The notes under the pieces: generated by a model | Told to the model about the DNA's origin: nothing | Seen by the model: the letters and a program-made list of their open reading frames with translations, nothing else | Databases searched by the model: none | In this document: positions 1-64,000 of the stretch, in pieces | How the letters are laid out: each line of letters begins with the position of its first letter | Numbering within the stretch: the stretch's first letter is position 1 | Source of the DNA: Eledone cirrhosa | Taxonomy: Eukaryota | Assembly: GCA_964016885.1 (NCBI GenBank) | Contig: OZ024744.1 | Location: 31,682,001-31,746,000, forward strand | DNA: 64,000 bases | Direction: 5' to 3' | Program-made: the position numbers and the translations under genes

Positions 1-1310
1 AAACATCTGAAGTTAGAAGGTCAGAACAATGCAGATTTGGAGATAGAATATAAATGTAAAAGATAACGCTGACAATTAGTCGTTTACCTTAACTTATTCA
101 TATATCCTGATATTTCGAGATTCGTCTGAGGAAAGTAAAGGGGTTAATCCAGTTTTCGAAGTGGGTTGCTAAGTCATGCTGACCGGAAGTAGTATAAAGT
201 TCTATTCTACTTCTTATGTCAAAGAGTGAAGGTTTGAGCAGGTCAAGTGAATAAAGAGTTGTCTCCCTTTAAAAGGATTGGACATGTATGTCTAAGTGTG
301 TGTGTGTGTGTGTGTGTGTAAGAGAATACGTAAAGGTGTAAACATGTGTGTGTGTGTGAGTGTGAGAGGATACGTGAAGATGTAAATATGAGGGCTAGAT
401 GTTCTACCATGTTAAAAATTGGGTGTTGAGTTCTAATATATTATTGATTGGTGGTTGCGTTTTGTCTATAATTAATGCTTTTTTAATTCTAAGATTGCCA
501 AGGTTTCTTTCCTTAGCTTCTATCCTAACTATTATGTTTTAGTTGATGTTTTTACATTTTCCTAGGTGTTTCTTAAATGAGGAAGCGTTAGTGTTGAGGT
601 GTTCTTTTATTCTAATGTGAAGTTGTCTGGTGGTGCTACCTACGTATAAGTCGTTGCATTTGTCGCACTCTAATCTGTAGTCGACGTATGCCTGGTGGCA
701 TAGGTCTGTGTCGTCGATGGGGAAGTTGGCTAGCCTGCAGCGGCTGTCTTGTCCGGTGGAGTGTCTCTTGGCTAGCTGTCTGCGTAGAGAAGGTCCTGAG
801 TGGGCTAGCTGGATATCTAGTCCCTCTCGTCTGATGGAAGTGCGGATGGCCGTTTTAGTTTCATCACTGAAGTGTGGGAGCTTCAAGAAGCAGGTGTTAG
901 TGCTTCGGGTGTGGTGTATTCTGTTGTTTCTGGTACGGTTCGCGGTGGACGTCGGGTATCCGTTCAGTTTAAGTACTTCCAGGAAATGTGTGGTGTGTGT
1001 GTCTCGGTCTCTTGCGTCGGTGCATTTGTTCCGGATACGTTTTAGTTCGTTCCTTATGTATCCGAACTTAGCGCTGACTGGGAGGGCCGACCTGAAATGG
1101 ACGAACAGGTCCCTGTTGGTGGCTTTTTTTATAGAAGCAGGTGTGGGTGTCGCCTTCCTCTGTTACCCTGAGTTGGAAGTCTAATAGGGATAGGGATCCA
1201 CGGTCATCGGAGTGTTCCATGCTGAACTTTATATTGGCGTCCATGCTGGAGAATGTTATTCGCTTCTTCACGGGATGATGTAAGGATGAGTATGTCATCT
1301 ACATAGGTGA
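1..1310 (-). mobile_element. Penelope-like element 3' fragment (RT C-terminus + GIY-YIG endonuclease + pLTR), frameshifted
   Basis: Minus-strand peptides IKFSMEHSDDRGSLSLLDFQL and YRLECDKCNDLYVGSTTRQLHIRIKEH; similar to the PLE at 62320-64000; bases 1-105 recur in the palindrome at 42951-43147. Confidence 0.85.
105..132 (-). ncRNA. Degenerate minimal hammerhead motif in PLE pLTR
   Basis: Minus strand tcct CAGACGA atctc GAAA ta TC agga; 4-bp stem I; U4>A core change; essentially no stem II. Confidence 0.4.
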
Positions 1311-1509
1311 AGAAGGTATAGGAATGGCGGGTGTTGAGGGCTTAATAAAGGGGGGCTGGAATAAGAGTGGGGCGGGTGGTGCGATTATTCGAGGAATCAT
1401 GAGAGTATATATTAATTGTTTATCAAACTCTCTTACAATTTCTTGTTATGTATATATATGTTGAACGTTCATTTATAAAATTGCGCCTAGTAGATAAGAG
1501 AAAAGCTCA

Positions 1510-1851
1510 TCAACCATCAACATCACCATCACCATTATTACCAACATCACCATCACCATCAGCATTATAACCAACATCACCATCACCATCACCATTATTA
1601 CCAACATTACCATCACCATCAGCATTATAACCAACATCACCATCACTATTATAACCAACATCACCATCACCATTATAACCATCATCACCCTCATCACCAT
1701 CATCACCATTATAACCATCATCACCATCATCAACATCATTATCATCATCACCATCATCACCATCATCACCGTCATCACTATCATCATAATTATCATCATC
1801 ATTCCCGACATCACCATCATCGGCATCATCACCATTATCAACATCACCATC
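1510..1851. repeat. Degenerate (CAT/CAC)n trinucleotide repeat
   Basis: catcaccatcaccattat arrays. Confidence 0.9.
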
Positions 1852-2018
1852 AGGGACTACAGATCAAATTCCTCCTATCTATCGCAACACTTTATTCATT
1901 ATAGGTCTAACGCGACATATAGAGAAAAAAACAACTAACAAAACAGGGGACACGTAACTTGGTCTTTTATTATATATATATACATGTGTGTCCGTGTATG
2001 TATATATATATATATATA

Positions 2019-2280
2019 GAATTCTATAAGAACCAAACATCCATGATTTCAGCAAACAGGGGGAGTAGTTGGCTTTGATAAGCATCAATAAAGGCGAAAC
2101 AAGGCCTTGTCGGCTTTATCTCCCTCTGTTTGCTGAAAATTAAAGTAAGTGAATCTGTCACTACTCTAAAACAATAGCATAAGGTCTTCGAAATGCTTTT
2201 AATTAAGCATACAGTGTATTGCAAAATACACTATATATACATTCATATATATATAGCTATTTCAGAGCACCAATTCTAAT
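2019..2280 (+). mobile_element. Retrozyme-like non-autonomous element (family R1), partial monomer between (TA)n tracts
   Basis: Closely similar to 13041-13315; contains a hammerhead; no ORF. Confidence 0.75.
2047..2139 (+). ncRNA. Type I hammerhead ribozyme, U3-A8 core variant
   Basis: ggct TTGATAA gc..gc GAAA caaggccttg TC ggct; palindromic stem III; stem I extended by tttcagcaaacagggggag/ctccctctgtttgctgaaa. Confidence 0.8.
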
Positions 2281-2434
2281 ATATATATGTGTGTGTGTAT
2301 GTGTGTACATGAATTTCTGATCGCTGACAGACGAAGTGAGACTAACTTCATTCGAAAAATTCGGAGTACCTAGCAAGTTACACCCTAGTTTGCCATGTAT
2401 ATAATATAGTACATACATACACATACACGCATGA

Positions 2435-2565
<131 letters not shown>

Positions 2566-3678
2566 GATTCAGTAGATTTGTGGTTTACTGAGGAAGGTAC
2601 CATTATTGGCACTGTGTGCTAAAGCACCAAAAATACACTGGGATAATTGCTGGCCTTTTGCCCAAAGTAGAAACAATTATCATCACTATCATCATCGTTT
2701 TAAGGCCTGCTTTCCCTACTAGCAAGGGTTGGGCGGGTCGACATAGACCATGTATTGAAGCGGTGGCAATTGATCTTCCAGACAAGCCAGGGATCTCTAG
2801 TCTCAGTTATGTACGGCCTCATGTTCTACCAAGTGCATAGGTGAAGTTGTACTGTCTTTGATACTAGTGAATGTCCTCCCAACCCTTTGTTTGGCTTTCT
2901 ACGGCTGCAAGCACTTCCTATCCCCTACAACGTTACAGCTTGTACTGAGTGTGTTTATCATGTAGATCAATAATACTAGTGAGGCTCTCATGGTTTGGCG
3001 TGACTGAAGGGTCCCTTTAACCTTTCATTTGGCAAGCGTTCCACGGTTCGATGCCCTTTCTATCACTAACCACTTCACAAGGGGAAGCAGCTAGGAAACG
3101 TGTATGGGGAGGGGGCATGGTGTGTGTGTGTTGAAGGGGTGTAGTGGTATTAAGGATAGCTGTTAGTGAGCTGTGGTGGAAGCGGGAGGTCCAGGCCACT
3201 TTGTACGTTGCAGGTCAAGTCTTCTTCAGCACCGCAAAGCTGCGCTGAAGAAGACTCGACTTACAACATTAATATCTACATAGAAATTTGAGCGACTTCA
3301 GGAAACAGCTTCTGACATTCACTACATATTTGTGTGAGTGTATCCACATGTGTGTGTGAGTGTAGGTGTATGTGTGTGTTTGTCTCAATGTATGTGTGTT
3401 TGTGTGAATATATGTCTGTCAGTGTGTATTTTGTAAGTGTGTCTGTGTTTACGCGTTTATAAAAATATACTCATACATGCGTCAGCGTGTTGAACAAAAT
3501 TCTAGAATCAGAAAATTCTCAACATCCAGTTAACCAAGAACTCGGATGAATCCACAGCAGGAGGCGAAACATAAATAAGAGTGACAGCAACAAACTTCCT
3601 ATTGGATCAATGACAGACTAAAGAAGACTAGCTATAAAACGACTAGCGTCAATGTCTGTGTCCCTGCATGGCCTCAGT

Positions 3679-4010
<332 letters not shown>

Positions 4011-4016
4011 TATATA

Positions 4017-4900
4017 CTAGCCGAATTACCCGCGCCTTGTTGCGTTTCACACATTTTTTTTTGCAAGAAAATGTTTGATTTTAAATCAGTGATATAATTT
4101 ATGGAGAAGAACTCTGCATTTCAATATTACTCAATGTAAAATGTAATGCATGAAAAATTGGAAAATATTATTTTTTGTAATATAGTCATTCTGAGTTCAA
4201 ATCCCACCGAGGTTAACTTTGCCTTTCATCCTTACGGGGTCTATAAAATAAAGTACCAGTAATGCACTGGGTAAATGCTGGCCTTGTGCCAAAAGTAGAA
4301 ACAATTATTTTTTGTAATATATCAAATCAAAATTACATTATTAAATCTTATTCTTATTTTGTTTCTTGTAAATAATTTTTTTCAAAATATCAATTCAAAA
4401 CTTTTGTGAATAGGCATCATAACTTGTGATTTACCTATGGGTTAAATTTCATATAAATCGAAGGGAAAAAATTTGCAGCGGGGGTTTGTGCCTCCGGGGA
4501 ACCCTAATGTGGGGGTTAACTCCCATTAGGGTGTCTTAATATTATTGAAATTTGCTGAAATTTTGTGAATAGGCATCATATCTTGTGATTTACCTATGGT
4601 TTAAATTTCATATGAATCGAAGGGAAACTATTTTTAGCAGGGGTTTTGTGCCCCCGAGGAACCCATTGATTAAAATGGAATATACTTATCCAAGTACCCA
4701 GGGCAATGTAGTTTCAGAATATATGTGGTTATAACCATAGGAGTAGTTCGTGAAAATCAGTAATTTTTCTAGGTTGTCTCCGTTGATTTTTTTCCAAACC
4801 AGAATTAGTCGTTTAGTTTACATATTGAGACTCCAACCCATCCTATTTATTTTATAACTTATGGGATTTCTAGTAATGTATGTTTTGGGCCATATGTTAT
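4017..4900 (-). mobile_element. Probable non-autonomous Helitron (3' end at 4017) with internal direct repeats
   Basis: Minus strand ends gcgcgggtaattcggCTAG/T into (TA)n; ~110-bp repeats near 4400 and 4560; left extent uncertain. Confidence 0.5.
4187..4308 (+). mobile_element. tRNA-derived SINE (main family), 5'-truncated
   Basis: gagttcaaatcc (B-box-like) followed by gaggttaactttgcctttcatccttacggggtc..gtaccag..gtagaaacaattatt. Confidence 0.85.
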
Positions 4901-5496
4901 GTTTTTTAATGTATCTATATATAAATTTGAACGACATTCGTCCGTCCGTCACACAAAGTGTGTGTGTGTTTGTGTGAATTTATGTGTGTATAAAAGGAAG
5001 GAAAGGGATGGTGAAAAAAGCTATAGCAAAATAGCTGCTGGCGTTCGATTTCCTCTGCTATGTGTGGGTGTATGTATATATGTGTGTTTGTGTAAACGTA
5101 TGTGTGTGTGTCTTTGTATGAATGTATGTGTGTATGTGTGAATGTATATATGTGAGTGTGTATGTTTGTAAGTGTGTCTGTGTTTATATGTATATATTCA
5201 TACATATAAATATATACATAAACACATACACACACGGACACACATATATACATACACACACGGACACACATATACACATACGCGTCAGCGTGTTGAAAAT
5301 AATCCTAGTCAAGACAAATTTCGCCGGAGATAGATTAGTAAAATTTCATAAACAGGGACAGGGGGATCTGAAAAATTAGTAATTGGGTGGGGTGGGGGAG
5401 ATTATTCAAGACTCAAGAGTAAATGATTATCTGGCGAATATTGGTATCGAACCGACGATCCTCCACAAGAAGATGATGAAGACAACATATGCTCTA

Positions 5497-6125
5497 CCCT
5501 TCTTCTTCTTCTTCTTCTTCTTCTTCTTCTTCTTCTTCTTCTTCTTCTTCTTCTTCTTCTTCTTCTTCTTCTTCTTCTTCTTCTTCTTCTTCCTGAGTCG
5601 TCGGGGCAGACTCCTCAAACACGCCCTCTAGCGGATCCTGTCAGAAGCAACTGTCTCTAACTAATCTTGTTGGATACCCAAGCGTGACCAGCCAAGCTCA
5701 TGGATGCTATCCAACCATCTTGCTCAGAATCTACCTCTGGGTCTCCTGCCAGTTGGTTTTGACCATAAAATATGTCCAGCAATTCTTTACTGAGACATTC
5801 TAACCACATGTCCACAGTATCAGAGCTGTGATCTCTCAATTCAGAGAAGTAGCGGCTCTACCTGGAGTAACTCTCTGATCTCAGAGCTATGCACTTTATC
5901 GAGTAACGTTACTCCAAAGACCTTTCGGAGGAACCACATTTCGGCCGCTTGTATTCCCAACAGTATTCTTTCGGTCATTATCCAAGATTTATGACTATAG
6001 GCAAGGATTGGCAAGAAAACCGAATTGAAGATAGCGAGTTTGGCCTTTACACCTACCTCCCTTCAGCTCGGTGAATGCTGAAGCTGGCACATTAATGCAT
6101 CAGCTCTTGCAATGCTCTACCCACT
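5497..6125 (-). mobile_element. RTE-type LINE 3' fragment with (GAA)n tail
   Basis: Minus-strand translation AKLAIFNSVFLPILAYSHKSW..IQAAEMWFLRKVFGVTLLDKV; (CTT)n at 5500-5592 is the tail. Confidence 0.75.
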
Positions 6126-6312
6126 TAAGTAAATGGCCTGCTTGACTAGTCGAGGATGTGGACGGAGGTGTATATTTGTTGGCTATGCTTTGGTTTGCTT
6201 TATTCAATGTGTTAATTTGCTTTCTCCATGCTTTGCTATGCATTGCTTTACACTAGACTCTTCCATGTTACGCTCTACTATGCTATGCTTTGCTAACGTC
6301 ATTTCGTTTGTT

Positions 6313-6345
<33 letters not shown>

Positions 6346-6351
6346 GTGTAT

Positions 6352-6435
<84 letters not shown>

Positions 6436-6685
6436 TTATACATATATACGTATGTTTGTATATACGTATGTATGCATGTATGTATATATGTATGTGTGTG
6501 TGTATGTATGTATATATATATATAAATATGTATACATTATATATGTATACATATATATATATACATACGTGTATGTATATATATATATAGGTATATATAT
6601 ATAGGTATATATATATATATATATACATACGCATATATATATATATACGCATATATATATATACATATACCTATATATATATATA

Positions 6686-6771
<86 letters not shown>

Positions 6772-6825
6772 CATATATATAGCCGTCGAAACGGCTTAAG
6801 CTCTGCCGTCGGTGTCATACTTTTT

Positions 6826-6860
<35 letters not shown>

Positions 6861-6900
6861 GTACACACACACACACACACACATAAATATCTCTCTCTTC

Positions 6901-7008
<108 letters not shown>

Positions 7009-7009
7009 A

Positions 7010-7040
<31 letters not shown>

Positions 7041-7315
7041 AAAACAACCGTGGGAAAATGTTTTTACTTGCTACGCATCCCTGAGTAATAAATGACCACT
7101 TCATGGCAATTACTGCACCTTGTTCGACAACAACCAACAATATTGGCTTCACGGTTGGCTAAATCAGCCAAGTCACTTGAGGGAATCCTCCTCCTCCTCC
7201 TCACTCTATCCACCCCACTCCCATCGCCACTTCCCACTCACTGCACCTGTTGAAATACACCTGTTCCGCAATTTTTCAAATAGATTTTTTTGTCTGTTGC
7301 TTATTATTACTTTTC

Positions 7316-7505
7316 GGTGGATTGGCAGTATCGGTAGAGGGCCGGACGCCATGTTTTGCCGCATAGAGTTACGGCCCTTTATGGTCTGAGTTCAAATCCC
7401 CGCCGAGGTTAACTTTGCCTTTCATCCTCACGGGGTCGATAAAGTAAAGTACCAGTAATGCACTGAGTAATTGCTGGCCTTGTGCCTAAAGTAGAAACAA
7501 TTATT
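7316..7505 (+). mobile_element. tRNA-derived SINE (main family), near full length
   Basis: ggtggattggcagtatcggtagag..gttcaaatcc..gcctttcatcct..gtagaaacaattatt. Confidence 0.9.
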
Positions 7506-7511
7506 ACTTTT

Positions 7512-7907
7512 CCTGCTGCTGCTGTTGTTGTTGCTACTGTTGTTGATGTTGTTGTGGTTGTTGTTGTGGTTGTTGTTGCTCTTGTTGCTGCTGCTATTGT
7601 TGTTGTTGTTGTTATTGTTGTTGTGGTTGTTGTTGCTCTTGTTGCTGCTGCTATTGTTGTAGTTGTTGTTGTTGTTGTAGTTGTTGTTGCTGTTGTTGTT
7701 GTTGTTGTTGTTGTTGTTGCTGCTGCTACTGAAGCTGTTGTTGTTGTAGTAGTAGTAGTAGTTGTTGTTGTTGCTGCTGCTGCTACTGAAGCTGCTGTTG
7801 CTGTTCTGCCACTCCTGCTGCTGATAGTCTTCTTTTACTTGGTCTTGCTACTGTCATTGTTAATATTTATCGTGATGTTTGTTGTTGCTTATTAATGCTG
7901 CTGCTGC

Positions 7908-7940
<33 letters not shown>

Positions 7941-8027
7941 TACCAACACCACCACCACCACCACCACCACTACTACTGCTACTACTACTACTACTACTAC
8001 TACTAACACTACTACTACTACTACTAT

Positions 8028-8075
<48 letters not shown>

Positions 8076-8110
8076 CAAAAGTAATATCACTACTAGTATT
8101 ATAACCACTA
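7512..8110. repeat. Compound (GTT/GCT)n and (TAC/CAC)n microsatellites
   Basis: Direct inspection. Confidence 0.9.
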
Positions 8111-8114
8111 CTGA

Positions 8115-9072
8115 TTTCATTTATTAGCCACAAGGGCCGACATGTAGGGAACAATACTTTACAGGGACAGTAGGGGTTTACAATAAGGTCGAGTAAAAGT
8201 GCACAATGGCAAGACTAATTTAACAATGAAGATATAAAAATATAAAATAAACTATGCATAAATATAACAAAATAAATACCCTTATAGGGGGTGGACGACC
8301 TAGGGGTGACTCAGGACCCCACCAATCCTGAACCACTCTGCGCTTCTAGTGCACCCAGGGAGAGTACCCCTCTCCTCAAGTTAGCTAGCCTATAGGCACA
8401 TGGTCAGAGTAGGCCCATTCACACGAGCCATTCTCGCCACATTCACCCACCTTTTAGCAAATGTACAGGAGGACAGCACTTCTCTCTCCACCCTCACCTT
8501 CCTTTCCAGGTGAAACTTGAAGAAGTTGATGAGGGATTGGCCGAAGAGAAAAGTGTCTGTCTTCAGTCCTTTTAACATGGTCCACTATATAACCTCTTTC
8601 GCAACTGCCACCAGACAGAGGAAAATATCCTGCTCTTCCTGACCTAAGGAAGGCGGTGGGTCGATCTTCACTATGGACTCGGCCGATAGCGGGATTCGTT
8701 CCACACGCGACAGTAGCTGTTCGACATAACTCCACAAGTCAGTAATGCACGGACATTGGACAAGTGCGTGCAGAACGGTTTCGTCGTTCTGTGCGCATCT
8801 TGGGCAGGTCCGTCTGACAGCACTTCCGTGCCTGTAGAGTTTATCCCGAACCGGCAGTGCCCCCGGTAGCACTGCCAAGCGAGGGATTTTTGGAAATTAT
8901 CCATCGTCCCCGGCTCGAAAGTCCTCCGGTACAGACTGGTCAGTTCGACTTCGTCGAGGCCCAAAGCCTCTCCGAGTGCATCGTCGCACTTGCCCACCAC
9001 TAATCCTCTATAGAACTCGAGAGTGGAAGTTCCACTGACCACATTGCCCGCCTGGTAGAGGGCAGTGAGTGC
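8115..9072 (-). mobile_element. L1/Tx1-clade LINE 3' fragment (zf-RVT region + 3' UTR)
   Basis: Minus peptides LPVRDKLYRHG..TCPRCAQNDETVLHALVQCPCITDLWSYV; AATAAA near the 3' end; flanked by trinucleotide repeats. Confidence 0.75.
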
Positions 9073-9111
9073 CTAAATAATAATAACTACAACTACTACT
9101 ACTACAACAAT

Positions 9112-9147
<36 letters not shown>

Positions 9148-9152
9148 AATAA

Positions 9153-9895
9153 TAATTGTTTCTACTTTTGGCACAAGGCCAGCATATATCCCAGTGCATT
9201 ACTGGTACTTTATTTATCGACCTCCATAAGGATGTAAGGCAAAGTTAACCTCTACCCATATTGGCAATCCAGTAATAATAATGGTTTCTTATATAGGCAC
9301 AAGGCCAGTAATTTGGGGAGAGGGGGAAGTCGATTAAATCGACCCCAGTACATTACTGGTACTATATTTTATCCACCTCTGTAATGATGAAAAGCAAAGC
9401 TAACCTCGGCAGGATTTGAACTCAGAACGTAAAGGGACGTAACTCTAATCTGCAAAGCATGGCGTCTGACGCTCTACCGATTGTGGCAATCCAATGATAA
9501 TAATATAAGTAATGACAACAATATATGCTAATAATATAGATATATAACTGGTGATGTGTGCTGTAGCATGTCATTATTTCGCCATGCTTTGACGCATAGA
9601 GTTACGCCCCTTGCCATTCTGAGTTCAAATCCCGCCGAGGTTAACTTTGCCATTCATCCTTACGGGGTCGATAAAATAAAGTACCAGTAATACACTTGAT
9701 TATTGCTGGCAAAGTGTCAAAAGTAGAAACAATTATTTAGGGTCTGATGCCATGCTTTACAGCAAAGAGTTACGGCCCTGAGTTCAAATCCCACCGAGGT
9801 TAACTTTGCCTTTCATCCTTACGGGGTCGATAAAATAAAGTACCAGTAATGAACTGGATAATTGCTGGCCTTGTGCCTAAAATAGAAACAATTAT
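9153..9895. mobile_element. Cluster of four main-family SINE copies (two minus 9153-9493, two plus 9581-9895)
   Basis: Repeated SINE consensus blocks. Confidence 0.85.
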
Positions 9896-10577
9896 TTCTA
9901 TGCTTGCCTTACACTATCTTCAATTACTCATTGTGTGAGATTTTCTGTTTGTTATCAGCTTCTATGTTGTTGATCTTCGTGGTGTTTTTATTGTTTGTGT
10001 ATGGTTGAGATTTTAGTAAATACTGAACTGAAAACTCACACACACACACATACAGACACATGTACATACAAACACACACACACACACACATACACACATA
10101 CACACAGACACATACAGACACACACACACACACACATACACACATACACAAACACACATACACACACATGTACATACAAACATAAACACACACACACACA
10201 CACGTACAGACACACACATACACACATACACACACACATACACACACACATAAACACACACATACCGACACATGTACTTACACACACACACAGACACATA
10301 CAGACACACACACATACACACATACAGACACACATACAAACTTACATACACACACATACATACACACACATACATACACACAAACATACACACACATACA
10401 CACACACATACACACAAACACACACACAGACACATTCACACACACACATACAGTCACTCATACACACACGTGCACACACAGATATATATATGTGTGTGTG
10501 TCTGTGTGTGCGTGCGTCTGTATTGCGTCCTGTGTGTTGTTTGTTTCATTTATTAACTAAAAAAAAAAATATATATA

Positions 10578-10613
<36 letters not shown>

Positions 10614-10758
10614 ATAATAATAATTGTTTCTACTTTTGGCACAAGGCCAGCAATTACCCAGTGTATTACTCGTACTTTATTTTATCGACCCCATAAGGAT
10701 GAAAGGCAAATTAACCTAATGTGGAGAGGAGGCACACGAGTTAGGATATATATATATA

Positions 10759-11850
10759 TATATGAAAACGGAGAAAGAGACGATTATGAGGAAGAAAAAT
10801 ATATTCTTTTCCTTTTTTTGTCTATCTCTCTCTCTTTTTTCTGGGTTAGAAAATGATTAAAGCGAAATGTTTTACTTTGTGTGAAGTGTTAAGGTATTAG
10901 TTGATTTATTGATTATTTAACAATGGCATTTATTTATCTATTTATATATTTAATTATTGTCTATTACCGGTTTCTGCATTTATATGCATTATCAAATGAT
11001 AGTGAAATGTATTAGTGTGGTGTCGCACATGTTAAACAGAAGGTGAAGAAAGAATAATGTTATATACAAACAAGGTTTAAGAAGTGAAAAGGAAAAAGAA
11101 AAAGAAAAAAATCCATGCATAATGTGGAACGTAAAAATGAATGTGGAAGAAAAGTTAATGTTATTTACAAGCACAGTCATTGAAGTTAAGCAGTTCAAAA
11201 TGTGTTAATATCGCAAGAGTGCTTAGTTGACCCATGGTTCCGTGAAGGAGGCAAATGGTGGACTGTGGTTTGATATGATTTCCCTTTTTAGAGAGTTAAT
11301 ATGCAGGGGGAAGAAATTCTTGCTGGGTGATATTTAATTTATTTAAGAAAAAGGATTAGGTAGGGTGTGAGGGAGGTAACTCTTGTAAATGTTTGATGGT
11401 TTGTTGCAGTTTTAGATTGGTCCGAATTTTAGGGCATTGAGTACTGGTTGAAATTTATTAATGAAATGTGTTTCCTTATTTCTGCGTTGGATGAAAGTAG
11501 CGTTGTCTATGAATTTGTAAATATGGAACATTTTAAAGTTTGGAAGTTGGTTGAGAGCACAATTGGCGATATGTTCACTAAATGCAATCTTTCTGTATTC
11601 CTGTATTTTAATTTGTGATTTATGGACGGTCATACGTTGACGGAGGCTGATTTTTGTCTGTCCTATATAGTGCTCTTGACAACCTGAGCAAGTCAAAACA
11701 TAGATAAGGTTTTCAGATGCACATGTAAAGTAGTGTTTAAAATATTTCGTTTTAATCATTTTCTAACCCAGAAAAAAGAGAGAAACAAAAAAAGGAAAAG
11801 AATATATTTTTCTTCCTCATAATCGTCTCTTTCTCCCTGTTTTCATATAT
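10759..11850 (-). mobile_element. PLE 3' fragment (GIY-YIG) bounded by an inverted pLTR copy
   Basis: ORF 11412-11759 NLIYVLTCSGCQEHYIGQTKISLRQRMTVH; 10759-10868 is the inverse of 11744-11850. Confidence 0.85.
10960..10999 (-). ncRNA. Minimal hammerhead, U3-A8 core variant, in PLE 3' region
   Basis: Minus strand cat TTGATAA tgcat ataa atgca GAAA ccgg TA atag; 5-bp stem II; palindromic stem III; weak stem I. Confidence 0.65.
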
Positions 11851-11883
11851 ATTTGTATTTTATTATATATATATATATATATG

Positions 11884-12469
11884 TATTGTTATACTTTGGG
11901 AGGGTCATGTTGCCAATAAGAAACACACGCACCAGTTGCTTTCACTTCAATTTATTATTATAATAAATTTATAATAAATTTATAAATTTATAAATTTCTG
12001 GTTGGTTGGTTGGTTCCACAACCAGATAGTTGTTTATATATTGTCATAGTTCTTTCGTCACACACTCTGTGACCTCTTCAGTGACTGGGGATTCCTTTCT
12101 TTGTTTCTGTGCCTCTCCTTTGTTCTGTCCTACGCCATTTTGTTTCTGTGTGAAACAAAATGGCGTAGGACAGAACAAAGGAGAGGCACAGAAACAAAGA
12201 AAGGAATCCCCAGTCACTGAAGAGGTCACAGAGTGTGTGACGAAAGAACTATGACAATATATAAACAACTATCTGGTTGTGGAACCAACCAACCAACCAG
12301 AAATTTATAAATTTATAAATTTATTATAAATTTATTATAATAATAAATTGAAGTGAAAGCAACTGGTGCGTGTGTTTCTTATTGGCAACATGACCCTCCC
12401 AAAGTATAACAATATCGGTTTCAACACACGATTTCAGATAAAGAATCTTGCTAAACAAATTCAAAAACG

Positions 12470-12470
<1 letters not shown>
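11884..12470. mobile_element. Palindromic PLE pLTR insertion (263-bp arms 11884-12414, 5-nt loop)
   Basis: Arms are reverse complements about position 12149; the right arm runs into [22 protein letters not shown], homologous to the PLE ORF start at 32882. Confidence 0.92.
12213..12255 (+). ncRNA. Type I minimal hammerhead ribozyme (mirror copy on minus strand 12043-12085)
   Basis: gtca CTGAAGA g gtcaca gagtg tgtgac GAAA gaac TA tgac. Confidence 0.8.
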
Positions 12471-12532
<62 letters not shown>

Positions 12533-12642
12533 TATATATATACATATATAGAATTATATATATGTATAATTATATATGAATATATATATATTTATATATA
12601 TATACATACATATATATGTGTATATATATATATGTATATATT

Positions 12643-12675
<33 letters not shown>

Positions 12676-12676
12676 T

Positions 12677-12846
<170 letters not shown>

Positions 12847-12865
12847 TATATATATAAATATATAT

Positions 12866-13320
12866 ATAGTGTATTTTACAATATACTGTATGCTTAATTA
12901 AAAGCATTTCGAAGACCTTATGCTATTCTTTTAGAGTAGTGACAGTCTCACTTACTTTAAATTTTCAGCAAACCAAATCTAATTTTCAATATCTGCTTGA
13001 TCGGCAACCGCTCTGTATAATCACTTGCTGAGTATTACTAGAAATTCTATAAGAATCAAACATTCATGATTTTTCAGCAAACAGGTGGAGTACTTGGCTT
13101 TGATAAGTACCAATCAGTACGAAACATAGCTCTGTCGGCTTTATCTCCCCTTGTTTGCTGAAAATTTAAAGTAAGTGAGACTGTCACTACTCTAAAACAA
13201 TAGCATAAGGTCTTCGAAATGCTTTTAATTAAGCATACAGTGTATTGCAAAATACACTATATATACATTCATATATATATATATATATAGCTATTTCAGA
13301 GCGCCAATTCTAATTTTCAA
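12866..13320 (+). mobile_element. Retrozyme-like element R1: ~331-bp monomer (12973-13320) with an inverted partial copy at its 5' side (12866-12973)
   Basis: ccaa(a/t)tctaattttcaa at 12973 and 13304; internal (TA)n; hammerhead; no ORF. Confidence 0.8.
13071..13164 (+). ncRNA. Type I hammerhead ribozyme, U3-A8 core variant
   Basis: ggct TTGATAA gtac caatca gtac GAAA catagctctg TC ggct; extended stem I ttttcagcaaaca/tgtttgctgaaaa. Confidence 0.8.
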
Positions 13321-13442
13321 CATATATATATATATATAATTATATATATGTATAATTATATATGAATATATATATATTTATATAATATATACATATATAA
13401 TTATAGATATATATAATTAGAAATAGATATATATAATTAGAA

Positions 13443-13474
<32 letters not shown>

Positions 13475-13491
13475 GTATAATATATATGTAC

Positions 13492-13596
<105 letters not shown>

Positions 13597-13681
13597 CACT
13601 TCTAGTCTTGTAGAAGCCATTTCTATATTAAATCATATATATATATGTATATATATACATCGGTAACCAAAACAACACACT

Positions 13682-13804
<123 letters not shown>

Positions 13805-14324
13805 ATATAAGTTTAATTATTTTTACATTTCTTTTGTGAGACACGCGTGTCTGTGTATGTATGTACCCCCCCTTTTTTTGTTTTCTTTAATATTTTCTTT
13901 CTATTTTTTCTTTCTAATTTATCGTTACTATATTTTTATAAATATATCGAGACTGATACTTTTCTTTTAATTATTATACTCTCTTTACCTCCTTTCTTTC
14001 CGCATCTAAGTGTACGAGTGTCCAGGCGTTTTTATGCGCGCGACTTTATATTCTTATATTTACGATGTAACCATTTCTGTCTGTATAATACAGACATATA
14101 GATACATTTGCCCTAAATTTTTATAATTACGCACACTTTCTAACTATACATTTACATGTGCACATATACATATATGCACATCTGTGAGCGTATATACATA
14201 CACATACACACACCTAACTATTTTTCTTGATAGATTTTTATATATTTCAATTTCTATTTCATTTATCTATATATTTTTTTGATTTTCTTGATGTGTTTTT
14301 CTAAGTATTTGCCCATGTTTTATA

Positions 14325-14400
14325 TTGCCTCGTCTGACGAACGAATGAAGTCGTTTATTTCGTATTCGCCTCATTCGGGAAACCTCTGGTAATGAGGTAA
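14325..14400 (+). ncRNA. Type I hammerhead ribozyme in a solo pLTR-like segment (~13800-14500)
   Basis: ttgcctcgt CTGACGA a cgaatga..tcattcg g GAAA cc tct gg TA atgaggtaa. Confidence 0.75.
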
Positions 14401-14500
14401 TTATATTGTATTGATTTTATACATTAAATTTTGCTCTGATACTTACATAGAGCACTCTTCATTTCTATGACCTTTTCTGTTTCCAACGGAAATTTCAATA

Positions 14501-14560
<60 letters not shown>

Positions 14561-14758
14561 TGAGTGAGTGTGTGTGTGTACGTATGTATGTATATGTGTA
14601 TGTATTACGTTTGTATGTATCTAAGTATCTATATATACATAATGATATGTGTGTGTTTGTGCATATGATTGTATGTGTATGAACGTTTGCATGTGTTTTA
14701 TATGTATTTTTTATATGCATCTATATATAAATGTATCTATATGTGTATCAGTATATCC

Positions 14759-14803
<45 letters not shown>

Positions 14804-14858
14804 GGTCGCAATCTTTAAGGGTATGTCAATATTTATTTATAAAACTGCTCTATATTAT

Positions 14859-14921
14859 ATTTTATCTGATGAAAGCACACCATAATTTAACTTGGTGTCC
14901 TTGAAATATGTATAATGAAAT
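14859..14921 (+). ncRNA. Type I hammerhead in solo pLTR (14800-15055) of the family at 50957-54371
   Basis: attttat CTGATGA aag c acacca..tggtgt c ctt GAAA tatgta TA atgaaat. Confidence 0.8.
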
Positions 14922-15051
14922 AAATATGGTTTTATAATTAAAGTTTCCATTTGTTAATATATCGTATTTTTTCTCCAATAATTTATTGAGTGCTTTATAT
15001 TAGTTATAAAAATATTTGCTTGTTTTATCCCAACAATTTAAATAGAACTTC

Positions 15052-15086
<35 letters not shown>

Positions 15087-15624
15087 CCCACTCTCCTGAG
15101 CGTGAATTTAATAAACATTTGTCGTACTGCCTCTCTGTTCTGTCCCTGTTCAATTTTTCATTATATATATATATATATATACATACAAATAAAATTATCG
15201 AGAATCGAAACTCCGGCCCACGAAATAACGAAAAACAATCTCCGAAATGTGCGGCAAAGTGCTCAATGGTTCGGATGAACCCGAGCTACAACTAACGTTT
15301 AATACCAAACACACTGAGACGATGTTTAAACAATCATTCGCACAGCCAAAAAATACGATCAAGTAATTCGTGTCAAACAAATAAAAATATACATGATTGA
15401 AAAATTTACCCGGACCCCCTGGAAAGGTGGTAAAATCCAGCATTTGGGTTTCTGCGACTCCGAAATCAGGTACCGTGCGCCTACATAAAACATATCCGGC
15501 TTCTGGTAAGATGATGAACAAGGAATTCGCTTTTTCAACAGGCTTTTAGTTCAATAATACAGGGGAAGGCAATGAAAATGAAATGCAATTGCAACCTGTT
15601 GTTCTCCATAAAGAAAGAATGACA

Positions 15625-15850
15625 TGTAACTATGACTGTAACTGTGACTGTGACTGTGAATGTGCATGTGACTGTGACTGTGCTTGTGACTGAGGCTGTA
15701 AATGTGACTGTAACTGTAACTATTACTGTGACTGTAACTATGACTGTGATTGTTACTGTGGCTCTGACTGTCACTGACTGTGACTAAATGTAACTGTGAC
15801 TGTGACTATGACTGTGGTTGTGACTGTGGTTGTGACTGATGCTGTGACTG
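15625..15850. repeat. (TGTGAC/TGTAAC)n hexanucleotide repeat
   Basis: Direct inspection. Confidence 0.85.
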
Positions 15851-16482
15851 GTTCCACTGACTGGAAGGTGTGAGTAGAGCAACGTCATGGCCCCATGTCA
15901 AGTTCTGACGTTTTACCTTGTGGCCCTTTGGGAAGATCATATAGAGTGGCACTTGTAAAGAACAGTCTAAATTATAAAGGATTTTGATAATAATGTGAGA
16001 AGAATTAGGACAGTGAGCGTTATATCCAGTAAATCTGGGATGAAATAGGTTTGTAGCTAGACACGCTATGCCCTATCATGGCAGTGTATGGTGTTTCTAA
16101 TCGATGTGGGATGAAGTAGGTTTGTAGCTAAATCCACAATGTCCTATCTCGCAGACACTCTACTTACTAGCATAGCATTGAATTGTAATGTCGAGAGTAA
16201 AGCAGAGAAGGATTCATTATGGATGTGGTATGTGATAGTAAAACCAACGTAGAGAGAAAACAACAAATCATTAATTAAATTGTAAAACAAAATAGCTGCT
16301 ACATGTGTTAGTCTGCTACATCGTAGGTCAAAAGAAGCTGGATATTTCATGGTTGTAGCAATACGGCTCTCCAAAATTTCCAAAATATGAGCTGTTCTAT
16401 AGAACTGTCCAGGTGTACATTTCCAAAGAATGGAACATCTTCCGTGATTACTGAGGTTTTATCTTATTTCATGCCTTTAAAT

Positions 16483-16624
16483 CTTAACCCTTTCATTACC
16501 ATATTTCTAATGAAAGTCACTGTATATGTCTTTAACCCTTTCATTCCCATATTTCTAATGAAAGACACTGTCTATGTCATTAACCCTTTCATTACCATAT
16601 TTCTGATGGTAATAAAATGGTTAA
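16483..16624. mobile_element. Possible piggyBac-like MITE remnant with three ~48-bp tandem left ends
   Basis: TTAA-ccctttcatt(a/c)ccat x3 and a closing atggtaataaaatgg-TTAA. Confidence 0.45.
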
Positions 16625-16958
16625 AGACATAGACATTTCGCTCTCTCTCTCTGATCGATCGACATGATCCCAGACCTCGCCAACGCGGACCAAGGTTACA
16701 ATGTACTATCTACCGATCTCAACTCCTGACAGAAAGAGCAGAAAGATAAACCTGAAATAAAGGACACAACGAACAACCCACTCCGAGAATTGAACTCCCA
16801 ACCTCACGGCTACAAATGCAGCTCTCTAATCACTAAGCCTTCACACACACACACGCACGCACACACACACACGCATACAAACGAATACACACATATATAT
16901 ATACACATACATTTATATATCATTTGGATTTTATTCTTTTCACATTTATTATTATTAC

Positions 16959-17093
<135 letters not shown>

Positions 17094-17164
17094 TCTAACT
17101 AACCACTCCTCACTCAACTGATCCATCATGATATTATTTATACATGATCCAGTATACATGATAC

Positions 17165-17336
17165 AGTATCGGTAGAGTATCAGACATGCTTTCCACCATA
17201 GTTACGTCCCTTTACAATCTGAGTTCAAATCCCGCCGAGGTTAACTTTGCCTTTCATCCTTACGGGGTCGATAAAATAAAGTAGCAGTAATGTACTGAGT
17301 AATTGCTGGCCTTGTGCCTAAAGTAGAAACAATTAT
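17165..17336 (+). mobile_element. tRNA-derived SINE (main family)
   Basis: Consensus blocks as at 7316. Confidence 0.85.
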
Positions 17337-17587
17337 TTAATCATGACCCTCTGCATTTCAAGCCAGCCACGACCATTACCACCTCCATTGCCATTTACAT
17401 ACTTTCAACATTTACTTTTCAAAAGGCACCACACCTAATATATGCAAGTTAATACACATTATATTACAATATTACACATTACACATTTACACTACTACAC
17501 ATCCCACCAGCATGCGTGTACATGCTGTTTGTGTGTTTGTGTGTGTGTGTGTGTGTGTGAGTGTGTATGTGCTTTTGTGTATGTATG

Positions 17588-17625
<38 letters not shown>

Positions 17626-17999
17626 GTTTTGTGTATGTGTATGTGTGTATATATATATACATCGAGTGCATATATATATATATATGTATGTTTGGTACCA
17701 CCACCACACACACACACACATATATATATATATAAATATACACAGTTCAAGAGTAACCAATCTTTAAGAGAGAGATGGAGATAGGAGATGAGAGATTGGT
17801 GAATTAGTTAGAAGCCAAAGCGTAAAGGCATGTGGTCAATGTGCAATATGCAGTGGAAGGCAGCTAGGTGGCTGGGTTCATGCAGAAGTTAGGTGCACAG
17901 AGCTGAAAATATTCATTAGTTAAGCAAAACAAGACCACAAATTTCACAAGGAAGACATTATTAAAAGATTGTCAACATATTTTAGTTTGATGTAAGGAA

Positions 18000-19078
18000 T
18001 GTAGAGAATAATAATAATCATATTAATAATAATAATGTCCGTTTACAGTTGTTTCGCTACTCCATATAATATTTCTGGATCAAATTACTATATATCATTA
18101 TTGATCTGGTTCAGTTGAAAATAATTAACATAATTAAAGATAGAACGGCTCATCGGAACTTTAAAGGAATATAAATTAAAATAAGGAAAGAATGTTACAT
18201 AATGTAATGTTCCATATATTGGTATTTAACTATCGTGTCCTGGGTGTATCAATTGTCTGCCATAATCAAGCAGTATTCTTCTGTCGAGGCTGCATTGTGT
18301 GAGATCTGCCTATGGGTAACAAGATGGCCGCCAATGGAATATTTACCTTACTAATTAGAGGGTGGTTTCAGGGGAAGTAACTCCTCGAGAGATTAGAAAT
18401 TGTGGGTAGTTTATAGTTAAGTGCTAAATTTTTAATTTTTTAATTGAGAGACAATGTAGGGGAGGTAACTTATAATTATCTAAGTTAGTTATAGCTATTT
18501 AACTTATTAGCTACAAGTAAAAATGGGGCTAGATGACTATGTTGGGTCAAATTTCTGTTGGCGAAGGAATTAGCCCTTCGATGTTGACAGCTAATAGTTA
18601 CCTCCGTTCTATCGTTAATCGGTAGAGGTCGTGATAGAGTTATGTAATATGCTTCGGTAATACAGAGATCACAAGATTTTCTTCGTCCATTGAACGGTTG
18701 GGCTCTAGCCAAGATATCCCATGTTAGTGAGTGTTCAATGTTGGTTAATTTAAGGTTTTTAATGAGCATAGCTAGAGATGTCGAACATCTTTTGTTAGGG
18801 TCTCGGAAGGAAAAAGAGTGCGCGTTATAGCGTACCTTAAAAGGGTTAGAGGTAGACCCGATATAGGAGCTGGTATTCGAAGCAGTTTTAACCGTGCACC
18901 TATAGACTATGTTGGGTATCAGGCAGTGTCCATTTAGTGGGCATGCATTAGGGTAACGGCAGTTGCAGTTGCTTCTGCGGTTAGTGAGAGTAGGGTAGTT
19001 TAACCTAAGCGGTTGGTCAGTGTTAGACGGATTAGATGGGGGAGGTGTGTTACTAGAGTAAGTAATCTCATTCTCCAC
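18000..19078 (-). mobile_element. PLE 3' fragment with Cys-rich linker + GIY-YIG (Neptune/Nematis-type) and 3' UTR
   Basis: ORF 18485-19078 CNCRYPNACPLNGHCL..NIVYRC..YIGSTSNPFKVRYNAH..CDLC. Confidence 0.85.
18041..18159 (-). ncRNA. Degenerate hammerhead with a long stem II insert
   Basis: Minus strand gtt CCGATGA gc..(~90 nt)..gc GAAA caactg TA aac. Confidence 0.5.
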
Positions 19079-19271
19079 AACACCTAACTAGCTAGCCACA
19101 TTCAGTAACCATCATAAACTAAGACAGTATAACTCCCACACCGCGGTACCACCACTCCTATCAAATACACCACGCCACTACACCAATAATTACTCTAGTA
19201 ACACACCTCTCCCATCTAAACATCGAGTGCTCACCCAGGTGAACCTACAGTAACACCACGTTACACTCCCT

Positions 19272-19327
<56 letters not shown>

Positions 19328-19335
<8 letters not shown>

Positions 19336-20055
19336 TGCAGCTTGATTTCGAGTAATGCCATCGCTTGATAATTAAACATGAGCATTACGGACGTGGCTTT
19401 TTAGTCCTGCTAGGAACTTGCCTATGGCCAGCAATACCATGCATCACAATAAATGTCATATATCAAGCGATGCCTGAACATCAAATACATTTACCCCAAA
19501 AGAAGAACCGACCTACATTACTGGATGTAAACGAAGTCGCAGGTTTTATATCAGAGTGACCTTCTCCTAGGGAGATGTCTTGATGAACACTAGGAGTCTC
19601 TAGCTCCACAAACAAAACGAAAAGAAAAGGGTTTATTGGATGGCTCTTAACTCTACATACATATATAATTACATATATACATATATATATGCATATATAT
19701 ATATATACATACATACTTATATATATATATATGATGGCTGCCCTCTTAATATCGAATATGGCCATTGCACGATATAATATTGTTAATAATTATCAATTAA
19801 TGCTATCATGCAATGGTCGTGCGTGAAGAATTTTTTTAAGTGAAGAAAGACTGTGCACTGAGCCAATCCCACTCTCTGAGCGACAGTAGCTATAACACGA
19901 AAAGAAGAAAAGATCAACATCATCGGTCACTACTGAGCCGCAGGTTTTATCCCAGTTTCCTGAGTTGCCTTCTCCTAGAAGAATGCCCTGACAAAGGCTA
20001 GGGCTCCTTCACTCCCAGTGGTTTAACCGCGCTATCGGGTGTCCAGCCTGATTAT
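19328..20055 (-). mobile_element. Two diverged short non-autonomous elements with an RTE-like 5' UTR motif
   Basis: Both (19328-19650, 19730-20055) carry ctaggagaagg on the minus strand and end gcagccatcat-(TA)n. Confidence 0.5.
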
Positions 20056-20193
20056 ATCTATGTCCCCGCGCATATACATACACATGTATACATGTATATA
20101 CATATTTACACATTTTTGGAGGGCCGTTGACTCTTATGAGTTCTTCCGCCCATCATATATACATACATACATACACACATACATATATACATA

Positions 20194-21170
20194 CTTTGTC
20201 GAAACTTTTAAAGAAGATCATCGTATATTTTGAAAAATAAATGCTAAATATTAGTGAATAGACGAACTCATCATGACTAAACGTATAAGTCTCTTTCGAC
20301 CAAATCGTAACTACTACTATTGTATATAATGGAACTACGATGTCAACAAAAATTTATATGAAGCATACAAACCATCTGACCCCAAAAATTCGGTTTTATG
20401 CAGATCCTAAAACCATTTTAGAATTCCAAGCACCCAGAATTAGGCTTTTCTCCAAAACATTTTAATGAACAGGCAAAACGTATCATTAGATGTAAATTGA
20501 TATATCTAACGGAACTGAGTGACACTATTGAAGACAGGAACAAGAAATCCCTACCAAATATCTGCTATATAAAAGAGGAGGGCCATCAGTCGACAATAAA
20601 TATAGTAAAACAAAGATCGAAGATGTTAGCCACATTGTTGCCACGTGGAATGCACTAAGGAAAACAAAATTAACAACAAATGAGGAGGAATATGTTGAGA
20701 CAGATGGCACTAAAGATAAAAACTGACACCAAATTAAAGCACAACCGGCCTGATATTATTGTTTGGGACCACACATTGAAAACGTGCTCAGTTGTAGAGA
20801 TCAGCTGCCCACTTGATGTCAACGTTGTAAGAAAAATACAGGAGAAGGAGGACATCTACGGACCATTGATGAGGAGGTTGCAGATCCAGTATCCAAGATA
20901 CAACTTCAGCTTCATACCCATCATTATTGGAGCTACAGGTTATATACCAACCCGCTTGGACCACAGTATAACTGAACTTGGAGTTGTGATTTGTGGACAA
21001 AGAGCGCAGCTCCCTAATTCATAGACTACAAATGGCTGCGATAGCTGGCACCTTCAAAATATGCAAAACATTCTTGCGATTCAAGGGATGACAATTTCTT
21101 TTACAACCTTGACACCAGGAAGGTGGCCGGTCAAAATTGTACTCGAAATAAAGAGAAAGAGAAACATTAT
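20194..21170 (+). mobile_element. Internally deleted copy of the R4/Dong-type element
   Basis: 20194-20525 matches ~45796-46130 and 20530-21170 matches ~48745-49470 (RPDIIVWD..EISCP); flanked by (TACA)n. Confidence 0.92.
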
Positions 21171-21269
21171 ACACACATACATACATACGTACATACACAC
21201 ATACATACATACACACATACATACATACATACGTACATACATACATACATACATACATACATACATACA

Positions 21270-21300
<31 letters not shown>

Positions 21301-21336
21301 GCATCACCATATGTATGATCTATGTATGTACGTATG

Positions 21337-21370
<34 letters not shown>

Positions 21371-21629
21371 CGTATGTATGTACGTATGCATGTTTGTATG
21401 CATCACCGTATGTATGCATGTATGTATGTATGGATATGTGAATGTATCTATCTATGGATGTGCGTTTGTATATGAACATGCATGTATTGGAAGGTATAGT
21501 ATTACAATTCAACAGCCTGCTGGTAATACTAACTACGTCATGTTCGTAAGTTCAACACCGTAACCATTAAGCCTAATGGTTACGGTGTTGAACTTACACA
21601 CCTTAATTAAATTTCAAATAGCATCTTAA

Positions 21630-22403
21630 TAATTGTTTCTACTTTAGGCACAAGGCCAGCAATTTGAAGGAGTGAGGAAAGTCGATTGAATTGAACCCAG
21701 TCTGTTACTGGTACTTTATTTTATTAAAGCTAACCACGGCAGGATTTAAATTCAGAACGTGGAGGGCCGTAACTATATACCGCAAAGCATGGCCGACGCT
21801 CTACCGACACTGCCAATTCATCCCAAATTACTTAATAAATAATAAACTGAGTTAAATGTAAAGTAAACATCTAATAATTGTTTTTGCCACTCATTACGGA
21901 TCTAGATTTTCTTGGGCCGCACTGAGCACACCTGACGCCACCTGGGGCTCTATATAGAATTATCCAGACAATTGACACTTTCTTAGCGGTTTTATGGCAA
22001 ACCCATAGACACTTATGGTTGTTTCTACTTTTGGCACAAGGCCAGCAAATACCCAGTAAATTACTGGTACTTTATTTTATCGATCCCGTAAGGATGAAAG
22101 GCAAAGTTAACCTCAGCGGGATTTGAACCCAGAATGGCAAGTGCCGTAACTCTATGCATCAACGCATGGTGTCCGACCCTCTACCAATACTGCCAATCCA
22201 CCGCCATCTAATAATTGTTTCTACTTTAGGCACAAGGCCAGTAATTACCCAGTACATTACTGGTACTTTATTTTATCGACCCCGTAAGGATGAAAGGCAA
22301 AGTTAACCTCGGAGGGATTTGAACTCAGACCATAAAGGGACGTAACTATTTGCTGCAAGGCATGGCGTCCGTGCCTCTACCGATACTGCCAATCCACCGC
22401 CAT
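21630..22403 (-). mobile_element. Three main-family SINE copies, two of them head-to-tail (22019-22403)
   Basis: Reverse-complement SINE consensus ending ..ccaatccaccgccatct. Confidence 0.88.
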
Positions 22404-23068
22404 CTAATAATGCTTATTGATTACTGAAGCATGTCATATTCTGAAAATCGAATTCGCATATTGCATTCATGGAAAGGATGAAGGTAAAGTTGCCCTCGGC
22501 AGTATTTGAACTCAGAGAGGAGAGAGAGCCGGAACAAATACCACAAAATATTCTATCCGACTTTCTAACTCTGCTCTCTAAGTTCAAATCCCTTTGTGGT
22601 CGATAAAGAAAGTACCAGTCTAACACTGTGGTCGTTCGTGTCTTCTTATATATCTCTTTCTCGTTTCCATTCCTTCACTGAAAGAAATCTGTTCTATTCA
22701 GACCTAACCCCCCCCACACACACACACACACACACCTGACTAATCTATATACAAGCAGGTATGGTCTCATAACACTGAAAGGATTCGTAGGGGCGCTGTA
22801 TTGATATACGATGCTTCTAGGGGTATCTTTTTAAAAAATGTGGCGGAGCCTGTCACATCTCTACGTCTGAATAGAACAGATTTCTTTATTTCTTTCAGAG
22901 AAGGAGGAAGACAGTGAAGGAATGGAAACGAGAAAGAGATATATATGAAGACACCACTGCAGTGTTAGACTGGTACTTTCTTTATCGACCACGAAGGGAT
23001 TTGAACTTAGAGAGCAGAGAGCCGAAACAAATACCACAAAGTATTCTATCGACTCGGCCAATTTACCG

Positions 23069-23115
<47 letters not shown>

Positions 23116-23184
23116 GTATATATATATATATATATACACACATATATATATATATATACATATATATATACATATATATATATA

Positions 23185-23229
<45 letters not shown>

Positions 23230-23324
23230 GTGTGTGTGTATATCGTGAACCTAATAAACTTTTATTTGTACTGCCTCTCTGTTTTTGTTCCCGTCCGTTT
23301 TCACTATATATATACATATATACA

Positions 23325-23416
<92 letters not shown>

Positions 23417-23489
23417 ATGAGTGTATATATATATATATATATATATATACACTCACACATATATATATATACTCGTATATATATATATG

Positions 23490-23641
<152 letters not shown>

Positions 23642-23690
23642 ATAAAATAACAGGAGGTTGAACTGGTGTAATTCCTTAAAAGGTTTATTA

Positions 23691-23746
23691 TACTATGATC
23701 ATTTCAATGACCAGGTTCAGTATGAATCCGGTGACATCATCAGGTA
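23691..23746 (-). ncRNA. Type I hammerhead within a pLTR piece bounded by inverted repeats (23640-23892)
   Basis: Minus strand tac CTGATGA tgtcaccggattcatactgaacctggtcatt GAAA tgatca TA gta; palindromic stem III. Confidence 0.75.
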
Positions 23747-23972
23747 TTCGGAGTATAACAAAGGAATATAATAGACAAGATCCATGGGGCTGAAAATCAG
23801 AGACATGAGGGCCGGGGTAGAAGCTGCTAAATGTTCATAGTATAATAAACCTTTTAAGGAATTACACCAGTCAAGCCTCCTGTTTTATTATAATAATTAA
23901 CTCCTTACTCGCACCACCAACAAGACAAACGAAGACGTGTGAGTTGCATTACCTTGAGTGCTCTCCCTAATA

Positions 23973-24152
23973 TTGTTTCTACTTTTGGCACAAGGCCATC
24001 AATTATCCAGTACATTACTGGTACTTTATTTTATCGAACCCGTAAGGATGAAAGGCAAAGTTAACCTCGGCGGGATTTGAACTCAGACTGTAAAGGGACG
24101 TAACTATGCTGGAAAGCATGGCGTCCGACTCTCTACCGATACTGCCAATCCA
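23973..24152 (-). mobile_element. tRNA-derived SINE (main family)
   Basis: Reverse-complement consensus. Confidence 0.85.
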
Positions 24153-24209
24153 CATCGAGGTTGACCATACGGAACATACTATCCAGTGGTGAAACAACAA
24201 ACCTAAATA

Positions 24210-27988
<3,779 letters not shown>

Positions 27989-28030
27989 AATAATAAAATA
28001 AGATGGTGACGTTACATATATCGTTTAATC

Positions 28031-28110
28031 ATTATAATTATTTCCACGGTTCTCCATGCAATCGAGATGTCCTTCATACATTTGCTATTGATTATGAGAA
28101 CCGTATCCTC

Positions 28111-28114
<4 letters not shown>
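28031..28114 (-). ncRNA. Type I hammerhead; stem I cut short by (TA)n
   Basis: Minus strand at CTGAGGA t acggttctc..gagaaccgt g GAAA taatta TA at. Confidence 0.72.
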
Positions 28115-28147
<33 letters not shown>

Positions 28148-28199
28148 GGTAGAACACTGGAAGGTAACAACCGTAGTGGTAGAGCACTCAGTCCATGGG

Positions 28200-28547
28200 A
28201 CGAGTTAGGTAGGCTATGTGGGTATGGCGGAGGGCCGATTTAAGGAACGCTTCCTGAACCACCAGTCGACCTTTAGGTACCCGGACAGACGTTCATCCAC
28301 GAAACACGCGAGCCACGTATGGTCCCTCAAAGACTCAAGTATAGACTACTCCATTCAATGGAAAGCCATCACTAAGTCATGGCCATACGCAAGGGGCAAT
28401 CCGTCGTGCGGACTATGTATTGATGAACGAATAAATATTCTAAAGAGATTACGCAATAACGATTGCCTAAACTCAAGAGATGAATTCTTCACACGTTGTC
28501 CACACGTCTGGAAACACCTCTTACATAACTACAAAGCTCCGGATTGA
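28200..28547 (+). mobile_element. PLE GIY-YIG C-terminal fragment
   Basis: YVGMAEGRFKERFLNH..CGLCIDE..LNSRDEFFTRCPH. Confidence 0.8.
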
Positions 28548-31151
28548 ATTACAACAACATCCGAATTATATTTGCCAAAAATAGATCAAACTTAACTATG
28601 GATGACATTAATATTATCACGCACGCTAGACAAACACTACTGGAATTTCAGAAGGAATACTGGACCAGAAATACATATAGTAATCTCTTTGATATTACTA
28701 TGGGTTCTAGTGATTCTGCCCAAATTACCGATCTTGTGGGCCCCTTTCTTCTATTTAACATTAATTCATCTTTTCCCTACCTTAAAGGTGGCTTATATCG
28801 TCTTCTTCTTTCCACTAACCTTAGCCTATCAGAAATTGAAAAAATAAAAAACTTATTAGAACTTTCCTCAAAGACTATTACAATCTCACTATTACATTTG
28901 AAAACACCAGTAAAATAGTCAATTTACTAGATATAACTTTAGACTTATCTACGGGTATCTACCAACCTTACCATAAACCTAACGAAAACTTACATTACAT
29001 ACACTCACAATCCAATCACCCTAGATCTATCCTTAAAAACCTAGCATATAATATCTCACTCAGAGTCTCTAACCTTTCATCTAACCAGGATGTATTCGAT
29101 AAAAACGCGCCCTTTTATAACGAAGCTTTAGCTAGAAGCGGCCACAAAAACAAATTAGTCTATATACCTTGCACCAATAATACTTCAAACATACAACCCA
29201 ATATTACCAACAAACACCAAATGAAAAACCCACACCTAAATGCCACTCATGCTACACCCAAAAATACAAACCTAAAACTTAATTTCTCTACCTCTTCTCA
29301 CATAAAATATAATTACATTCAAAAAACCATTCATCCTAATACTCCAATATATGTTAACATTACTAACAAAATTCCTAATAATCAGACGAAAACACCTAAA
29401 TCAGTTAATCTAACTAAACTTATATATAATAAATTCACTAATAGTAACTCTCTTAGTAAACATCCTGATACATCGTATAAATATAAAAAACAATATCGAA
29501 ACCGTAATAGACGGGTTACTTGGTATAATGCTCCATTTAATCTACAAATTAAAGATAATATCCCTAAAAAATGTTTTACTATCCTTGAGAAAAACTTCCC
29601 GCCAAACCATAAATACCATCAAATTTTAAATAGATCAACTGTCAAATTTTCCTACTTCACTACCAAAAATATACAACAAAATATAAGTGCGTACAACGCA
29701 TATAAATGTAAAAACCCCACGAATATACCACCAACACATCAAACCAACCATAATACTAAAATAAACCGCAACAAACCACCATCTCCTTCACCTATAACAA
29801 GTCGAGTAAATTCCACACCAAATTTGACTAACTCCCCTGATATAATATTCACGAATGGTTGTAACTGTAGAATCAAAAGAAATTGCCCATTAAAGGAAAA
29901 TTGTCTTATTAATAACATAGTCTATAAATGTAAAATTAGCACTAAGGACTCCACTTATTCATATGTAGGAGCTACGTCTAACCAATTTAAAGTAAGATTT
30001 AATACCCACAAACATATTTTTTATAATGCTGCATTAGCTAATACAACATCCTTGGCTGAAACAATTAATAATTATAGAAAGAAGAATATCGATTACAACC
30101 TGAGCTGGAGTGTGCTCAAAAGGGCCACCCCTTATCAAAATAACAGATACGAGTGTATATTATGCTCCCAGGAACTTTTTGAAATCATGAAATCTAAGGA
30201 TATCCTATTAAATAAGCGACAGGAATTAATTATATCTTGCAATCATAGAATTAGAAGAACCTTCAAATATTATAAACCTAATTAATATACACCTTACACT
30301 TATATTTTACATATTATTATAATTAGTTTTTTTAAATTTAGTTAACCTATAATTAGTACTTTACTACAGAGAACTTCATAATTTTATTTCCCTCTTACAG
30401 CTCTCTTTTCCTAAAATTAATACCTAAAAGTATACCTATAAATTAATTTAATTTCATGTTATGAATCTAGATTCCTTATAGTTTATATAAGATTGGTATT
30501 TCTCACTACTACCCTTATCCCAAAATTTTACTTTCCTTCGTTTTTAACAACACTCTTTAATAACATTTAATTCTTAGTTATCACATTCATATAAATTAAT
30601 ATAAATTTATCCCTATAAGTATACCTATCAATCAATTTAATTTCTTGTTATAGATCTAGATCCTTGTGGTTTAAATACGATTGGTATTTCTCACTAATAC
30701 CCTCACCCTAAAATTTTATTTTCCTTCGTTTTTAACATTATTCTTTAATAACATCAAATGTTCGTGTACTCTTCACTGGCTTGACCTCTTTTCACCCCCA
30801 AAGTATTCTTTTCATTCAAAGTATTCTTTCCATTCAAAACATAAGTCTGCACTCCTCTACCCCTAAATTAAATTTCTACTACTACTATTCTATCAACTTG
30901 ACCTCTAACTACTTTTCTATTGGTCAATTCAAAATCTGTTCCCAAACAGACCTTTTATATTAAATCTTTGTTGATTTTTTTCAATAAACAAATCTCATCA
31001 TTTCTGAAGACAGCATATATATATTCCCTCAGATAGTTTATAATATTTTTACATAGATCTATATGATATACATACCAACACACATATACATCCTAGAAAC
31101 GATAGTAAAATGATGAAATGTTTAATATAAGGAAGTTGTTCTTTGTTTTTA

Positions 31152-31155
<4 letters not shown>
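28548..31155 (+). mobile_element. 5'-truncated Nematis/Neptune-type PLE (RT catalytic DD deleted; linker; GIY-YIG; 3' UTR/pLTR)
   Basis: FDITMGSSDSAQITDLVG..GGLYR (DD missing); ORF 29221-30285 CNCRIKRNCPLKENCL..YVGATSNQFKVRFNTH. Confidence 0.88.
30995..31116 (+). ncRNA. Type I hammerhead with an ~85-nt stem II region
   Basis: tcatcattt CTGAAGA ... GAAA cgatag TA aaatgatga (9-bp stem I); sister copies at ~31435 and ~61858 read GAAA cgatcg TA. Confidence 0.7.
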
Positions 31156-31203
<48 letters not shown>

Positions 31204-31208
<5 letters not shown>

Positions 31209-31510
31209 TAATAAAAAGAATGAATAAAAACAAAGAACAAGTTCCTTATATTAAAAAAATCATCATTTTACGATCGTTTCTAGGATATATATGTGTGTTG
31301 GTATGTATATCATATAGATCTATGTAAAAATATTACAAACTATCAGAAGAAGGTATGTATATTTCTTCTGATAGTTTGTAATATTTTTACATAGATCTAT
31401 ATGATATACATACCAACACACATATACATCCTAGAAACGATCGTAAAATGCTGATTTTTTTAATATAAGGAACTTGTTCTTTGTTTTTATTCATTGTTTT
31501 TATTAATTTA
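31204..31510. repeat. Palindrome of pLTR sequence (~145-bp arms)
   Basis: Arms reverse-complementary around 31351-31361. Confidence 0.88.
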
Positions 31511-31628
31511 TCTTGACTCTGTTTTCCTGTGATTTTCATCGAAAACTTTTGAATGCATTTTCTCTTTTCATGATATTTGGATTACATTGAGTTCTTCATA
31601 CGGATTGGACACTACCGTATATTTTGGT

Positions 31629-31714
<86 letters not shown>

Positions 31715-32330
31715 TTAGCCCGAGAAAATATCTATGTGTGTCATCAAACGTTGTACACACATAGATATTTTTTCAAGTTCCAATTGAGTTCTAGTACGTG
31801 GCCTGAATTCCTTTTAGAATTCATAGCCCGGCGTATGTATTGTTTTTTTTTTTGCGGTAATTTACTTCCTCATTTTTGAATCAGTTTGAGTATTTCTTTA
31901 GAACTGCTGGAGTAGCAACCTAACAGATACCTCAGGCACTGATGGTGATTATCGCTAAATACTGATGTTGATTAGATTATCAATATTAGTATTATTGGGC
32001 ACCCACTGATGAATTTTAAGAGCCCACTTGAATATATATCTGTTGATTTTATACAAGCTCCTACATAAATTGGTATAATTTCACCCAAATTGTAGAAATC
32101 TTATAATGAAACGAGACGTCCGTCTGGGAAGAGATATATTCGATATATCTCATAAGAAATAATACAGCCAATTTTCCACACAATACATTTAGTTAGCACC
32201 CCGAACGTTTAATTAGGAATATACTCACTTATTTCCTAATGTTTGTTGATTGAGTTGGAATTTGGCCTGAGTATCGCAAAAAAGCTTTCTCCGATAATGT
32301 ATTTATTTATATATATATATATATGATACA

Positions 32331-33775
32331 TTAGAAGGCCAAGACTAAACAGAAAGAATGAATGGAATAACAACAACACCCAAACAAACAACACTGACCT
32401 AAGAGAAGTATAAATAAATAAATATATACATACACAAGCACAATAACAACAAACACATATAAACACACACTAGTAAAGATAGAACACAGTCACCCAATCA
32501 CGAACACACATCAAACAAAACACTATACACACACACAAACGTATGCACAAAGAAGACAAAATAAAATAAACAAACAAACAAATAAATAAATAAATATATA
32601 GACAGACTAAATAAAAATGGCGTAGACATACAATGTAACGGGAGGAAACAATAGCACCACTGACGATGTTGCAGATGTGCAACGAAAGAACTTTGATAAA
32701 CTATATATATGTGTTTGTGTCTATATTGTATCTGTATTATTTTTGACCGTCAGTAGGCCAATGGCAACATTGAGGACCGAATAAATTAAATTAGATTACC
32801 GATATAAAAGACACAAGCGAAAAGCGAAAACCAACCAAACTGGGTGTGTTCTGTTATTAATTCTGGCAATATTACACAAATATGACCCTGCCCAAGTATA
32901 ACAATATTTGTTTCGACACACGATTTCATATAAAAAACCTCGCAAAACTAATTTATCGCCGTTATGGCATTAGCTTGTGCCAAGCTGAAAGGTTATTGAA
33001 AGACATTGTTTTCTGTTATATAAAAACTACAATAACAACAGAACAAATCCGCTTCTTAAAACACTGTGTTTCCTCCAAAATATACACAACAAACATATCA
33101 AAACAAGTAAATAATTTATTATTGAACAAAGCACAAGCTGAACGACTAAAACACACAATAACAGTTAATATGAAAAGAACAACATACACAAAAGTCAACG
33201 AACTTTACAGACAGAAACGCATTAACGGTAAGGAAGTCCAAAATCTCACCACACCAAACGAAAGGGATGACTTCATGAGCGTCATCCGACGCGAAACGAA
33301 ATACGCCCGAAACGAATGCTGTAGGCATTTCAATAAGAAATTAGAATGGATGAATAAGAAAAAACTACAAGAAAGGAAAATAGAATATTCTCAAAAATAC
33401 CCAGATAACATCAACAATATCCGTATGACTGATGTAGAACTACCTGAAGAATTTACCAATGACCACACAGTAAATATTTATGGGAACACTTTAATCAGTG
33501 AACAAGAACAACAAATCCTGCAGCTACCACCAAAATTTGCCATCTACAAAAAGATTAACCCTATTGAGTGCAAAACGGAGCTGGAAAAGTGTTTCACAAA
33601 AATACGTTGGAGTGCAAAAGTAAACAACAACAACAACAATAATAACGGTAGTAGTAATATAAACAATAACTCTGAGTATAGAAATAACAGCCATAACAAT
33701 AACAATAGCAGGAGAGTGAGAAATAGTAATAATGGTAATAATACTAACGATGGACAGAACAACAACAACAACCAC

Positions 33776-33812
<37 letters not shown>

Positions 33813-36579
33813 GAAACATTAACCACAGACACAGCAGCAGCGACCACAGTAGTAATAACGGTAACAATACGAACAACAACAACAATAACCACAGTGGTAA
33901 TAATGGAAATAATACATGTAGCAACATTAATGAAAGACAACAAAAACAAGAAACATAATAAAAGTAACAACCACAATGGTAGAAATAGCAGTAACAACAA
34001 GAATAACGGTGAAGTAAACAACAATACATCTAGCAATCATAACAATAATAATAATGCTAATGATAGGAACAACAACAACCACCAAGATAACAATAATAGC
34101 AACACACACAACTATGACGATAGATATAATGACAACCCCTTAGAGAAACTATTTTTCAACCCAGCTGACAAAACATATAAGATGGGTAATATCTATCCTA
34201 CGAGGTTACCCTTTAATAAAAGAGTTTGCATACCACAACAAATAGATGACGAGACAGAGGCACAGTTCACCATAGCTAGAAATAAGATTAGACAAATAGT
34301 AGACCGGTATACTAAGAGACAGAGCAGACCAGAGGCCCAACAACTTGGGAGGAAACCTGTAGAAGGCTTGGTTAGCCTCAAGCAGCGCACAAGGGATGGT
34401 GAGGTAGTATGTCTACCCACGGATAAGTCTGGTAGGATGTCAATAGATAGCATGCCGAACTACATCAAGGCTATGCAACCCCACATCACCAACACGAGCG
34501 AAATTGCACAGCAAACACATGATGTGAGAGAGAAAATCCTCAACGCTCACATGATGATGTGGACTGACATCCTAAAGCCAAGCAGACGCACTGCCAACAA
34601 CTTCCAGGCGTCTAACAATGGCATACCACCCTTGTATGGGCTCCGCAAAGACCACAAGACAGTCGACGACCCGACAACAGGACCACCAACAAGACCCGTA
34701 TGCGGAGCTAATATAGCTAGCAACTACAGGATCTCCTACTTACTCTCAATGGTTATACGCCCCATAATCAAGATGTCCCCAGATGTATGTGACAGTACAG
34801 AGGGCCTCCTCAGCAGAATCAGTGAGTGCAACAAAAACAGGAACCTATCCAACTGCATAATAGGCAGCATGGATGTGGTATCACTGTACCCATCCATTAA
34901 CATTGATTTTGCTGTGGAAAAATGTGTGGAGTTGATCATTGAGAGTGAGGTGGAGTTCTGCGACGTCGACACAGACGAACTGGGCCTCCTACTTAGACTT
35001 ACTTACGACACTGACTACCTAGACAGCCATGACCTTAGACGTTTCTGCCCTAATAGACCCATAAGAGGTAGACCCCCACCATAACCTCAATAGCAAAAAA
35101 GACTCCCATGGGAAGGTGGATTGGGTGGACCAAAGCTATACGGACCCCCCAAAACAATGATCAGGTAAGAAAAATGGTCGCACATGCAATAGGGGCTAGT
35201 ATCAAAACTACCCTAAAGGGCCTCATATTCAAGTTCAACGAGAAGATCTACACCCAAAATGAGGGAGCAGCCATTGGCGTCAGCATAGCTGGTGATGTTG
35301 CCAAACTTTTCATGGTATGGTGGGAAAGGAGACTTAAAGATCTCCTTAATGAGAGCTCCATAGACCTCATCATGTACTCTCGTCACGTAGACGATATCAA
35401 TATAGTTATAAGAACATCCCCACTAGAGAGCACTAACAAGTTTGATTTAGAACGTAGCACAATGGAAAGCATCCAGCAGATAGCTAATTCCATACACCAG
35501 AGTATAACTGTAATTATCGACTTCCCTTCCAAACACCCTAACAATAGACTGCCTGTATTAGACAGGGAACTCTGGATTAACACTATAGACGAGAGAGCCC
35601 AAATTCTCCACTCACACTATGCTAAACCCATGGATACTCAAAAACACAGCAATGTCCAGTAGTGCTAAGTTTAATATTCTGATCGCAGATTTGGTACGAG
35701 TGATGAAGAATGTGTCCCGCATGTGCGACCCAACAGAAATGGAAAGACACATCCAACACTTCATCAACCGCATGCAGTTCTCTGGCTACAACCAAAGAGA
35801 CAGAGTCAGAGTATACGAAGGAGCCATGGAGAAGTATAGAACTGGACATGAAAGGAATTTGCCCATTATATAGGAGCAAATCATCGAATAGCTTAGATAG
35901 GGCTAGACATAAGATAGAGAAAGCCACCTCATGGTACAACCAGAGATACCAGAGTGTCATGTTTGTGGACGCTACCCCTGGAGGGAAATTAGCTAACCAG
36001 TGTAGAAAGGCCCTGAGAAAGACCCACTTAAAGATTAAGGTGGTAGAAAAGCCAGGAACCACCATAAAATCCCTGATCAGCAAAACCTACCCCTTTAAGA
36101 AAACCCACTGTACTAATAGGAAATGTATCATATGTAAGGTAAACCCCCGGATAAACTGTAAAACTAGAAACGTAGTCTATAGCATAAGATGTACAGAGGG
36201 TACTTGCAGAAACATGACAACAACATACATAGGTGAGACAGCTCGTAGCATAGGTGAAAGGATAGACCAACACTGGGTGGAACTAAAAGGACGAAAAAAC
36301 GGGTCAGTACTATACGAACATGCCACACAACAACACGACGGTAACATAGACAACATAGAAATTAGAATAATATCTAAACATAGAAATGACCCAACAGATA
36401 GGCAAATCATAGAGGCCAGTGAAATAGAATTTAGAAGGCCAAGACTAAACAGAAAGAATGAATGGAATAACAACAACACCCAAACAAACAACACTGACCT
36501 AAGAGAAGTATAAATAAATAAATAAATACATACACAAGCACAATAACAACAAACACATATAAACACACACTAGTAAAGA
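32331..36579 (+). mobile_element. Near full-length PLE with upstream partial tandem (pLTR); frameshifted
   Basis: ORFs 32882-36513: LPTDKSGR, MDVVSLYPSI, GAAIGVSIAGDVA, SRHVDD, CTNRKCIIC, YIGETARSIGERIDQH; 32331-32479 directly repeats 36431-36579. Confidence 0.93.
32658..32695 (+). ncRNA. Hammerhead-like motif in pLTR (copy at ~42470-42507)
   Basis: ca CTGACGA t gttgca gatg tgcaac GAAA gaac TT tg; homologous to 12213-12255 with compensatory stem II changes. Confidence 0.65.
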
Positions 36580-36643
36580 GCGTGAAATTAAATTAATAAA
36601 CCTTTGTTCGTACTGCCTCTCTGTTTTGTTCCTGTTCAATTTT

Positions 36644-36741
<98 letters not shown>

Positions 36742-36788
36742 TACAATGATATTAAATAAATGGAAACTATATTTATAAAACCATATTT

Positions 36789-36848
36789 ATTCTATTATAT
36801 ATATTTCAAGGGTACCAAAAATTTTGGTACGCTATCATCAGATAAGGT
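36789..36848 (-). ncRNA. Type I hammerhead in solo pLTR (36745-36920)
   Basis: Minus strand ttat CTGATGA tag c gtacca..tggtac c ctt GAAA tatata TA atag. Confidence 0.7.
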
Positions 36849-37709
36849 ACGAAGTGTGTTTTATAAATTTTGACATAACCAAGCCAAGGATAATGTACCT
36901 TAACGGTTCAAGTTATCCTTGGATATATATATATGTATGTCAGTATATATATATATATACTGACATACATACATATATTTATCTATTGGCGTGCGTACGC
37001 GTTGTTCTCCTTATGTATGCATGTGTGTATATGTATGTGTGTATGTACGTGTGTGTGCGTGTGTGTATGTGTGTGTGTGTGTGTGTATGCCCGTGTTTGT
37101 GTGTGTGTGTGTGCGTGTGTGTTTGTGTATGTGTGTATGTGTGTGTGTATGTATGCGCGTGTTTTGTGTGTGAGTATCTATGCGCGTGTTTTGTGTGTGT
37201 GTGTGTGTGTGCGCGCGCGCGAGTGTGTGCGTGTACACATGTGCATGCGTCTATGTGTGTGTGCCTGTTTGTCTGTCTGTATGCGATAGTGTGCGTGAGT
37301 TTAATGTGTGTGTGTATGTCAGTGTGCGTTTCTGATTAAGTATACGTCTGGAAAATATGTTAGTTTTATGTTGTGTGGTTTGCCGCACCTTTCTAATGCT
37401 CTGTGTCAGTCTAGTGGCAGAAATAGACTCACATTAATGGTCTCAAGTACAAGCGGGGAGCTGAGCTGAGCTTTCAATCTTATTTCTTTATCTATTCATT
37501 TATTTATTACAGAAGCCCCTATCGTAGTGAGGGGCCCGGATTAATTTGTCTTGTGTTAGAGTATTAGTTATGGGTGAATAAACAACAGAGACTATATATA
37601 TAGCTAAGGCGTATCTGTGTTGTTGTCAGTGAGGTGACTGAAATAATATTAAAGAGGAGCATCACTAATGAAAGCTGATGATGTGAGTCCCTCCTATATA
37701 TATACATAT

Positions 37710-37753
<44 letters not shown>

Positions 37754-37768
37754 ATATATATAAAATAA

Positions 37769-37840
<72 letters not shown>

Positions 37841-37851
37841 ATATATATAAA

Positions 37852-37931
<80 letters not shown>

Positions 37932-38009
37932 TTTATATTTATTTATTTATTTATATATATATATAAAGAGCTACATTTAAATATATATGTTTGATATATA
38001 TATATATAT

Positions 38010-38356
38010 ATCAAACATATATTTAAATGTAGCTGTTTTTACAAAACGGTTATTTTTTTCCATTTCAGGTAGACGCGCTCCATTATCCACTTTTCTAAAA
38101 AACAAATCATACACAAAACCAGCACCAACAATTTTCCAAGAGATGTCAACATGAATGGACTTGTTATTTTTATCTAAAGACATTTTTTACAATTCCAACC
38201 CGCCCGTCCCCTCAATCTATCTTACTTCTCGTTCTTTCTTCTGATGAAGGACTAACGTCCGAAACGTTAAGACCCTCTTCCTGCTATATCAACCGTAAAC
38301 CTAATATATTCCTTCCATATACTATACCGATTGTGTTGTTATTTCTGATTACCTTT

Positions 38357-38360
<4 letters not shown>
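38010..38360 (+). mobile_element. ~350-bp non-coding hammerhead-bearing element between (TA)n tracts; second copy on minus strand 41937-42268
   Basis: Two alignable copies sharing the 3' end ttaccttttaca-(TA)n. Confidence 0.75.
38237..38272 (+). ncRNA. Minimal hammerhead motif
   Basis: tctt CTGATGA a ggac taac gtcc GAAA cg TT aaga. Confidence 0.68.
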
Positions 38361-38404
<44 letters not shown>

Positions 38405-38460
38405 ATTTTGTTATTTATTAAAATAACAGATTAAAGTCTAAGCAAAGAATCGCGGCTTTC

Positions 38461-38493
38461 AACCTTGATGAGGGGCTTAGCCCGAAACGTCGT
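38461..38493 (+). ncRNA. Minimal hammerhead motif with a one-base core defect
   Basis: aac cTTGATGA g gggc tta gccc GAAA cg TC gtt. Confidence 0.6.
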
Positions 38494-38585
38494 TCCTCCC
38501 ACTCTCAAGAGCGTGAACCTAATAAACTTTTATTTGTCCTGCCTCTCTGTTTTTGTTCCCGTCCAAGTTTTCACTATATATATAT

Positions 38586-38780
38586 ATAGGAAAAAGTATG
38601 ACCCCGACGGCAGAGCTCAAGCCGTTTCGACGGCTATTTCTGTGTCCAGAAATAGCCGTCGAAACGGCTTGAACTCTGCCGTCGGGGTCATACTTTTTCC
38701 TATTACCCACTCTACTACCACAAGTATCGAGTGCTCTGGTGCGTTATGGTCCATCTGGTTCCTTACCACAATTCCTTCGT
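38586..38780 (+). mobile_element. pLTR end with fold-back hairpin (38586-38703); relatives at 6781-6830, 41671-41889, 44280-44400
   Basis: GAAA cggc..gccg TC (3' half of a hammerhead) followed by ttttcctattacccactc. Confidence 0.7.
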
Positions 38781-38854
38781 TATATATATATATATATAGT
38801 GATAATAACGAAACATAAAGTCCATTGCATGACTCAACTCATAATCCTTTATTT

Positions 38855-38910
38855 ACTGCTATATATATTTCGATGATAGCCATTGAATGTCTTTGACCTC
38901 ATCAAGCAGT
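38855..38910 (-). ncRNA. Type I hammerhead with C3>U change
   Basis: Minus strand actgc TTGATGA g..c GAAA tatata TA gcagt. Confidence 0.62.
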
Positions 38911-38969
38911 TAGTCAGTTCTTAGATATGCCAGCTCTGTGTTTTTGGTGTTGATGGTTTCAGAGCCTTG

Positions 38970-39125
<156 letters not shown>

Positions 39126-39436
39126 TTATTAAAATAACAGATTAAAGTTTAAGCAAAGAATCGCTGCTTTCACCATTAACGGGATCTTCTGAAACTAACA
39201 AAGTCAATCTGTAAACGCAGAAGTGGATATTTCAAAAAACGTTGCAACCGGAGGAAGACAGGAAGACGATACTTTGGTTCGTGGAAACGTTCCCTGGCAA
39301 AGAACGGGGGAAAACGAATATAATACGTCATTAATAAATATTTGCTCTACGGTTCTTATATATTTGATATATATTTATCCTTATCGAGCCCTCTCTGGAT
39401 TTTAATCTTCAAATTTATTATTATTACTATTATATT

Positions 39437-39509
<73 letters not shown>

Positions 39510-39512
<3 letters not shown>

Positions 39513-39945
39513 CTTCCCTTGCTTTTATCGAGAATCTAATTGTAATACGTGACGTATTCTATTCTATAGCGATTAGGTCTTCAAAATGTTTATTATAAAC
39601 ATACAGAATATTTTCGAATATTCTATGTCTATATTCACATATATATCGCTATTTCAGAGCATTTATTCCAATTTCTAATTTCTGCCGGACCGGCAACCGC
39701 TCTTTCAAACCAGTTCCTGTACACAGCTAAGTATTCTATAAGTCTCTAGCTGTGTCATTCTCGATAAAAGCACTGGATATGTAGTCCTGAAGATTTCTAA
39801 TAAGAATGAAACGCGTAGATTACTTCCCTTGCTTTTATCGAGAATCTAATTGTAATACGTGACGTATTCTATTCTATAGCGATTAGGTCTTCAAAATGTT
39901 TATTATAAACATACAGAATATTTTCGAATATTCTATGTCTATATT

Positions 39946-39955
<10 letters not shown>
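39510..39955 (+). mobile_element. Retrozyme-like element R2: 310-bp monomer present as ~1.4 tandem units
   Basis: tacttcccttgcttttatcgagaat at 39511 and 39821 (offset 310), repeat ~135 bp long; hammerhead at the junction; no ORF. Confidence 0.85.
39757..39845 (+). ncRNA. Type I hammerhead ribozyme with extended stem I
   Basis: gtagtc CTGAAGA tttc taataa gaat GAAA cgcg TA gattac; attctcgataaaagca/tgcttttatcgagaat 16-bp extension. Confidence 0.85.
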
Positions 39956-39978
<23 letters not shown>

Positions 39979-40165
39979 CACTTTTGCTTGAAGCATTGTT
40001 GCATTTTTCAATAGGAAACACAAATTTAAATAATTTTGAAAACCAAACAATGGACTAGAAAGAAAATTAAATCGCTAAGATAACATATAAATTTTACCAT
40101 GGCAAATATAATGATCCCAAATATTTAAAAAATAGTTTAAAAACCCATTATCATATATATATATA

Positions 40166-40263
40166 GGTTGACTTTGCCTTTCATCCTTACGGGGTCGATA
40201 AAATAAAGTACCAGTAATGCACTGGGTAATTGCTGGCCTTGTGCCTAAAGTGGAAACAATTAT
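40166..40263 (+). mobile_element. SINE 3' half (main family)
   Basis: Consensus match. Confidence 0.8.
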
Positions 40264-40282
40264 CATATATATATATATATGA

Positions 40283-41662
40283 TAATGGATCCTGTTAAGA
40301 ATCATCCTGTTGAGGGTCTTTGCCACAAGTGACGTCAGTGAGATCCCCCTGTAGTTGTTGGTGTTAGAGAGATCTACCTTCTTTGGCACTGGGACGATGT
40401 TACTGATCCTCCACTGATTCGGGGCAACTCCTTTCTCCAGTGCCTGGTTACAGAACCCCAGGATGATATCAAAATCACACCTCTTCATCACCTCTGATGC
40501 CACTCCATCTTCTCCATGAGCCTTGCCCTCCTTGATCCTCTTCTTGGCTCTCTGAAGCTCCTCTCGGATGGAGGGCTCTGTCTCAATATCCAGTTCTTCA
40601 AACAGCCGCCGTCACTGACTGATGAAAATCTTACAGGCTTATGGAATCCCCAAGAAGATAGTGGACCTGATATCACTGCTCTACACCAACACCAAAGCCC
40701 AAGTCATTACACCTGGTGGGATGACAGAATTCTTTGAGATACTGGCTGGAGCGCTCCAGGCAGGTACATTGGCTCCTTACCTTTTTATCATCGTAGTGGA
40801 CTATTGTATGCGCCTTGCACTGGAGAAACACCAGGACTCTGGCTTTACTGTAACACCGGCTCAGAGCAGGAGAGTTAAGGCGAAAAAGATATCAGATGCT
40901 GAATTTGCCGATGACATAGTTTTGGTGACAAATACAGTGAAGGAGGCAGAGGATTTGATGCAGGAGGTTGAGACTGTGTCGATGAGTGTGGGGCTGAGAA
41001 TGAATGAGACTAAAACAAAATATCTGGTAGAGAATGTTGAGAGGCCAGAGGGGATCAGTAATGTAGGCGGGAAGCCGCTGGAATTGGTTAAGGACTTCCT
41101 GTATTTGGGAGCAAAGATTGGGAATACGGAATATGATGTGGTTGAGAGGAAGAGCAAAGCCTGGGCGGTGTGCTACAGCTTGAGATCGGTGTGGAAGTCG
41201 GACCTTCGTAAAGACCCGAAAATCCGCCTCTTCATTGTTGTAGTAGAGTCTGTGCTGCTGTACGGATCTGAGACTTGGACACTGATCAAGAAACTCACTC
41301 AGATGGTGGATGGGTGCTACACGAGAATGCTGAGGAGGGCTCTGAACATTAATCAGTATACACTGAGGATGAAGAACTCAGAGCTGTATGGAAGCATCCC
41401 AAAAGTCAGCTCAAAAGTGACACAGAGGAGACTGAGTTTAGCTGGACATGCTCACCGACATCCAGAGTTGACATTGCACTCAGTGCTCCTGTGGGAGCCC
41501 CTACATGGACACACTGGAAGAGGAAGACCAAGGTTAACGTACGTTGATGCCCTAAGGACAGACACTAGTTTGTTGGAGACGCAGGACATGACAGCGATAA
41601 TGAGGGACAGAGACCGCTGGAGAGAACTCGTCCATGGATCTCGGGGATTTTACCCACCCTAG
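40283..41662 (+). mobile_element. RTE-type LINE 3' part with an inverted 5' segment (40283-~40620)
   Basis: Plus ORF 40622-41662 LAPYLFIIVVD..EFADDI..FLYLGA..LLYGSETW; minus NIVPVPKKVDLSNTNNYRGISLTS. Confidence 0.88.
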
Positions 41663-41887
41663 AAAAATATATAGGAAAAGAATCAGGAGCCCGACGACTG
41701 AGCTCCGGCGGTTTCGACAGCTACATCCGAACTAACCCAGCTGGGTTAGTTCGGATCTACTGTCGAAACCGCAGGAGTTCAGTCGTCGGGCTCCTGATTC
41801 TTTTCCTATTACCCACTCCTCTACCCTAAGTATCGAGTAGTCTGGTGCGTTATCACACTTTCGTGGTTTCTTATCATACTTCCTTTG

Positions 41888-41940
<53 letters not shown>

Positions 41941-42371
41941 AAAGGTAAACAGAAATAACAACACAATCGGTACAGTATATGGAAGGCATATATTAGGTTA
42001 ACGCTTGATATAGCAGGAAGAGGGTCTTAACGTTCCGGACGCTAGTCCTTTATCAGAAGAAAGAATGAGAAATAAAATAGATTGAGGGGACGGGCGGGAT
42101 GGAATTGGAAAAAAAGTCTTTAGATAAAATAACAGGTCCATTCATGTTGACATCTCTTGCAAAACTGTTGGTGCTGGCGTTTTGTGTATGGTTTATTTTT
42201 TAGAAAAGTGGATGATGGAGCGCGTCTACCTGAAATGGAAAAAATAACCGTTTTGTAAAAAAAGCTATACTTGTGCACGTGCGAAAGCATGTGTGCGTGT
42301 GTGTGTGTGTTATTATACGTCCGTCCCAAGCTATGAAGAAAAGTATGTTAATATAAGGGTGTGTATGCGTG

Positions 42372-42429
<58 letters not shown>

Positions 42430-42433
<4 letters not shown>

Positions 42434-42890
42434 CAACATAAAATACAACAGGAGGAAACATAATAGTACCACTGACGATGTTGCAGATGTGCAACGAAAG
42501 AACTTTGTTAGACTATATATATGTGTTTGTGTCTATATTATATCTGTATTTTTTACCGTTGGTCAGTCAATGGTAACATTGAGGACCGAATAAATTAGAT
42601 TACCGATATAAAAGAGACAGAAGCGAAAACCAACCAAACAGTGAGTGTGTTCTGTTATTAATTCTGGCAATATTATTACACAAGTGGATTGGCAGTATCG
42701 GTAGAGGGTCGGACGCCATGCTTTGACGCAAAGAGTTACGGCCCTTATCATTCTGAGTTAACTTTGCCTTTCATCCTTACGGGGTCGATAAAATAAAGTA
42801 CCAGTAATGTACTGGATAATTGCTGGCCTTGTGCCAAAAGTAGAAACAATATTATTACACAAATATAACCCTCCCCAAGTATAACAATAT

Positions 42891-42892
<2 letters not shown>
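42430..42892 (+). mobile_element. Solo pLTR of the 32331-36579 PLE family, interrupted by a SINE
   Basis: Aligns with ~32625-32907. Confidence 0.88.
42684..42846 (+). mobile_element. Main-family SINE with target-site duplication
   Basis: caatattattacacaa at 42668-42683 and 42847-42862. Confidence 0.9.
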
Positions 42893-42950
<58 letters not shown>

Positions 42951-42955
<5 letters not shown>

Positions 42956-43145
42956 ATCTGAAGTTAGAAGGCCAGAACAATGCAGGTTAGGAGATAGAAT
43001 ATAAATGTAAAAGATAACGCTGACAATTAGTCTTTTACCTTAACTTATTCATATATCAGGTAAACGACTAATTGTCAGCGTTATCTTTTACATTGATATT
43101 CTAGCTCCAAACCTGCATTGTTCTGGCCTTCTAACTTCAGATGTT

Positions 43146-43147
<2 letters not shown>
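42951..43147. repeat. Fold-back hairpin of a PLE pLTR end (~88-bp arms) in (TA)n
   Basis: Left arm matches window bases 1-105; right arm is its inverse. Confidence 0.88.
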
Positions 43148-43176
<29 letters not shown>

Positions 43177-43362
43177 TCAAGCAAACTACCAATTCATTCA
43201 TATATATATATTCTTTGCTTAAACTTTAATCTGTTATTTTAATAAATATATATATATATATATAGTAATAATAATAAATTTGAAAAACTAAAATCCAAAG
43301 AGGGCTCGATAAGGATAAATATATATATCAGATATATAAGAACCGTAGAGCAAATAATAATA

Positions 43363-43412
<50 letters not shown>

Positions 43413-43526
43413 TATATATGTATATATATATATATATATATACACATATGCTTGCTTGGTGGTCACCGATATGTCCAGCTCGTTTGTCTACCAGCAAATC
43501 GTGAAAATAATTATACATCTCGTATG

Positions 43527-43604
43527 TATTTTGTCTGAAGAGGACATGTCTTATTTTATGTTATACATACAACTTTGTATCTTCGAAATATATAAAATAA
43601 AATA
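43527..43604 (+). ncRNA. Hammerhead-like motif upstream of a PLE N-terminal fragment
   Basis: tattttgt CTGAAGA g..c GAAA tatata aA ataaaata. Confidence 0.55.
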
Positions 43605-43639
43605 ACTAGAGATGATATAAAGTATATATCTTCCGTTTA

Positions 43640-44275
43640 TTACTATTACTAGTAGATCTAACGCATATCGTGACACACAGAACTTTGACCTTAAGGAGAC
43701 ATATGGATTTAATACCTACAAATCTCCCCAACCGAACCCTTTGCTCTCACCTTTTCAGACCGACCTTTTCAACCTAGTCAAGGGAGTGAAATTCAAACCT
43801 AGACATAATCGATTCCAACACCAACTCCATAGCAAAATATCAGTACAGAAGCACCAACGATAAACTTGTGCATTCGGACAAAACTGGAAATCTGTATTTC
43901 GCCAACCCTGACAGTTTCTATTCTCTAATTAGTAGTAGCTTGACCTCCACTTATAAAAAGTCCAACCCTTCCATGATCCGCGACGTAAACATGGATGGAC
44001 AAAATATTACCTCCGGCCTCGGTGTATCCTACCGTAAGGAACTTATCGATTCTCGGACCCCTTATTTCACCCTGAAGGATTATAAATCCGACTTCGACTG
44101 CGATACATGCATTAGGCTTATAAACCCGACAAAGTCAGATATAGGGAAGATCAATAAAAATTTTGAATCGCGTTATACCCAAAGTCAAGCAAAACGCGAG
44201 GGTTAACCTTTGGATTAGCACTCAGGAAGTCATCTCTTGGTTTAAGAATATCGAGGAAAAAAGGAATACCACTTT
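43640..44275 (+). mobile_element. Nematis-type PLE RT N-terminal fragment
   Basis: HSDKTGNLY..PYFTLKDYKSDF..IRLINPTKSDIGKI. Confidence 0.8.
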
Positions 44276-44475
44276 CAATGAGGAGAGTTCGGATCTAGCT
44301 ATCGTAACGGCCGGAGGTCTGCCGTCGGTGTCCTGACTCTTTTCATATTACCCACTCTACTACTAGTATTGAGTACTCTGGTGTTTTATGGTCCTCCTGG
44401 TATATATATATATATATATATAACATTTGATCACCAGAAGAGGGGGGTGGAGGTATAAAAGCTAAATTAATATTC

Positions 44476-44574
<99 letters not shown>

Positions 44575-45214
44575 CACATATATACATATACACATATATA
44601 TATGAGTATCTTTGACGAATATTCTATTACATGTTTATTGTCTAGAATTATATTGATGTACATTAAATGTCCGTCTTTTCTTCTTTATCTAAGCCGTATT
44701 AATAGCCGCCATTTTATAAGATATTAAAACGTTTTGACGTGTGTTGGCTTTTGTAATCCTGTTTGACTCTCTGACTTCTGCTTTATTAATTTGGGTATAT
44801 ATGTATATATGTTTATTGTGTGTGTGTGTATGTATGAATGAATCTATGTATGTATATATGTATGTTTATATGTGTATGTATGTGTATATATATATGTCTA
44901 TATGTAATGTGAACTATTTTTCTTTCCATTTCTAAACACCCTCCCCACCCAACCGCACACACACACATATATATATAGAATGCCGTTAGCTTCTTGCTAA
45001 AACAATCTCTATACTTCTCATTTATATATATATATATATATATATATATGGATGTACATACATACATATATTCATACATACACACATACATACATACATA
45101 CATACTTACATACATACATGCATGCATACATACATACACACACACATACATACATGCATACATACATACATACATACATACATACATACATACATACATA
45201 CATACATACATACA

Positions 45215-45245
<31 letters not shown>

Positions 45246-48200
45246 GGCGACCGTTGTGGTCAGTGTCCGATAATCGGACGTGTGTAATTACGGCTTACAT
45301 GAAGGCAACATACCATATATTGGAAAAAGGTTGAGCTACATTACGCGGTAAGATTACATACAATAATTCTACATAAGTGTTTGAACTGTAAGTGTGTTGT
45401 AAAACACCTATTTATATGAACGATACATACACTTATGATATATGAACGATACATATACTTTAACATATAAATGCAACGTTGTTATATTACATTTATAAAG
45501 AAATATAAAAGTAACGTTTTCGATTCAGAAACAAAAATATAAGTGTTTGAACTGTGAATGTTGTGAATATGTTGTAGAACACCTATTTATATGAATGATA
45601 CATAAACTTTAACATATAAATACAGCGTTGTTATATTATATTACATTCGTAAAGGAATATACTAAGTAACGGTTCTTTTTGTTCTCGATTCAAACGATTC
45701 AAGAACAACGTTTAAAACACAGTTGTAGAATTAAAAACTAACTGAAAAGAAATATTACCCAAGCTGTGAATAACTTTAAATTTGATTCTGACAGAACTTT
45801 GTCGTAACTTTTAAAGAAGATCATCGACTATTTAAAAAAAAATAAATACAAAATATTAGTGAATAGACGAACTCATCATGGCAAAAAGTACAAGTCTCCT
45901 TCGACCAAATCGCAATTACAACCGTTGTATACAGTGGAGCTACGAGCTTAACAAAGAATTATATGAAGCATACAAACAATCTGAACCCCAAAAGTTCGGT
46001 TTTATGCAAAGGCTAACAACTTTATGGAACTCCAAACACCCAGAATTAGACTTTTCTCCAAAGCATCTAAATGAACAGGCAAAACGTATCATTAGATGTA
46101 AATTGATACATCTAACGGAATCGAGTGATACTACAAATACAGCCCTTGTAGACAACCACCCCACCTCCACTGACAGACAAAGAGAATGGCCGGCTAAATC
46201 TAACAGTGAACAGCTCACCAACAATTTTGCTGAAATCCATCCCACTTCCACTGAAGAACAGCGAGAAAGGTCAGCTGACTCTAGTAGTAAGTGTCACCAC
46301 ATCAACAACGAGGCTGCAATTCATGACTCTACTGAACAAACAGAGCACCAAAAACTTGTGGGCACCCTACAAGTGATATGGAACGATATGTTTCAAGAGA
46401 TACACAGCCTTAATGTGAGTGACAGACCATACAACACTAGAGTCAGTAAAGAACCCACTAAATTGGAATTGGAAGCGGTGAACGAAATAGCTGGCAATTA
46501 TCTGAAGGCTATACGATCTAAAGGTGTAGAAACGACATTTGAAACGCTCAATGTTTTGTTATATGTTTCAGCTGTCACATTGCTATCATATAACACACAT
46601 CTAAAACCACGCAATCAAGATACAAACAGAAAGCCTGAACCAGCGTGGATGCGAAATTTAAAAACCAAAATTTTGTCCCTGAGACGAAGTATCTCACACA
46701 TCGCAGTCGTTATGAAATGCAACATAGAGAGAAACTTCACACGACACCAGGAAGACCTAAAGAAAAAGTTAGAGAGACGATTTGGAGATACCAAATTTAA
46801 AACTTTGAACTCCAAATTACACCAGTTGAAACAACAACTCACAGCTACAACAGAAAGACTAAAATATAAGTCAACAGCCCATAAACGACAAGTGCTAAAT
46901 AGATTGTTTGCCAGAGATCCTAAATCAGTTTATCGCAGCTTCGGTGGCAAAAGCTCAATCCCTGTAAACGACACCCCTTCAAAAGAACAGGTTGAGAACT
47001 ACTGGAGATCTGTATGGGAAACGGATGACGGATTCAACAGACAAGCTAATTGGCTAAAACAACTGGAACAGGACTACTGCCAACATGTCCAGACAAAACA
47101 ATATGACATAGATGGGTCAATACTGGAAACAGCTCTACAGAAAATGTCGAATAGGAAATCGCCAGGCCCAGACCTCATTACAGGATACTGGTTGAAGAAT
47201 TTCACTTTCTATCGGCAAGATCTCATACGGCTGTTTACAGAAACCATTAAGGGCACACAAGAACTGCCCAGATGGTTATCAACTGCCACTACTCTCCTCA
47301 TTCCCAAAAATAGCCAAACCACCCTTGCTAAAAATTACCGCCCAATTGCCTGCCAAAACATCATGTATAAATTATATACTGGGTGCCTTAACCTGTTCTT
47401 ACAGGATCACTGTGCTACCAACAACATCATAACACCTGAGCAAGCTGGTGGAAAGAGGGAGGTGTGGGGTTGCATAGATCACCTACTAACTAACAAAATG
47501 ATTCAGGAAAAAACAACAAAGAATCGCAGAAACATGACTGTCGTGTGGCTGGACTATCAAAAAGCATTTGATAGTGTACCTCATGGGTGGATTATTAAGG
47601 CTTTACAGTTAGCTAAAGTCCCACAACCATTAGTAGCTGCTGTTGAACGCCTGACCAAGAACTGGTACACCAATTTGATCCTTAGAGGTGAGAAGGAGCA
47701 GGTTAAGACTGATAGGATACATTACCAGAAGGGCATCTTTCAGGGTGATAGCTTGTCAGTACTACTCTTCGTTCTCTCACTGAATCCACTATCTTACCTA
47801 CTCAGGAAACAAGGTGGACAAAGAAGTGGGCCCAGAAGTATCTCCCATCTTTTCTTTGTTGATGACCTGAAGTTGTATGGGCCAAATATCAATGACATCA
47901 ATAAACAATTGGACCTCATTACACAATTTTCAACCGACATCAAAATGAAATTTGGTGAGTCCAAGTGTGCATATTTGGCAGTAAAACGTGGAAGAGCTGT
48001 GCCCTCCTCTAGAAATCTAGATATGAACGGCCTGACAATACAACCTCTGCAGTCAGGTGACAACTACAGATATCTTGGACAGGATGAGAATGTCAGATAT
48101 GATGGACCCATAAATAAGGAGAGAACCAGAACTGAATACCTCAGAAGAGTAAAAAAAATATGGTCATCAGAACTGTCAGCATACAACAAATACATTGCCC

Positions 48201-49470
48201 ACAATACCTATGCTGTGCCAATTCTAACGCCAACATTTGGCCTACTGAACTGGTCATTGCAAGAACTAAGTGAGATGGATGTTAGAACTCGAAAACTTCT
48301 CAGTGTTACTGGGAACTTTAACATCAATGGTGATGTGGATAGGCTATACTTCTCACGCAAGGAAGGTGGCCGGGGTCTAAAATCAATATTAACAACATAT
48401 GAGACCCGGATAGTAACACTGAAGCAACACCTTCAACAGAGGAAAAAGGTTGGCGACCATCTTGCTCAGGTTTATGAGCATGAAAAAAGAAATATCATTA
48501 GAATAGCGACTGATCTGGAGGAGAGATATGGAATAAAGCCTGATATAAATCTCTCACCCAGAGAAATCGGAAGATCCTATTCAATGTTCAAACAAGAAAA
48601 AAAAATTGACCAATTTACAGAGAAAGTTGTGCATGGATACTTGAGGCGTAAAACACAGACCATAGAGGGGATAAACCACTCAAAAAGCCTGGCATGGAGT
48701 TCCGACAAGTTTATGACATCACACCTTGAGGGATATCTCTATGCAATACAGGAACAAGAACTCCCTACCAAATATCTGCTGCACAAAAGAGGAGGGCCAG
48801 CAGCTGACAATAAATGTAGGCTATGTAAAACAAAGATCGAGGATGTAAGCCACATTGTTGCCAGCTGCGAAAGAATGTCATCTCGCTACTACCTCCCCAT
48901 GAGACACGATGGGATAGCTAGAACTATCTGGAACGCACTTCGGAAAACAAAATTAACAACAAACGAGGAAGAATATATTGAGACAGATGGCACTAAGGAA
49001 TACTGGTGGAACCTGAAAATAAAAACTGCCACCAAATTAAAGCACAACCGGCCTGATATTGTAGTTTGGGACCACACACTGAAAACGTGTTCTGTTGTGG
49101 AGATCAGCTGCCCACTTGATGTAAACGTTGTCAGAAAAATACAGGAGAAGGAGAACATCTACGGACCATTGATGAGGAGCTTACAAATCCAGTATCCAAG
49201 ATACACCTTTAGCTTCATACCCATCATTATTGGTGCTACGGGTTATATACCAACCCGCTTGGACCAAAGTATGACCGAACTTGGATTTGCGGACAAAAAG
49301 CGCAGCTCCCTAATTCATAGTCTACAAATGGCTGCGATAGCTGGCACCTTCAAAATATGCAAAACATTCTTGCGATTCAAGGGATGACAATTTCTTTTCT
49401 TTTACAACCTTGCCACCAGGAAGGTGGCCGGTCAAAAAAATATACTCGAAATTAAGAGAAAGAGAAAACA
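45246..49470 (+). mobile_element. Apparently full-length R4/Dong-type (RLE) non-LTR retrotransposon in (TACA)n
   Basis: Single intact ORF; ~630-bp 5' UTR with internal repeats; (TACA)n on both flanks. Confidence 0.92.
45878..49387 (+). CDS. Reverse transcriptase with CCHC zinc knuckle and restriction-like endonuclease (1169 aa)
   Basis: KSPGPD, NYRPIAC, WLDYQKAFDSVPH, GIFQGDSLS, LFFVDDLKLY, YRYLG, CRLCKTKIEDVSHIVASC, RHD, RPDIVVWD..EISCP..K. Confidence 0.95.
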   Translation: MAKSTSLLRPNRNYNRCIQWSYELNKELYEAYKQSEPQKFGFMQRLTTLWNSKHPELDFSPKHLNEQAKRIIRCKLIHLTESSDTTNTALVDNHPTSTDRQREWPAKSNSEQLTNNFAEIHPTSTEEQRERSADSSSKCHHINNEAAIHDSTEQTEHQKLVGTLQVIWNDMFQEIHSLNVSDRPYNTRVSKEPTKLELEAVNEIAGNYLKAIRSKGVETTFETLNVLLYVSAVTLLSYNTHLKPRNQDTNRKPEPAWMRNLKTKILSLRRSISHIAVVMKCNIERNFTRHQEDLKKKLERRFGDTKFKTLNSKLHQLKQQLTATTERLKYKSTAHKRQVLNRLFARDPKSVYRSFGGKSSIPVNDTPSKEQVENYWRSVWETDDGFNRQANWLKQLEQDYCQHVQTKQYDIDGSILETALQKMSNRKSPGPDLITGYWLKNFTFYRQDLIRLFTETIKGTQELPRWLSTATTLLIPKNSQTTLAKNYRPIACQNIMYKLYTGCLNLFLQDHCATNNIITPEQAGGKREVWGCIDHLLTNKMIQEKTTKNRRNMTVVWLDYQKAFDSVPHGWIIKALQLAKVPQPLVAAVERLTKNWYTNLILRGEKEQVKTDRIHYQKGIFQGDSLSVLLFVLSLNPLSYLLRKQGGQRSGPRSISHLFFVDDLKLYGPNINDINKQLDLITQFSTDIKMKFGESKCAYLAVKRGRAVPSSRNLDMNGLTIQPLQSGDNYRYLGQDENVRYDGPINKERTRTEYLRRVKKIWSSELSAYNKYIAHNTYAVPILTPTFGLLNWSLQELSEMDVRTRKLLSVTGNFNINGDVDRLYFSRKEGGRGLKSILTTYETRIVTLKQHLQQRKKVGDHLAQVYEHEKRNIIRIATDLEERYGIKPDINLSPREIGRSYSMFKQEKKIDQFTEKVVHGYLRRKTQTIEGINHSKSLAWSSDKFMTSHLEGYLYAIQEQELPTKYLLHKRGGPAADNKCRLCKTKIEDVSHIVASCERMSSRYYLPMRHDGIARTIWNALRKTKLTTNEEEYIETDGTKEYWWNLKIKTATKLKHNRPDIVVWDHTLKTCSVVEISCPLDVNVVRKIQEKENIYGPLMRSLQIQYPRYTFSFIPIIIGATGYIPTRLDQSMTELGFADKKRSSLIHSLQMAAIAGTFKICKTFLRFKG

Positions 49471-49609
49471 TACATACATACATACATATGGATGTATATT
49501 CATATACAAATATGGGTATAGAGATACTTAGTTTCCTTTACCAATATTGTCGAATAACCTGTCAGTACAGCCCCCTCCCCCCCATATATATATATATATA
49601 TATATATAT

Positions 49610-49699
<90 letters not shown>

Positions 49700-50128
49700 G
49701 AACACTCCTAAATGTAACCAACTGTAAAGGACTAATAATACCGGAAGATGCCCATTACTTTCTTTAATTGGATTTTAAAACAGCACCCAACATTCTCTCC
49801 AAGTCTTAATCGATTTTATTTTCCCCAAATTTTAGTTAGTTTCCTTTGTTAATTTTAGATTGAAGTCTCCTCCCCTTAGAGTTGTGTTTCTCAGAGACCC
49901 AACTCCCATTTCTCTCACCTTTGAAATCCCTGGTTTCCTCCCTTCCACACCCATTGCCATGTAATTATGTTTTACCCAAACACCATATTAACATGAGCAA
50001 GCTTTGCCAACTTTAATGATCGTAGAATCACAAACGAGAGTATATTTGAACTGGCAATTTTTTGTGAACTGTTAAACCGTAATCTCCCTTATTGTTGCGT
50101 ATATTGTTATTTCATTTAATGTGTGTGC

Positions 50129-50316
<188 letters not shown>

Positions 50317-50887
50317 GTGCGTGCGTGTGTGCGTGCGTGTGTGTGTATATATATATATTTATATATATACAATCCTGCCTGTAAAGCTGCACCACAGCTA
50401 ACCAACTTTTCTGTTTACTGACTCCTGCTTACAACCTTTCATACTCTGCCTGTAAATCATGTACTTCCACTGCTTGTGAATTGATGTATCTATGTTTGGT
50501 TTGTTTTTTGATCATGCTGAGCAACACCCTCATTCATTTCTTGCTCTCCTCTCTCAACCTCCTTATGATCTATTGCACCATTTATGTGATAAACTTTTGA
50601 GGTAATTTTTATGATGTAATTTTTTGTGACATTATATGTATCATGTATTGTGTACCTCTCTACTTGTCCTTCTTCCTTGTTCTGGTGACTAGGCTCGATG
50701 GAGCCTGCAACCTTTGATATACTTTTGTTTATAGGGTCTGGTGATTCCTGCCCTAGGGTATGGATGAAACACTGTTAGCAAATAAAACAGTGTGTTTCTA
50801 AGCACTCTTTGTCTATTCCTAAACTTATATATATATATACATATATATATATCGTACTGCCTCTCTGTTTTGGTCCCGTTCCATTTT

Positions 50888-50959
<72 letters not shown>

Positions 50960-51474
50960 GCAAAAGTTCTATTTAAATTGTTGGGATACAACAAGCAAAT
51001 ATTTTTATAACTGATATAAAGCACTCGACAAATATTTGGAGTAGATATACGATATTAATAAATGGAAACTATATTTATAAAACCATATTTATTTCATTAT
51101 ATATATTTCAAGGATACCAAGTTAAATTATGGTATGCCTTCATCTGACAAAATACAATATATAACAGTTTTATAAATAGACATTGACGTTCCCTTTTAAA
51201 AAGTGACCGATGCTTTTGGAGGCCATCAGGATAGTGGTTTGTTTACTTTAGTAAGTCATAGTGTTAAGAGTAAGTAAAAAGATGGAGAGAGAGAGAAACG
51301 TGGAGAAAAGAAAGGGAGAGATAGATAAAGAAAAAGAAGAAAGGAAAAAGAAAAGAGAACAGAGGAAAATAACTTAAAATAACTTAAAATTACTTAAAAT
51401 TATGGAAAGAGAGAAGTGAGGTTATCGATTGGTTTAAAGAAATTAAATATAACTATAATAATAAGTTTATTCAG

Positions 51475-52932
51475 TTGGATATTGCTAACTACTACTCATC
51501 TATCACTCCTAATCTACTGAATAAGGCACTAACTTACGCATTTAAACATACAGACCTAACTAGCAATGAAATGCACATTATATTATCGGCACGGAAAACA
51601 TTAATAGAATTTAATAACCAACTCTGGACTAGGGCAGATAGAAATAATAATTTCGATATAACTATGGGATCTTCAGACTCAGCTCAGGTAACGGACCTTG
51701 TGGGCCTATTTATAATTAATTCTCTACATAGAAAAATACCAGGTGTAACCGGAGGCTTATATCGTGACGACATGCTTTTACTTATAGAAAATAATAGCTG
51801 TGAACTAAATAGAAAAAGAAAACAAATTATACAATTTTTTAATTACCTTAATCTAAAAGTAGAAATAGAGAATAACCATAAAATAGTCAATTTTCTAGAT
51901 GTAACACTAAATCCCAACACATGTCTTCATTATCCATTTTACAAACTAAATGAGAACTTAAATTATGTCAATTTTAACTCTAATCACCCCAGATCCGTTA
52001 AAAATACTATAGTGAACTCTGTTCAAGAACGAATTTCAAGAATTTCATCTAATAAGAATATATTTGATGAAAAAGCGCATTATTACAACGAAGCGTTAGG
52101 TAGAGCTGGGTATAGAAATAAAATTAAATACATCGATAATAATAATATACAAAATAACCAAAATAATAACAACCTTAATTATGGTAACAATTTCAACAAC
52201 TATAATAGAAAATATTACAATAACTCCGAAAGCCGAAAAAGAAATAGAACTAGGAATATATTATGGTTCGCTCCTCCTTTCTCACTAAATATTAAAACCC
52301 CTATTGCTAAACTATTCTTTAAAGCTCTTGACAAACGGTTCCCTAGAACACATAAATATTACTCAATTTTTAATGGACATACTATAAAATTAACTTATTC
52401 TTCCACCAAAAATTTTGCGCAAAATATTAATAGAATTAATAATAGAAATTTAAAACCTAACCAAAATACCAATAATAGCCCAAGCAATATTCAATCGAAT
52501 AACTGTAACTGTAGAAATAAATCCAACTGTCCGTTAAATAACAACTGCTTAGCTAAAAATGTAGTTTATAATTGTAATGTTAAAACTAATTTAAATTCAT
52601 TTAACTATGTCGGTTCTACCTCTACAGAATTTAAATCCCGCTTCAATAATCATAACAATTCTTTTACAGATCCAAACAAAAAATCTTCAACTTCGCTATC
52701 TAGCCTATTATGGGACCTAAAACGAGATAATGTTGAATATTCGCTTATTTGGAATATTATTTCAAAAGCTACTCCTTTTAATTCCTCTTCAGAAAATTGT
52801 GACCTTTGTATGGAGGAAATATTTTTTATATTAAAGACCTACAATTCCCTTAATTTAAGGAATAATTTATTCAGTTGCTGCAGACATAGATTGAACTCAA
52901 CGTTTAAATATAAATATAAATTTAAAATGTAG
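51475..52932 (+). CDS. PLE polyprotein, open C-terminal part (RT core, Cys linker, GIY-YIG)
   Basis: DIANYYSSI, FDITMGSSDSAQVTDLVG, GLYRDD, VNFLDVTL, CNCRNKSNCPLNNNCL, VVYNC..YVGST..KSRFNNH; N-terminus missing. Confidence 0.88.
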   Translation: MDIANYYSSITPNLLNKALTYAFKHTDLTSNEMHIILSARKTLIEFNNQLWTRADRNNNFDITMGSSDSAQVTDLVGLFIINSLHRKIPGVTGGLYRDDMLLLIENNSCELNRKRKQIIQFFNYLNLKVEIENNHKIVNFLDVTLNPNTCLHYPFYKLNENLNYVNFNSNHPRSVKNTIVNSVQERISRISSNKNIFDEKAHYYNEALGRAGYRNKIKYIDNNNIQNNQNNNNLNYGNNFNNYNRKYYNNSESRKRNRTRNILWFAPPFSLNIKTPIAKLFFKALDKRFPRTHKYYSIFNGHTIKLTYSSTKNFAQNINRINNRNLKPNQNTNNSPSNIQSNNCNCRNKSNCPLNNNCLAKNVVYNCNVKTNLNSFNYVGSTSTEFKSRFNNHNNSFTDPNKKSSTSLSSLLWDLKRDNVEYSLIWNIISKATPFNSSSENCDLCMEEIFFILKTYNSLNLRNNLFSCCRHRLNSTFKYKYKFKM

Positions 52933-54264
52933 TTTAATTAATTAAGTAATTTAGTTAATATATGAAACCTGTCGATAAATCATTAGATTCCTTCACTTTT
53001 TTTATTTTATTTTTTTTTATTTTTATTCTGATAGCTTCTCATAATTTTCAAAAGTTTGTCCTTTCAATATCTTGATTAAAATATAGGTAAGATAAATTTC
53101 TATACTAAATATATTAAACATATTATTTTAACTTAAAATATTCTATAATATTTTGGGATATTTTAGTATTTTGATATTTGTAGAATTCGTTTGCGTTTTA
53201 AGTTATATTGATATAATTATATTTCCAAAATATAATCCTTTTGTATTTTATATACTCAATTGTACTATGTTATATATTGATGTATACTTATGTCTATATA
53301 CGGCTTATGTATCTATATATGTGTATTGACATACATATACATGTGTTATATGCTTTTTTGTGATTATATGTCTGTCTGTATATATGCATGAGTGACGCGT
53401 GTATACCAATTGGGTGAAGATGCACACACATATCTATTCATGTATAGCTAAGAATTATGGGTGGGAATGTACAGGCTTACACATGCAGTTTTTGATTGCA
53501 GATATGCATAACTTAACAGCCATAGATGCATGAAAGTTAATCCTATATATTTTATATATATATACTAAATTTTTTTAATTAATAACACAAGGAATGTATA
53601 GCAATAAATAAAGAATCACTTATGCTTTGTATGTATATATTATATGCGGGAGTAGATATAGTGTGTATTTTCTGAGTGAGTGTGTATATATATATATTTA
53701 TGTACCTTTGCCTATGTGTATGTGATATACGATAGGTAATTTCTCTAGCAATATATATATTTTATAATGTTTAAATTCCAATTTTTAATATATTGATCTC
53801 AATTTTTAAACTAAATATCTAATCATAATTAAGCAATGTGTAATTTCTCATATTATATATCTATATTCCATTCATGAATATTAATATTTCTAATTTTATT
53901 TATTCATTTCATCTCAATTGTTAACTCAACTTAATATGACATAACTTAAGGTTTTCGTTCTCTCCCCTCCCCCCCCTCTCTCTATCTCTATATATCTCTC
54001 TCTTGAGTTTTTTCTCTGTCTGATGGTTTGATATCTCCCCGTTATTTTCCTCTGTTCTCTTTTCTTTTTGCTTTCTTCTTTTTCTTTATCTATCTCTCCC
54101 TTTCTTTTCTCCACGTTTCTCTCTCTCTCCCTCCATCGGTTTACTTACTCTTAACACTATGACTTACTAAAGTAAACAAACCACTATCCTGATGGCCTCC
54201 AAAAGCAACGGTCACTTTTTAAAAGGGCACGTCAATGTCTATTTATAAAACTGTTATATATTGT

Positions 54265-54327
54265 ATTTTGTCTGATGAAGGCATACCATAATTTAACTTG
54301 GTATCCTTGAAATATATATAATGAAAT
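54265..54327 (+). ncRNA. Type I hammerhead in pLTR (inverted copy ~51091-51153 has CAGATGA)
   Basis: attttgt CTGATGA agg c atacca..tggtat c ctt GAAA tatata TA atgaaat. Confidence 0.82.
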
Positions 54328-54367
54328 AAATATGGTTTTATAAATATAGTTTCCATTTATTAATATC

Positions 54368-54413
<46 letters not shown>

Positions 54414-54514
54414 GATATTAATAAATGGAAACTATATTTATAAAACCATATTTATTTCATTATATATATTTCAAGGATACTAAGTTATGTATATATATAT
54501 ATATATGTATATAT

Positions 54515-55052
54515 ATTGTGTTATACTTTGGAAGGGTCATGCTGCCAATAAAAACACACGCACCTGTTAGTTTCCACTTCAATTTATTATACATTTTCGC
54601 TTGGTTGCTTGTTTGCTTCAATAACTGGGTGATTGTTTATATATTTTCAAATATCTTTCGTCACACATTCTGTGACCTCCTCAGTGACTGATTCCTTATT
54701 TTGTGCCCCCTCCTTTGTTCTGTTCTACACCATCTTGTGTGCTGTGTGCTTGGTTTGCACATGCGTTACATCCGGGTGTGTGTCTATTTTTATTTATTTG
54801 TTCTATCTGTGTGTTCCTGATTTGTTTTGTTAGTTAGGTTTTTGTGTGTGTCTGATTTGTTTTGTTAGTTTGGTTTTTATGTGCCTCTGTGTGTCTTCAT
54901 TTTGTCCTTAATTACTAGTTGTGATGTTGCTATTCCACTCATGTTTTCTGTTTAATTTTGGTTGGAGTTCTTTTATGTTTGTTGCCTCTGTGATTTGTCT
55001 GAGCATTGCATCTTTTCTGTGTGTGGATATCATTTTTACCTCTATGTCCTCT
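54515..55052 (-). mobile_element. PLE 3' end + pLTR related to 11884-12470 and 32331-36579
   Basis: Minus translation MISTHRKDAMLRQITEATNIKELQPKLNRKHEW; degenerate HHR CTGAGGA g gtcaca..tgtgac GAAA at ~54650-54688; ends in the MTLPKYN start. Confidence 0.82.
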
Positions 55053-55071
55053 AATGTGTGTGTGTGTGTGT

Positions 55072-55158
<87 letters not shown>

Positions 55159-55174
55159 CGTGTGTGTGTGTGTG

Positions 55175-55485
55175 TACAATATAGTTAGGTATATAGGTAT
55201 TTCATTTAATGTATATATATATACACAATATACACTATAGCCGGGTATATATTGATATTTCATTCGATATATATGCGCAGTATACACTATAGTTGGGTAT
55301 ATATTTCATTTGATATATATACTCTATATACACTATAGTTAGGTGTATATTGGTATTTCATTTGAAATATATACAATATATACACTATAGTTGGGTATAT
55401 ATTTCATTTGATATATATATATATTATATACAATATACACTATAGTTGGGTATATAGGTATTTCATATGATATATACACAATATA
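55175..55485. repeat. Minisatellite, tacactatagttgggtatat..tttcattt units
   Basis: About six diverged units. Confidence 0.8.
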
Positions 55486-56026
55486 TATTCTTCTATTCCA
55501 GACTGGATTCCTCCTCAATTCATCCCTTGGCTAAAATTCCTGCCTCGGGATTTTAAATTCCTCCTCTTCTGGGATCAATGTGCCTCCCATTTGAGAATGA
55601 CTGTCCTAGGGAGAGTTGTGTCTACTAATTGCAAGGATAATCTCAGTTAATCAAAATGTTTTCAACAAGTCCTCCTTCTATTACACATGTGTGACACTAC
55701 GGTATGTGTATTTATTATCATACAGAAGGCTCCCTTGAGGTATTTGCCCTTAGCCATATAGTCAAATTATAACCAGTTGCTTTAGAAATGTACTTTATCA
55801 CTTCCCAACTTAACACACACACACACACACACACACATGCGCTCATGCACATTGCAACACACACGCAGTCTTTCTTTCTATGCCTGTATCTCTTTTTCTC
55901 CTACACATAAACACGCATATATATACGTACACACACGCCCCCATAAAAGGACACATGAAACTGTGACGACGATGTATGTTTTACCATATATACATACATA
56001 TATAAATATACACACACACACAAATA

Positions 56027-56219
<193 letters not shown>

Positions 56220-56255
56220 TATATATATATATTATATATATATACATATATATAC

Positions 56256-56346
<91 letters not shown>

Positions 56347-56389
56347 CATATATATATACATATATATACATATATATATGTATATATAT

Positions 56390-56434
<45 letters not shown>

Positions 56435-57359
56435 TGTTATATGTTATATTTTATTATGTTATTCTTTAAAGCAGTCTATAAATATCTGGCGGCCATCTTT
56501 CAAAACACACGTCATCAACTTATCAAATAGGACTTCCTCCTCTACGCCACATTTCACCATTTCACTGTCTTTATCACCAACACCACCGCCACCATACACA
56601 CACTTTATATCATTCTTTCTACCTATCAAGCTTTCTTTCTTTTTTTCTTTCTTTCTTTCTTTCTTTCTTTCTTTCATTTTATTTTGTCTGTTTTTTTTCC
56701 ATTCATTCTTTGTTTTTTCATTTCTTTCTTTCATTCTATCATTTTTTTTTTATATTTCTTTCTTTTCATTCTTTCATTTTTTGTTTTATTTTTCTTCCTT
56801 ACTTTCTTTCTTTCCTTCTTTCTGTCTTTCTTTTTGTTTTTTTCCTCTTTTCTTCCTTGATTTCTTTCCAATTTTTCTTCATTCCTCCTTATATTTCCTC
56901 TGCCTCTTTCTTTCATTCTTTCTTCTCTTCACTATTTATTCCTTTCCTCCTCTTCTTCGTTATTTATTTATTCCACATTTATTTCCATCTGACTTTTTCA
57001 GCTCCAACTCAATCATTTTTATCTGTCGTTCTTCTTCCACTTTTTCTCCCAAAATTCCAACTTTGTCTGATTTACTCGTTTTATTTACAATCCTTTAACA
57101 TTTATAATGGTATTATAATGAAATAGTATGATAGAATATTAAATATTAAGTGTTAATTGAACAAGTACTTTCATGCTTTCGCAATCTTCAGGTTCATAAT
57201 GTGTGGTGACAGTCAAGTTTGCAATTTTCAACTTATATATATATATATACTCTATATATACACTATATATGATGTTGCCTAAGAGAAAGACAAAGGTCCA
57301 TACAGCTTGCCACCATCGATATCACAACTCATTTATACAATACAAATATATATATACAC

Positions 57360-57810
57360 TAGGTTCAATTCTCGAACCGGGCTTTGTGTTGTGTTCTTTA
57401 GACACTTTATTTCACGTTACTCCAGTTGATTCAGCTGAGTTGTGACGTCAATGGTGTCAAGCTGTGTCGGTCATTACCTTTCCCTTGGACAGCACCGGTG
57501 ACGTTGAGATGAGAGACTAGTATGTATGGGCAACTGCTGGTCTTCTACTAACAATCTTGCCTCGGATGGGGAACTTTCTAGGGGCAAATCCCATGGTCAT
57601 TCATGACCGAAGGTGGTCTTTACTGTTTACCTTTATATGCACTATATATAATCTTGTCCAAAAGAAAGACAAAGGTTAATACAGCTTGGCCCCAGTGAAG
57701 CACGGGCAAACAGGACCAACTTGAAAGGAAATGCTTTGCTCAACGACGCAACACACCACCCGGTGTGGAAATTGAATCCACGACGTTTCCACCGCTAACT
57801 ACTAGGCCTA
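57360..57810. mobile_element. Old tRNA-derived SINEs of a second family (plus 57360-57635; minus 57680-57810)
   Basis: ggttcaattctc B-box-like motif followed by gttgtgttc..gacactttatttcacgttactccag; reverse ggaaattgaatccacgac. Confidence 0.55.
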
Positions 57811-57840
57811 AACACCACACATGAAAAACTTTTATGTAGA

Positions 57841-58083
57841 CCAGTGGTTTCAAGTTTTTTCACTACTAAAGACACCTTTTTATTAATTACATTTGCCATT
57901 GAATTTCCATTCCAGTTTGTTATAAAGTGAGAACAACAATCTAAAAGAGAGAAGTGTTAATAATATTTAGAGAAGAAAAGACGCCCAACATTATATGTAT
58001 GTTACGTTTTTAACAAAGTACTTGAAATTTGAACATCTTTGTGGAAGCCAAAGGATTATGAAGCCAGAGGGTTAGGAACCATT
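57841..58083. mobile_element. Possible hAT-type MITE remnant
   Basis: cagtggtttcaa ... ttaggaaccatt degenerate terminal inverted repeats. Confidence 0.4.
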
Positions 58084-58120
58084 AATCTTCATCAGTCCAC
58101 AATACTAAAAGTGACATATA

Positions 58121-58380
58121 CTTCTTCTTCGCCCACTTATTTCTGAAAGGGGCATGGGGGAGATTTCTCAACCCCTCCTTCCAGCAGCTCTTATCAGAAG
58201 CAACCATCTCCAACTGATCCGGATGGACCCCCAAGCGTCACCAGATGAGTTCGTGGATGTTATCCAACAATCTTGCCGGAGTACTACTCCTGGGAATCCT
58301 GTCGGTTGATTTTGTCCGTAAAATCTGTCCAACGATTCTTTCCTGAGATATTCTAACCACATGCTCATAGTATCGGAGCA
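58121..58380 (-). mobile_element. RTE-type LINE 3' end related to 5497-6125
   Basis: Shared ttctaaccacatg and tcagaagcaac blocks; short (GAA)n tail. Confidence 0.7.
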
Positions 58381-59089
58381 TATTATTGGATTTTGATGTC
58401 ACTTTTAATATCGGAGATGTGATCGCTTTTAGTATTGAGAGATCATACCTCCAATATTAAAAGTGACATCAAAACCATGCAAATAGAACACCAAGGAACA
58501 GAGAGAATTATTGCAAACACACACACACACACACACACACAAACAAACACGACTGCTATCCTTAAAAGGAACATGAGAAATTTAGGAAAAAAGACTGAAT
58601 AGCGATGGTTAGAACGAACTACAGGTTTTCACGATCATGTCTAGTCTGAAAATAACAATTACAACAACAACAACAGCAACAAGAACAACATCAGCAACAA
58701 TAGCAACAACAACGGTTAACAGCAACGACGACAACAACAACAACAACAACAGCATCACCATCAACAATAACAACAACAACGGTTAACAGCAACAACAGAA
58801 TGTACACAAACAGCCAACTACAATAAAAATAACTTCTCGTGCCAACATTATCTCAAATCACAGAATATAAATAATTTAGAAATCTTATACAAAATCCCTT
58901 CAAAATCTTATATAAGAACCCTTCAAAATCCCCTGTAATCATCGTAAATATATTCTAACAACTCTTATTTTTGATAGGGTTGTGGATTGGCAGAATCCGT
59001 AGTGTATCGGATAGAATGCTTTACAGCAGCCCTATGGCTCACGACACCTCACTTTTCTAAAATAGAAGCATGGCGCGAACCATCCAAGC

Positions 59090-59412
59090 AACCACAACTG
59101 CCACCACCACCACCACCATCACCACAACTACCACCACCACTACAACTACCACCACTACCATAACTACCACCACTGCCACAACTACCATCACCACCAAAAC
59201 TACCACCACCACCACCACCACCACAGCTACCACCACAGCTACCACCACAACTACCACCACCACCACCACCACCACAACTGCCACCACCACCAACACCACC
59301 ACCACCACTACCACCACGACAACTGCCATCACCACCACCACAACCACAACTGCCACCACCACTACCACCACCACCACTACCACAATTGCCACCACCACAA
59401 CTACCACCACCA
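59090..59412. repeat. (ACC/ACA/ACT)n trinucleotide repeat
   Basis: Direct inspection. Confidence 0.9.
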
Positions 59413-59772
59413 TTTGGTAAAAGAAAGTCCTCAGGTCATTTGATTTCAAAACGTGCCGAACACACCTTTCCTAGGTCGATGAAATAAAGTACCAGTCAGA
59501 GACGTTCAATAGTTTAAAGTCTCTGAAGAGATACCTTGCAGTGTTTGTTCTGCTTCATTGTGTTCTGAATTTAAATATCGGTTTTACATCATTGCCTTAT
59601 TTCTTGATTGTCTCTATGAGGCACACACTGTTACAGACATTTGAGTTTGACCTCCTATTCGAATGATACCTTCATCACTTCAACCAAGCCCCGAGGCTGC
59701 AAGTTCAATTCTCGGACCGGTTTTAGGAAGCCGTAGCTATGCAAACACCGTGGGCTAACGCCCTCTGGTGAT

Positions 59773-59866
59773 GTCCAGCAGAAGCAAGGGGGGACAACCG
59801 TCTATGCATTTCAGGCTAACTGGCCTTCGTCAGGACGGTCCCTCCGACCGCTTGCGACTGCTGGAC
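59773..59866 (-). ncRNA. Canonical GC-rich type I hammerhead ribozyme with long stem I
   Basis: Minus strand accgtc CTGACGA aggc cagtta gcct GAAA tgca TA gacggt; stem I extends to gtccagcag/ctgctggac. Confidence 0.9.
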
Positions 59867-59925
59867 TAGATACGAAATATTTATACATATTGTATAAAGC
59901 TATGCTTGAAGCGAAATCCTAATTC

Positions 59926-60065
<140 letters not shown>

Positions 60066-60099
60066 TCAATAAACGTAATGAAGACATAACAAATCGTCC

Positions 60100-61262
60100 T
60101 TTTTATTATTATTTTTTTATTTTGCTTTATGTTCGTATGAAATATCACCAAGTCACAACCAGTGACCTCAAGAGACAACAAGGTCCGCTATGTTCAAGAA
60201 AGAACATACATACACACACATGTATCTTTAGGTGTTTAGACTTCTGATGTACTTATATTGACAGAATCTTCCTTGGTATATGGACATTTCCCATTAGTAC
60301 TATCTTTTGTATTTCTACTATACGTGGTCTTTCTGGGATTTGGGATAAGTAATCATTAGGCCCATTAGGTATCATTCATAGAGCGCCTACAACCACTGGT
60401 ATTGTTTTAGTTCTCAATTTCCACATTTTTCCAATTTCTATCTCCAGGTCCTTATACTTGCTCAATTTTTCAAATATTTTTATAGATACATTCTTGTCTA
60501 TTGGAACGAACATATCAATTAGCAGGCATACCCTCTTTTTAAAGTCCTTCAGTATTTTATCAGGTCTACTTGCATCTATTTTTCGGTCTGTTTGGATGCT
60601 AAAGTTCCACAAGATTGGGATGTGATCTTTTTCAAGTACGGGAGGTGGTTGATGCTCCCACCAATTCTTTTCATGGGCAGGTCAAAATGCTGACACATTA
60701 TCCAATGTATGTATTGTGCAGCTCTGTCGTGCCTGTTTAGGTATTCGGTTGGAGCTATATAGGACTGCACATTGAAATTATATGATCAATGGTCTCTGGT
60801 TGATTTTTACATACACGGCATAATGGGTTGCGTCCATTTTTCATGATGTTGGCTAGATAATTTTTGTTGGCAGACACTGATCTTGTGCTGATATAATCAA
60901 TCCTTCAGTCTCCGATTTCAGTCCAGAGGATGCCAACCACTGATGGGTTAAAGTTTTGTCACCATCAGGATTGTTAGCTCTTTCTGGGTATTTTCCATAC
61001 AGAGGCTTTTCTTGCCATTTCTTAGCCAGTTTCTGTAGCAGTTCTTTCTTTGCAGTTACTTTTACCTGCTTTGCTTTTTCTGTGTTTTCCATTTCAGCAG
61101 TAAATGGAACTTCTGAAATTTGTAATTCATTACTGTATCTTTGTGCATCTTTTGTAATGGAGAATGATCTTTTGATGCTTTCATGTTTCAAAACGAGTTT
61201 GATCATCCAATCATGTGATTCCCTTAGATATGTAGATAATCCAATTGTTGCAGTTTTCAAAC
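60100..61262 (-). mobile_element. 3' fragment of a second RLE (R4-like) non-LTR family, frameshifted
   Basis: LKSETEGLIISAQDQ, YLNRHDRAAQYIHW, ASRPDKIL..LLIDMFVP..KLSKYKDLEIEI..IPVVVGAL. Confidence 0.85.
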
Positions 61263-61366
61263 AATATCTAACTGCTGTTTAGTTCTACACCAATATAGTT
61301 ACTAGAAACTGCGCATCGAATGCTCACTCTGGTGAACCTACACTAACTGGATGTTACAATCCCCCG

Positions 61367-61398
<32 letters not shown>

Positions 61399-61460
61399 CA
61401 TCATCATAATCATCATCATCATCATCATCATTTTACGTCCGCTTTTCCCTGCTTGCAAGG

Positions 61461-61541
<81 letters not shown>

Positions 61542-61983
61542 GGGTGGTGGATTGTAACATCCAGTTGGTGTAGGTTCATCAGAGTGAACATTCGATGCGC
61601 AGTTTATATATATATATATATATTGATCGATTAATTGTTTATGTTTGTTTGATAACTTCTAGTTGATTGCTTAATTCGGTTTGTGTAAGGGAATTTTTAT
61701 TCCTTTGTTCCAAATTTTGAATTGACCGCCAAAATCGGGGGTTACCTCCCTTTGGGAAAACCATGTATATGTGAAGGTATGTATATTTCCTCTGATAATT
61801 TGTAATATTTTTACATAGATCTATATGATATACATACCAACACACATATACATCCTAGAAACGATCGTAAAATGATGAATTTTTTAATATAAGGAACTTG
61901 TTCTTTGTTTTTATTTCATTGTTTTTATTAATTTATATATATATATATGTATATATATATATACCCTTTTACTCGATGCGCAG

Positions 61984-62026
<43 letters not shown>

Positions 62027-62126
62027 TCTTTTACTCTTTTACCTGTTCCAGCCATCCGGCTGAGGCCATGCTGGGGTACCGCCCTTGAAAAATATGAAAC
62101 GCATCACGAATTTGCGTGTCATCCTT

Positions 62127-62161
<35 letters not shown>

Positions 62162-62173
62162 CATATACATACT

Positions 62174-62227
<54 letters not shown>

Positions 62228-62243
62228 CTGCCAATAGCACCCG

Positions 62244-62290
<47 letters not shown>

Positions 62291-62319
62291 TATATATCGA
62301 CTGCCAATAGCACCCGGAG

Positions 62320-64000
62320 ACTTGCTCCTAAATATCACTAAAGCAATCGACCAGTGCTACCACTCCAGAGTCCAATACGAGAAAAAACGGCTCAAGCGAA
62401 AATATGAGTGGATCTTGTCGAAACGCCACAACGAGAACATCGACACTAACGAACAGACGGACCAGAACCACGTGGAAAACAACAACTTAACAACCGCCAC
62501 CGCCGCAACCACCAACACCGAGCCATACCTCAACGATGCGACGCACCTGGTCACCGACCTAACCGGCACTCTCACGAGCGACGAGCTGAAACTCCTACAC
62601 CTCGGACCTAAGTTCATCGTCACAGAACGTCTCGACGACAGACTCAAACTCAAACTCAAGGCCAACTTTTGTCGAGGCCAACTTTTGTCGAGCCAACTTT
62701 TGTCGAGCCGCTTACCAACTTAAATGGGTGACCGCTATCAACAGCGCCACAGATAATAACAGCGCCGACTCAACCCACCCCAAGTTCCCCACTTACCACC
62801 CCGACGACCCACTCCACCCCCCACCCACCAACCACGAACTCGACACTAAACTCATCAGGCTAAAACACTCCATCTCGGATATACTTCACAAACACACACA
62901 CACACGCACAACACATAACCTCCCCAAATCTCAACTCACCACTCTCTCCAACCTAAAATCGAAGAACCTCATCTATCTCCCCTCCGACAAGGGAAAAGAA
63001 TTCTGCGTCATCAGCAGAAAGGCCTACAACACCCTGGCCCTCCAACACCTTGACGGTGACAACCTCTACTCCAAGGTCACGGGAATCACTCCCGCACAGA
63101 TAGAAGAACACATCAACTCCGCCTGGACCAACATCTGCGACCGGCGGAAGCTCCCGAAGAAGCTGAGATACAACCTCCTCACGAGGAACAGCAGAATACC
63201 CGCCTTCTACCACCTCGTGAAAACACACAAACAGGGTCCCGACCTGAAAATCAGGCCCATCGTATCGAGCGTAGAGGGACCACTCTACAAAATTTCATGG
63301 CTCCTAGCCAGAATACTCAAACCCATCTTAGACACCTTGCCGAAACACGTTAACAGCTCCGAGGAGGTGTTGAAGCGCCTGGATCAAATGGATCCCGACA
63401 CCAGAAAGAATAACAGATATGCTTTCAGCCTTGATGTAGTCGCTCTCTACACCTCGGTCCCGGCACTCCCGGCCGTCAATATACTAATGGAACGCGTCCA
63501 ATCCACCGACCTACACTGCTTCGGGCTCACCACCACTGACATCCACCAACTCCTATCCATCGTCGTCGACAACACCTACTTCGGATTCCTTGACCAAATA
63601 TACCAACAAACCTCGGGATTGCCCATGGGATCAAGCCTATCAGGTGTGCTAGCGATCTCCTACATGGACAACCTCGAACGCAAGGCACTCAACGCCTGCC
63701 ACCCCAACGCCGTAGCCTTTTTCTCAAGATACGTGGACGATATCCTCATCCTCACATCTTCCCAAGACACGGCGAACAGAATCTATGAGACGTTCAACAA
63801 TACGGACGAGAACATTGACTTCAGTGTTGAACACCCCAACGAAGACGGGTCACTTGCCCTCCTCGACTTCCGAATCAACAACACGGAACAAGGAGGGATC
63901 CACTGCAATTTCTACAGAAAGGCAGCCTGCAGGGACCTATTCGTTCACTACAAGTCCCCCCTCCCTAACAGTGCCAAAAGAGGATACATCACGAACGAGA
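62320..64000 (+). mobile_element. Penelope/Poseidon-type PLE RT region, runs off the window
   Basis: LHLGPKF, PSDKGKEF, LVKTHK..IRPIVSS, SLDVVALYTSVP, GLPMGSSLS, RYVDDIL; short tandem duplication near 62665-62710 breaks the frame. Confidence 0.9.

Follow-up and report, generated by a model that had tools for sequence, protein, structure and literature searches.

How did a 262-nt piece of a hammerhead-bearing repeat come to lie at positions 2019–2280 of the 64-kb stretch of DNA analysed here (the window), in a (TA)n-containing microsatellite and between TA/TG microsatellites? The question reaches beyond the locus, as the family to which the piece belongs (called R1) bears on which enzyme moves animal retrozymes and on whether its template is circular or a linear multimer. 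Penelope-like elements (PLEs) have been proposed as retrozyme movers on the grounds of shared ribozymes, co-occurrence and the phylogeny of pseudo-LTRs (pLTRs) (bioRxiv 10.64898/2026.07.22.740005; PMC7229834). R1 is a family of retrozyme size that carries scars specific to PLE insertion (a tail, an inverted 5' piece and a (TA)n target) and lies beside Hydra-type ORFs. We consider it likely that at 2019–2280 a non-autonomous, retrozyme-like mini-element of the Penelope type inserted with loss of its 5' part and was dead on arrival. The U3-A8 core, the palindromic stem III and the kinship of retrozymes with Penelope are already published and add little; what goes beyond routine is the presence of PLE insertion scars on a retrozyme-sized family together with the concentration of change in stems II and III. 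In the literature searched on cephalopod hammerheads, retrozymes and Penelope the R1 family is not described. The coordinates of all features are collected in Table 1.

Table 1. Position and strand of the R1 copy, its parts, its relatives and other elements of the window.
Feature	Position	Strand	Remarks
R1 copy, 5'-truncated	2019–2280	+	262 nt of a unit of about 331 nt
Type I hammerhead domain	2047–2138	+	
Distal stem I	2047–2065/2120–2138	+	19/19 pairs, one G-U
Stem I internal loop	2066–2070/2116–2119	+	5x4
Proximal stem I	2071–2074/2112–2115	+	4 bp, two G-U
Catalytic core, positions 3–9	2075–2081	+	TTGATAA, U3-A8 pair
Stem II	2082–2095	+	G-C, C-G, A-G mismatch, U-A; 6-nt loop
Core strand	2096–2099	+	GAAA
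Palindromic stem III	2099–2110	+	A15.1 to U16.1, 12 nt
C17 of the GUC triplet	2111	+	predicted cleavage between 2111 and 2112
Twin hairpins	2193–2210, 2213–2232	+	directly 5' of the TA tract; second with GNRA-type loop
Internal TA-rich tract	2232–2255	+	end point of 2 of 4 family segments
3' extension past the TA tract	2256–2280	+	25 nt, start of the next unit head to tail
13-kb R1 copy	12973–13320	+	348 nt: 331-nt unit and 17-nt terminal overlap (16/17 identical); U3-A8 hammerhead, predicted cleavage after 13136; tail 13290–13320 (31 nt)
Inverted 5'-truncated R1 piece adjoining the 13-kb copy	12860–12973	−	lower coordinate approximate; ends in the TA tract; 103/106 identical to the 13-kb copy
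Sibling family array	39510–39957	+	448 nt, 310-nt period, 1.44 units; predicted cleavage after 39817
Hydra-type element	51042–54483		514-aa ORF piece 51388–52932, hammerhead-bearing end 54122–54376, inverted copy 51042–51296; second inverted piece after a TA run at 54416
Other PLE-like RT/GIY-YIG ORF pieces	18488–19087, 539–1162, 11412–11762	−	
Other PLE-like RT/GIY-YIG ORF pieces	28209–30285, 32861–36513, 43790–44206	+	
Common sequence of about 40 nt after a TA tract	50850–50890, 36600–36647, near 15100		
Eight more hammerhead-like loci	12081(−)/12217(+), 14866(+), 36841(−), 38241(+), 38905(−), 54272(+), 59833(−)		other repeat families; U3-G8 core at 38905
Perfect 263-nt inverted repeat	11884–12146/12152–12414		5-nt spacer, one hammerhead per arm
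Non-LTR retrotransposon ORF, open	45863–49387	+	1174 aa; RVT_1 E 6e-25, zf-RVT
Fragments related to the 1174-aa ORF	near 20674; 60376–61278		
Broken Helitron-like Rep/helicase region	24577–27114	+	PIF1 E 5e-32 at 26119–26490

The hammerhead, its folding and its changes

Positions 2020–2280 align to 13043–13314 with 89% identity, gaps included (E 1e-99), and differ from them by 19 substitutions in 261 aligned columns, which bears out the preliminary description of the locus as a second, diverged copy of R1. The structural traits named there also held on analysis: U3 and A8 both lie within the core heptamer, caaggccttg is self-complementary and forms together with A15.1 and U16.1 a 12-nt palindrome, and past the internal loop of stem I follows a long distal helix in which every position is paired. 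Three helices surround the core and the ends lie in stem I, as defines a type I hammerhead. Stem II forms three of its four pairs, and stem III offers 4 bp with a GGCC loop in the monomer and 12 bp between two molecules. The core is identical at 13100–13106 in the 13-kb copy and contains C3-G8 in the sibling family (39787–39793), so that the 3-8 pair covaries within one lineage. We regard the lineage as one of hammerheads because the core is kept in three homologues while the helices change. The U3-A8 variant occurs naturally and is active in vitro (PMC3088659), and about 1,300 such variants are known from PLE hammerheads of Schistosoma mansoni (PMC4209133).

A helix-aware descriptor of the U3-A8 form has two matches in the window, which are the two R1 copies, as compared with 0.05 matches per shuffle (100 block shuffles). 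The bare core motif, with the helices left out, lacks specificity (15 matches versus 5.6 expected), the R1 cores making up 2 of the 15. The sibling hammerhead escapes both descriptor scans, as its stem II has a U-U at the base; it was recognised by eye and then checked with Rfam. For all three homologues the best ribozyme match in Rfam is Hammerhead_HH9 (RF02275, clan CL00010) with 21.4, 17.0 and 17.0 bits, the first value belonging to 2019–2280 (E 0.0018, over a 111-nt stretch). With a gathering score of 52, membership of 2019–2280 in HH9 is rejected; indeed, nothing in the whole 64-kb window matches Rfam at gathering score. HH9 resembles R1 in the internal loop and distal helix of stem I, the 4-bp stem II and the 6-nt loop, whereas R1 differs from it by a proximal stem I of 4 rather than 6 bp and by the U3-A8 core. 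Rfam miRNA matches at E-value level were dismissed as TA-repeat artefacts. No hammerhead core was found on the minus strand of 2019–2280, and an exact 23-nt R1 pattern had no match in a collection of bacterial and archaeal genomes.

The hammerhead region of 2019–2280 folds beyond chance (z −6.84; no shuffle out of 200 reached its stability). The best fold of this copy (−45.7 kcal/mol) lies 12 kcal/mol below the active-like one (−33.6 kcal/mol), pairs the core with the 5' strand of stem II and buries the GUC site; the corresponding values for the best and the active fold of the 13-kb copy are −32.5 and −30.1 kcal/mol, all of them nearest-neighbour energies, which ignore tertiary contacts. Because it is a solo copy and is predicted to misfold, 2019–2280 probably has a weak or inactive ribozyme, and as modelled it is a poorer candidate for activity than the 13-kb copy. 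That the inactive fold is a conserved switch was rejected, as the 13-kb copy retains only 3 of the 5 pairs of the key helix and has a gap of 2.4 kcal/mol. The modelled active dimer exceeds two monomers in stability in the 13-kb copy (−70.1 versus −65.0 kcal/mol) and in the sibling (−65.9 versus −62.6 kcal/mol); for 2019–2280, by contrast, the active dimer (−87.5 kcal/mol) is weaker than two misfolded monomers (−91.4 kcal/mol) and than the best dimer (−103.9 kcal/mol).

The earlier proposal that the palindromic stem III permits dimeric hammerheads is supported at the level of the family: the stem III centres of the three homologous ribozymes are GGCC, AGCT and CGCG, each of them self-complementary. 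To judge from these sequences, a stem III that changes and yet remains palindromic favours cleavage as dimers in the family. The compensated change of the pair beside the central GC would point to pairing between molecules, because in a monomer this pair would have to close an impossible 2-nt loop. Kinetically, strand exchange of the 19-bp local helix argues against a double hammerhead, and stem III of 2019–2280, with 4 bp and a tetraloop, could close as a monomer. It should be noted that a palindromic stem III is ordinary here, because the palindrome from A15.1 to U16.1 is perfect in 7 of 10 hammerhead loci examined in the window (one mismatch in the other three) and because the feature, together with dimer cleavage, has been described before (PMC4209133; the review PMC6765202; axolotl retrozymes in PMC7229834).

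Between the two R1 copies neither the core (13 positions) nor proximal stem I has changed. Ten of the 19 substitutions fall into the 29 columns of stems II and III (six into stem II alone) and nine into the other 232 (Fisher p 3e-6; scan control p 0.0002). In four of the ten pairs of stems II and III both partners differ between the copies (p 0.002; 0.008 with the core columns left out), three of these four staying paired and one breaking; the covariation tool's own shuffle control, which had two rows only, is not significant (63/500). The stem III duplex of 2019–2280 has −19.5 kcal/mol with itself and −6.3 kcal/mol with the 13-kb variant, which barely prefers itself (−7.3 kcal/mol). Stems II and III might be a fast-changing identity module of an otherwise stable mini-element, such that each subfamily cuts only its own kind, while the twin hairpins and the TA tract are a constant signal read by a Hydra-clade RT, but we would put little trust in this idea. 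In this reading, exchange or rapid replacement of the palindrome by the subfamilies would amount to self-recognition among co-resident retrozymes. The evidence comes from two copies only, and the observed pattern of change could equally be the outcome of prolonged purifying selection or of a single template switch.

Relatives, ends and template

Over 298 aligned columns the sibling family shares 64% identity with R1 (E 3e-18), and its hammerhead lies at the same position of the unit, with a 6-bp proximal stem I, 16+3 distal pairs in different letters and ACGCGT as stem III. The sibling array begins 2 nt downstream of its own cleavage site, contains an uncut hammerhead junction and ends in the TA tract. 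The first 137 nt are identical between the two repeats, by which the array is apparently young, and it may be the window's best candidate for an active member. Beyond the four known segments nhmmer with the family profile found no further one in the 64-kb window at E <0.05. Both units are non-coding (longest ATG ORF 31 aa in R1, read head to tail, and 30 aa in the sibling) and have a GC content of 33–34%. Two other identities considered for R1 were given up: for Pol III transcription there is no B-box match and there are internal T4–T5 runs, and in a MITE the inverted repeat would not be internal.

Counted from the cleavage site, the four segments have their 5' ends at −93 (2019–2280), −164, +17 and +3. 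Two of the 3' ends, those of the inverted piece and of the sibling, lie in the TA tract and two lie 25 and 31 nt past it. That four 3' ends fall into a 35–55-nt arc of a 330-nt circle has a chance of 0.005–0.02, or of 0.03–0.08 when counted as three independent insertions, these statistics resting on three insertions with four ends. The 3' ends in the TA tract could also have arisen later via deletion between TA runs. All three insertions sit in (TA)n. At 2019–2280 it is present on both flanks and hides any target-site duplication of more than 4 bp, and TA microhomology at both junctions leaves each end uncertain by 1–3 nt.

The preliminary description had given the copy endpoints different from those of the 13-kb copy, which is correct for the 5' ends (about 70 nt apart) but hardly for the 3' ends (only 6 nt apart). 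The read-through of the TA tract that it had reported is real; since the 13-kb copy does likewise, however, this feature does not distinguish 2019–2280. Its conclusion from the varied endpoints, a circular or multimeric template, has to be divided. The multimer is supported by the 17-nt overlap at 13 kb and the 1.44 units of the sibling, and it is from these two that the head-to-tail order is known, 2019–2280 being shorter than one unit. The circle does not follow from the endpoints, because 2019–2280 is less than one unit, the 5' ends vary as truncation predicts and all four 3' ends cluster.

PLE insertions have been described as partial tandems that lack part of their 5' end and are often accompanied by an inverted, likewise 5'-truncated copy next to them and by a tail of 30–40 bp (PMC8557442). 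With a purified PLE, reverse transcription was shown to begin at two internal sites close to each other, the tail being the stretch that separates them (Frangieh et al., PMC11167929). By analogy, the end pattern of R1 matches this insertion structure and the extension at 2256–2280 may be interpreted as a Penelope tail; its 25 nt are below the quoted length, the 31 nt at 13 kb are within it, and two segments have no tail.

Alternatively, monomers could be ligated into a circle of about 331 nt, on which the RT would produce permuted, more-than-unit copies. We regard this as unlikely, albeit with an appreciable chance of being right. More-than-unit segments are indeed present at 13 kb (348 of 331 nt) and 39.5 kb (448 of 310 nt), but a linear multimer accounts for the same overlaps. 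Unit-length slices folded as circles have z-scores of −4.7 and −4.6, in which the hammerhead hairpin itself is included. Circles have been seen on northern blots for coral, mussel and axolotl retrozymes of similar size (PMC7229834), but the anole PLE used mainly uncut RNA as substrate (PMC11167929). A circle would be compatible with fixed RT start sites; against it, the 3' ends are unpermuted, and the sibling array begins 2 nt from the cleavage site, for which the chance is about 2% per segment (a simple proportion from one case). Start and uncut junction of this array suit a linear multimer better than a circle, again as one case.

Candidate helper elements and a possible course of insertion

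The twin hairpins would be the best candidate for a recognition signal of a helper protein because of their position directly 5' of the TA tract. Their fold has a z of −4.5 in 2019–2280 and of −2.4 in the sibling, in which 3 of 14 pairs are changed on both sides; one pair breaks in the inverted piece. The loop of the second hairpin is GCAA or GTAA in R1 and TTCG (UUCG) in the sibling.

Three of nine PLE-like ORFs examined contain a CxCX5C linker: 18488–19087 (−), 28840–30282 and 51388–52929. For the last of these (514 aa) 53 homologues were found among 6439 candidates, including relatives from Argonauta, Hydra, a bryozoan and Octopus, the last with 46% and 42% identity over no more than about half of the protein. 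Of the 22 homologues with at least 650 aa, 21 have CxCX5C and 19 have DKT. CxCX5C and DKT together mark the Hydra clade. Every family of this clade has (TA)n as its target and contains hammerheads; a preference for microsatellites is also known from Naiad and Neptune (PMC8557442). The helper of R1 is probably a Hydra-clade element, which we infer only, because no R1-like end is joined to the PLE ORFs of the window: blastn and nhmmer revealed within the 64 kb neither an autonomous element with an R1-like terminal repeat nor similarity between the ends of R1 and those of an autonomous PLE. Pfam, with which 14 of the 16 ORFs first chosen were scanned, named five (GIY-YIG in two, RVT_1, PIF1 and low-complexity noise in one each) and missed those of Hydra type. 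An annotation of Octopus vulgaris lists 31 recently active Penelope-like families and in its main text does not deal with ribozymes (PMC13282606).

Several other repeats are present (Table 1). Most of the eight further hammerhead-like loci are followed within 50–220 nt by a TA tract, and the perfect 263-nt inverted repeat probably reflects the inverted 5' arrangement left by a PLE that inserted recently.

The course of events that we propose starts from a master locus with units in head-to-tail order, the order seen at 13 kb and in the sibling, which would be transcribed into a multimeric RNA. Type I hammerheads would cut the multimer, most likely as double hammerheads formed via the palindromic stem III. 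The RT/GIY-YIG protein of an autonomous PLE, most likely of the Hydra clade, would then bind near the twin hairpins and nick genomic (TA)n, and reverse transcription would start within the RNA, either at the TA tract or 25–31 nt past it, as the observed 3' ends suggest. Synthesis would stop early, in 2019–2280 at 93 nt upstream of the cleavage site, and would sometimes leave an inverted piece such as that at 13 kb.

Known systems and remaining alternatives

With a unit of 331 nt, a GC content of 33% (below 50%), one type I hammerhead and no LTR-type coding, R1 has the properties of a retrozyme unit. The metazoan non-LTR retrozymes (PMC7229834; Li et al. 2026) likewise are non-coding, low-GC units of 150–450 bp with one type I hammerhead, are arranged head to tail as in the R1 family and co-exist with PLEs. 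In axolotl retrozymes a minimal helix III is capped by a palindromic tetraloop, or helix II has a U-U at its base (PMC7229834); both features are found in the 39.5-kb sibling. R1 differs from metazoan retrozymes in its U3-A8 core with a 12-nt palindrome. Its insertions also have a tail of PLE type and an inverted 5' piece and target (TA)n, none of which is described for metazoan retrozymes in the text consulted of the two sources (PMC7229834; Li et al. 2026). For an active retrozyme two hammerheads are demanded (Li et al. 2026). Because every window locus has one complete hammerhead, and none has two in tandem or an array containing two, R1 is named retrozyme-like and not an active retrozyme. 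Animal retrozymes have been derived from PLE ends, and only one of nine tested dimers cleaved (bioRxiv 10.64898/2026.07.22.740005).

The PLE hammerheads of S. mansoni are, like those of R1, of type I with a palindromic helix III, dimer architecture and high variability within the genome. Unlike the minimal hammerheads of the same source (PMC4209133), R1 has a 4-bp helix II with a 6-nt loop, no bulge at 9–10.1, a long distal helix I and no linked ORF. With the Hydra-clade PLEs and the non-autonomous Chlamys elements (PMC8557442) R1 has in common the insertion in (TA)n, a hammerhead near the end, the partial tandem, the inverted 5' copy and the tail, but in contrast to Hydra-clade PLEs it encodes nothing, and its sequence does not resemble the Hydra-type ends of the window. 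Non-autonomous head-to-tail PLEs have been described in Chlamydomonas (PMC8557442), and at the family level the partial tandem, the 5' truncation with an inverted copy and the lack of an RT/EN ORF are those of a non-autonomous PLE.

It is improbable that 2019–2280 is instead the solo pLTR plus tail of an ORF-bearing PLE, the 13-kb mini-unit being merely a derivative, although the 262-nt copy taken alone resembles a pLTR with tail, most PLE hammerheads are solo motifs from truncated elements (PMC4209133), and stems II and III, which differ from those of the 13-kb copy, may derive from another master. The tails at 13 kb and in the sibling re-enter the hammerhead within about 100–130 nt and without an ORF, two families that are 64% identical have this short period in common, and the window contains no ORF-linked copy.

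Non-autonomous rolling-circle DNA elements associated with Helitrons or Helentrons also have inverted repeats, twin hairpins, an internal microsatellite and an inverted partial copy, and the PIF1 helicase remnant at 26119–26490 would fit such an origin. That the hairpins of R1 act in single-stranded DNA and that its likeness to a hammerhead is incidental is nevertheless very improbable: between the R1 copies all 13 core positions have stayed the same while the helices next to them turn over, the sibling shows covariation of the 3-8 pair, the inverted repeat lies inside the unit and not at its termini, and owing to G-U pairs the + strand folds better as RNA (−45.7 versus −34.9 kcal/mol for the other strand of 2019–2280, only about 1 kcal/mol in the other two). 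Segmental duplication, gene conversion or an assembly artefact, which a microsatellite-rich window with one perfect 263-nt inverted repeat might bring to mind, can hardly be the explanation, as the copies differ by structure-preserving changes and the 1-kb flanks of the three loci, to which the preliminary description had pointed as a check, have no similarity at matching distance (one shared 62-nt stretch belongs to another repeat with 14 window matches, and there is one 25-nt match), by which duplication is excluded within the window.

Some small signals in and near the proposed dead-on-arrival mini-element may be added. An abundant short dispersed repeat at 2620–2681 recurs at 13 other places (14 matches) and is probably a piece of a SINE. 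Just after the hammerhead a small hairpin (2143–2168 and, in the sibling, 39540–39562, both +) has z-scores of −2.3 and −0.5 and is not convincing. The TA tract is flanked by a GTAAGT resembling a splice donor, which follows the hammerhead, and by a TTTCAG resembling an acceptor, which lies in the tail (2145–2150 and 2260–2265; 13171 and 13294; 39652, all +). By chance either hexamer would occur about 0.08 times in a copy, the acceptor but not the exact donor is retained in the sibling, and as splice-like signals they are weak. In Penelope and Chlamys-3 an intron spans the pLTR boundary (PMC8557442).

Follow-up and report, generated by a model that had tools for sequence, protein, structure and literature searches.

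The question raised by this locus is whether a hammerhead motif with a variant core (U3-A8 replacing C3-G8) is a genuine ribozyme of a coding Penelope element (PLE), and whether that core arose there independently or is connected with R1, a repeat in the same DNA that carries it as well. The DNA analysed is a 64-kb window of contig OZ024744.1 from Eledone cirrhosa. The letters quoted in the preliminary description are present exactly, on the minus strand (which that description left unstated), where an entire minimal type I hammerhead motif occupies 10999-10961 according to the letters, a descriptor scan, and comparison with shuffled sequence. Along that strand, the variant core U3-U4-G5-A6-U7-A8-A9 (10989-10995; letters and descriptor scan) is followed by helix II (10975-10988), in which five Watson-Crick pairs formed by 10988-10984 with 10979-10975 and closed by U10.1-A11.1 enclose a 4-nt loop; at the start of this helix, A9-U-G reads AUG. 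The GAAA segment (G12-A14 at 10974-10972) leads into helix III (10966-10971), the self-complementary ACCGGU (ACCGGT in DNA), which has no loop and therefore needs two copies to form; the predicted minimum-energy dimer contains both this inter-strand duplex and helix II. U16.1 is present, A17 lies at 10965, and the predicted cleavage site falls after A17 in a GUA triplet (10964-10965), the position being taken from the scan and the cleavage from the hammerhead consensus. Helix I, previously described as weak, is so indeed: its 5' strand (10999-10996) and 3' strand (10964-10961) form two contiguous A-U pairs, then a C.A mismatch, and then a U.G pair. The plain register has no extra base between positions 9 and 10.1 and places U10.1-A11.1 where the conserved pair is G10.1-C11.1; an alternative register, in which that U is an extra base, gives a G-C pair plus an extra A before G12. 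The features expected of minimal type I hammerheads in PLEs (a Watson-Crick 3-8 pair, GAAA, U16.1-H17, a palindromic helix III, and helix II) are all present, and the U3-A8 motif at this site is real. A control set of cores with non-pairing positions 3 and 8 gave no matches in the real window. Rfam at the gathering score returned no matches in the whole window, and none of its 72 matches at E up to 10 in 10700-13300 covers the motif, from which we infer that the Rfam models do not cover forms with a loop-less helix III.

The element that carries the motif appears to be a Neptune-like PLE, its clade being read from the nearest proteins rather than from a tree. An open frame on the minus strand (11762-11412), whose first eight codons derive from an inverted terminal arm, contains the 5'-truncated C-terminal GIY-YIG endonuclease (11412-11738; PF01541, alignment, and homologues), of which this copy keeps only ~108 codons. 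The GIY-YIG domain is matched in frame (PF01541, E 5.1e-08) on the same strand as the hammerhead, and in an 18-sequence alignment the endonuclease residues C17, C20, H39, H56, Y24, G26, R35, E89, and N101 are conserved, including the CCHH residues and the YIG motif. The stop codon lies 417 nt upstream of the ribozyme core and the hammerhead ~200 nt before the 3' end of the element, which bears out the earlier placement of the motif downstream of a GIY-YIG frame. A HMMER search with the endonuclease (E up to 0.001) matched 1291 proteins; among the best 150 of these 1291, the closest has 55% identity, an RT motif lies upstream of the C-terminal endonuclease in 20 of the 21 matches of at least 450 aa, and a CX2-5CxxC linker is found in 62 of the 72 matches with enough upstream sequence. 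Among the classic C-terminal clades, this linker has been assigned to Neptune and Nematis (text of PMC8557442). Word-indexed protein searches for longer or near-length proteins gave no match. The copy starts downstream of the linker, and the linker zinc finger, RT, and 5' repeat are all absent; the lineage encoded an endonuclease, as the earlier description of a coding PLE had it, but 'autonomous' is not a term that this copy supports.

Between the endonuclease stop and a TA tract lies the 3' non-coding region, or pseudo-LTR, of the element (10764-11411, minus strand), the latter label following the account in PMC8557442. Self-comparison places the 3' terminal arm at 10764-10874 (minus) and an inverted copy of it, joined to the truncated 5' end, at 11738-11844 (plus); the alignment of the two (115 matches, 4 mismatches, and 8 gap positions) extends into the TA tract. 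Tracts of (TA)n are read from the letters both at the 3' end of the element, where they mark the target site (10746-10763), and at the opposite end (11865-11882), and only at the latter is there a short extra stretch (11853-11864), possibly a tail remnant. Both the inverted copy at the 5' end and the (TA)n target have been reported in PLEs (PMC8557442). The studied copy is a dead insertion in (TA)n, truncated at its 5' end and bearing an inverted arm there, and it has a single ribozyme with no partner in cis. Two other arrangements were rejected. A Naiad-type arrangement (endonuclease upstream of RT, no canonical hammerhead) does not match the observed order, where non-coding DNA and a hammerhead come after the endonuclease stop, and a search with a full-length profile for an RT downstream of the endonuclease gave no match. 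A non-LTR retrozyme (non-coding tandem repeats with a hammerhead each) does not match either, since only one motif is present and it is joined to a coding fragment. No support was found for reading the sequence beyond the ribozyme as the N-terminus of a next frame: this tail had no profile match, and its similarity to PLE N-termini was equalled by 93 of 1000 shuffles.

Further PLE sequences occur in the window. Six coding remnants were located by tblastn and profile search, at 440-1126 (-), 18785-18934 (-), 28840-30285 (+), 32861-36513 (+), 51388-52932 (+), and 62815-63981 (+); that at 32861-36513 runs from RT through endonuclease and is accompanied by a direct repeat of 78 nt (32331-32408 and 36431-36508). 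Sharing a TA tract with the studied element, an inverted repeat (11884-12414) whose two 263-nt halves match perfectly across a 5-nt spacer consists of the terminal repeat of another PLE; both arms contain a canonical hammerhead (12217, plus; 12081, minus), and related copies lie at 32660, 42472, and 54684. This repeat either inserted very recently or reflects a fold-back in the assembly. Canonical-core hammerheads with a long helix II and a (TA)n-like palindromic helix III lie at 14866 (+), 36841 (-), 54272 (+), and 28112 (-), the one at 54272 being 1.3 kb behind the 51388-52932 frame and within a pair of 255-nt inverted arms (51042-51296 / 54122-54376). Well-formed minimal hammerheads lie at 59803-59833 (-), 57191 (-), 38241 (+), and 38465 (+), the last with U3-G8. 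Apart from PLEs, a short interspersed repeat of ~200 nt is present in many copies (4187-4322, 7297-7508, 9147-9904, 10605-10717, 17164-17338, 21622-22411, 23967-24153, 40162-40278, and 42684-42858) and presumably resembles an octopus SINE. An open frame of 1174 codons at 45863-49387 (+), with RVT_1 and zf-RVT and partly repeated at 20195-21163, is probably a near-intact LINE, and a second RT fragment lies at 40619-41662 (+).

The best explanation of the motif, and a likely one, is that it represents the pseudo-LTR hammerhead of a Neptune-like PLE family in which the 3-8 base pair has undergone an inherited compensatory swap, with cleavage after A17 in a dimer. In a tandem transcript, helix III would be completed by pairing of two copies through the ACCGGU palindrome, and helix I would span both copies; cleavage of each strand after A17 would follow, probably at a slow rate and assisted by the protein of the element. 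The lone truncated copy would find no such partner. Minimal hammerheads of PLEs are reported to cleave weakly and only as dimers (PMC4209133), and that of PAc, a Poseidon element of Anolis carolinensis, needs both the 3-8 pair and the PLE protein (PMC11167929). Folding predictions give the active-register dimer of the studied motif an energy of -8.1 kcal/mol, and only one of the 10 window motifs has a weaker one. The minimum-energy fold, in which the 5' strand of helix I pairs with the core, is more stable by 12.4 kcal/mol; this gap ranges from 2.6 to 28.2 across the 10 motifs, and the energies, in which the core is not modelled, do not separate the studied motif from the canonical ones in the window. 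A helix I of two A-U pairs, the U-A pair replacing the conserved G10.1-C11.1, and the predicted competing fold over the core may all count against activity. The minimal hammerhead at 59833 (-), which has the layout of the studied motif though its core is canonical and its helix I has 7 bp, offers a natural control. In PAc, insertion in vitro proceeds without cleavage and no read ends were seen at the cut site in RNA-seq (PMC11167929), which leaves room for doubt about the biological role even of canonical PLE hammerheads.

It is unlikely, if the best placed of the alternatives, that the motif was inherited but no longer works as a ribozyme, and was kept or left over for a start codon (A9-U-G) or a splice acceptor (A11.1-G12). 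Loss of ribozyme function would be consistent with the weak helix I and the competing hairpin over the core, and an AUG at the start of helix II is also present in the anole element PAc; in the window, AUG occurs at A9 in 3 of 15 motifs. The splice-acceptor reading draws on a 246-nt AG-free, pyrimidine-rich tract (10976-11221, minus strand; letters and shuffles), after which the first AG is A11.1-G12 of the ribozyme, and on a branch-point-like heptamer at 11017-11011 with its branch-point A 38 nt before G12. With three ways of shuffling, 5, 12, and 10 of 5000 shuffles produced an AG-free run of this length; this statistic was chosen after the sequence had been seen, and the 3' regions of other PLEs in the window reach 43-188 nt. 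Against these roles, the core is perfect at every position, as are helix II and the palindrome of helix III, the frame begun by the AUG runs for only 11 codons in this copy, no upstream splice donor matching at least 4 of the 6 scored positions was found, and the similarity of the 3' tail to PLE N-termini is not significant (the shuffles given above). A more specific proposal, which must be considered improbable, would make the A11.1-G12 AG the 3' splice site of a leader intron, such that splicing and ribozyme folding would be mutually exclusive, and would count R1 and this motif as two separately derived U3-A8 PLE ribozymes in the genome. If true, the spliced message would lose the 5' half of the core and stay uncut, while intron-retaining RNA would keep a dimer-activated U3-A8 ribozyme. 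In Penelope of D. virilis the intron ends at helix I and merely remodels that helix (PMC4209133), and an acceptor within the catalytic core would be a switch unlike it.

Another possibility, quite improbable, is that a canonical C3-G8 core decayed in this copy through two transitions (C to T and G to A), leaving an accidental U3-A8. Transitions of both kinds are frequent in AT-rich DNA, a single change to U3-G8 is present in the window at 38465, and the mismatch in helix I indicates that the copy may have decayed. The age of the insertion bears directly on this scenario. From the structure of PLEs, the two terminal arms would have been made at insertion, and they differ by 2 substitutions in ~105 sites (about 2%), or by 4 in 119 including the TA edge, plus short gaps, a similarity that gene conversion could have raised. 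The copy therefore looks young, with about 1% change per arm and its 108-codon frame still open, and with so little difference between the arms, the two core bases are unlikely both to have decayed since it inserted. The chance that positions 3 and 8 both changed after insertion was calculated as 9e-5 to 3e-4 and, once the 95% upper bound and a threefold bias are assumed, as 0.010-0.016, for an overall range of 1e-4 to 0.016. In a relaxed scan of the window, the 18 rows comprise 13 C3-G8, 3 U3-A8, 2 U3-G8, and no C3-A8 cores, with none dropped (the rows at 9923 and 14334 look like chance matches, and the row at 2075 is paired with the wrong GAAA); the lack of C3-A8 among them speaks against decay. 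An inherited U3-A8 is favoured over decay. The window self-comparison for a second copy of the element returned only the inverted arms, and in GTDB, which is not a eukaryotic genome collection, an exact pattern scan gave no match and a protein scan gave 37 pattern matches, none confirmed; the family-wide U3-A8 state proposed here is accordingly extrapolated from a single copy.

The preliminary description also proposed the lineage of this element as a possible source or partner of R1, taken here as the repeat at 2020-2225 / 13043-13251 and the only other U3-A8 family found in the window. Window self-comparison gives two copies of R1 with its U3-A8 hammerhead (2020-2290 and 12869-13257), the second of which has its own inverted terminal arm at 12869-12973. 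Helix III of R1 is a 12-nt palindrome whose centre bases differ between the two copies, both being self-complementary, the cleavage triplet is GUC, and helix I has four pairs; in the Rfam search of 10700-13300, R1 matched Hammerhead_HH9 weakly (E 1.1). On local alignment of one R1 copy with the 3' region of the element, the score was reached by 82% of 500 shuffles, and the other copy aligns over the core and helix II only (3.8% of 500 shuffles, as the best of three comparisons). Homology of R1 outside the core was rejected for lack of similarity in these alignments, in agreement with the earlier remark that no other resemblance was visible. No PLE frame adjoins either copy on the strand of R1. 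It is very improbable that the two U3-A8 cores are homologous and that the lineage of the element was the source or mobilising partner of R1. In favour of this, the heptamer core is identical, one R1 copy aligns as just described, and a preprint derives non-autonomous retrozymes from PLE repeats (10.64898/2026.07.22.740005). However, nothing outside the core is similar and the remaining copy is at chance level; helix III (12 nt, with a different centre), helix I, and N17 all differ, and because of the difference in helix III, R1 and the element could not pair through it; and R1 carries its own inverted arm like any truncated PLE. The proposed relationship finds no support here, the simplest view of R1 is as a 5'-truncated end belonging to another PLE family, and an independent origin of the two U3-A8 cores is plausible. 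Finally, a chance match in AT-rich DNA, which the A/T-rich core, the short helix I, and the silence of Rfam might suggest, is extremely improbable given that the relaxed U3-A8 descriptor matched none of 5000 shuffles of the 651-nt 3' region of the element, that it matched 0.005 times per shuffled 64-kb window (200 block-wise dinucleotide shuffles, both strands), and that the motif lies on the expected strand and at the expected place in a PLE.

In the literature covered, outside which most subscription papers fall, no paper on PLE hammerheads in cephalopods was found. Variants of the PLE hammerhead are reportedly treated by Lunse, Weinberg and Breaker (RNA Biol), who may list this U3-A8 variant, and the supplement of PMC8557442 gives motifs per family, which may bear on novelty. 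The main text of a paper on Octopus vulgaris repeats contains neither 'ribozyme' nor 'hammerhead' (PMC13282606). The novelty implied for a U3-A8 core in a coding PLE does not hold against published work: several natural ribozymes show covariation of C3-G8 to U3-A8, and such ribozymes are active in vitro (PMC3088659), while ~1,300 motifs with U3-A8 cores were published in 2014 from the Cercyon PLEs of Schistosoma mansoni (PMC4209133), the Sm4 family lying in both terminal repeats of a full coding Cercyon (PMC4209133, Table S1). In Fig. S3 of the same paper, 2 of 56 rows have U3-A8, one of them also with U10.1-A11.1, and the three mollusc rows have C3-G8. The swap was thus already known from blood-fluke PLEs, and the motif described here is mostly an ordinary further example. 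Its departures from the PLE hammerhead consensus (an extra base between 9 and 10.1, and G10.1-C11.1) have precedents, since Fig. S3 contains exceptions to both, and one row has the AGAAA that the alternative register would require (PMC4209133). Helix I of PLE hammerheads usually has 3-5 bp and in some cases 2 bp, although the published 2-bp cases are G-C (PMC4209133).

Among known systems, the hammerhead of PAc resembles the present one in its pseudo-LTR location, an AUG where helix II begins, and the end of the element shortly past the cut site, but it has C3-G8, belongs to the Poseidon clade, and its AUG opens a real frame, compared with 11 codons here (PMC11167929). The PLE hammerhead of Marsupenaeus japonicus, together with that at 59833 (-) in the window, shares the lack of an inserted base, a 10.1-11.1 pair other than G-C, a 6-nt palindromic helix III, and A17, and differs in its C3-G8 core and a helix I of 5-7 bp (PMC4209133). 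Neptune-clade PLEs share the C-terminal GIY-YIG with CCHH, 5' truncation, the inverted 5' copy, the (TA)n target, and a hammerhead near the 3' end, whereas the truncated copy here has neither linker zinc finger nor RT (PMC8557442). Cercyon Sm3/Sm4 come closest in the core itself, with U3-A8, type I topology, and a dimer-dependent palindromic helix III, and the Sm3 example has helix II closed by U10.1-A11.1 as well (PMC4209133). They differ in their helix III, which measures 4 nt rather than 6, and in a base inserted between 9 and 10.1, which the plain register lacks here (PMC4209133); the motif described here further has A17, and the closest proteins of its element are Neptune-like. If the 3-8 pair has been swapped repeatedly in unrelated PLE families, a point beyond the reach of a single truncated copy, this would argue that selection keeps the ability to cleave, a point still debated. 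The motif combines U3-A8, U10.1-A11.1, and a two-pair helix I in one natural test case, and it extends the U3-A8 core from the schistosome Cercyon to what appears to be a Neptune-like element in Eledone cirrhosa.

Follow-up and report, generated by a model that had tools for sequence, protein, structure and literature searches.

A dispersed, probable retrozyme family of Eledone cirrhosa with a U3-A8 hammerhead core and Penelope-type insertion ends

Background

The DNA analysed here, referred to as the window, is a stretch of 64,000 nucleotides from Eledone cirrhosa (assembly GCA_964016885.1, contig OZ024744.1, positions 31,682,001 to 31,746,000, forward strand). The element at its positions 12837 to 13320 is a two-armed insertion of a 322-base repeat, probably a non-autonomous retrozyme. 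The repeat carries a fixed U3-A8 type I hammerhead, for which self-cleavage in the dimer is predicted, and was likely copied into (TA)n by the proteins of a Penelope-like element (PLE). What is observed is the family with its fixed core, stems that covary, arms in tandem and inverted order, two fixed ends separated by about 30 nt, flanks of (TA)n and no coding frame.

The element is a fresh example of a published core variant and of a published kind of element; it is no new class and leaves the chemistry unchanged. Natural hammerheads with U3-A8 have been reported, and the exchange of C3-G8 for U3-A8 is compensatory, with constructs reported to be active in vitro (PMC3088659, citing its ref. 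32). The available text of PMC4209133 describes U3-A8 hammerheads in the Cercyon PLEs of Schistosoma mansoni, with about 1,300 matches and a dedicated search descriptor, and weak cutting by the minimal hammerheads of Schistosoma PLEs that were assayed. Animal retrozymes and their proposed link to PLEs have likewise been published (PMC7229834; 10.64898/2026.07.22.740005). The original prediction, which saw a rare compensatory variant in the core, was right about the compensation but overstated the novelty, since a high-copy animal PLE family had already been reported. Our literature search, whose coverage of subscription papers is poor, found no U3-A8 literature beyond PMC3088659 and PMC4209133 and, among the matches listed, no cephalopod retrozyme study by title. 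The present analysis adds a sister family with a canonical core and a set of mixed insertions.

Results

The window locus is a single two-armed insertion in (TA)n with staggered ends as found in PLEs. Its features and those of the related copies are as follows.

12837..12973, minus strand: inverted 5'-truncated arm without hammerhead; outer end within the internal (TA)n (the 'short' end)
12975..13320, plus strand: main arm, about 1.05 retrozyme units; tail at its end, then flanking (TA)n
13071..13099, plus strand: 5' side of stem I with its distal extension; UAC triplet six bases ahead of the core
13100..13106, plus strand: hammerhead core U3-U4-G5-A6-U7-A8-A9; U3-A8 in 739 of 751 family matches
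13107..13120, plus strand: stem II (4 bp) and 6-nt loop; two of four pairs with a two-sided change between subfamilies
13121..13136, plus strand: GAAA, near-palindromic stem III (13125-13134) and UC; cut predicted after 13136
13137..13164, plus strand: 3' side of stem I with its distal extension
13266..13289, plus strand: internal (TA)n, which forms one of the family's two fixed arm ends
13290..13320, plus strand: Penelope-type tail of about 30 nt between the two fixed ends
2017..2280, plus strand: second copy, of subfamily B; one arm only, ending in the tail; core at 2075-2081
2082-2095 and 2100-2109, plus strand: stem II of the second copy, with one mismatch, and its perfectly palindromic stem III
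39512..39960 (limits approximate), plus strand: copy of a 310-bp sister family; canonical C3-G8 core at 39787-39793

The minus-strand arm shares 94-97% identity with 13153-13289 in reverse complement. A retrozyme unit had been proposed at 12866..13320; its retrozyme-like nature stands, but the first 110 bases belong to the inverted second arm, and the two-armed structure had been missed. The proposed monomer of about 331 bp describes the window copy, which has a longer internal (TA)n, but not the family, where 11 natural tandem units measure 315-327 bp with a mode of 322 bp. The internal (TA)n itself had been noted correctly. A 17-bp terminal redundancy had also been claimed; 12975-12991 and 13306-13322 match at 15 of 17 positions and this is no family feature. 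Since the 5' starts of 139 arms are spread over the whole unit, the redundancy merely reflects an arm just above one unit in length, and we reject its interpretation as a target-site duplication or LTR. The insertion carries a single hammerhead; the predicted active dimer is therefore impossible in cis, and on its own the window insertion would be a poor cutter.

The family is a non-coding 322-base repeat with hundreds of copies dispersed in the 3.0-Gb genome. Each unit holds one type I hammerhead, units form tandem arrays of up to about 14, and neither a coding frame nor LTRs are present. A DNA search of the genome had best full matches of 96-98% identity among the 40 of 2,185 candidates that were scored. 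The median divergence of copies from the majority sequence of their subfamily is about 2% (61 and 28 segments). The element sequence is present in contigs of three runs of one sample with undefined run type, which attests to presence only.

Two loci (L033, L042) are long, more diverged arrays in a single direction with 13-14 or more units, and in L042 the array adjoins a PLE fragment in inverted orientation. The insertions L036/L037 and L032 recur with identical structure at two places and represent segmental duplications that hold the element.

The motif TTGATAA was confirmed at 13100-13106 and 2075-2081. At both places it is followed by stem II, GAAA, stem III and TC, in the frame of a type I hammerhead: three stems round the core, an open stem I, GAAA and UH. 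The 97-nt regions fold much better than shuffled sequences (z -4.5 and -7.0). The Rfam model Hammerhead_HH9 (RF02275) spans its whole length at 13082-13159 with 17 bits (E 0.2); this misses the gathering score of 52, which lowers membership in the Rfam family only. As for the loop I-loop II contact residues, the 6-nt CA...A loop II and the UAC triplet agree with the HH9 model; subfamily B has UAG instead. Where a canonical stem I has 6 bp, only four standard pairs are present, followed by two U-U oppositions. A whole-window Rfam scan had no hammerhead among the 150 of 277 matches listed, all of which were microsatellite look-alikes. As had been predicted, a CTGANGA search of the window recovered neither U3-A8 copy.

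Genome-wide, a hammerhead pattern with positions 3, 7 and 8 left free gave 751 exact matches and its reversed control none; being limited to copies with the flanks of the U3-A8 family, it sets a lower bound on copy number. Position 3 is other than U in three matches and position 8 other than A in nine, with no overlap, so that 739 of 751 have U3-A8. The Watson-Crick pair between positions 3 and 8 is thus made by other letters: C3-G8, expected under a CTGATGA consensus that had been named beforehand as the contrary outcome, occurs in none of the 751. With a free 7-nt core, 49 of the 56 motifs at 40 further loci have U3-A8. The shuffle scores, the full-model HH9 alignment and the 751 matches against none in the control establish that the motif is not due to chance. 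We confirm U3-A8 as the family-wide, compensated norm of a type I hammerhead. The substitution rate is 0.013 in the core and 0.032 in the distal stem, a contrast that we set aside because copies were picked by the motif.

The commonest exception is A8 to G (seven of the nine non-A8 matches), which keeps a wobble pair. Such U3-G8 cores are found at L048:2435-2851 (twice in tandem) and at L044:2957-3053.

From 97 extracted hammerheads, 92 were aligned after exclusion of five duplicate or gapped rows, and 79 of them are distinct. In this 92-row alignment 93.8% of the cells are paired. Among the distinct rows two pairs of stem II show two-sided changes (U-A 48, C-G 28; C-G 45, U-A 25), as do two pairs of the stem III palindrome (G-C 25, A-U 13; A-U 52, G-C 21), well above slid controls in both stems. 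Six pairs have a two-sided change, a count reached in 21 of 500 shuffles. Covariation across copies, proposed beforehand as a check, is present, and it consists of few subfamily-founding events inherited by many copies, not of many independent ones. The related statement that the stems of the two window copies differ yet still pair is borne out by the compensatory changes in stem II, but the second copy does not have the 2-bp gc/gc stem that had been described: its stem II is 4 bp long (GCAT/ATGC in its subfamily) with one decayed base.

The sister family offers a further comparison. Its copy at 39512-39960 is diverged but homologous to the U3-A8 unit. The two align end to end with a score of 220, against a maximum of 50 in 100 shuffles, and with 51-85% identity per 40-nt bin, highest around the insertion ends; the cores are in register and both arm ends are common to the two. 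A DNA search with the sister copy as query gave no result, and the family was recovered by pattern, with 13,657 matches genome-wide; C3-G8 was found in 100 of 100 among the matches listed. Because this collinear family has C3-G8 in register, covariation of positions 3 and 8 is visible between the sister families; the direction of the change is not shown. A canonical-core pattern with the same type of stem III had no match in the genome, and hence no close C3-G8 ancestor was found.

These results bear on whether the repeat could be satellite or MITE-like DNA of the ordinary sort, its likeness to a hammerhead being accidental. Such DNA might well show inverted arms, tandem units and an Rfam score below threshold. 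The full hammerhead geometry speaks against it, as do random 5' truncation and asymmetric fixed ends, and the stem covariation and the in-register sister with a canonical core largely refute this explanation, which we consider hardly credible.

Stem III is a 10-nt palindrome or near-palindrome across the family and suits a double-hammerhead fold: in 11 natural tandem pairs the predicted dimer-active fold lies 0.2-8.4 kcal/mol above the minimum, a pair of monomer-active folds 7-21 kcal/mol. The window subfamily has a U-C mismatch in stem III, and the pair is open in 39 of 79 rows of a sample biased to this subfamily. Its inter-copy helix has a predicted probability of 0-0.03, against 0.88-1.0 in four of five pairs from other subfamilies. 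Circular units adopt a compact predicted fold (z -4.9 to -6.7, three tested). In the predicted monomer fold a helix between the 5' half of stem III and GGCUUUG (the end of stem I plus U3-U4-G5) hides the core, with a median probability of 0.55-0.99 in the four main stem III classes. Folding thus predicts that the dimer cleaves and the monomer is blocked. Changes in the blocking helix are one-sided only, and its U3 pair is broken in 32 of 79 rows; the alignment is no proof of selection for this helix, nor does it exclude such selection. A C3-G8 core introduced in silico weakens the helix in two main stem III classes and not in the other two. Owing to this split, selection of U3 for a monomer off-switch is not supported.

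At the level of the family, the U3-A8 hammerhead is real, compensated and probably functional. It is unlikely that the family is a PLE-mobilised element whose hammerhead is by now weak or dead and which is carried in uncut multimeric transcripts. Several observations would suit this explanation: arms extend through the cut site over as many as about 14 units and show no pile-up of starts there (12 of 139 in the first 20 nt), stem I is weak, the monomer is predicted to misfold, and in vitro the hammerhead is dispensable for PLE insertion (PMC11167929). The U3-A8 matches are also about 18-fold fewer than those of the C3-G8 sister, although the two patterns are of unequal strictness. Pairing nevertheless persists in three or more types of stem II and in several stem III palindromes, all with the core kept, which requires that RNA structure was under selection when the subfamilies arose, and positions 3 and 8 have both been altered and yet still pair. 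A probably functional hammerhead remains our preferred reading.

Each arm ends at one of two places, the internal (TA)n or a point about 30 nt beyond it. In a first sample, from which six loci with extra motif matches were left out, both ends could be classified at 18 two-armed loci, and 17 of these paired one short with one tailed end (15 of 16 if L011, two separate insertions, and L037, a duplicate, are dropped). A second sample of 40 further loci on chromosome 1 gave 15 of 20 (p 0.02), and pooled, 30 of 36 two-armed loci combine a short and a tailed end (p 3.5e-5). PLE insertions are described as having truncated arms in inverted orientation, a single tailed end (30-40 bp) and a bias to (TA)n (10.1101/2021.04.23.441226), and in vitro the tail equals the distance between two start sites of the reverse transcriptase (RT) (PMC11167929). 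The ends of the element support, at the genomic level, the proposal that PLEs mobilise retrozymes. An excess of A>G over T>C changes, taken as a scar of RNA editing, was not significant (44 versus 30, p 0.16).

PLE sequence lies head to head at the 5' junction in four of 92 loci. One (L004/L054) has an RT-GIY-YIG frame (Pfam RVT_1, E 7e-4) with a C-x4-C-x2-C motif ahead of the GIY-YIG domain, a feature reported for Neptune and Nematis (10.1101/2021.04.23.441226), and L048 has the endonuclease end and pLTR of the same PLE family. L035 represents a second family, with GIY-YIG above the Pfam cut-off and short scrambled retrozyme pieces at the join. A third family (L017/L061) was identified by eye from its translation and hammerhead. 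Within the element no RT-GIY-YIG frame was seen at the loci surveyed, and the 40 loci of the second sample had no head-to-head PLE coding arm. Three PLE families and several unrelated repeats adjoin the junctions, and deletion between neighbouring insertions could give the same mixed joins. Given these points and the absence of coding arms from the second sample, we reject the mixed junctions as proof of one partner.

In L054, L035 and L048, the three mixed insertions whose ends could be classified, both arms have the long end (two) or both the short end (one), unlike in pure insertions; such matching ends fit deletion or independent priming.

Other hammerheads and PLE pieces were observed in the window. 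A two-armed solo pLTR insertion of the L035 PLE family (11884-12477) has a (TA)n tract in common with the retrozyme insertion; it carries a minimal canonical-core hammerhead (12217-12223), and its two ends lie about 59 nt apart. A near full-length, frameshifted PLE (about 32331-36570; RT, GIY-YIG), its 3' end replaced by other sequence, has 85-94% protein identity to the PLE arm that is joined to the retrozyme in L004/L054. A 3' fragment of an L035-type PLE (GIY-YIG end, pLTR) lies at 54519-55055 on the minus strand. Minimal-type hammerheads with a canonical core and long stem II are found at 14866 and 54272 (plus strand), with related pieces near 51100 and 36800 (minus strand), and their motif heads the PLE frame in L017/L061. 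The type I hammerhead at 59833 (minus strand) is canonical, its stem I has an internal loop, and it belongs to another retrozyme-like family; a relative adjoins the 5' junction in L084. The hammerhead at 38905 (minus strand) has U3-G8, a one-sided change; its relative in L062 has C3-G8.

The two-armed, tailed structure recalls solo pLTR insertions such as that at 11884-12477, and U3-A8 is already known from Cercyon pLTRs (PMC4209133). The unit might accordingly be the pseudo-LTR of an undiscovered autonomous PLE and its copies truncated remnants. We consider this very unlikely: in 92 loci no PLE frame leads directly and in the same sense into the unit as its pLTR, the arrays are perfect 322-bp head-to-tail repeats, the hammerhead is canonical instead of minimal, and the unit has no homology to the pLTRs of two local PLE families.

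Discussion

The preferred reading, a non-autonomous retrozyme mobilised by PLEs, can be put as a sequence of putative steps. Multi-unit loci would be transcribed, and neighbouring hammerheads would pair via the palindromic stem III and release unit-length RNA, with U3-A8 presumably preserving the Watson-Crick pair of positions 3 and 8. The monomer, possibly circular, might then adopt an inactive fold. A Penelope-like RT/GIY-YIG protein could nick both strands of AT-rich DNA, and reverse transcription may begin at two sites within the RNA, so that each side of the break receives an arm.

A bolder version of this reading takes the U3-A8 family for an active ribozyme circle gated by dimer formation, with the stem III palindrome as off-switch of the core, and the mixed insertions for records of one PLE protein dimer copying two different RNAs, one into each side of a break; we regard it as rather improbable. 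If true, it would make the family and its C3-G8 sister a natural experiment that links core chemistry to transposition success and names the mobilising enzymes.

Independently of this, the family is a clean, high-copy animal example of U3-A8 in a full-size hammerhead, and the canonical sister allows kinetics side by side. CUGANGA searches and searches at the Rfam threshold undercount retrozymes. The ends of the element point to candidate mobilising enzymes.

Compared with the metazoan non-LTR retrozymes of PMC7229834 and 10.64898/2026.07.22.740005, as far as the available text describes them, the element has the same non-coding tandem unit of 150-450 bp with one type I hammerhead each, low GC, dispersed copies and arrays, a compact predicted circle and PLEs as proposed mobilisers. 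Dimer cleavage is known in the axolotl retrozyme; here it is predicted. The U3-A8 core sets the element apart, the term being absent from the main text of PMC7229834, as do, relative to the same available text, the 10-nt palindromic stem III and the two-armed, staggered-end insertions in (TA)n.

With the Cercyon hammerheads, according to the accessible part of PMC4209133, it has in common the covariation of the core, high copy number in an animal, the Penelope context, the palindromic helix III and a dimer model. Those hammerheads are minimal and heterogeneous and lie in pLTRs of coding elements, whereas the unit described here is homogeneous and non-coding, with a stem II of 4 bp capped by a 6-nt loop, while its stem I contains an internal loop. 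Relative to PLEs in general the element lacks an RT or endonuclease frame and homology to the two local pLTRs. It resembles PLE insertions, as reported in the available portions of 10.1101/2021.04.23.441226 and PMC11167929, in its partial tandems, inverted 5'-truncated arm, tail of 30-40 bp at one end, AT-rich or (TA)n targets and two presumed RT start sites. Finally, the U3-A8 hammerheads in the accessible text of PMC3088659 are several scattered natural examples, whereas in E. cirrhosa this core is fixed in a family of several hundred copies.

Follow-up and report, generated by a model that had tools for sequence, protein, structure and literature searches.

The window, a 64,000-nt stretch of contig OZ024744.1 from Eledone cirrhosa, contains a non-coding, ribozyme-bearing unit that stands in 1.44 tandem copies inside a (TA)n microsatellite. 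The question raised by this locus is which RNA served as template for such an insertion and how its copying was primed. For animal retrozymes in general, an RNA circle as template and Penelope-like elements (PLEs) as mobiliser were proposed in 2014 and 2020, and the support added in 2026 consists of co-occurrence and trees. As the family to which the window copy belongs comprises more than 1,100 insertions and is very young, counts over its members can be used to address both the template and the ends.

The retrozyme copy in the window

The segment at 39510-39646 recurs exactly at 39820-39956 (137 nt, 100% identity, spacing 310 nt), and the insertion between the (TA)n runs 39431-39509 and 39949-39977 is therefore 447 nt long, corresponding to 1.44 monomers. 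Monomers were numbered from the first base after GUA, position 39818 being phase 1. The features of the copy are listed below.

39431-39509, no strand: (TA)n target, left flank
39510-39956, + strand: single-armed retrozyme insertion of 447 nt, 1.44 monomers; 5′ breakpoint at phase 3, 3′ end of the short type
39510-39819, + strand: one 310-nt monomer length, of a common haplotype found in 15 of 121 typed loci
39600-39635, + strand: hairpin directly 5′ of the short start site; second copy at 39910-39945
39636-39646, + strand: short RT start site (phase 129-132) and internal TA tract (phase 133-139), read through here
39670-39679, + strand: second (tail) start site, phase 163-172, mostly 165, read through in the window copy
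39757-39845, + strand: type I hammerhead with extended stem I, predicted to cleave after A39817 (from sequence and fold; sub-threshold in Rfam)
39946-39956, + strand: short start site as used by the window insertion, continuing into the target (TA)n
39949-39977, no strand: (TA)n target, right flank, overlapping the unit's own TA tract

The monomer is low in GC (105 G+C of 310). The sequence-only reading had described a 310-nt non-coding unit with an intact type I hammerhead, starting 2 nt past the cleavage-equivalent position and ending in its own TA tract; all of this was confirmed for the window copy, with "intact" applying to completeness of the predicted ribozyme in sequence. The hairpin at 39600-39635 is a candidate RT-binding element, and it is retained with compensating sequence change in an older sister family. 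The tail start site is the one used by the other arm of the two-armed insertions described below. The window copy has no inverted second arm and is an ordinary single-armed, randomly 5′-truncated member of the family.

The hammerhead ribozyme

The core of the window hammerhead consists of CUGAAGA (39787-39793), GAAA (39808-39811) and GUA (39815-39817). Stem I has 6 bp (GTAGTC at 39781-39786 with GATTAC at 39818-39823) and is extended by an internal loop and a 16-bp distal stem (39757-39772 with 39830-39845), stem II occupies 39794-39807 with a U.U pair at 10.1-11.1, and stem III comprises 2 bp in the palindrome ACGCGU. A short palindromic helix III is given, in the accessible part of PMC4209133, as typical of metazoan type I ribozymes that act as dimers. 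The fold had a z score of -5.9, and 0 of 200 shuffles were equally stable. As no match in the window reached the gathering score in Rfam (the best ribozyme match was HH9, at 17 bits against a gathering score of 52, E = 0.31), Rfam gives no support, and the hammerhead call is based on visual recognition of the core, on the fold and on how the sequence varies.

The 43-nt core generated 1,361 exact matches in the genome and its reversed control generated 0, so these matches are not due to chance. No locus carries a fixed change in the catalytic core, L151 excepted (see below); N7 and loop II vary freely among loci, and position 10.1 is often back to an A-U pair. Sub-lineages of 311 nt in L031, L038, L070, L076 and L128 have one extra base 2-5 nt past the cleavage site, where an added C yields a G-C pair and a bulge in stem I.

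Size and age of the family

Genome-wide counts were obtained with exact patterns in the 3.0-Gb assembly and are lower bounds. The internal TA tract was read through at least 14,202 times; short-type ends in (TA)n numbered at least 1,126 (458 with a C before the tract and 668 without), and exact tail-type ends at phase 165 at least 926. Reversed-pattern controls for these end and read-through counts were 0 every time. In addition, 160 stretches representing 159 loci were fetched, 25 of them picked regardless of ends and the remainder by end pattern. L031, L051 and L069 (complex or double insertions), L151, L154/L207 and the window copy (picked for their starts) and L042 (gap) were left out of the counts, and L188 and L213 out of the mosaic count. 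Monomers of one locus differed at 166 of 318,163 bases, and the family is therefore very young.

The unit has the characters of a retrozyme: a short (class range about 170-400 nt), low-GC, non-coding tandem monomer at many dispersed loci, a type I hammerhead in each unit as judged by sequence (Rfam score below gathering), and, in the 159 fetched loci, neither LTRs nor attached coding sequence, all arms being pure head-to-tail monomers. In three of four sequencing runs, of unrecorded kind, the unit was recovered as a single 340-nt contig (310 + 30), which is expected from a tandem array and from a circle alike and allows no conclusion; coverage of the PLE ORF in the same four runs was patchy or absent.

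Two tandem arms and two fixed ends

Most insertions consist of two tandem arms, placed back to back and pointing apart. On C1 up to 289 Mb, all 65 divergent end pairs combined one short with one tail end (p = 3e-20), in a count that uses listed coordinates only and in which 92 of 222 ends were without an exact-pattern partner. Among the simple fetched loci 99 of 116 were two-armed, and wherever both ends were visible in fetched loci they were short plus tail (94 of 94, some loci being common to the C1 count). A second set gave 31 two-armed loci out of 40, with the same pairing in 29 of 29. These samples of 116 and 40 loci were partly selected on ends; in the loci picked regardless of ends, 5 of 25 were single-armed. 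The short ends of the fetched loci lay at phase 126-139 and the tail ends at 159-172, mostly 165, an offset of about 35 nt. The sequence-only reading was right in proposing a (TA)n target and a 3′ end fixed at the TA tract, as at least 1,126 exact ends attest; it overlooked the two-armed layout and the second fixed end about 35 nt downstream, represented by at least 926 ends.

The two arms were joined with 1-6 nt of microhomology at 50 of 99 inner junctions, bluntly at 11, with extra bases at 34 and with a longer overlap at 4. Cleavage sites crossed per arm averaged 4.7 and reached 27 (284 arms). The arm lengths of the same insertion were only weakly correlated (rho 0.27, p = 0.008), which does not support two enzymes working in lock-step. 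Both arms run antisense from the flank, and each therefore needs a sense template. An inverted 5′-truncated arm with a 30-40 bp tail on one end is the signature of PLEs (PMC8557442, PMC3846280), a tail length that the offset of about 35 nt matches, and the inverted arms and the short/tail rule together support the earlier proposal of a non-autonomous retrozyme mobilised in the manner of PLEs. Together with the haplotypes shared between arms (next section), the end rule makes a strong genomic case that a PLE primed a single RNA at two sites.

Some loci show variants of this layout. In L057 (1491-1605), the second arm, begun at the tail site, is only about 10 nt long, and L077 (3148-3180) contains short repeated restarts at the short site. 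In L041 (3700-4464), a tail-type arm is directly joined within the 3′ region of a different PLE-type repeat, which could reflect a template switch or a later deletion.

One template per insertion, and its nature

Of 85 two-armed loci that were fully typed, 83 had one and the same haplotype in both arms, 32 haplotypes being distinguished; the permutation mean was 9.9 and the maximum 20. Arrays with at least four ribozymes were without a minority variant seen twice in 116 of 126 cases, and 10 of 126 were mosaic. A>G accounted for 21 of 42 distinct locus-fixed variants with L151 and 12 of 33 without it, compared with 16 of 166 sporadic changes (Fisher p = 3e-4 against 12 of 33). Since C>T, which is equally tolerated, made up just 1 of 42 distinct locus-fixed variants, tolerance of G.U pairs does not explain the A>G excess. 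The A>G change at phase 20 was found on 4 different haplotype backgrounds and that at phase 276 on 5. Clustered A>G changes in repeats are a known ADAR pattern, and we read the locus-fixed excess as putative A-to-I editing of the sense RNA template.

In one locus, L151 (C2:273.40 Mb), the private changes are ten in number and all A>G; the ten include GAAA>GGGG and are present in all 5 ribozyme copies, in both arms, and a whole-assembly search found this GGGG motif nowhere else. With its ribozyme inactivated the RNA could not have excised itself, and in a linear multimer each monomer would have been edited independently; L151 therefore favours a circle. In the simplest account, the circle would have been closed after cleavage, then edited, and then read round five times. 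Judged from these genomic patterns, it is likely that the retrozyme template RNA is a circle. Private variants are a weaker proof of this than they appear, as the two tested genome-wide, both private in the sample, turned out to be small sub-lineages, 88T being present in 5 loci and 118G in 355 monomers. Homogeneity can thus often be inherited from a homogeneous parent array, and the strict argument for a circle accordingly depends on the single locus L151.

The alternative that survives best retains two-site, two-strand priming by a PLE and assigns the role of template to an uncleaved linear multimer transcribed from the parent array, ribozyme and circles being incidental. This would account for L054 (1709-8101), where the first two ribozymes of each arm belong to one haplotype and the following ones to another; this change, in identical order in both arms, fits a linear or multimeric template or a joint template switch. 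The mosaic arrays L066 and L187, the sub-lineage variants common to several loci and the apparent weakness of the ribozyme as a monomer point in the same direction, as does the Anolis PLE (PAc), which works without cleavage in vitro, uncleaved linear RNA being its main template in the accessible part of PMC11167929. However, a linear multimer cannot account for all monomers of L151 sharing the same ten A>G changes when the assembly contains no parent, nor can it fix a mutation of a single monomer throughout an array or produce daughters longer than their parents; moreover, fixed core changes are absent outside L151, implying that only cleaving monomers found new arrays. We therefore regard the uncleaved multimer as unlikely, and the circle as the better template. 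In L116 (776-4786), phase 276 of the tail arm reads A in the four initial rounds and G in the final two, and the short arm has G throughout; either a template switch or editing during the reaction, with priming at the tail site coming first, could explain this.

It is improbable that short insertions were later expanded or homogenised as DNA, by unequal crossing-over or inverted-arm conversion, or that the second arm is a fold-back copy. Local expansion is plausible for individual loci: L187 (746-8001), with at least 23 monomers and three recurring minority variants, unlike most loci, was possibly expanded as satellite DNA, and L066, a mosaic array with recurring minority variants, looks locally expanded as DNA. 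Expansion as DNA is suggested in the accessible text of bioRxiv 10.64898/2026.07.22.740005, and self-priming is favoured for PLE inversions in that of PMC3846280. Against both stand the different fixed sites at which the two arms terminate and, against expansion, the low number of differences within loci given above (166 of 318,163 bases). Fold-back self-priming was rejected, since the inner-junction phases of the two arms lay within 10 nt of each other in 9 of 99 cases against 6.7 expected and, L054 and a duplicated locus aside, 1 of 137 sporadic variants was present in both arms.

5′ breakpoints and the cleavage site

The start of the window copy next to the cleavage site had been taken to be meaningful, and the template to be a partly cleaved multimer or a circle. 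A circular or multimeric template agrees with the results above; run-off at the cleavage site does not agree with the breakpoints. Only 4 of 287 5′ breakpoints lay within 5 nt of the site, against 9.3 expected, and the breakpoints lean toward phase about 70 (Rayleigh p = 0.006). Genome-wide, 3 loci including the window copy start at the cleavage site directly after (TA)n, compared with 1 for a control phase; we estimate that about 2-3 such starts are expected by chance. A partly cleaved multimer from which the cDNA runs off at the hammerhead cleavage site would suit the window copy, which starts at +2, and the single-armed C3 copy L207, which starts exactly at the site, but in view of these tallies it is very improbable. 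A start at the cleavage site was rejected as a rule, and that of the window copy is attributed to chance.

Target site and candidate partner

Target site duplications reach 14 bp in L036 and are unreadable in pure (TA)n, which is the target in nearly all of 113 loci; L044, inserted outside (TA)n, has an 11-bp duplication. Priming through the internal (UA)n, proposed earlier, is partly borne out: the 3′ ends do lie at the TA tract, but 668 of the 1,126 short ends are without the preceding C. Such pairing alone is insufficient, as the tail end has just 1-2 nt in common with (TA)n and L044 lies outside it.

An intact young PLE with a 770-aa RT and GIY-YIG ORF, belonging to a large and active family, is located at L047 (3340-7790), 4 kb from one array. 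Its end holds a hammerhead core of the U3/A8 type, and the element is two-armed with the short/tail layout. Its endonuclease region generated 150 scored matches with 98-100% identity, 149 of them without a stop and many in 775-aa frames. A CxxxxCxxC motif precedes GIY-YIG, which suggests, from sequence, placement of this PLE family in Neptune/Nematis. Its members insert in (TA)n, and all 6 copies in which both ends could be seen have the short/tail pairing. The tail is about 63 nt long, and its terminal 8 nt, TTTCTAAT, are the sole match to the retrozyme; with a tail of this length and only 8 matching bases, the L047 family is therefore a candidate partner.

Three other PLE-like ORFs were present among the fetched loci. 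The PLE ORFs near arrays (L045, L047, L048 and L060) belong to separate elements, lying across (TA)n or kilobases off, and their ends are unlike the retrozyme unit. Looking for a partner PLE by sequence similarity in the fetched loci turned up sister retrozyme families alone. The least credible explanation is that the unit is debris, the truncated pseudo-LTR of an autonomous PLE: it has all the PLE end features, and the arm in L041 adjoins the 3′ region of a PLE-type repeat, but no RT and GIY-YIG ORF joined to the repeat was found in the fetched loci, and the pure monomer arms of all 159 and the dissimilar ends of the separate PLEs nearby speak against it. Constant attachment to PLE coding sequence, which the sequence-only reading had named as the mark of a plain pLTR, was not seen in the fetched loci.

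Other elements in the window

An older sister retrozyme family, with the core UUGAUAA, is present at 12845-13320 and about 2020-2280 (71-78% identity, phases 59-165); the copy at 12845-13320 has two arms, of which one has a short end and the other a tail end. This family is also represented in L044, L053, L084, L126 and L143, and a further variant in L039 and L055. The region 12000-12470 is a two-armed remnant with a hammerhead core at 12081 (- strand) and 12217 (+ strand), and matches the 3′ region of the L048 PLE-like ORF. Additional CUGANGA...GAAA motifs lie at 14866, 32660, 36841, 38241, 42472, 54272, 54684 and 59833, several of them in repeats that match the PLE 3′ regions of L045 and L060. 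A 104-nt inverted repeat (38298-38401 and 41896-41999; 97%, partly TA) surrounds 3.5 kb including the retrozyme copy, and may be a further two-armed element nested in this TA-rich region. RT-bearing open frames were found at 45863-49384, 40619-41659 and 62590-63999, one encoding 1174 aa with RVT_1 and zf-RVT and two being RT fragments.

Comparison with known elements

Comparisons in this section refer to the accessible parts of the papers cited. The metazoan non-LTR retrozymes (PMC7229834; bioRxiv 10.64898/2026.07.22.740005) likewise are non-coding, low-GC tandem monomers of about 300 nt with a type I hammerhead and thousands of copies. In PMC7229834, circles are proposed to be copied to tandem cDNA, probably by PLEs, and circular templates had been proposed for PLEs in PMC4209133; the preprint ties retrozymes to pLTRs by co-occurrence and trees, and its accessible text includes no mollusc and no end analysis. 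The retrozymes of both papers are head-to-tail, whereas those described here are two-armed. A term search found no "inverted" in PMC7229834 and no "tail" in the preprint, and fixed ends, two-armed insertions, one haplotype per insertion and edited templates appear in the accessible parts of neither. Metazoan retrozymes are documented there by northern blots and RNase R, and the Eledone retrozyme is described here from DNA. The literature examined, as far as accessible, contained no cephalopod retrozyme family. No description of the family, of two-armed retrozyme insertions or of edited templates in them was found in the openly accessible literature. As far as this literature shows, the Eledone unit is a previously undescribed family within the animal retrozymes.

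In L1 twin priming, the two target strands prime one RNA and the cDNAs join by microhomology. The retrozyme differs in that the second priming occurs at a fixed site 35 nt from the first, the same sequence is covered many times by each arm, and there is no poly(A). The endonuclease PLEs (Penelope/Poseidon PAc, PMC11167929; Adineta Penelope, PMC3846280; Neptune/Naiad, PMC8557442) resemble the retrozyme in the head-to-head inverted 5′-side arm, in having two internal RT start sites and in a tail of 30-40 bp that is confined to one end. Their targets are AT-rich or (TA)n, with duplications of 8-11 bp, compared with the 11 bp of L044. In PMC11167929, the PLE tail falls between two RT start sites that are used on both nicked strands in vitro. 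Unlike these elements, the retrozyme has no ORF, forms long homogeneous multimers in both arms, and carries a canonical hammerhead with extended stem I in place of a minimal one; the rule of one short and one tail end, optional in endonuclease PLEs, is strict in the retrozyme. Chlamys elements such as MRC1 (PMC8557442) are also non-autonomous PLE derivatives with multicopy head-to-tail insertions, but have no canonical hammerheads and share 3′ sequence with an autonomous partner, none of which was found here.

Proposed mechanism and implications

We consider it likely, from the genomic evidence, that a PLE protein primes twice on a single, sometimes A-to-I-edited RNA circle and then rolls round it. 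Transcription of an array would give a multimer for the hammerhead to cut, probably in dimeric form since stem III is just 2 bp, and a host ligase would close the 310-nt circles, as PMC7229834 leads one to expect; some circles would likely be A-to-I edited. A PLE RT/GIY-YIG protein would nick both (TA)n strands about 11 bp apart, the distance given by the duplication in L044. One 3′-OH would start at phase 129-132, aided by pairing with the UA tract, and the other at about phase 165 with 1-2 nt of pairing, in keeping with the ends observed at both sites. Each cDNA would circle the template, on average 4.7 and up to 27 times as the arm lengths show, and stop at no fixed place, as the breakpoints show; the two cDNA ends would then be joined via the short microhomology or few extra bases seen at the inner junctions. 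In the window copy the short-site arm alone may have survived, having stopped by chance 2 nt from the cleavage site.

The inverted arm and one-end tail of PLEs were attributed in 2021 to "still undefined features" of their cycle. The counts obtained from this family address both retrozyme mobilisation and PLE end structure, with the two start sites named to the base. On balance, with modest confidence, we favour the broader reading that the arrays record PLE integration itself, in which a dimeric enzyme would use both strands and two fixed sites on one ribozyme-made circle, and A-to-I edits would pass into germ-line DNA. If true, L116 would be a record of editing in mid-reaction with the tail site primed first, and the tail and inverted structure of PLEs in general would be explained. 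The family also suggests that RNA editing supplies heritable variation to a mobile element, and points to a naturally occurring enzyme able to turn a small RNA circle into kilobases of concatemer within a microsatellite.

Follow-up and report, generated by a model that had tools for sequence, protein, structure and literature searches.

A hammerhead ribozyme motif of Eledone cirrhosa probably lies in a truncated, partly inverted end of a Penelope-like element

Penelope-like elements (PLEs) are described with inverted 5'-truncated arms, an optional one-sided tail, microhomology junctions without a target-site duplication (TSD), and targeting of microsatellites (PMC3846280; 10.1101/2021.04.23.441226); the tail is given as 30–40 bp in the literature. 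The lizard element PAc was shown to nick and extend both strands of AT-rich DNA and to start reverse transcription at two internal sites bounding the tail (PMC11167929). The first site of PAc lies 111–118 nt into the ORF and its hammerhead cuts at +26, that is, the site lies 85–92 nt after the cut (PMC11167929). Two-site, two-strand priming is described there in vitro, and so far for this one lizard element only.

Non-LTR retrozymes are described as head-to-tail tandem repeats of 150–450 bp with a hammerhead in each, and the tandem retrozymes are reported to be themselves PLE-derived (10.64898/2026.07.22.740005). A canonical geometry with 6-bp and 4-bp helices is described as fitting tandem retrozymes more than the minimal hammerheads of animal PLEs (PMC4209133; PMC7229834). 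Among hammerheads in general, the G10.1-C11.1 pair is reported to be highly conserved (PMC4209133), and a contact between loops 1 and 2 is described in which the seventh base after the cut, a U, meets an A of loop 2 (PMC9217987).

Here we describe a hammerhead locus in a window of 64,000 nt, by which we mean the whole stretch of DNA that was analyzed. An earlier note on this window had delimited the feature as 59690–59880, while the hammerhead-bearing repeat spans 59718–59930 (213 nt). We consider this repeat to be probably the dead remnant of a terminus (pLTR plus tail) that carries the hammerhead in a Penelope-like family of very high copy number, whether autonomous or not. On the best reading, the parent is a Penelope-like element or a Penelope-derived retrozyme, and its membership of an ORF-bearing family is putative. 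The features of the locus are the following.

59687..59720, plus strand: scrap from the 3' half of a tRNA-derived SINE head, containing the B-box (similarity to two SINE heads)
59718..59720, no strand: left junction, 3-nt microhomology between SINE scrap and inverted arm (SINE similarity ends at 59720, repeat contigs start at 59718)
59718..59867, minus strand: block A, inverted 5'-truncated arm with the hammerhead, 150 nt (depth, fold, GC content)
59773..59866, minus strand: long stem I extension (rod) closing the hammerhead (inverted repeat and MFE structure)
59796..59840, minus strand: type I hammerhead (motif descriptor search, sequence read-out, folding)
59868..59870, no strand: inversion junction, 3-nt microhomology (opposite-strand joints, and loose ends at 59718, 59868 and 59870)
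59868..59930, plus strand: block B, non-inverted 3'-terminal tail-like piece, 63 nt (depth, joints to block A)
59930..60062, no strand: (AT)23.5 then (AG)41.5 microsatellite abutting the 3' end (repeat scan)

The type I hammerhead at 59840–59796 (minus strand, as are all its parts) is real as a sequence and fold motif, though not quite a textbook one. Stem I is formed by six Watson-Crick pairs (59839–59834 with 59802–59797) and a G-U pair (59840/59796), the core CUGACGA (59833–59827) fits the CUGANGA consensus, and stem II (59826–59813) has 4 bp and a 6-nt loop with A59817 as its terminal base. GAA lies at 59812–59810 (GAAA at 59812–59809), followed by the helix III palindrome AUGCAU (59809–59804) and the NUH site AUA (59805–59803), in which A17 is 59803 and the predicted cut falls between 59803 and 59802. 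The rod adds about 25 further pairs and includes two 19-nt arms (59866–59848 and 59791–59773; inverted repeat I1, 84%). The fold closed by this rod has z = -3.19 (equal stability in 1 of 200 shuffles), and pair probabilities are 0.89–1.0 for helix I and 0.97–0.99 for helix II. Position 7 after the cut is U (U59796) and loop 2 closes with A59817; the MFE structure pairs U59796, the candidate loop-contact base, with G59840 at a probability of 0.65. A descriptor demanding a stem I of at least 6 and a stem II of at least 4, thresholds chosen after the match was known, had this one match in the window and none in 300 dinucleotide shuffles, and a looser descriptor had three matches in the window, two of them within a Penelope-type repeat.

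The 6-bp stem I, 4-bp stem II, palindromic stem III and long stem I extension that the earlier note had read on the minus strand were all recovered by motif search and folding. Its words perfect and textbook do not stand, because the pair 10.1-11.1 that opens stem II is A-U in this copy, with G-C absent, and two local Rfam scans at E≤10 (2 and 1 matches) returned no hammerhead family. Among the 150 of 277 Rfam matches listed for the whole window at E≤1, all were microsatellite-driven miRNA or snRNA noise. Hammerhead pattern scans of metagenome, viral and prokaryote collections gave 0 matches each, as expected for an animal repeat.

The locus had also been put forward as the best single candidate for activity, which we find doubtful. 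Helix III has a pair probability of 0.0 in the folded monomer, its closing costing 5.4 kcal/mol, and no second copy or tandem of the repeat was found within the window; the solitary copy is therefore a weak candidate, predicted from folding to cleave weakly or not at all. As a lone, flipped copy it would likewise be a poor one. The AUGCAU self-duplex amounts to -4.7 kcal/mol in folding, and the cofold MFE of two copies is a double hammerhead (-95.9 versus 2 x -46.1 kcal/mol), a calculation that leaves out concentration and the kinetic cost of swapping the 25-bp rod. This double-hammerhead fold agrees with the dimer model of cleavage (PMC4209133). The axolotl HHR_Amex1 is described as weak in the monomer, with 6% cleavage in 1 h (PMC7229834), and the hammerhead of PAc required protein (PMC11167929). 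In the parent element the hammerhead would thus most likely cut as a dimer or with the help of protein: the AUGCAU palindromes of two copies would together form a helix III of 6 bp, with cleavage after AUA, and such dimer cutting, judging from the folding and from known PLE and retrozyme behavior, would trim tandem or read-through transcripts.

Four public sequencing runs were mapped on 59520–59925 (406 nt), of which X1–X3 are contigs of one sample and X4 consists of reads of another. The mapping contigs numbered 1,964 of 16.3 million records in X1, 2,102 of 16.5 million in X2 and 2,074 of 17.1 million in X3. Those of X1 were divided into 420 at least 99% alike, 683 at 95–99%, 625 at 90–95% and 236 below 90%, so that the family holds both young and older members. 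We did not take the summed contig depth as a measure of copy number, and infer that the family comprises thousands of copies. Block A has 58% GC, a depth of 25,000–139,000 (X1–X3), stops in all three frames and a fold with z = -4.22 that none of 200 shuffles equaled in stability. Block B has 27% GC, a depth of 41,000–140,000 over 59870–59925 (X1–X3) and an 8-bp hairpin at 59880–59898 (I10), its overall fold showing no excess (z = -0.08). Other copies extend upstream of 59867, with 30 letters beyond block A visible; a 12-nt motif from this upstream sequence had one match at one mismatch with 0.93 expected, that is, chance. The copy at 59718–59930 carries private letters at 59846 and 59751, where 99.7% and 85% of the X1 depth, respectively, has the other letter.

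Variation in the other copies was read from the 40 difference rows listed, out of 63. In X4, the consensus of 207 loose-end reads (agreement 0.91; perhaps from a single locus) has the core CUGAUGA and a change of the stem II pair 59824/59815 from G-C to A-U on both sides, and the change at 59824 is seen in 15, 15 and 11 contigs of X1–X3. A change at 59838 (28, 26 and 32 contigs) and one at 59798 (loose-end consensus of 36, 31 and 36 contigs) would together preserve pair 5 of stem I, each having been seen on separate molecules. These stem changes may be signs of selection on the hammerhead fold. Loop 2 differs in length between copies and retains its final A, the cleavage site is AUA or AUC, and a C11.1 variant occurs in other copies, with its partner base lying outside the visible sequence. 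Core-breaking letters at 59830 and 59831 are present in 4–6 contigs.

The order of the two blocks differs between this locus and the rest of the family. At least four joint rows among the 15 listed link 59718–59720 to 59868/59870 on opposite strands (11, 18 and 16 contigs; 26 X4 reads), showing that other copies carry A and then B on the same strand and that block A is flipped in this one. The native order in other copies is upstream sequence, hammerhead rod, 85 nt, AT-rich hairpin and block B. Block A carries the 85 nt downstream of the cut site, and some 11 nt of the AT-rich hairpin, by which A and B are connected in other copies, are absent here. At least seven further distinct joints have A broken at 59742–59867 before a B starting at 59868–59891, the same layout as in this copy; these sister joints are each seen in one contig per run at depth 5–13 (or in 8 reads), and similar single-contig skips occur inside block A. 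Three of the seven are not deletion products of 59718–59930, because they contain letters that this copy lacks. The position of the 3' end on (TA)n is known from this copy alone, the mapped stretch having ended at 59925. No repeat of at least 4 nt of the left flank end was found to the right of block B or of the microsatellite as a TSD. An 8-nt direct repeat at 59735/59898 was rejected as a TSD, being one of three 8-mers in 541 nt with both copies inside the repeat.

The window is rich in Penelope-like fragments and thus offers an internal control. A Penelope-like family with an RT-GIY-YIG ORF at 51388–52932 (E 8e-4) has an inverted hammerhead end before the ORF (51146, minus strand) and a direct end after it (54272, plus strand), and its hammerheads have an A-U pair opening stem II, a palindromic helix III and a long rod. 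Among five aligned ends of this family, two have an extension of 87 nt and the other three end some 53 nt past the cut, both kinds being on (TA)n. This two-end layout is the same as that of blocks A and B. The similarity of our repeat at the DNA level to two PLE ends tested was not significant (73 and 132 of 500 shuffles were as good), and it is therefore taken to be a family distinct from that of 51388–52932 and from the end at 1–330. The possibility that block B is related to the 87-nt tail of the 51388–52932 family was rejected, since 217 of 1,000 shuffles were as good, and a match of 43170–43200 to the final 29 nt of block B (21/29) is a weak lead, equaled in 3 of 300 shuffles when (TA)n flanks were compared and in 6 of 60 when the whole window was. 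The tblastn search with eight PLE fragments of the window gave no match between 52929 and 62659. Contrary to the earlier note, which saw no PLE ORF close by, an RT ORF of PLE type with a truncated 5' end begins about 2.4–2.7 kb to the right (62238/62590–64000+, plus strand; RVT_1 E 4e-11), and 8 of 54 listed relatives of it also carry GIY-YIG (PF01541). Microsatellites and a LINE fragment lie between this ORF and the repeat, and nothing links the two.

Several other element ends were observed in the window. The 51388–52932 family is AT-rich, spans 50958–54487 and 14817–15083, and has a tail about twice the usual 30–40 bp; its copy at 51146 has a broken core with U4 changed. The 3' end of another Penelope-like family lies at 1–330 (minus strand; ORF fragment at 539–1162, minus strand) with a decayed minimal-type hammerhead recognized by eye, and two truncated copies of this end are placed head-to-head, inverted, between (TA)n runs at 42952–43146. 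A hammerhead-like motif at 38905 (minus strand), with one core mismatch, a long stem II and a palindromic helix III, may represent a fourth family. Short (TA)n-flanked stubs are found at 43170–43200 (plus strand) and 39978 (minus strand), and a perfect inverted repeat with arms of about 40 bp at 12102–12196 is probably another head-to-head element end.

We propose that the stump at 59718–59930 arose from two reverse-transcription primings on one RNA. The first would have started from a nick in (TA)n, at the outermost 3' end of the RNA, and copied block B only. The second, internal and at the hairpin base, would have used an opposite-strand nick in the old SINE scrap via a 3-nt match and produced a 150-nt copy in reverse orientation, with the hammerhead inside it. 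Both short cDNAs would then have been joined via another 3-nt match with about 11 nt lost, and the target DNA between the nicks would have been lost too, which would explain why neither a TSD nor a SINE body is seen. The 85 nt between the cut and the end of the inverted arm agree with the 85–92 nt of PAc, which may be a coincidence. Two traits of the ends of endonuclease-bearing (EN+) PLEs are present, namely a hammerhead in a dispersed 5'-truncated terminal repeat and, on the 5' flank of the insertion, an arm that is both inverted and 5'-truncated; against a PLE end, the tail-like part of about 74 nt exceeds 30–40 bp, that of the window's PLE family being 87 nt. By analogy, the repeat seems to work like a PLE end, and its membership of an autonomous PLE is putative.

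The alternative that survives best is that the locus holds one isolated and rearranged copy of a tandem non-LTR retrozyme, an element of head-to-tail arrays of a few hundred bases without an ORF parent or a fixed 3' end, whose hammerhead cuts transcripts to monomers that are circularised and re-inserted by a PLE enzyme. The canonical type I geometry, the U at position 7, the loop-2 terminal A and the very high copy number all speak for it, as does the dimer-dependent fold, which suits tandem transcripts, and monomers are reported to make up 0–100% of a family (10.64898/2026.07.22.740005). We nevertheless consider it unlikely, because no tandem copy is present at the locus or in the window, because the recurrent inversion at one hairpin and the (TA)n end match the window's PLE family, and because no joint among those listed ties the end of block B to the sequence upstream of the hammerhead, within a mapped stretch that is short and ended at 59925. 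The third, retrozyme-like family suggested by the earlier note is compatible with our data, which show a distinct, very high-copy family with a type I hammerhead of canonical geometry.

Returning to the Penelope-like end, the flip could in principle have been made by generic LINE-type twin priming or later DNA repair instead of PLE two-site initiation, with any non-LTR element as the mobiliser. The arms do not overlap, there is 3-nt microhomology at both junctions and a small deletion lies between them, which is the pattern of L1 5' inversions, and intact LINE ORFs are present in the window (45863–49387). Twin-priming points should scatter, whereas the direct arm starts at most about 25 nt from one hairpin in seven of the eight inversion-like joints listed (the eighth, 59791<->59841, starts inside block A); with neither a poly(A) tail nor a TSD at the locus, we regard this origin as highly improbable. 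The ORF at 45863–49387 (plus strand) is an uninterrupted non-LTR retrotransposon ORF of 1,174 aa with RVT_1 and zf-RVT and is apparently young, and a decayed fragment at 60853–61278 (minus strand) resembles, by eye, a relative of it.

The earlier note was right in placing a B-box-like motif on the plus strand at about 59703: the 11-mer is located at 59703–59713 and occurs three times in the window versus 0.07 expected. The other two occurrences (16795, minus strand; 57363, plus strand) are heads of a tRNA-type SINE. The scrap is identical to the SINE head at 16811–16782 (minus strand) in 25 of 30 positions and to 57363–57380 (plus strand) in 17 of 18, and the similarity is confined to 59687–59720 (31–34 nt). 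No A-box at one mismatch or fewer was found upstream of the 59703 B-box, while the 16795 copy has one at one mismatch; A-box and B-box were assigned by consensus. ARAGORN found 0 tRNAs in the window, and no SINE body resuming to the right of the insertion was found, the sole match being the (AG)n run. The summed depth in the bin 59702–59715 was 9, 27 and 14 in X1–X3 and 0.64 in X4, and that in the bin after it 42,696, 48,792 and 50,981 in X1–X3 and 377 in X4; the depth over the B-box is 8–27 versus 25,000–140,000 from 59716 on (X1–X3). Loose ends before 59718 (40, 39 and 26 contigs; 170 reads) show different neighboring sequence, and the unique flank is represented by one contig at depth 4–5 in X1 and X2. 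The SINE scrap, which has near single-copy depth, is pre-existing target DNA outside the hammerhead element, and its B-box is the landing site.

That B-box and hammerhead form a SINE-hammerhead composite like the schistosome Sm-alpha, a Pol III head driving a ribozyme transcript, as had been proposed, is scarcely credible, even though the scrap is real and directly adjoins the repeat. The depth step at 59716–59718 and the other neighbor in other copies show that the B-box is not linked to the hammerhead elsewhere, which is what the earlier note had named as refuting the composite, its depth being below 0.1% of that of the hammerhead in X1–X3 (0.64 versus 377 in X4). The scrap has no A-box, the two other SINE copies of the window, when searched, had no hammerhead, and the hammerhead is antisense to any Pol III transcript, an orientation that results from the flip of this copy. 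In addition, a T4 run, which acts as a Pol III terminator, is situated at 59721–59724, 8 nt behind the B-box 11-mer. An assembly artefact, in which the inverted layout was produced from a collapsed repeat, is equally hard to credit, because junctions of this type recur at other breakpoints, both in the short-read contigs and in raw reads from another sample, and the private letters at 59846 and 59751 are as expected of a real single locus, although the inversion junction of this copy is spanned by none of the best 24 of 6,291 pieces and the left junction is crossed by only one contig each in X1 and X2, with 0 differences and 29 letters on the element side (below the 31-letter rule).

Other repeats were noted in passing. 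An abundant tRNA-type SINE, which resembles octopus SINEs, occurs in at least 15 places of the window (e.g., 4187–4322, 7284–7577, 22019–22411, 59474–59496) with a shared 23-nt motif and partly in tandem. In X4, 105 reads with a loose end before 59888 connect block B, at an A|T step, with another sequence whose end consists of a GC hairpin and CTAG; this looks like the 3' end of a Helitron that inserted into one copy. Pieces of a Helitron-like helicase ORF were recognized by eye at 24577–26493.

With the SINE-ribozyme composite set aside as a false lead, the locus illustrates how the flipped remnant of a retroelement can pass for a ribozyme lying antisense within a SINE. Its recurrent inversion at a single hairpin makes the high-copy family well suited to studying how PLEs form their inverted ends and tails, and to the question of dimer cleavage by PLE hammerheads. 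We regard it as an undescribed high-copy family of a known kind. Our search of the literature on hammerheads or retrozymes in octopus or cephalopods found no such family, while supplements and Repbase may hold one; the main text of a 2026 repeat annotation of Octopus vulgaris, which gives 31 recently active Penelope-like families, does not use the word hammerhead. As a tentative suggestion, with a modest chance of being correct, the family might be a non-autonomous, ORF-less Penelope derivative that has thousands of copies, is expressed as circular RNA and has insertions that are flipped repeatedly at a single AT-rich hairpin, 85 nt past the cut. If so, its stumps would be a genome-wide natural record of two-site, two-strand priming, and it would be the first described canonical hammerhead family in a cephalopod genome.

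Compared with known systems, the locus resembles the schistosome Sm-alpha and Sj-alpha repeats as described (PMC2770079) in having a type I hammerhead in a very high-copy short repeat beside a tRNA-like motif. It differs from Sm-alpha, where the tRNA-related part belongs to the repeat unit, in that its counterpart here has no A-box and sits beyond the repeat, on the other strand and at this locus alone. With the animal non-LTR retrozymes described from coral, mussel and axolotl (PMC7229834; 10.64898/2026.07.22.740005) it shares a canonical type I hammerhead, many copies and self-paired RNA, and with the axolotl HHR_Amex1 (PMC7229834) a single-pair helix III capped by a palindromic tetraloop; unlike these retrozymes, it has no tandem repeat at the locus, and A-U replaces G10.1-C11.1. 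From PLE ends, as far as these are described, it differs in that no ORF is tied to 59718–59930 and no long ORF runs through the hammerhead, that the tail-like part measures about 74 nt, that the arms do not overlap, that the helix sizes are canonical and not minimal, and that the GC content is 58%. Like the pLTR and tail ends of EN+ PLEs such as Penelope/Poseidon and Neptune (PMC3846280; PMC11167929; PMC4209133), it has a type I hammerhead with a palindromic helix III in a terminal repeat, and it shares with PLE ends the heavy 5' truncation, the inverted arm, the tail-like extension on one side, the microhomology without TSD, the AT-rich or microsatellite target and an end point that is internal and lies some 85 nt past the site of hammerhead cleavage.
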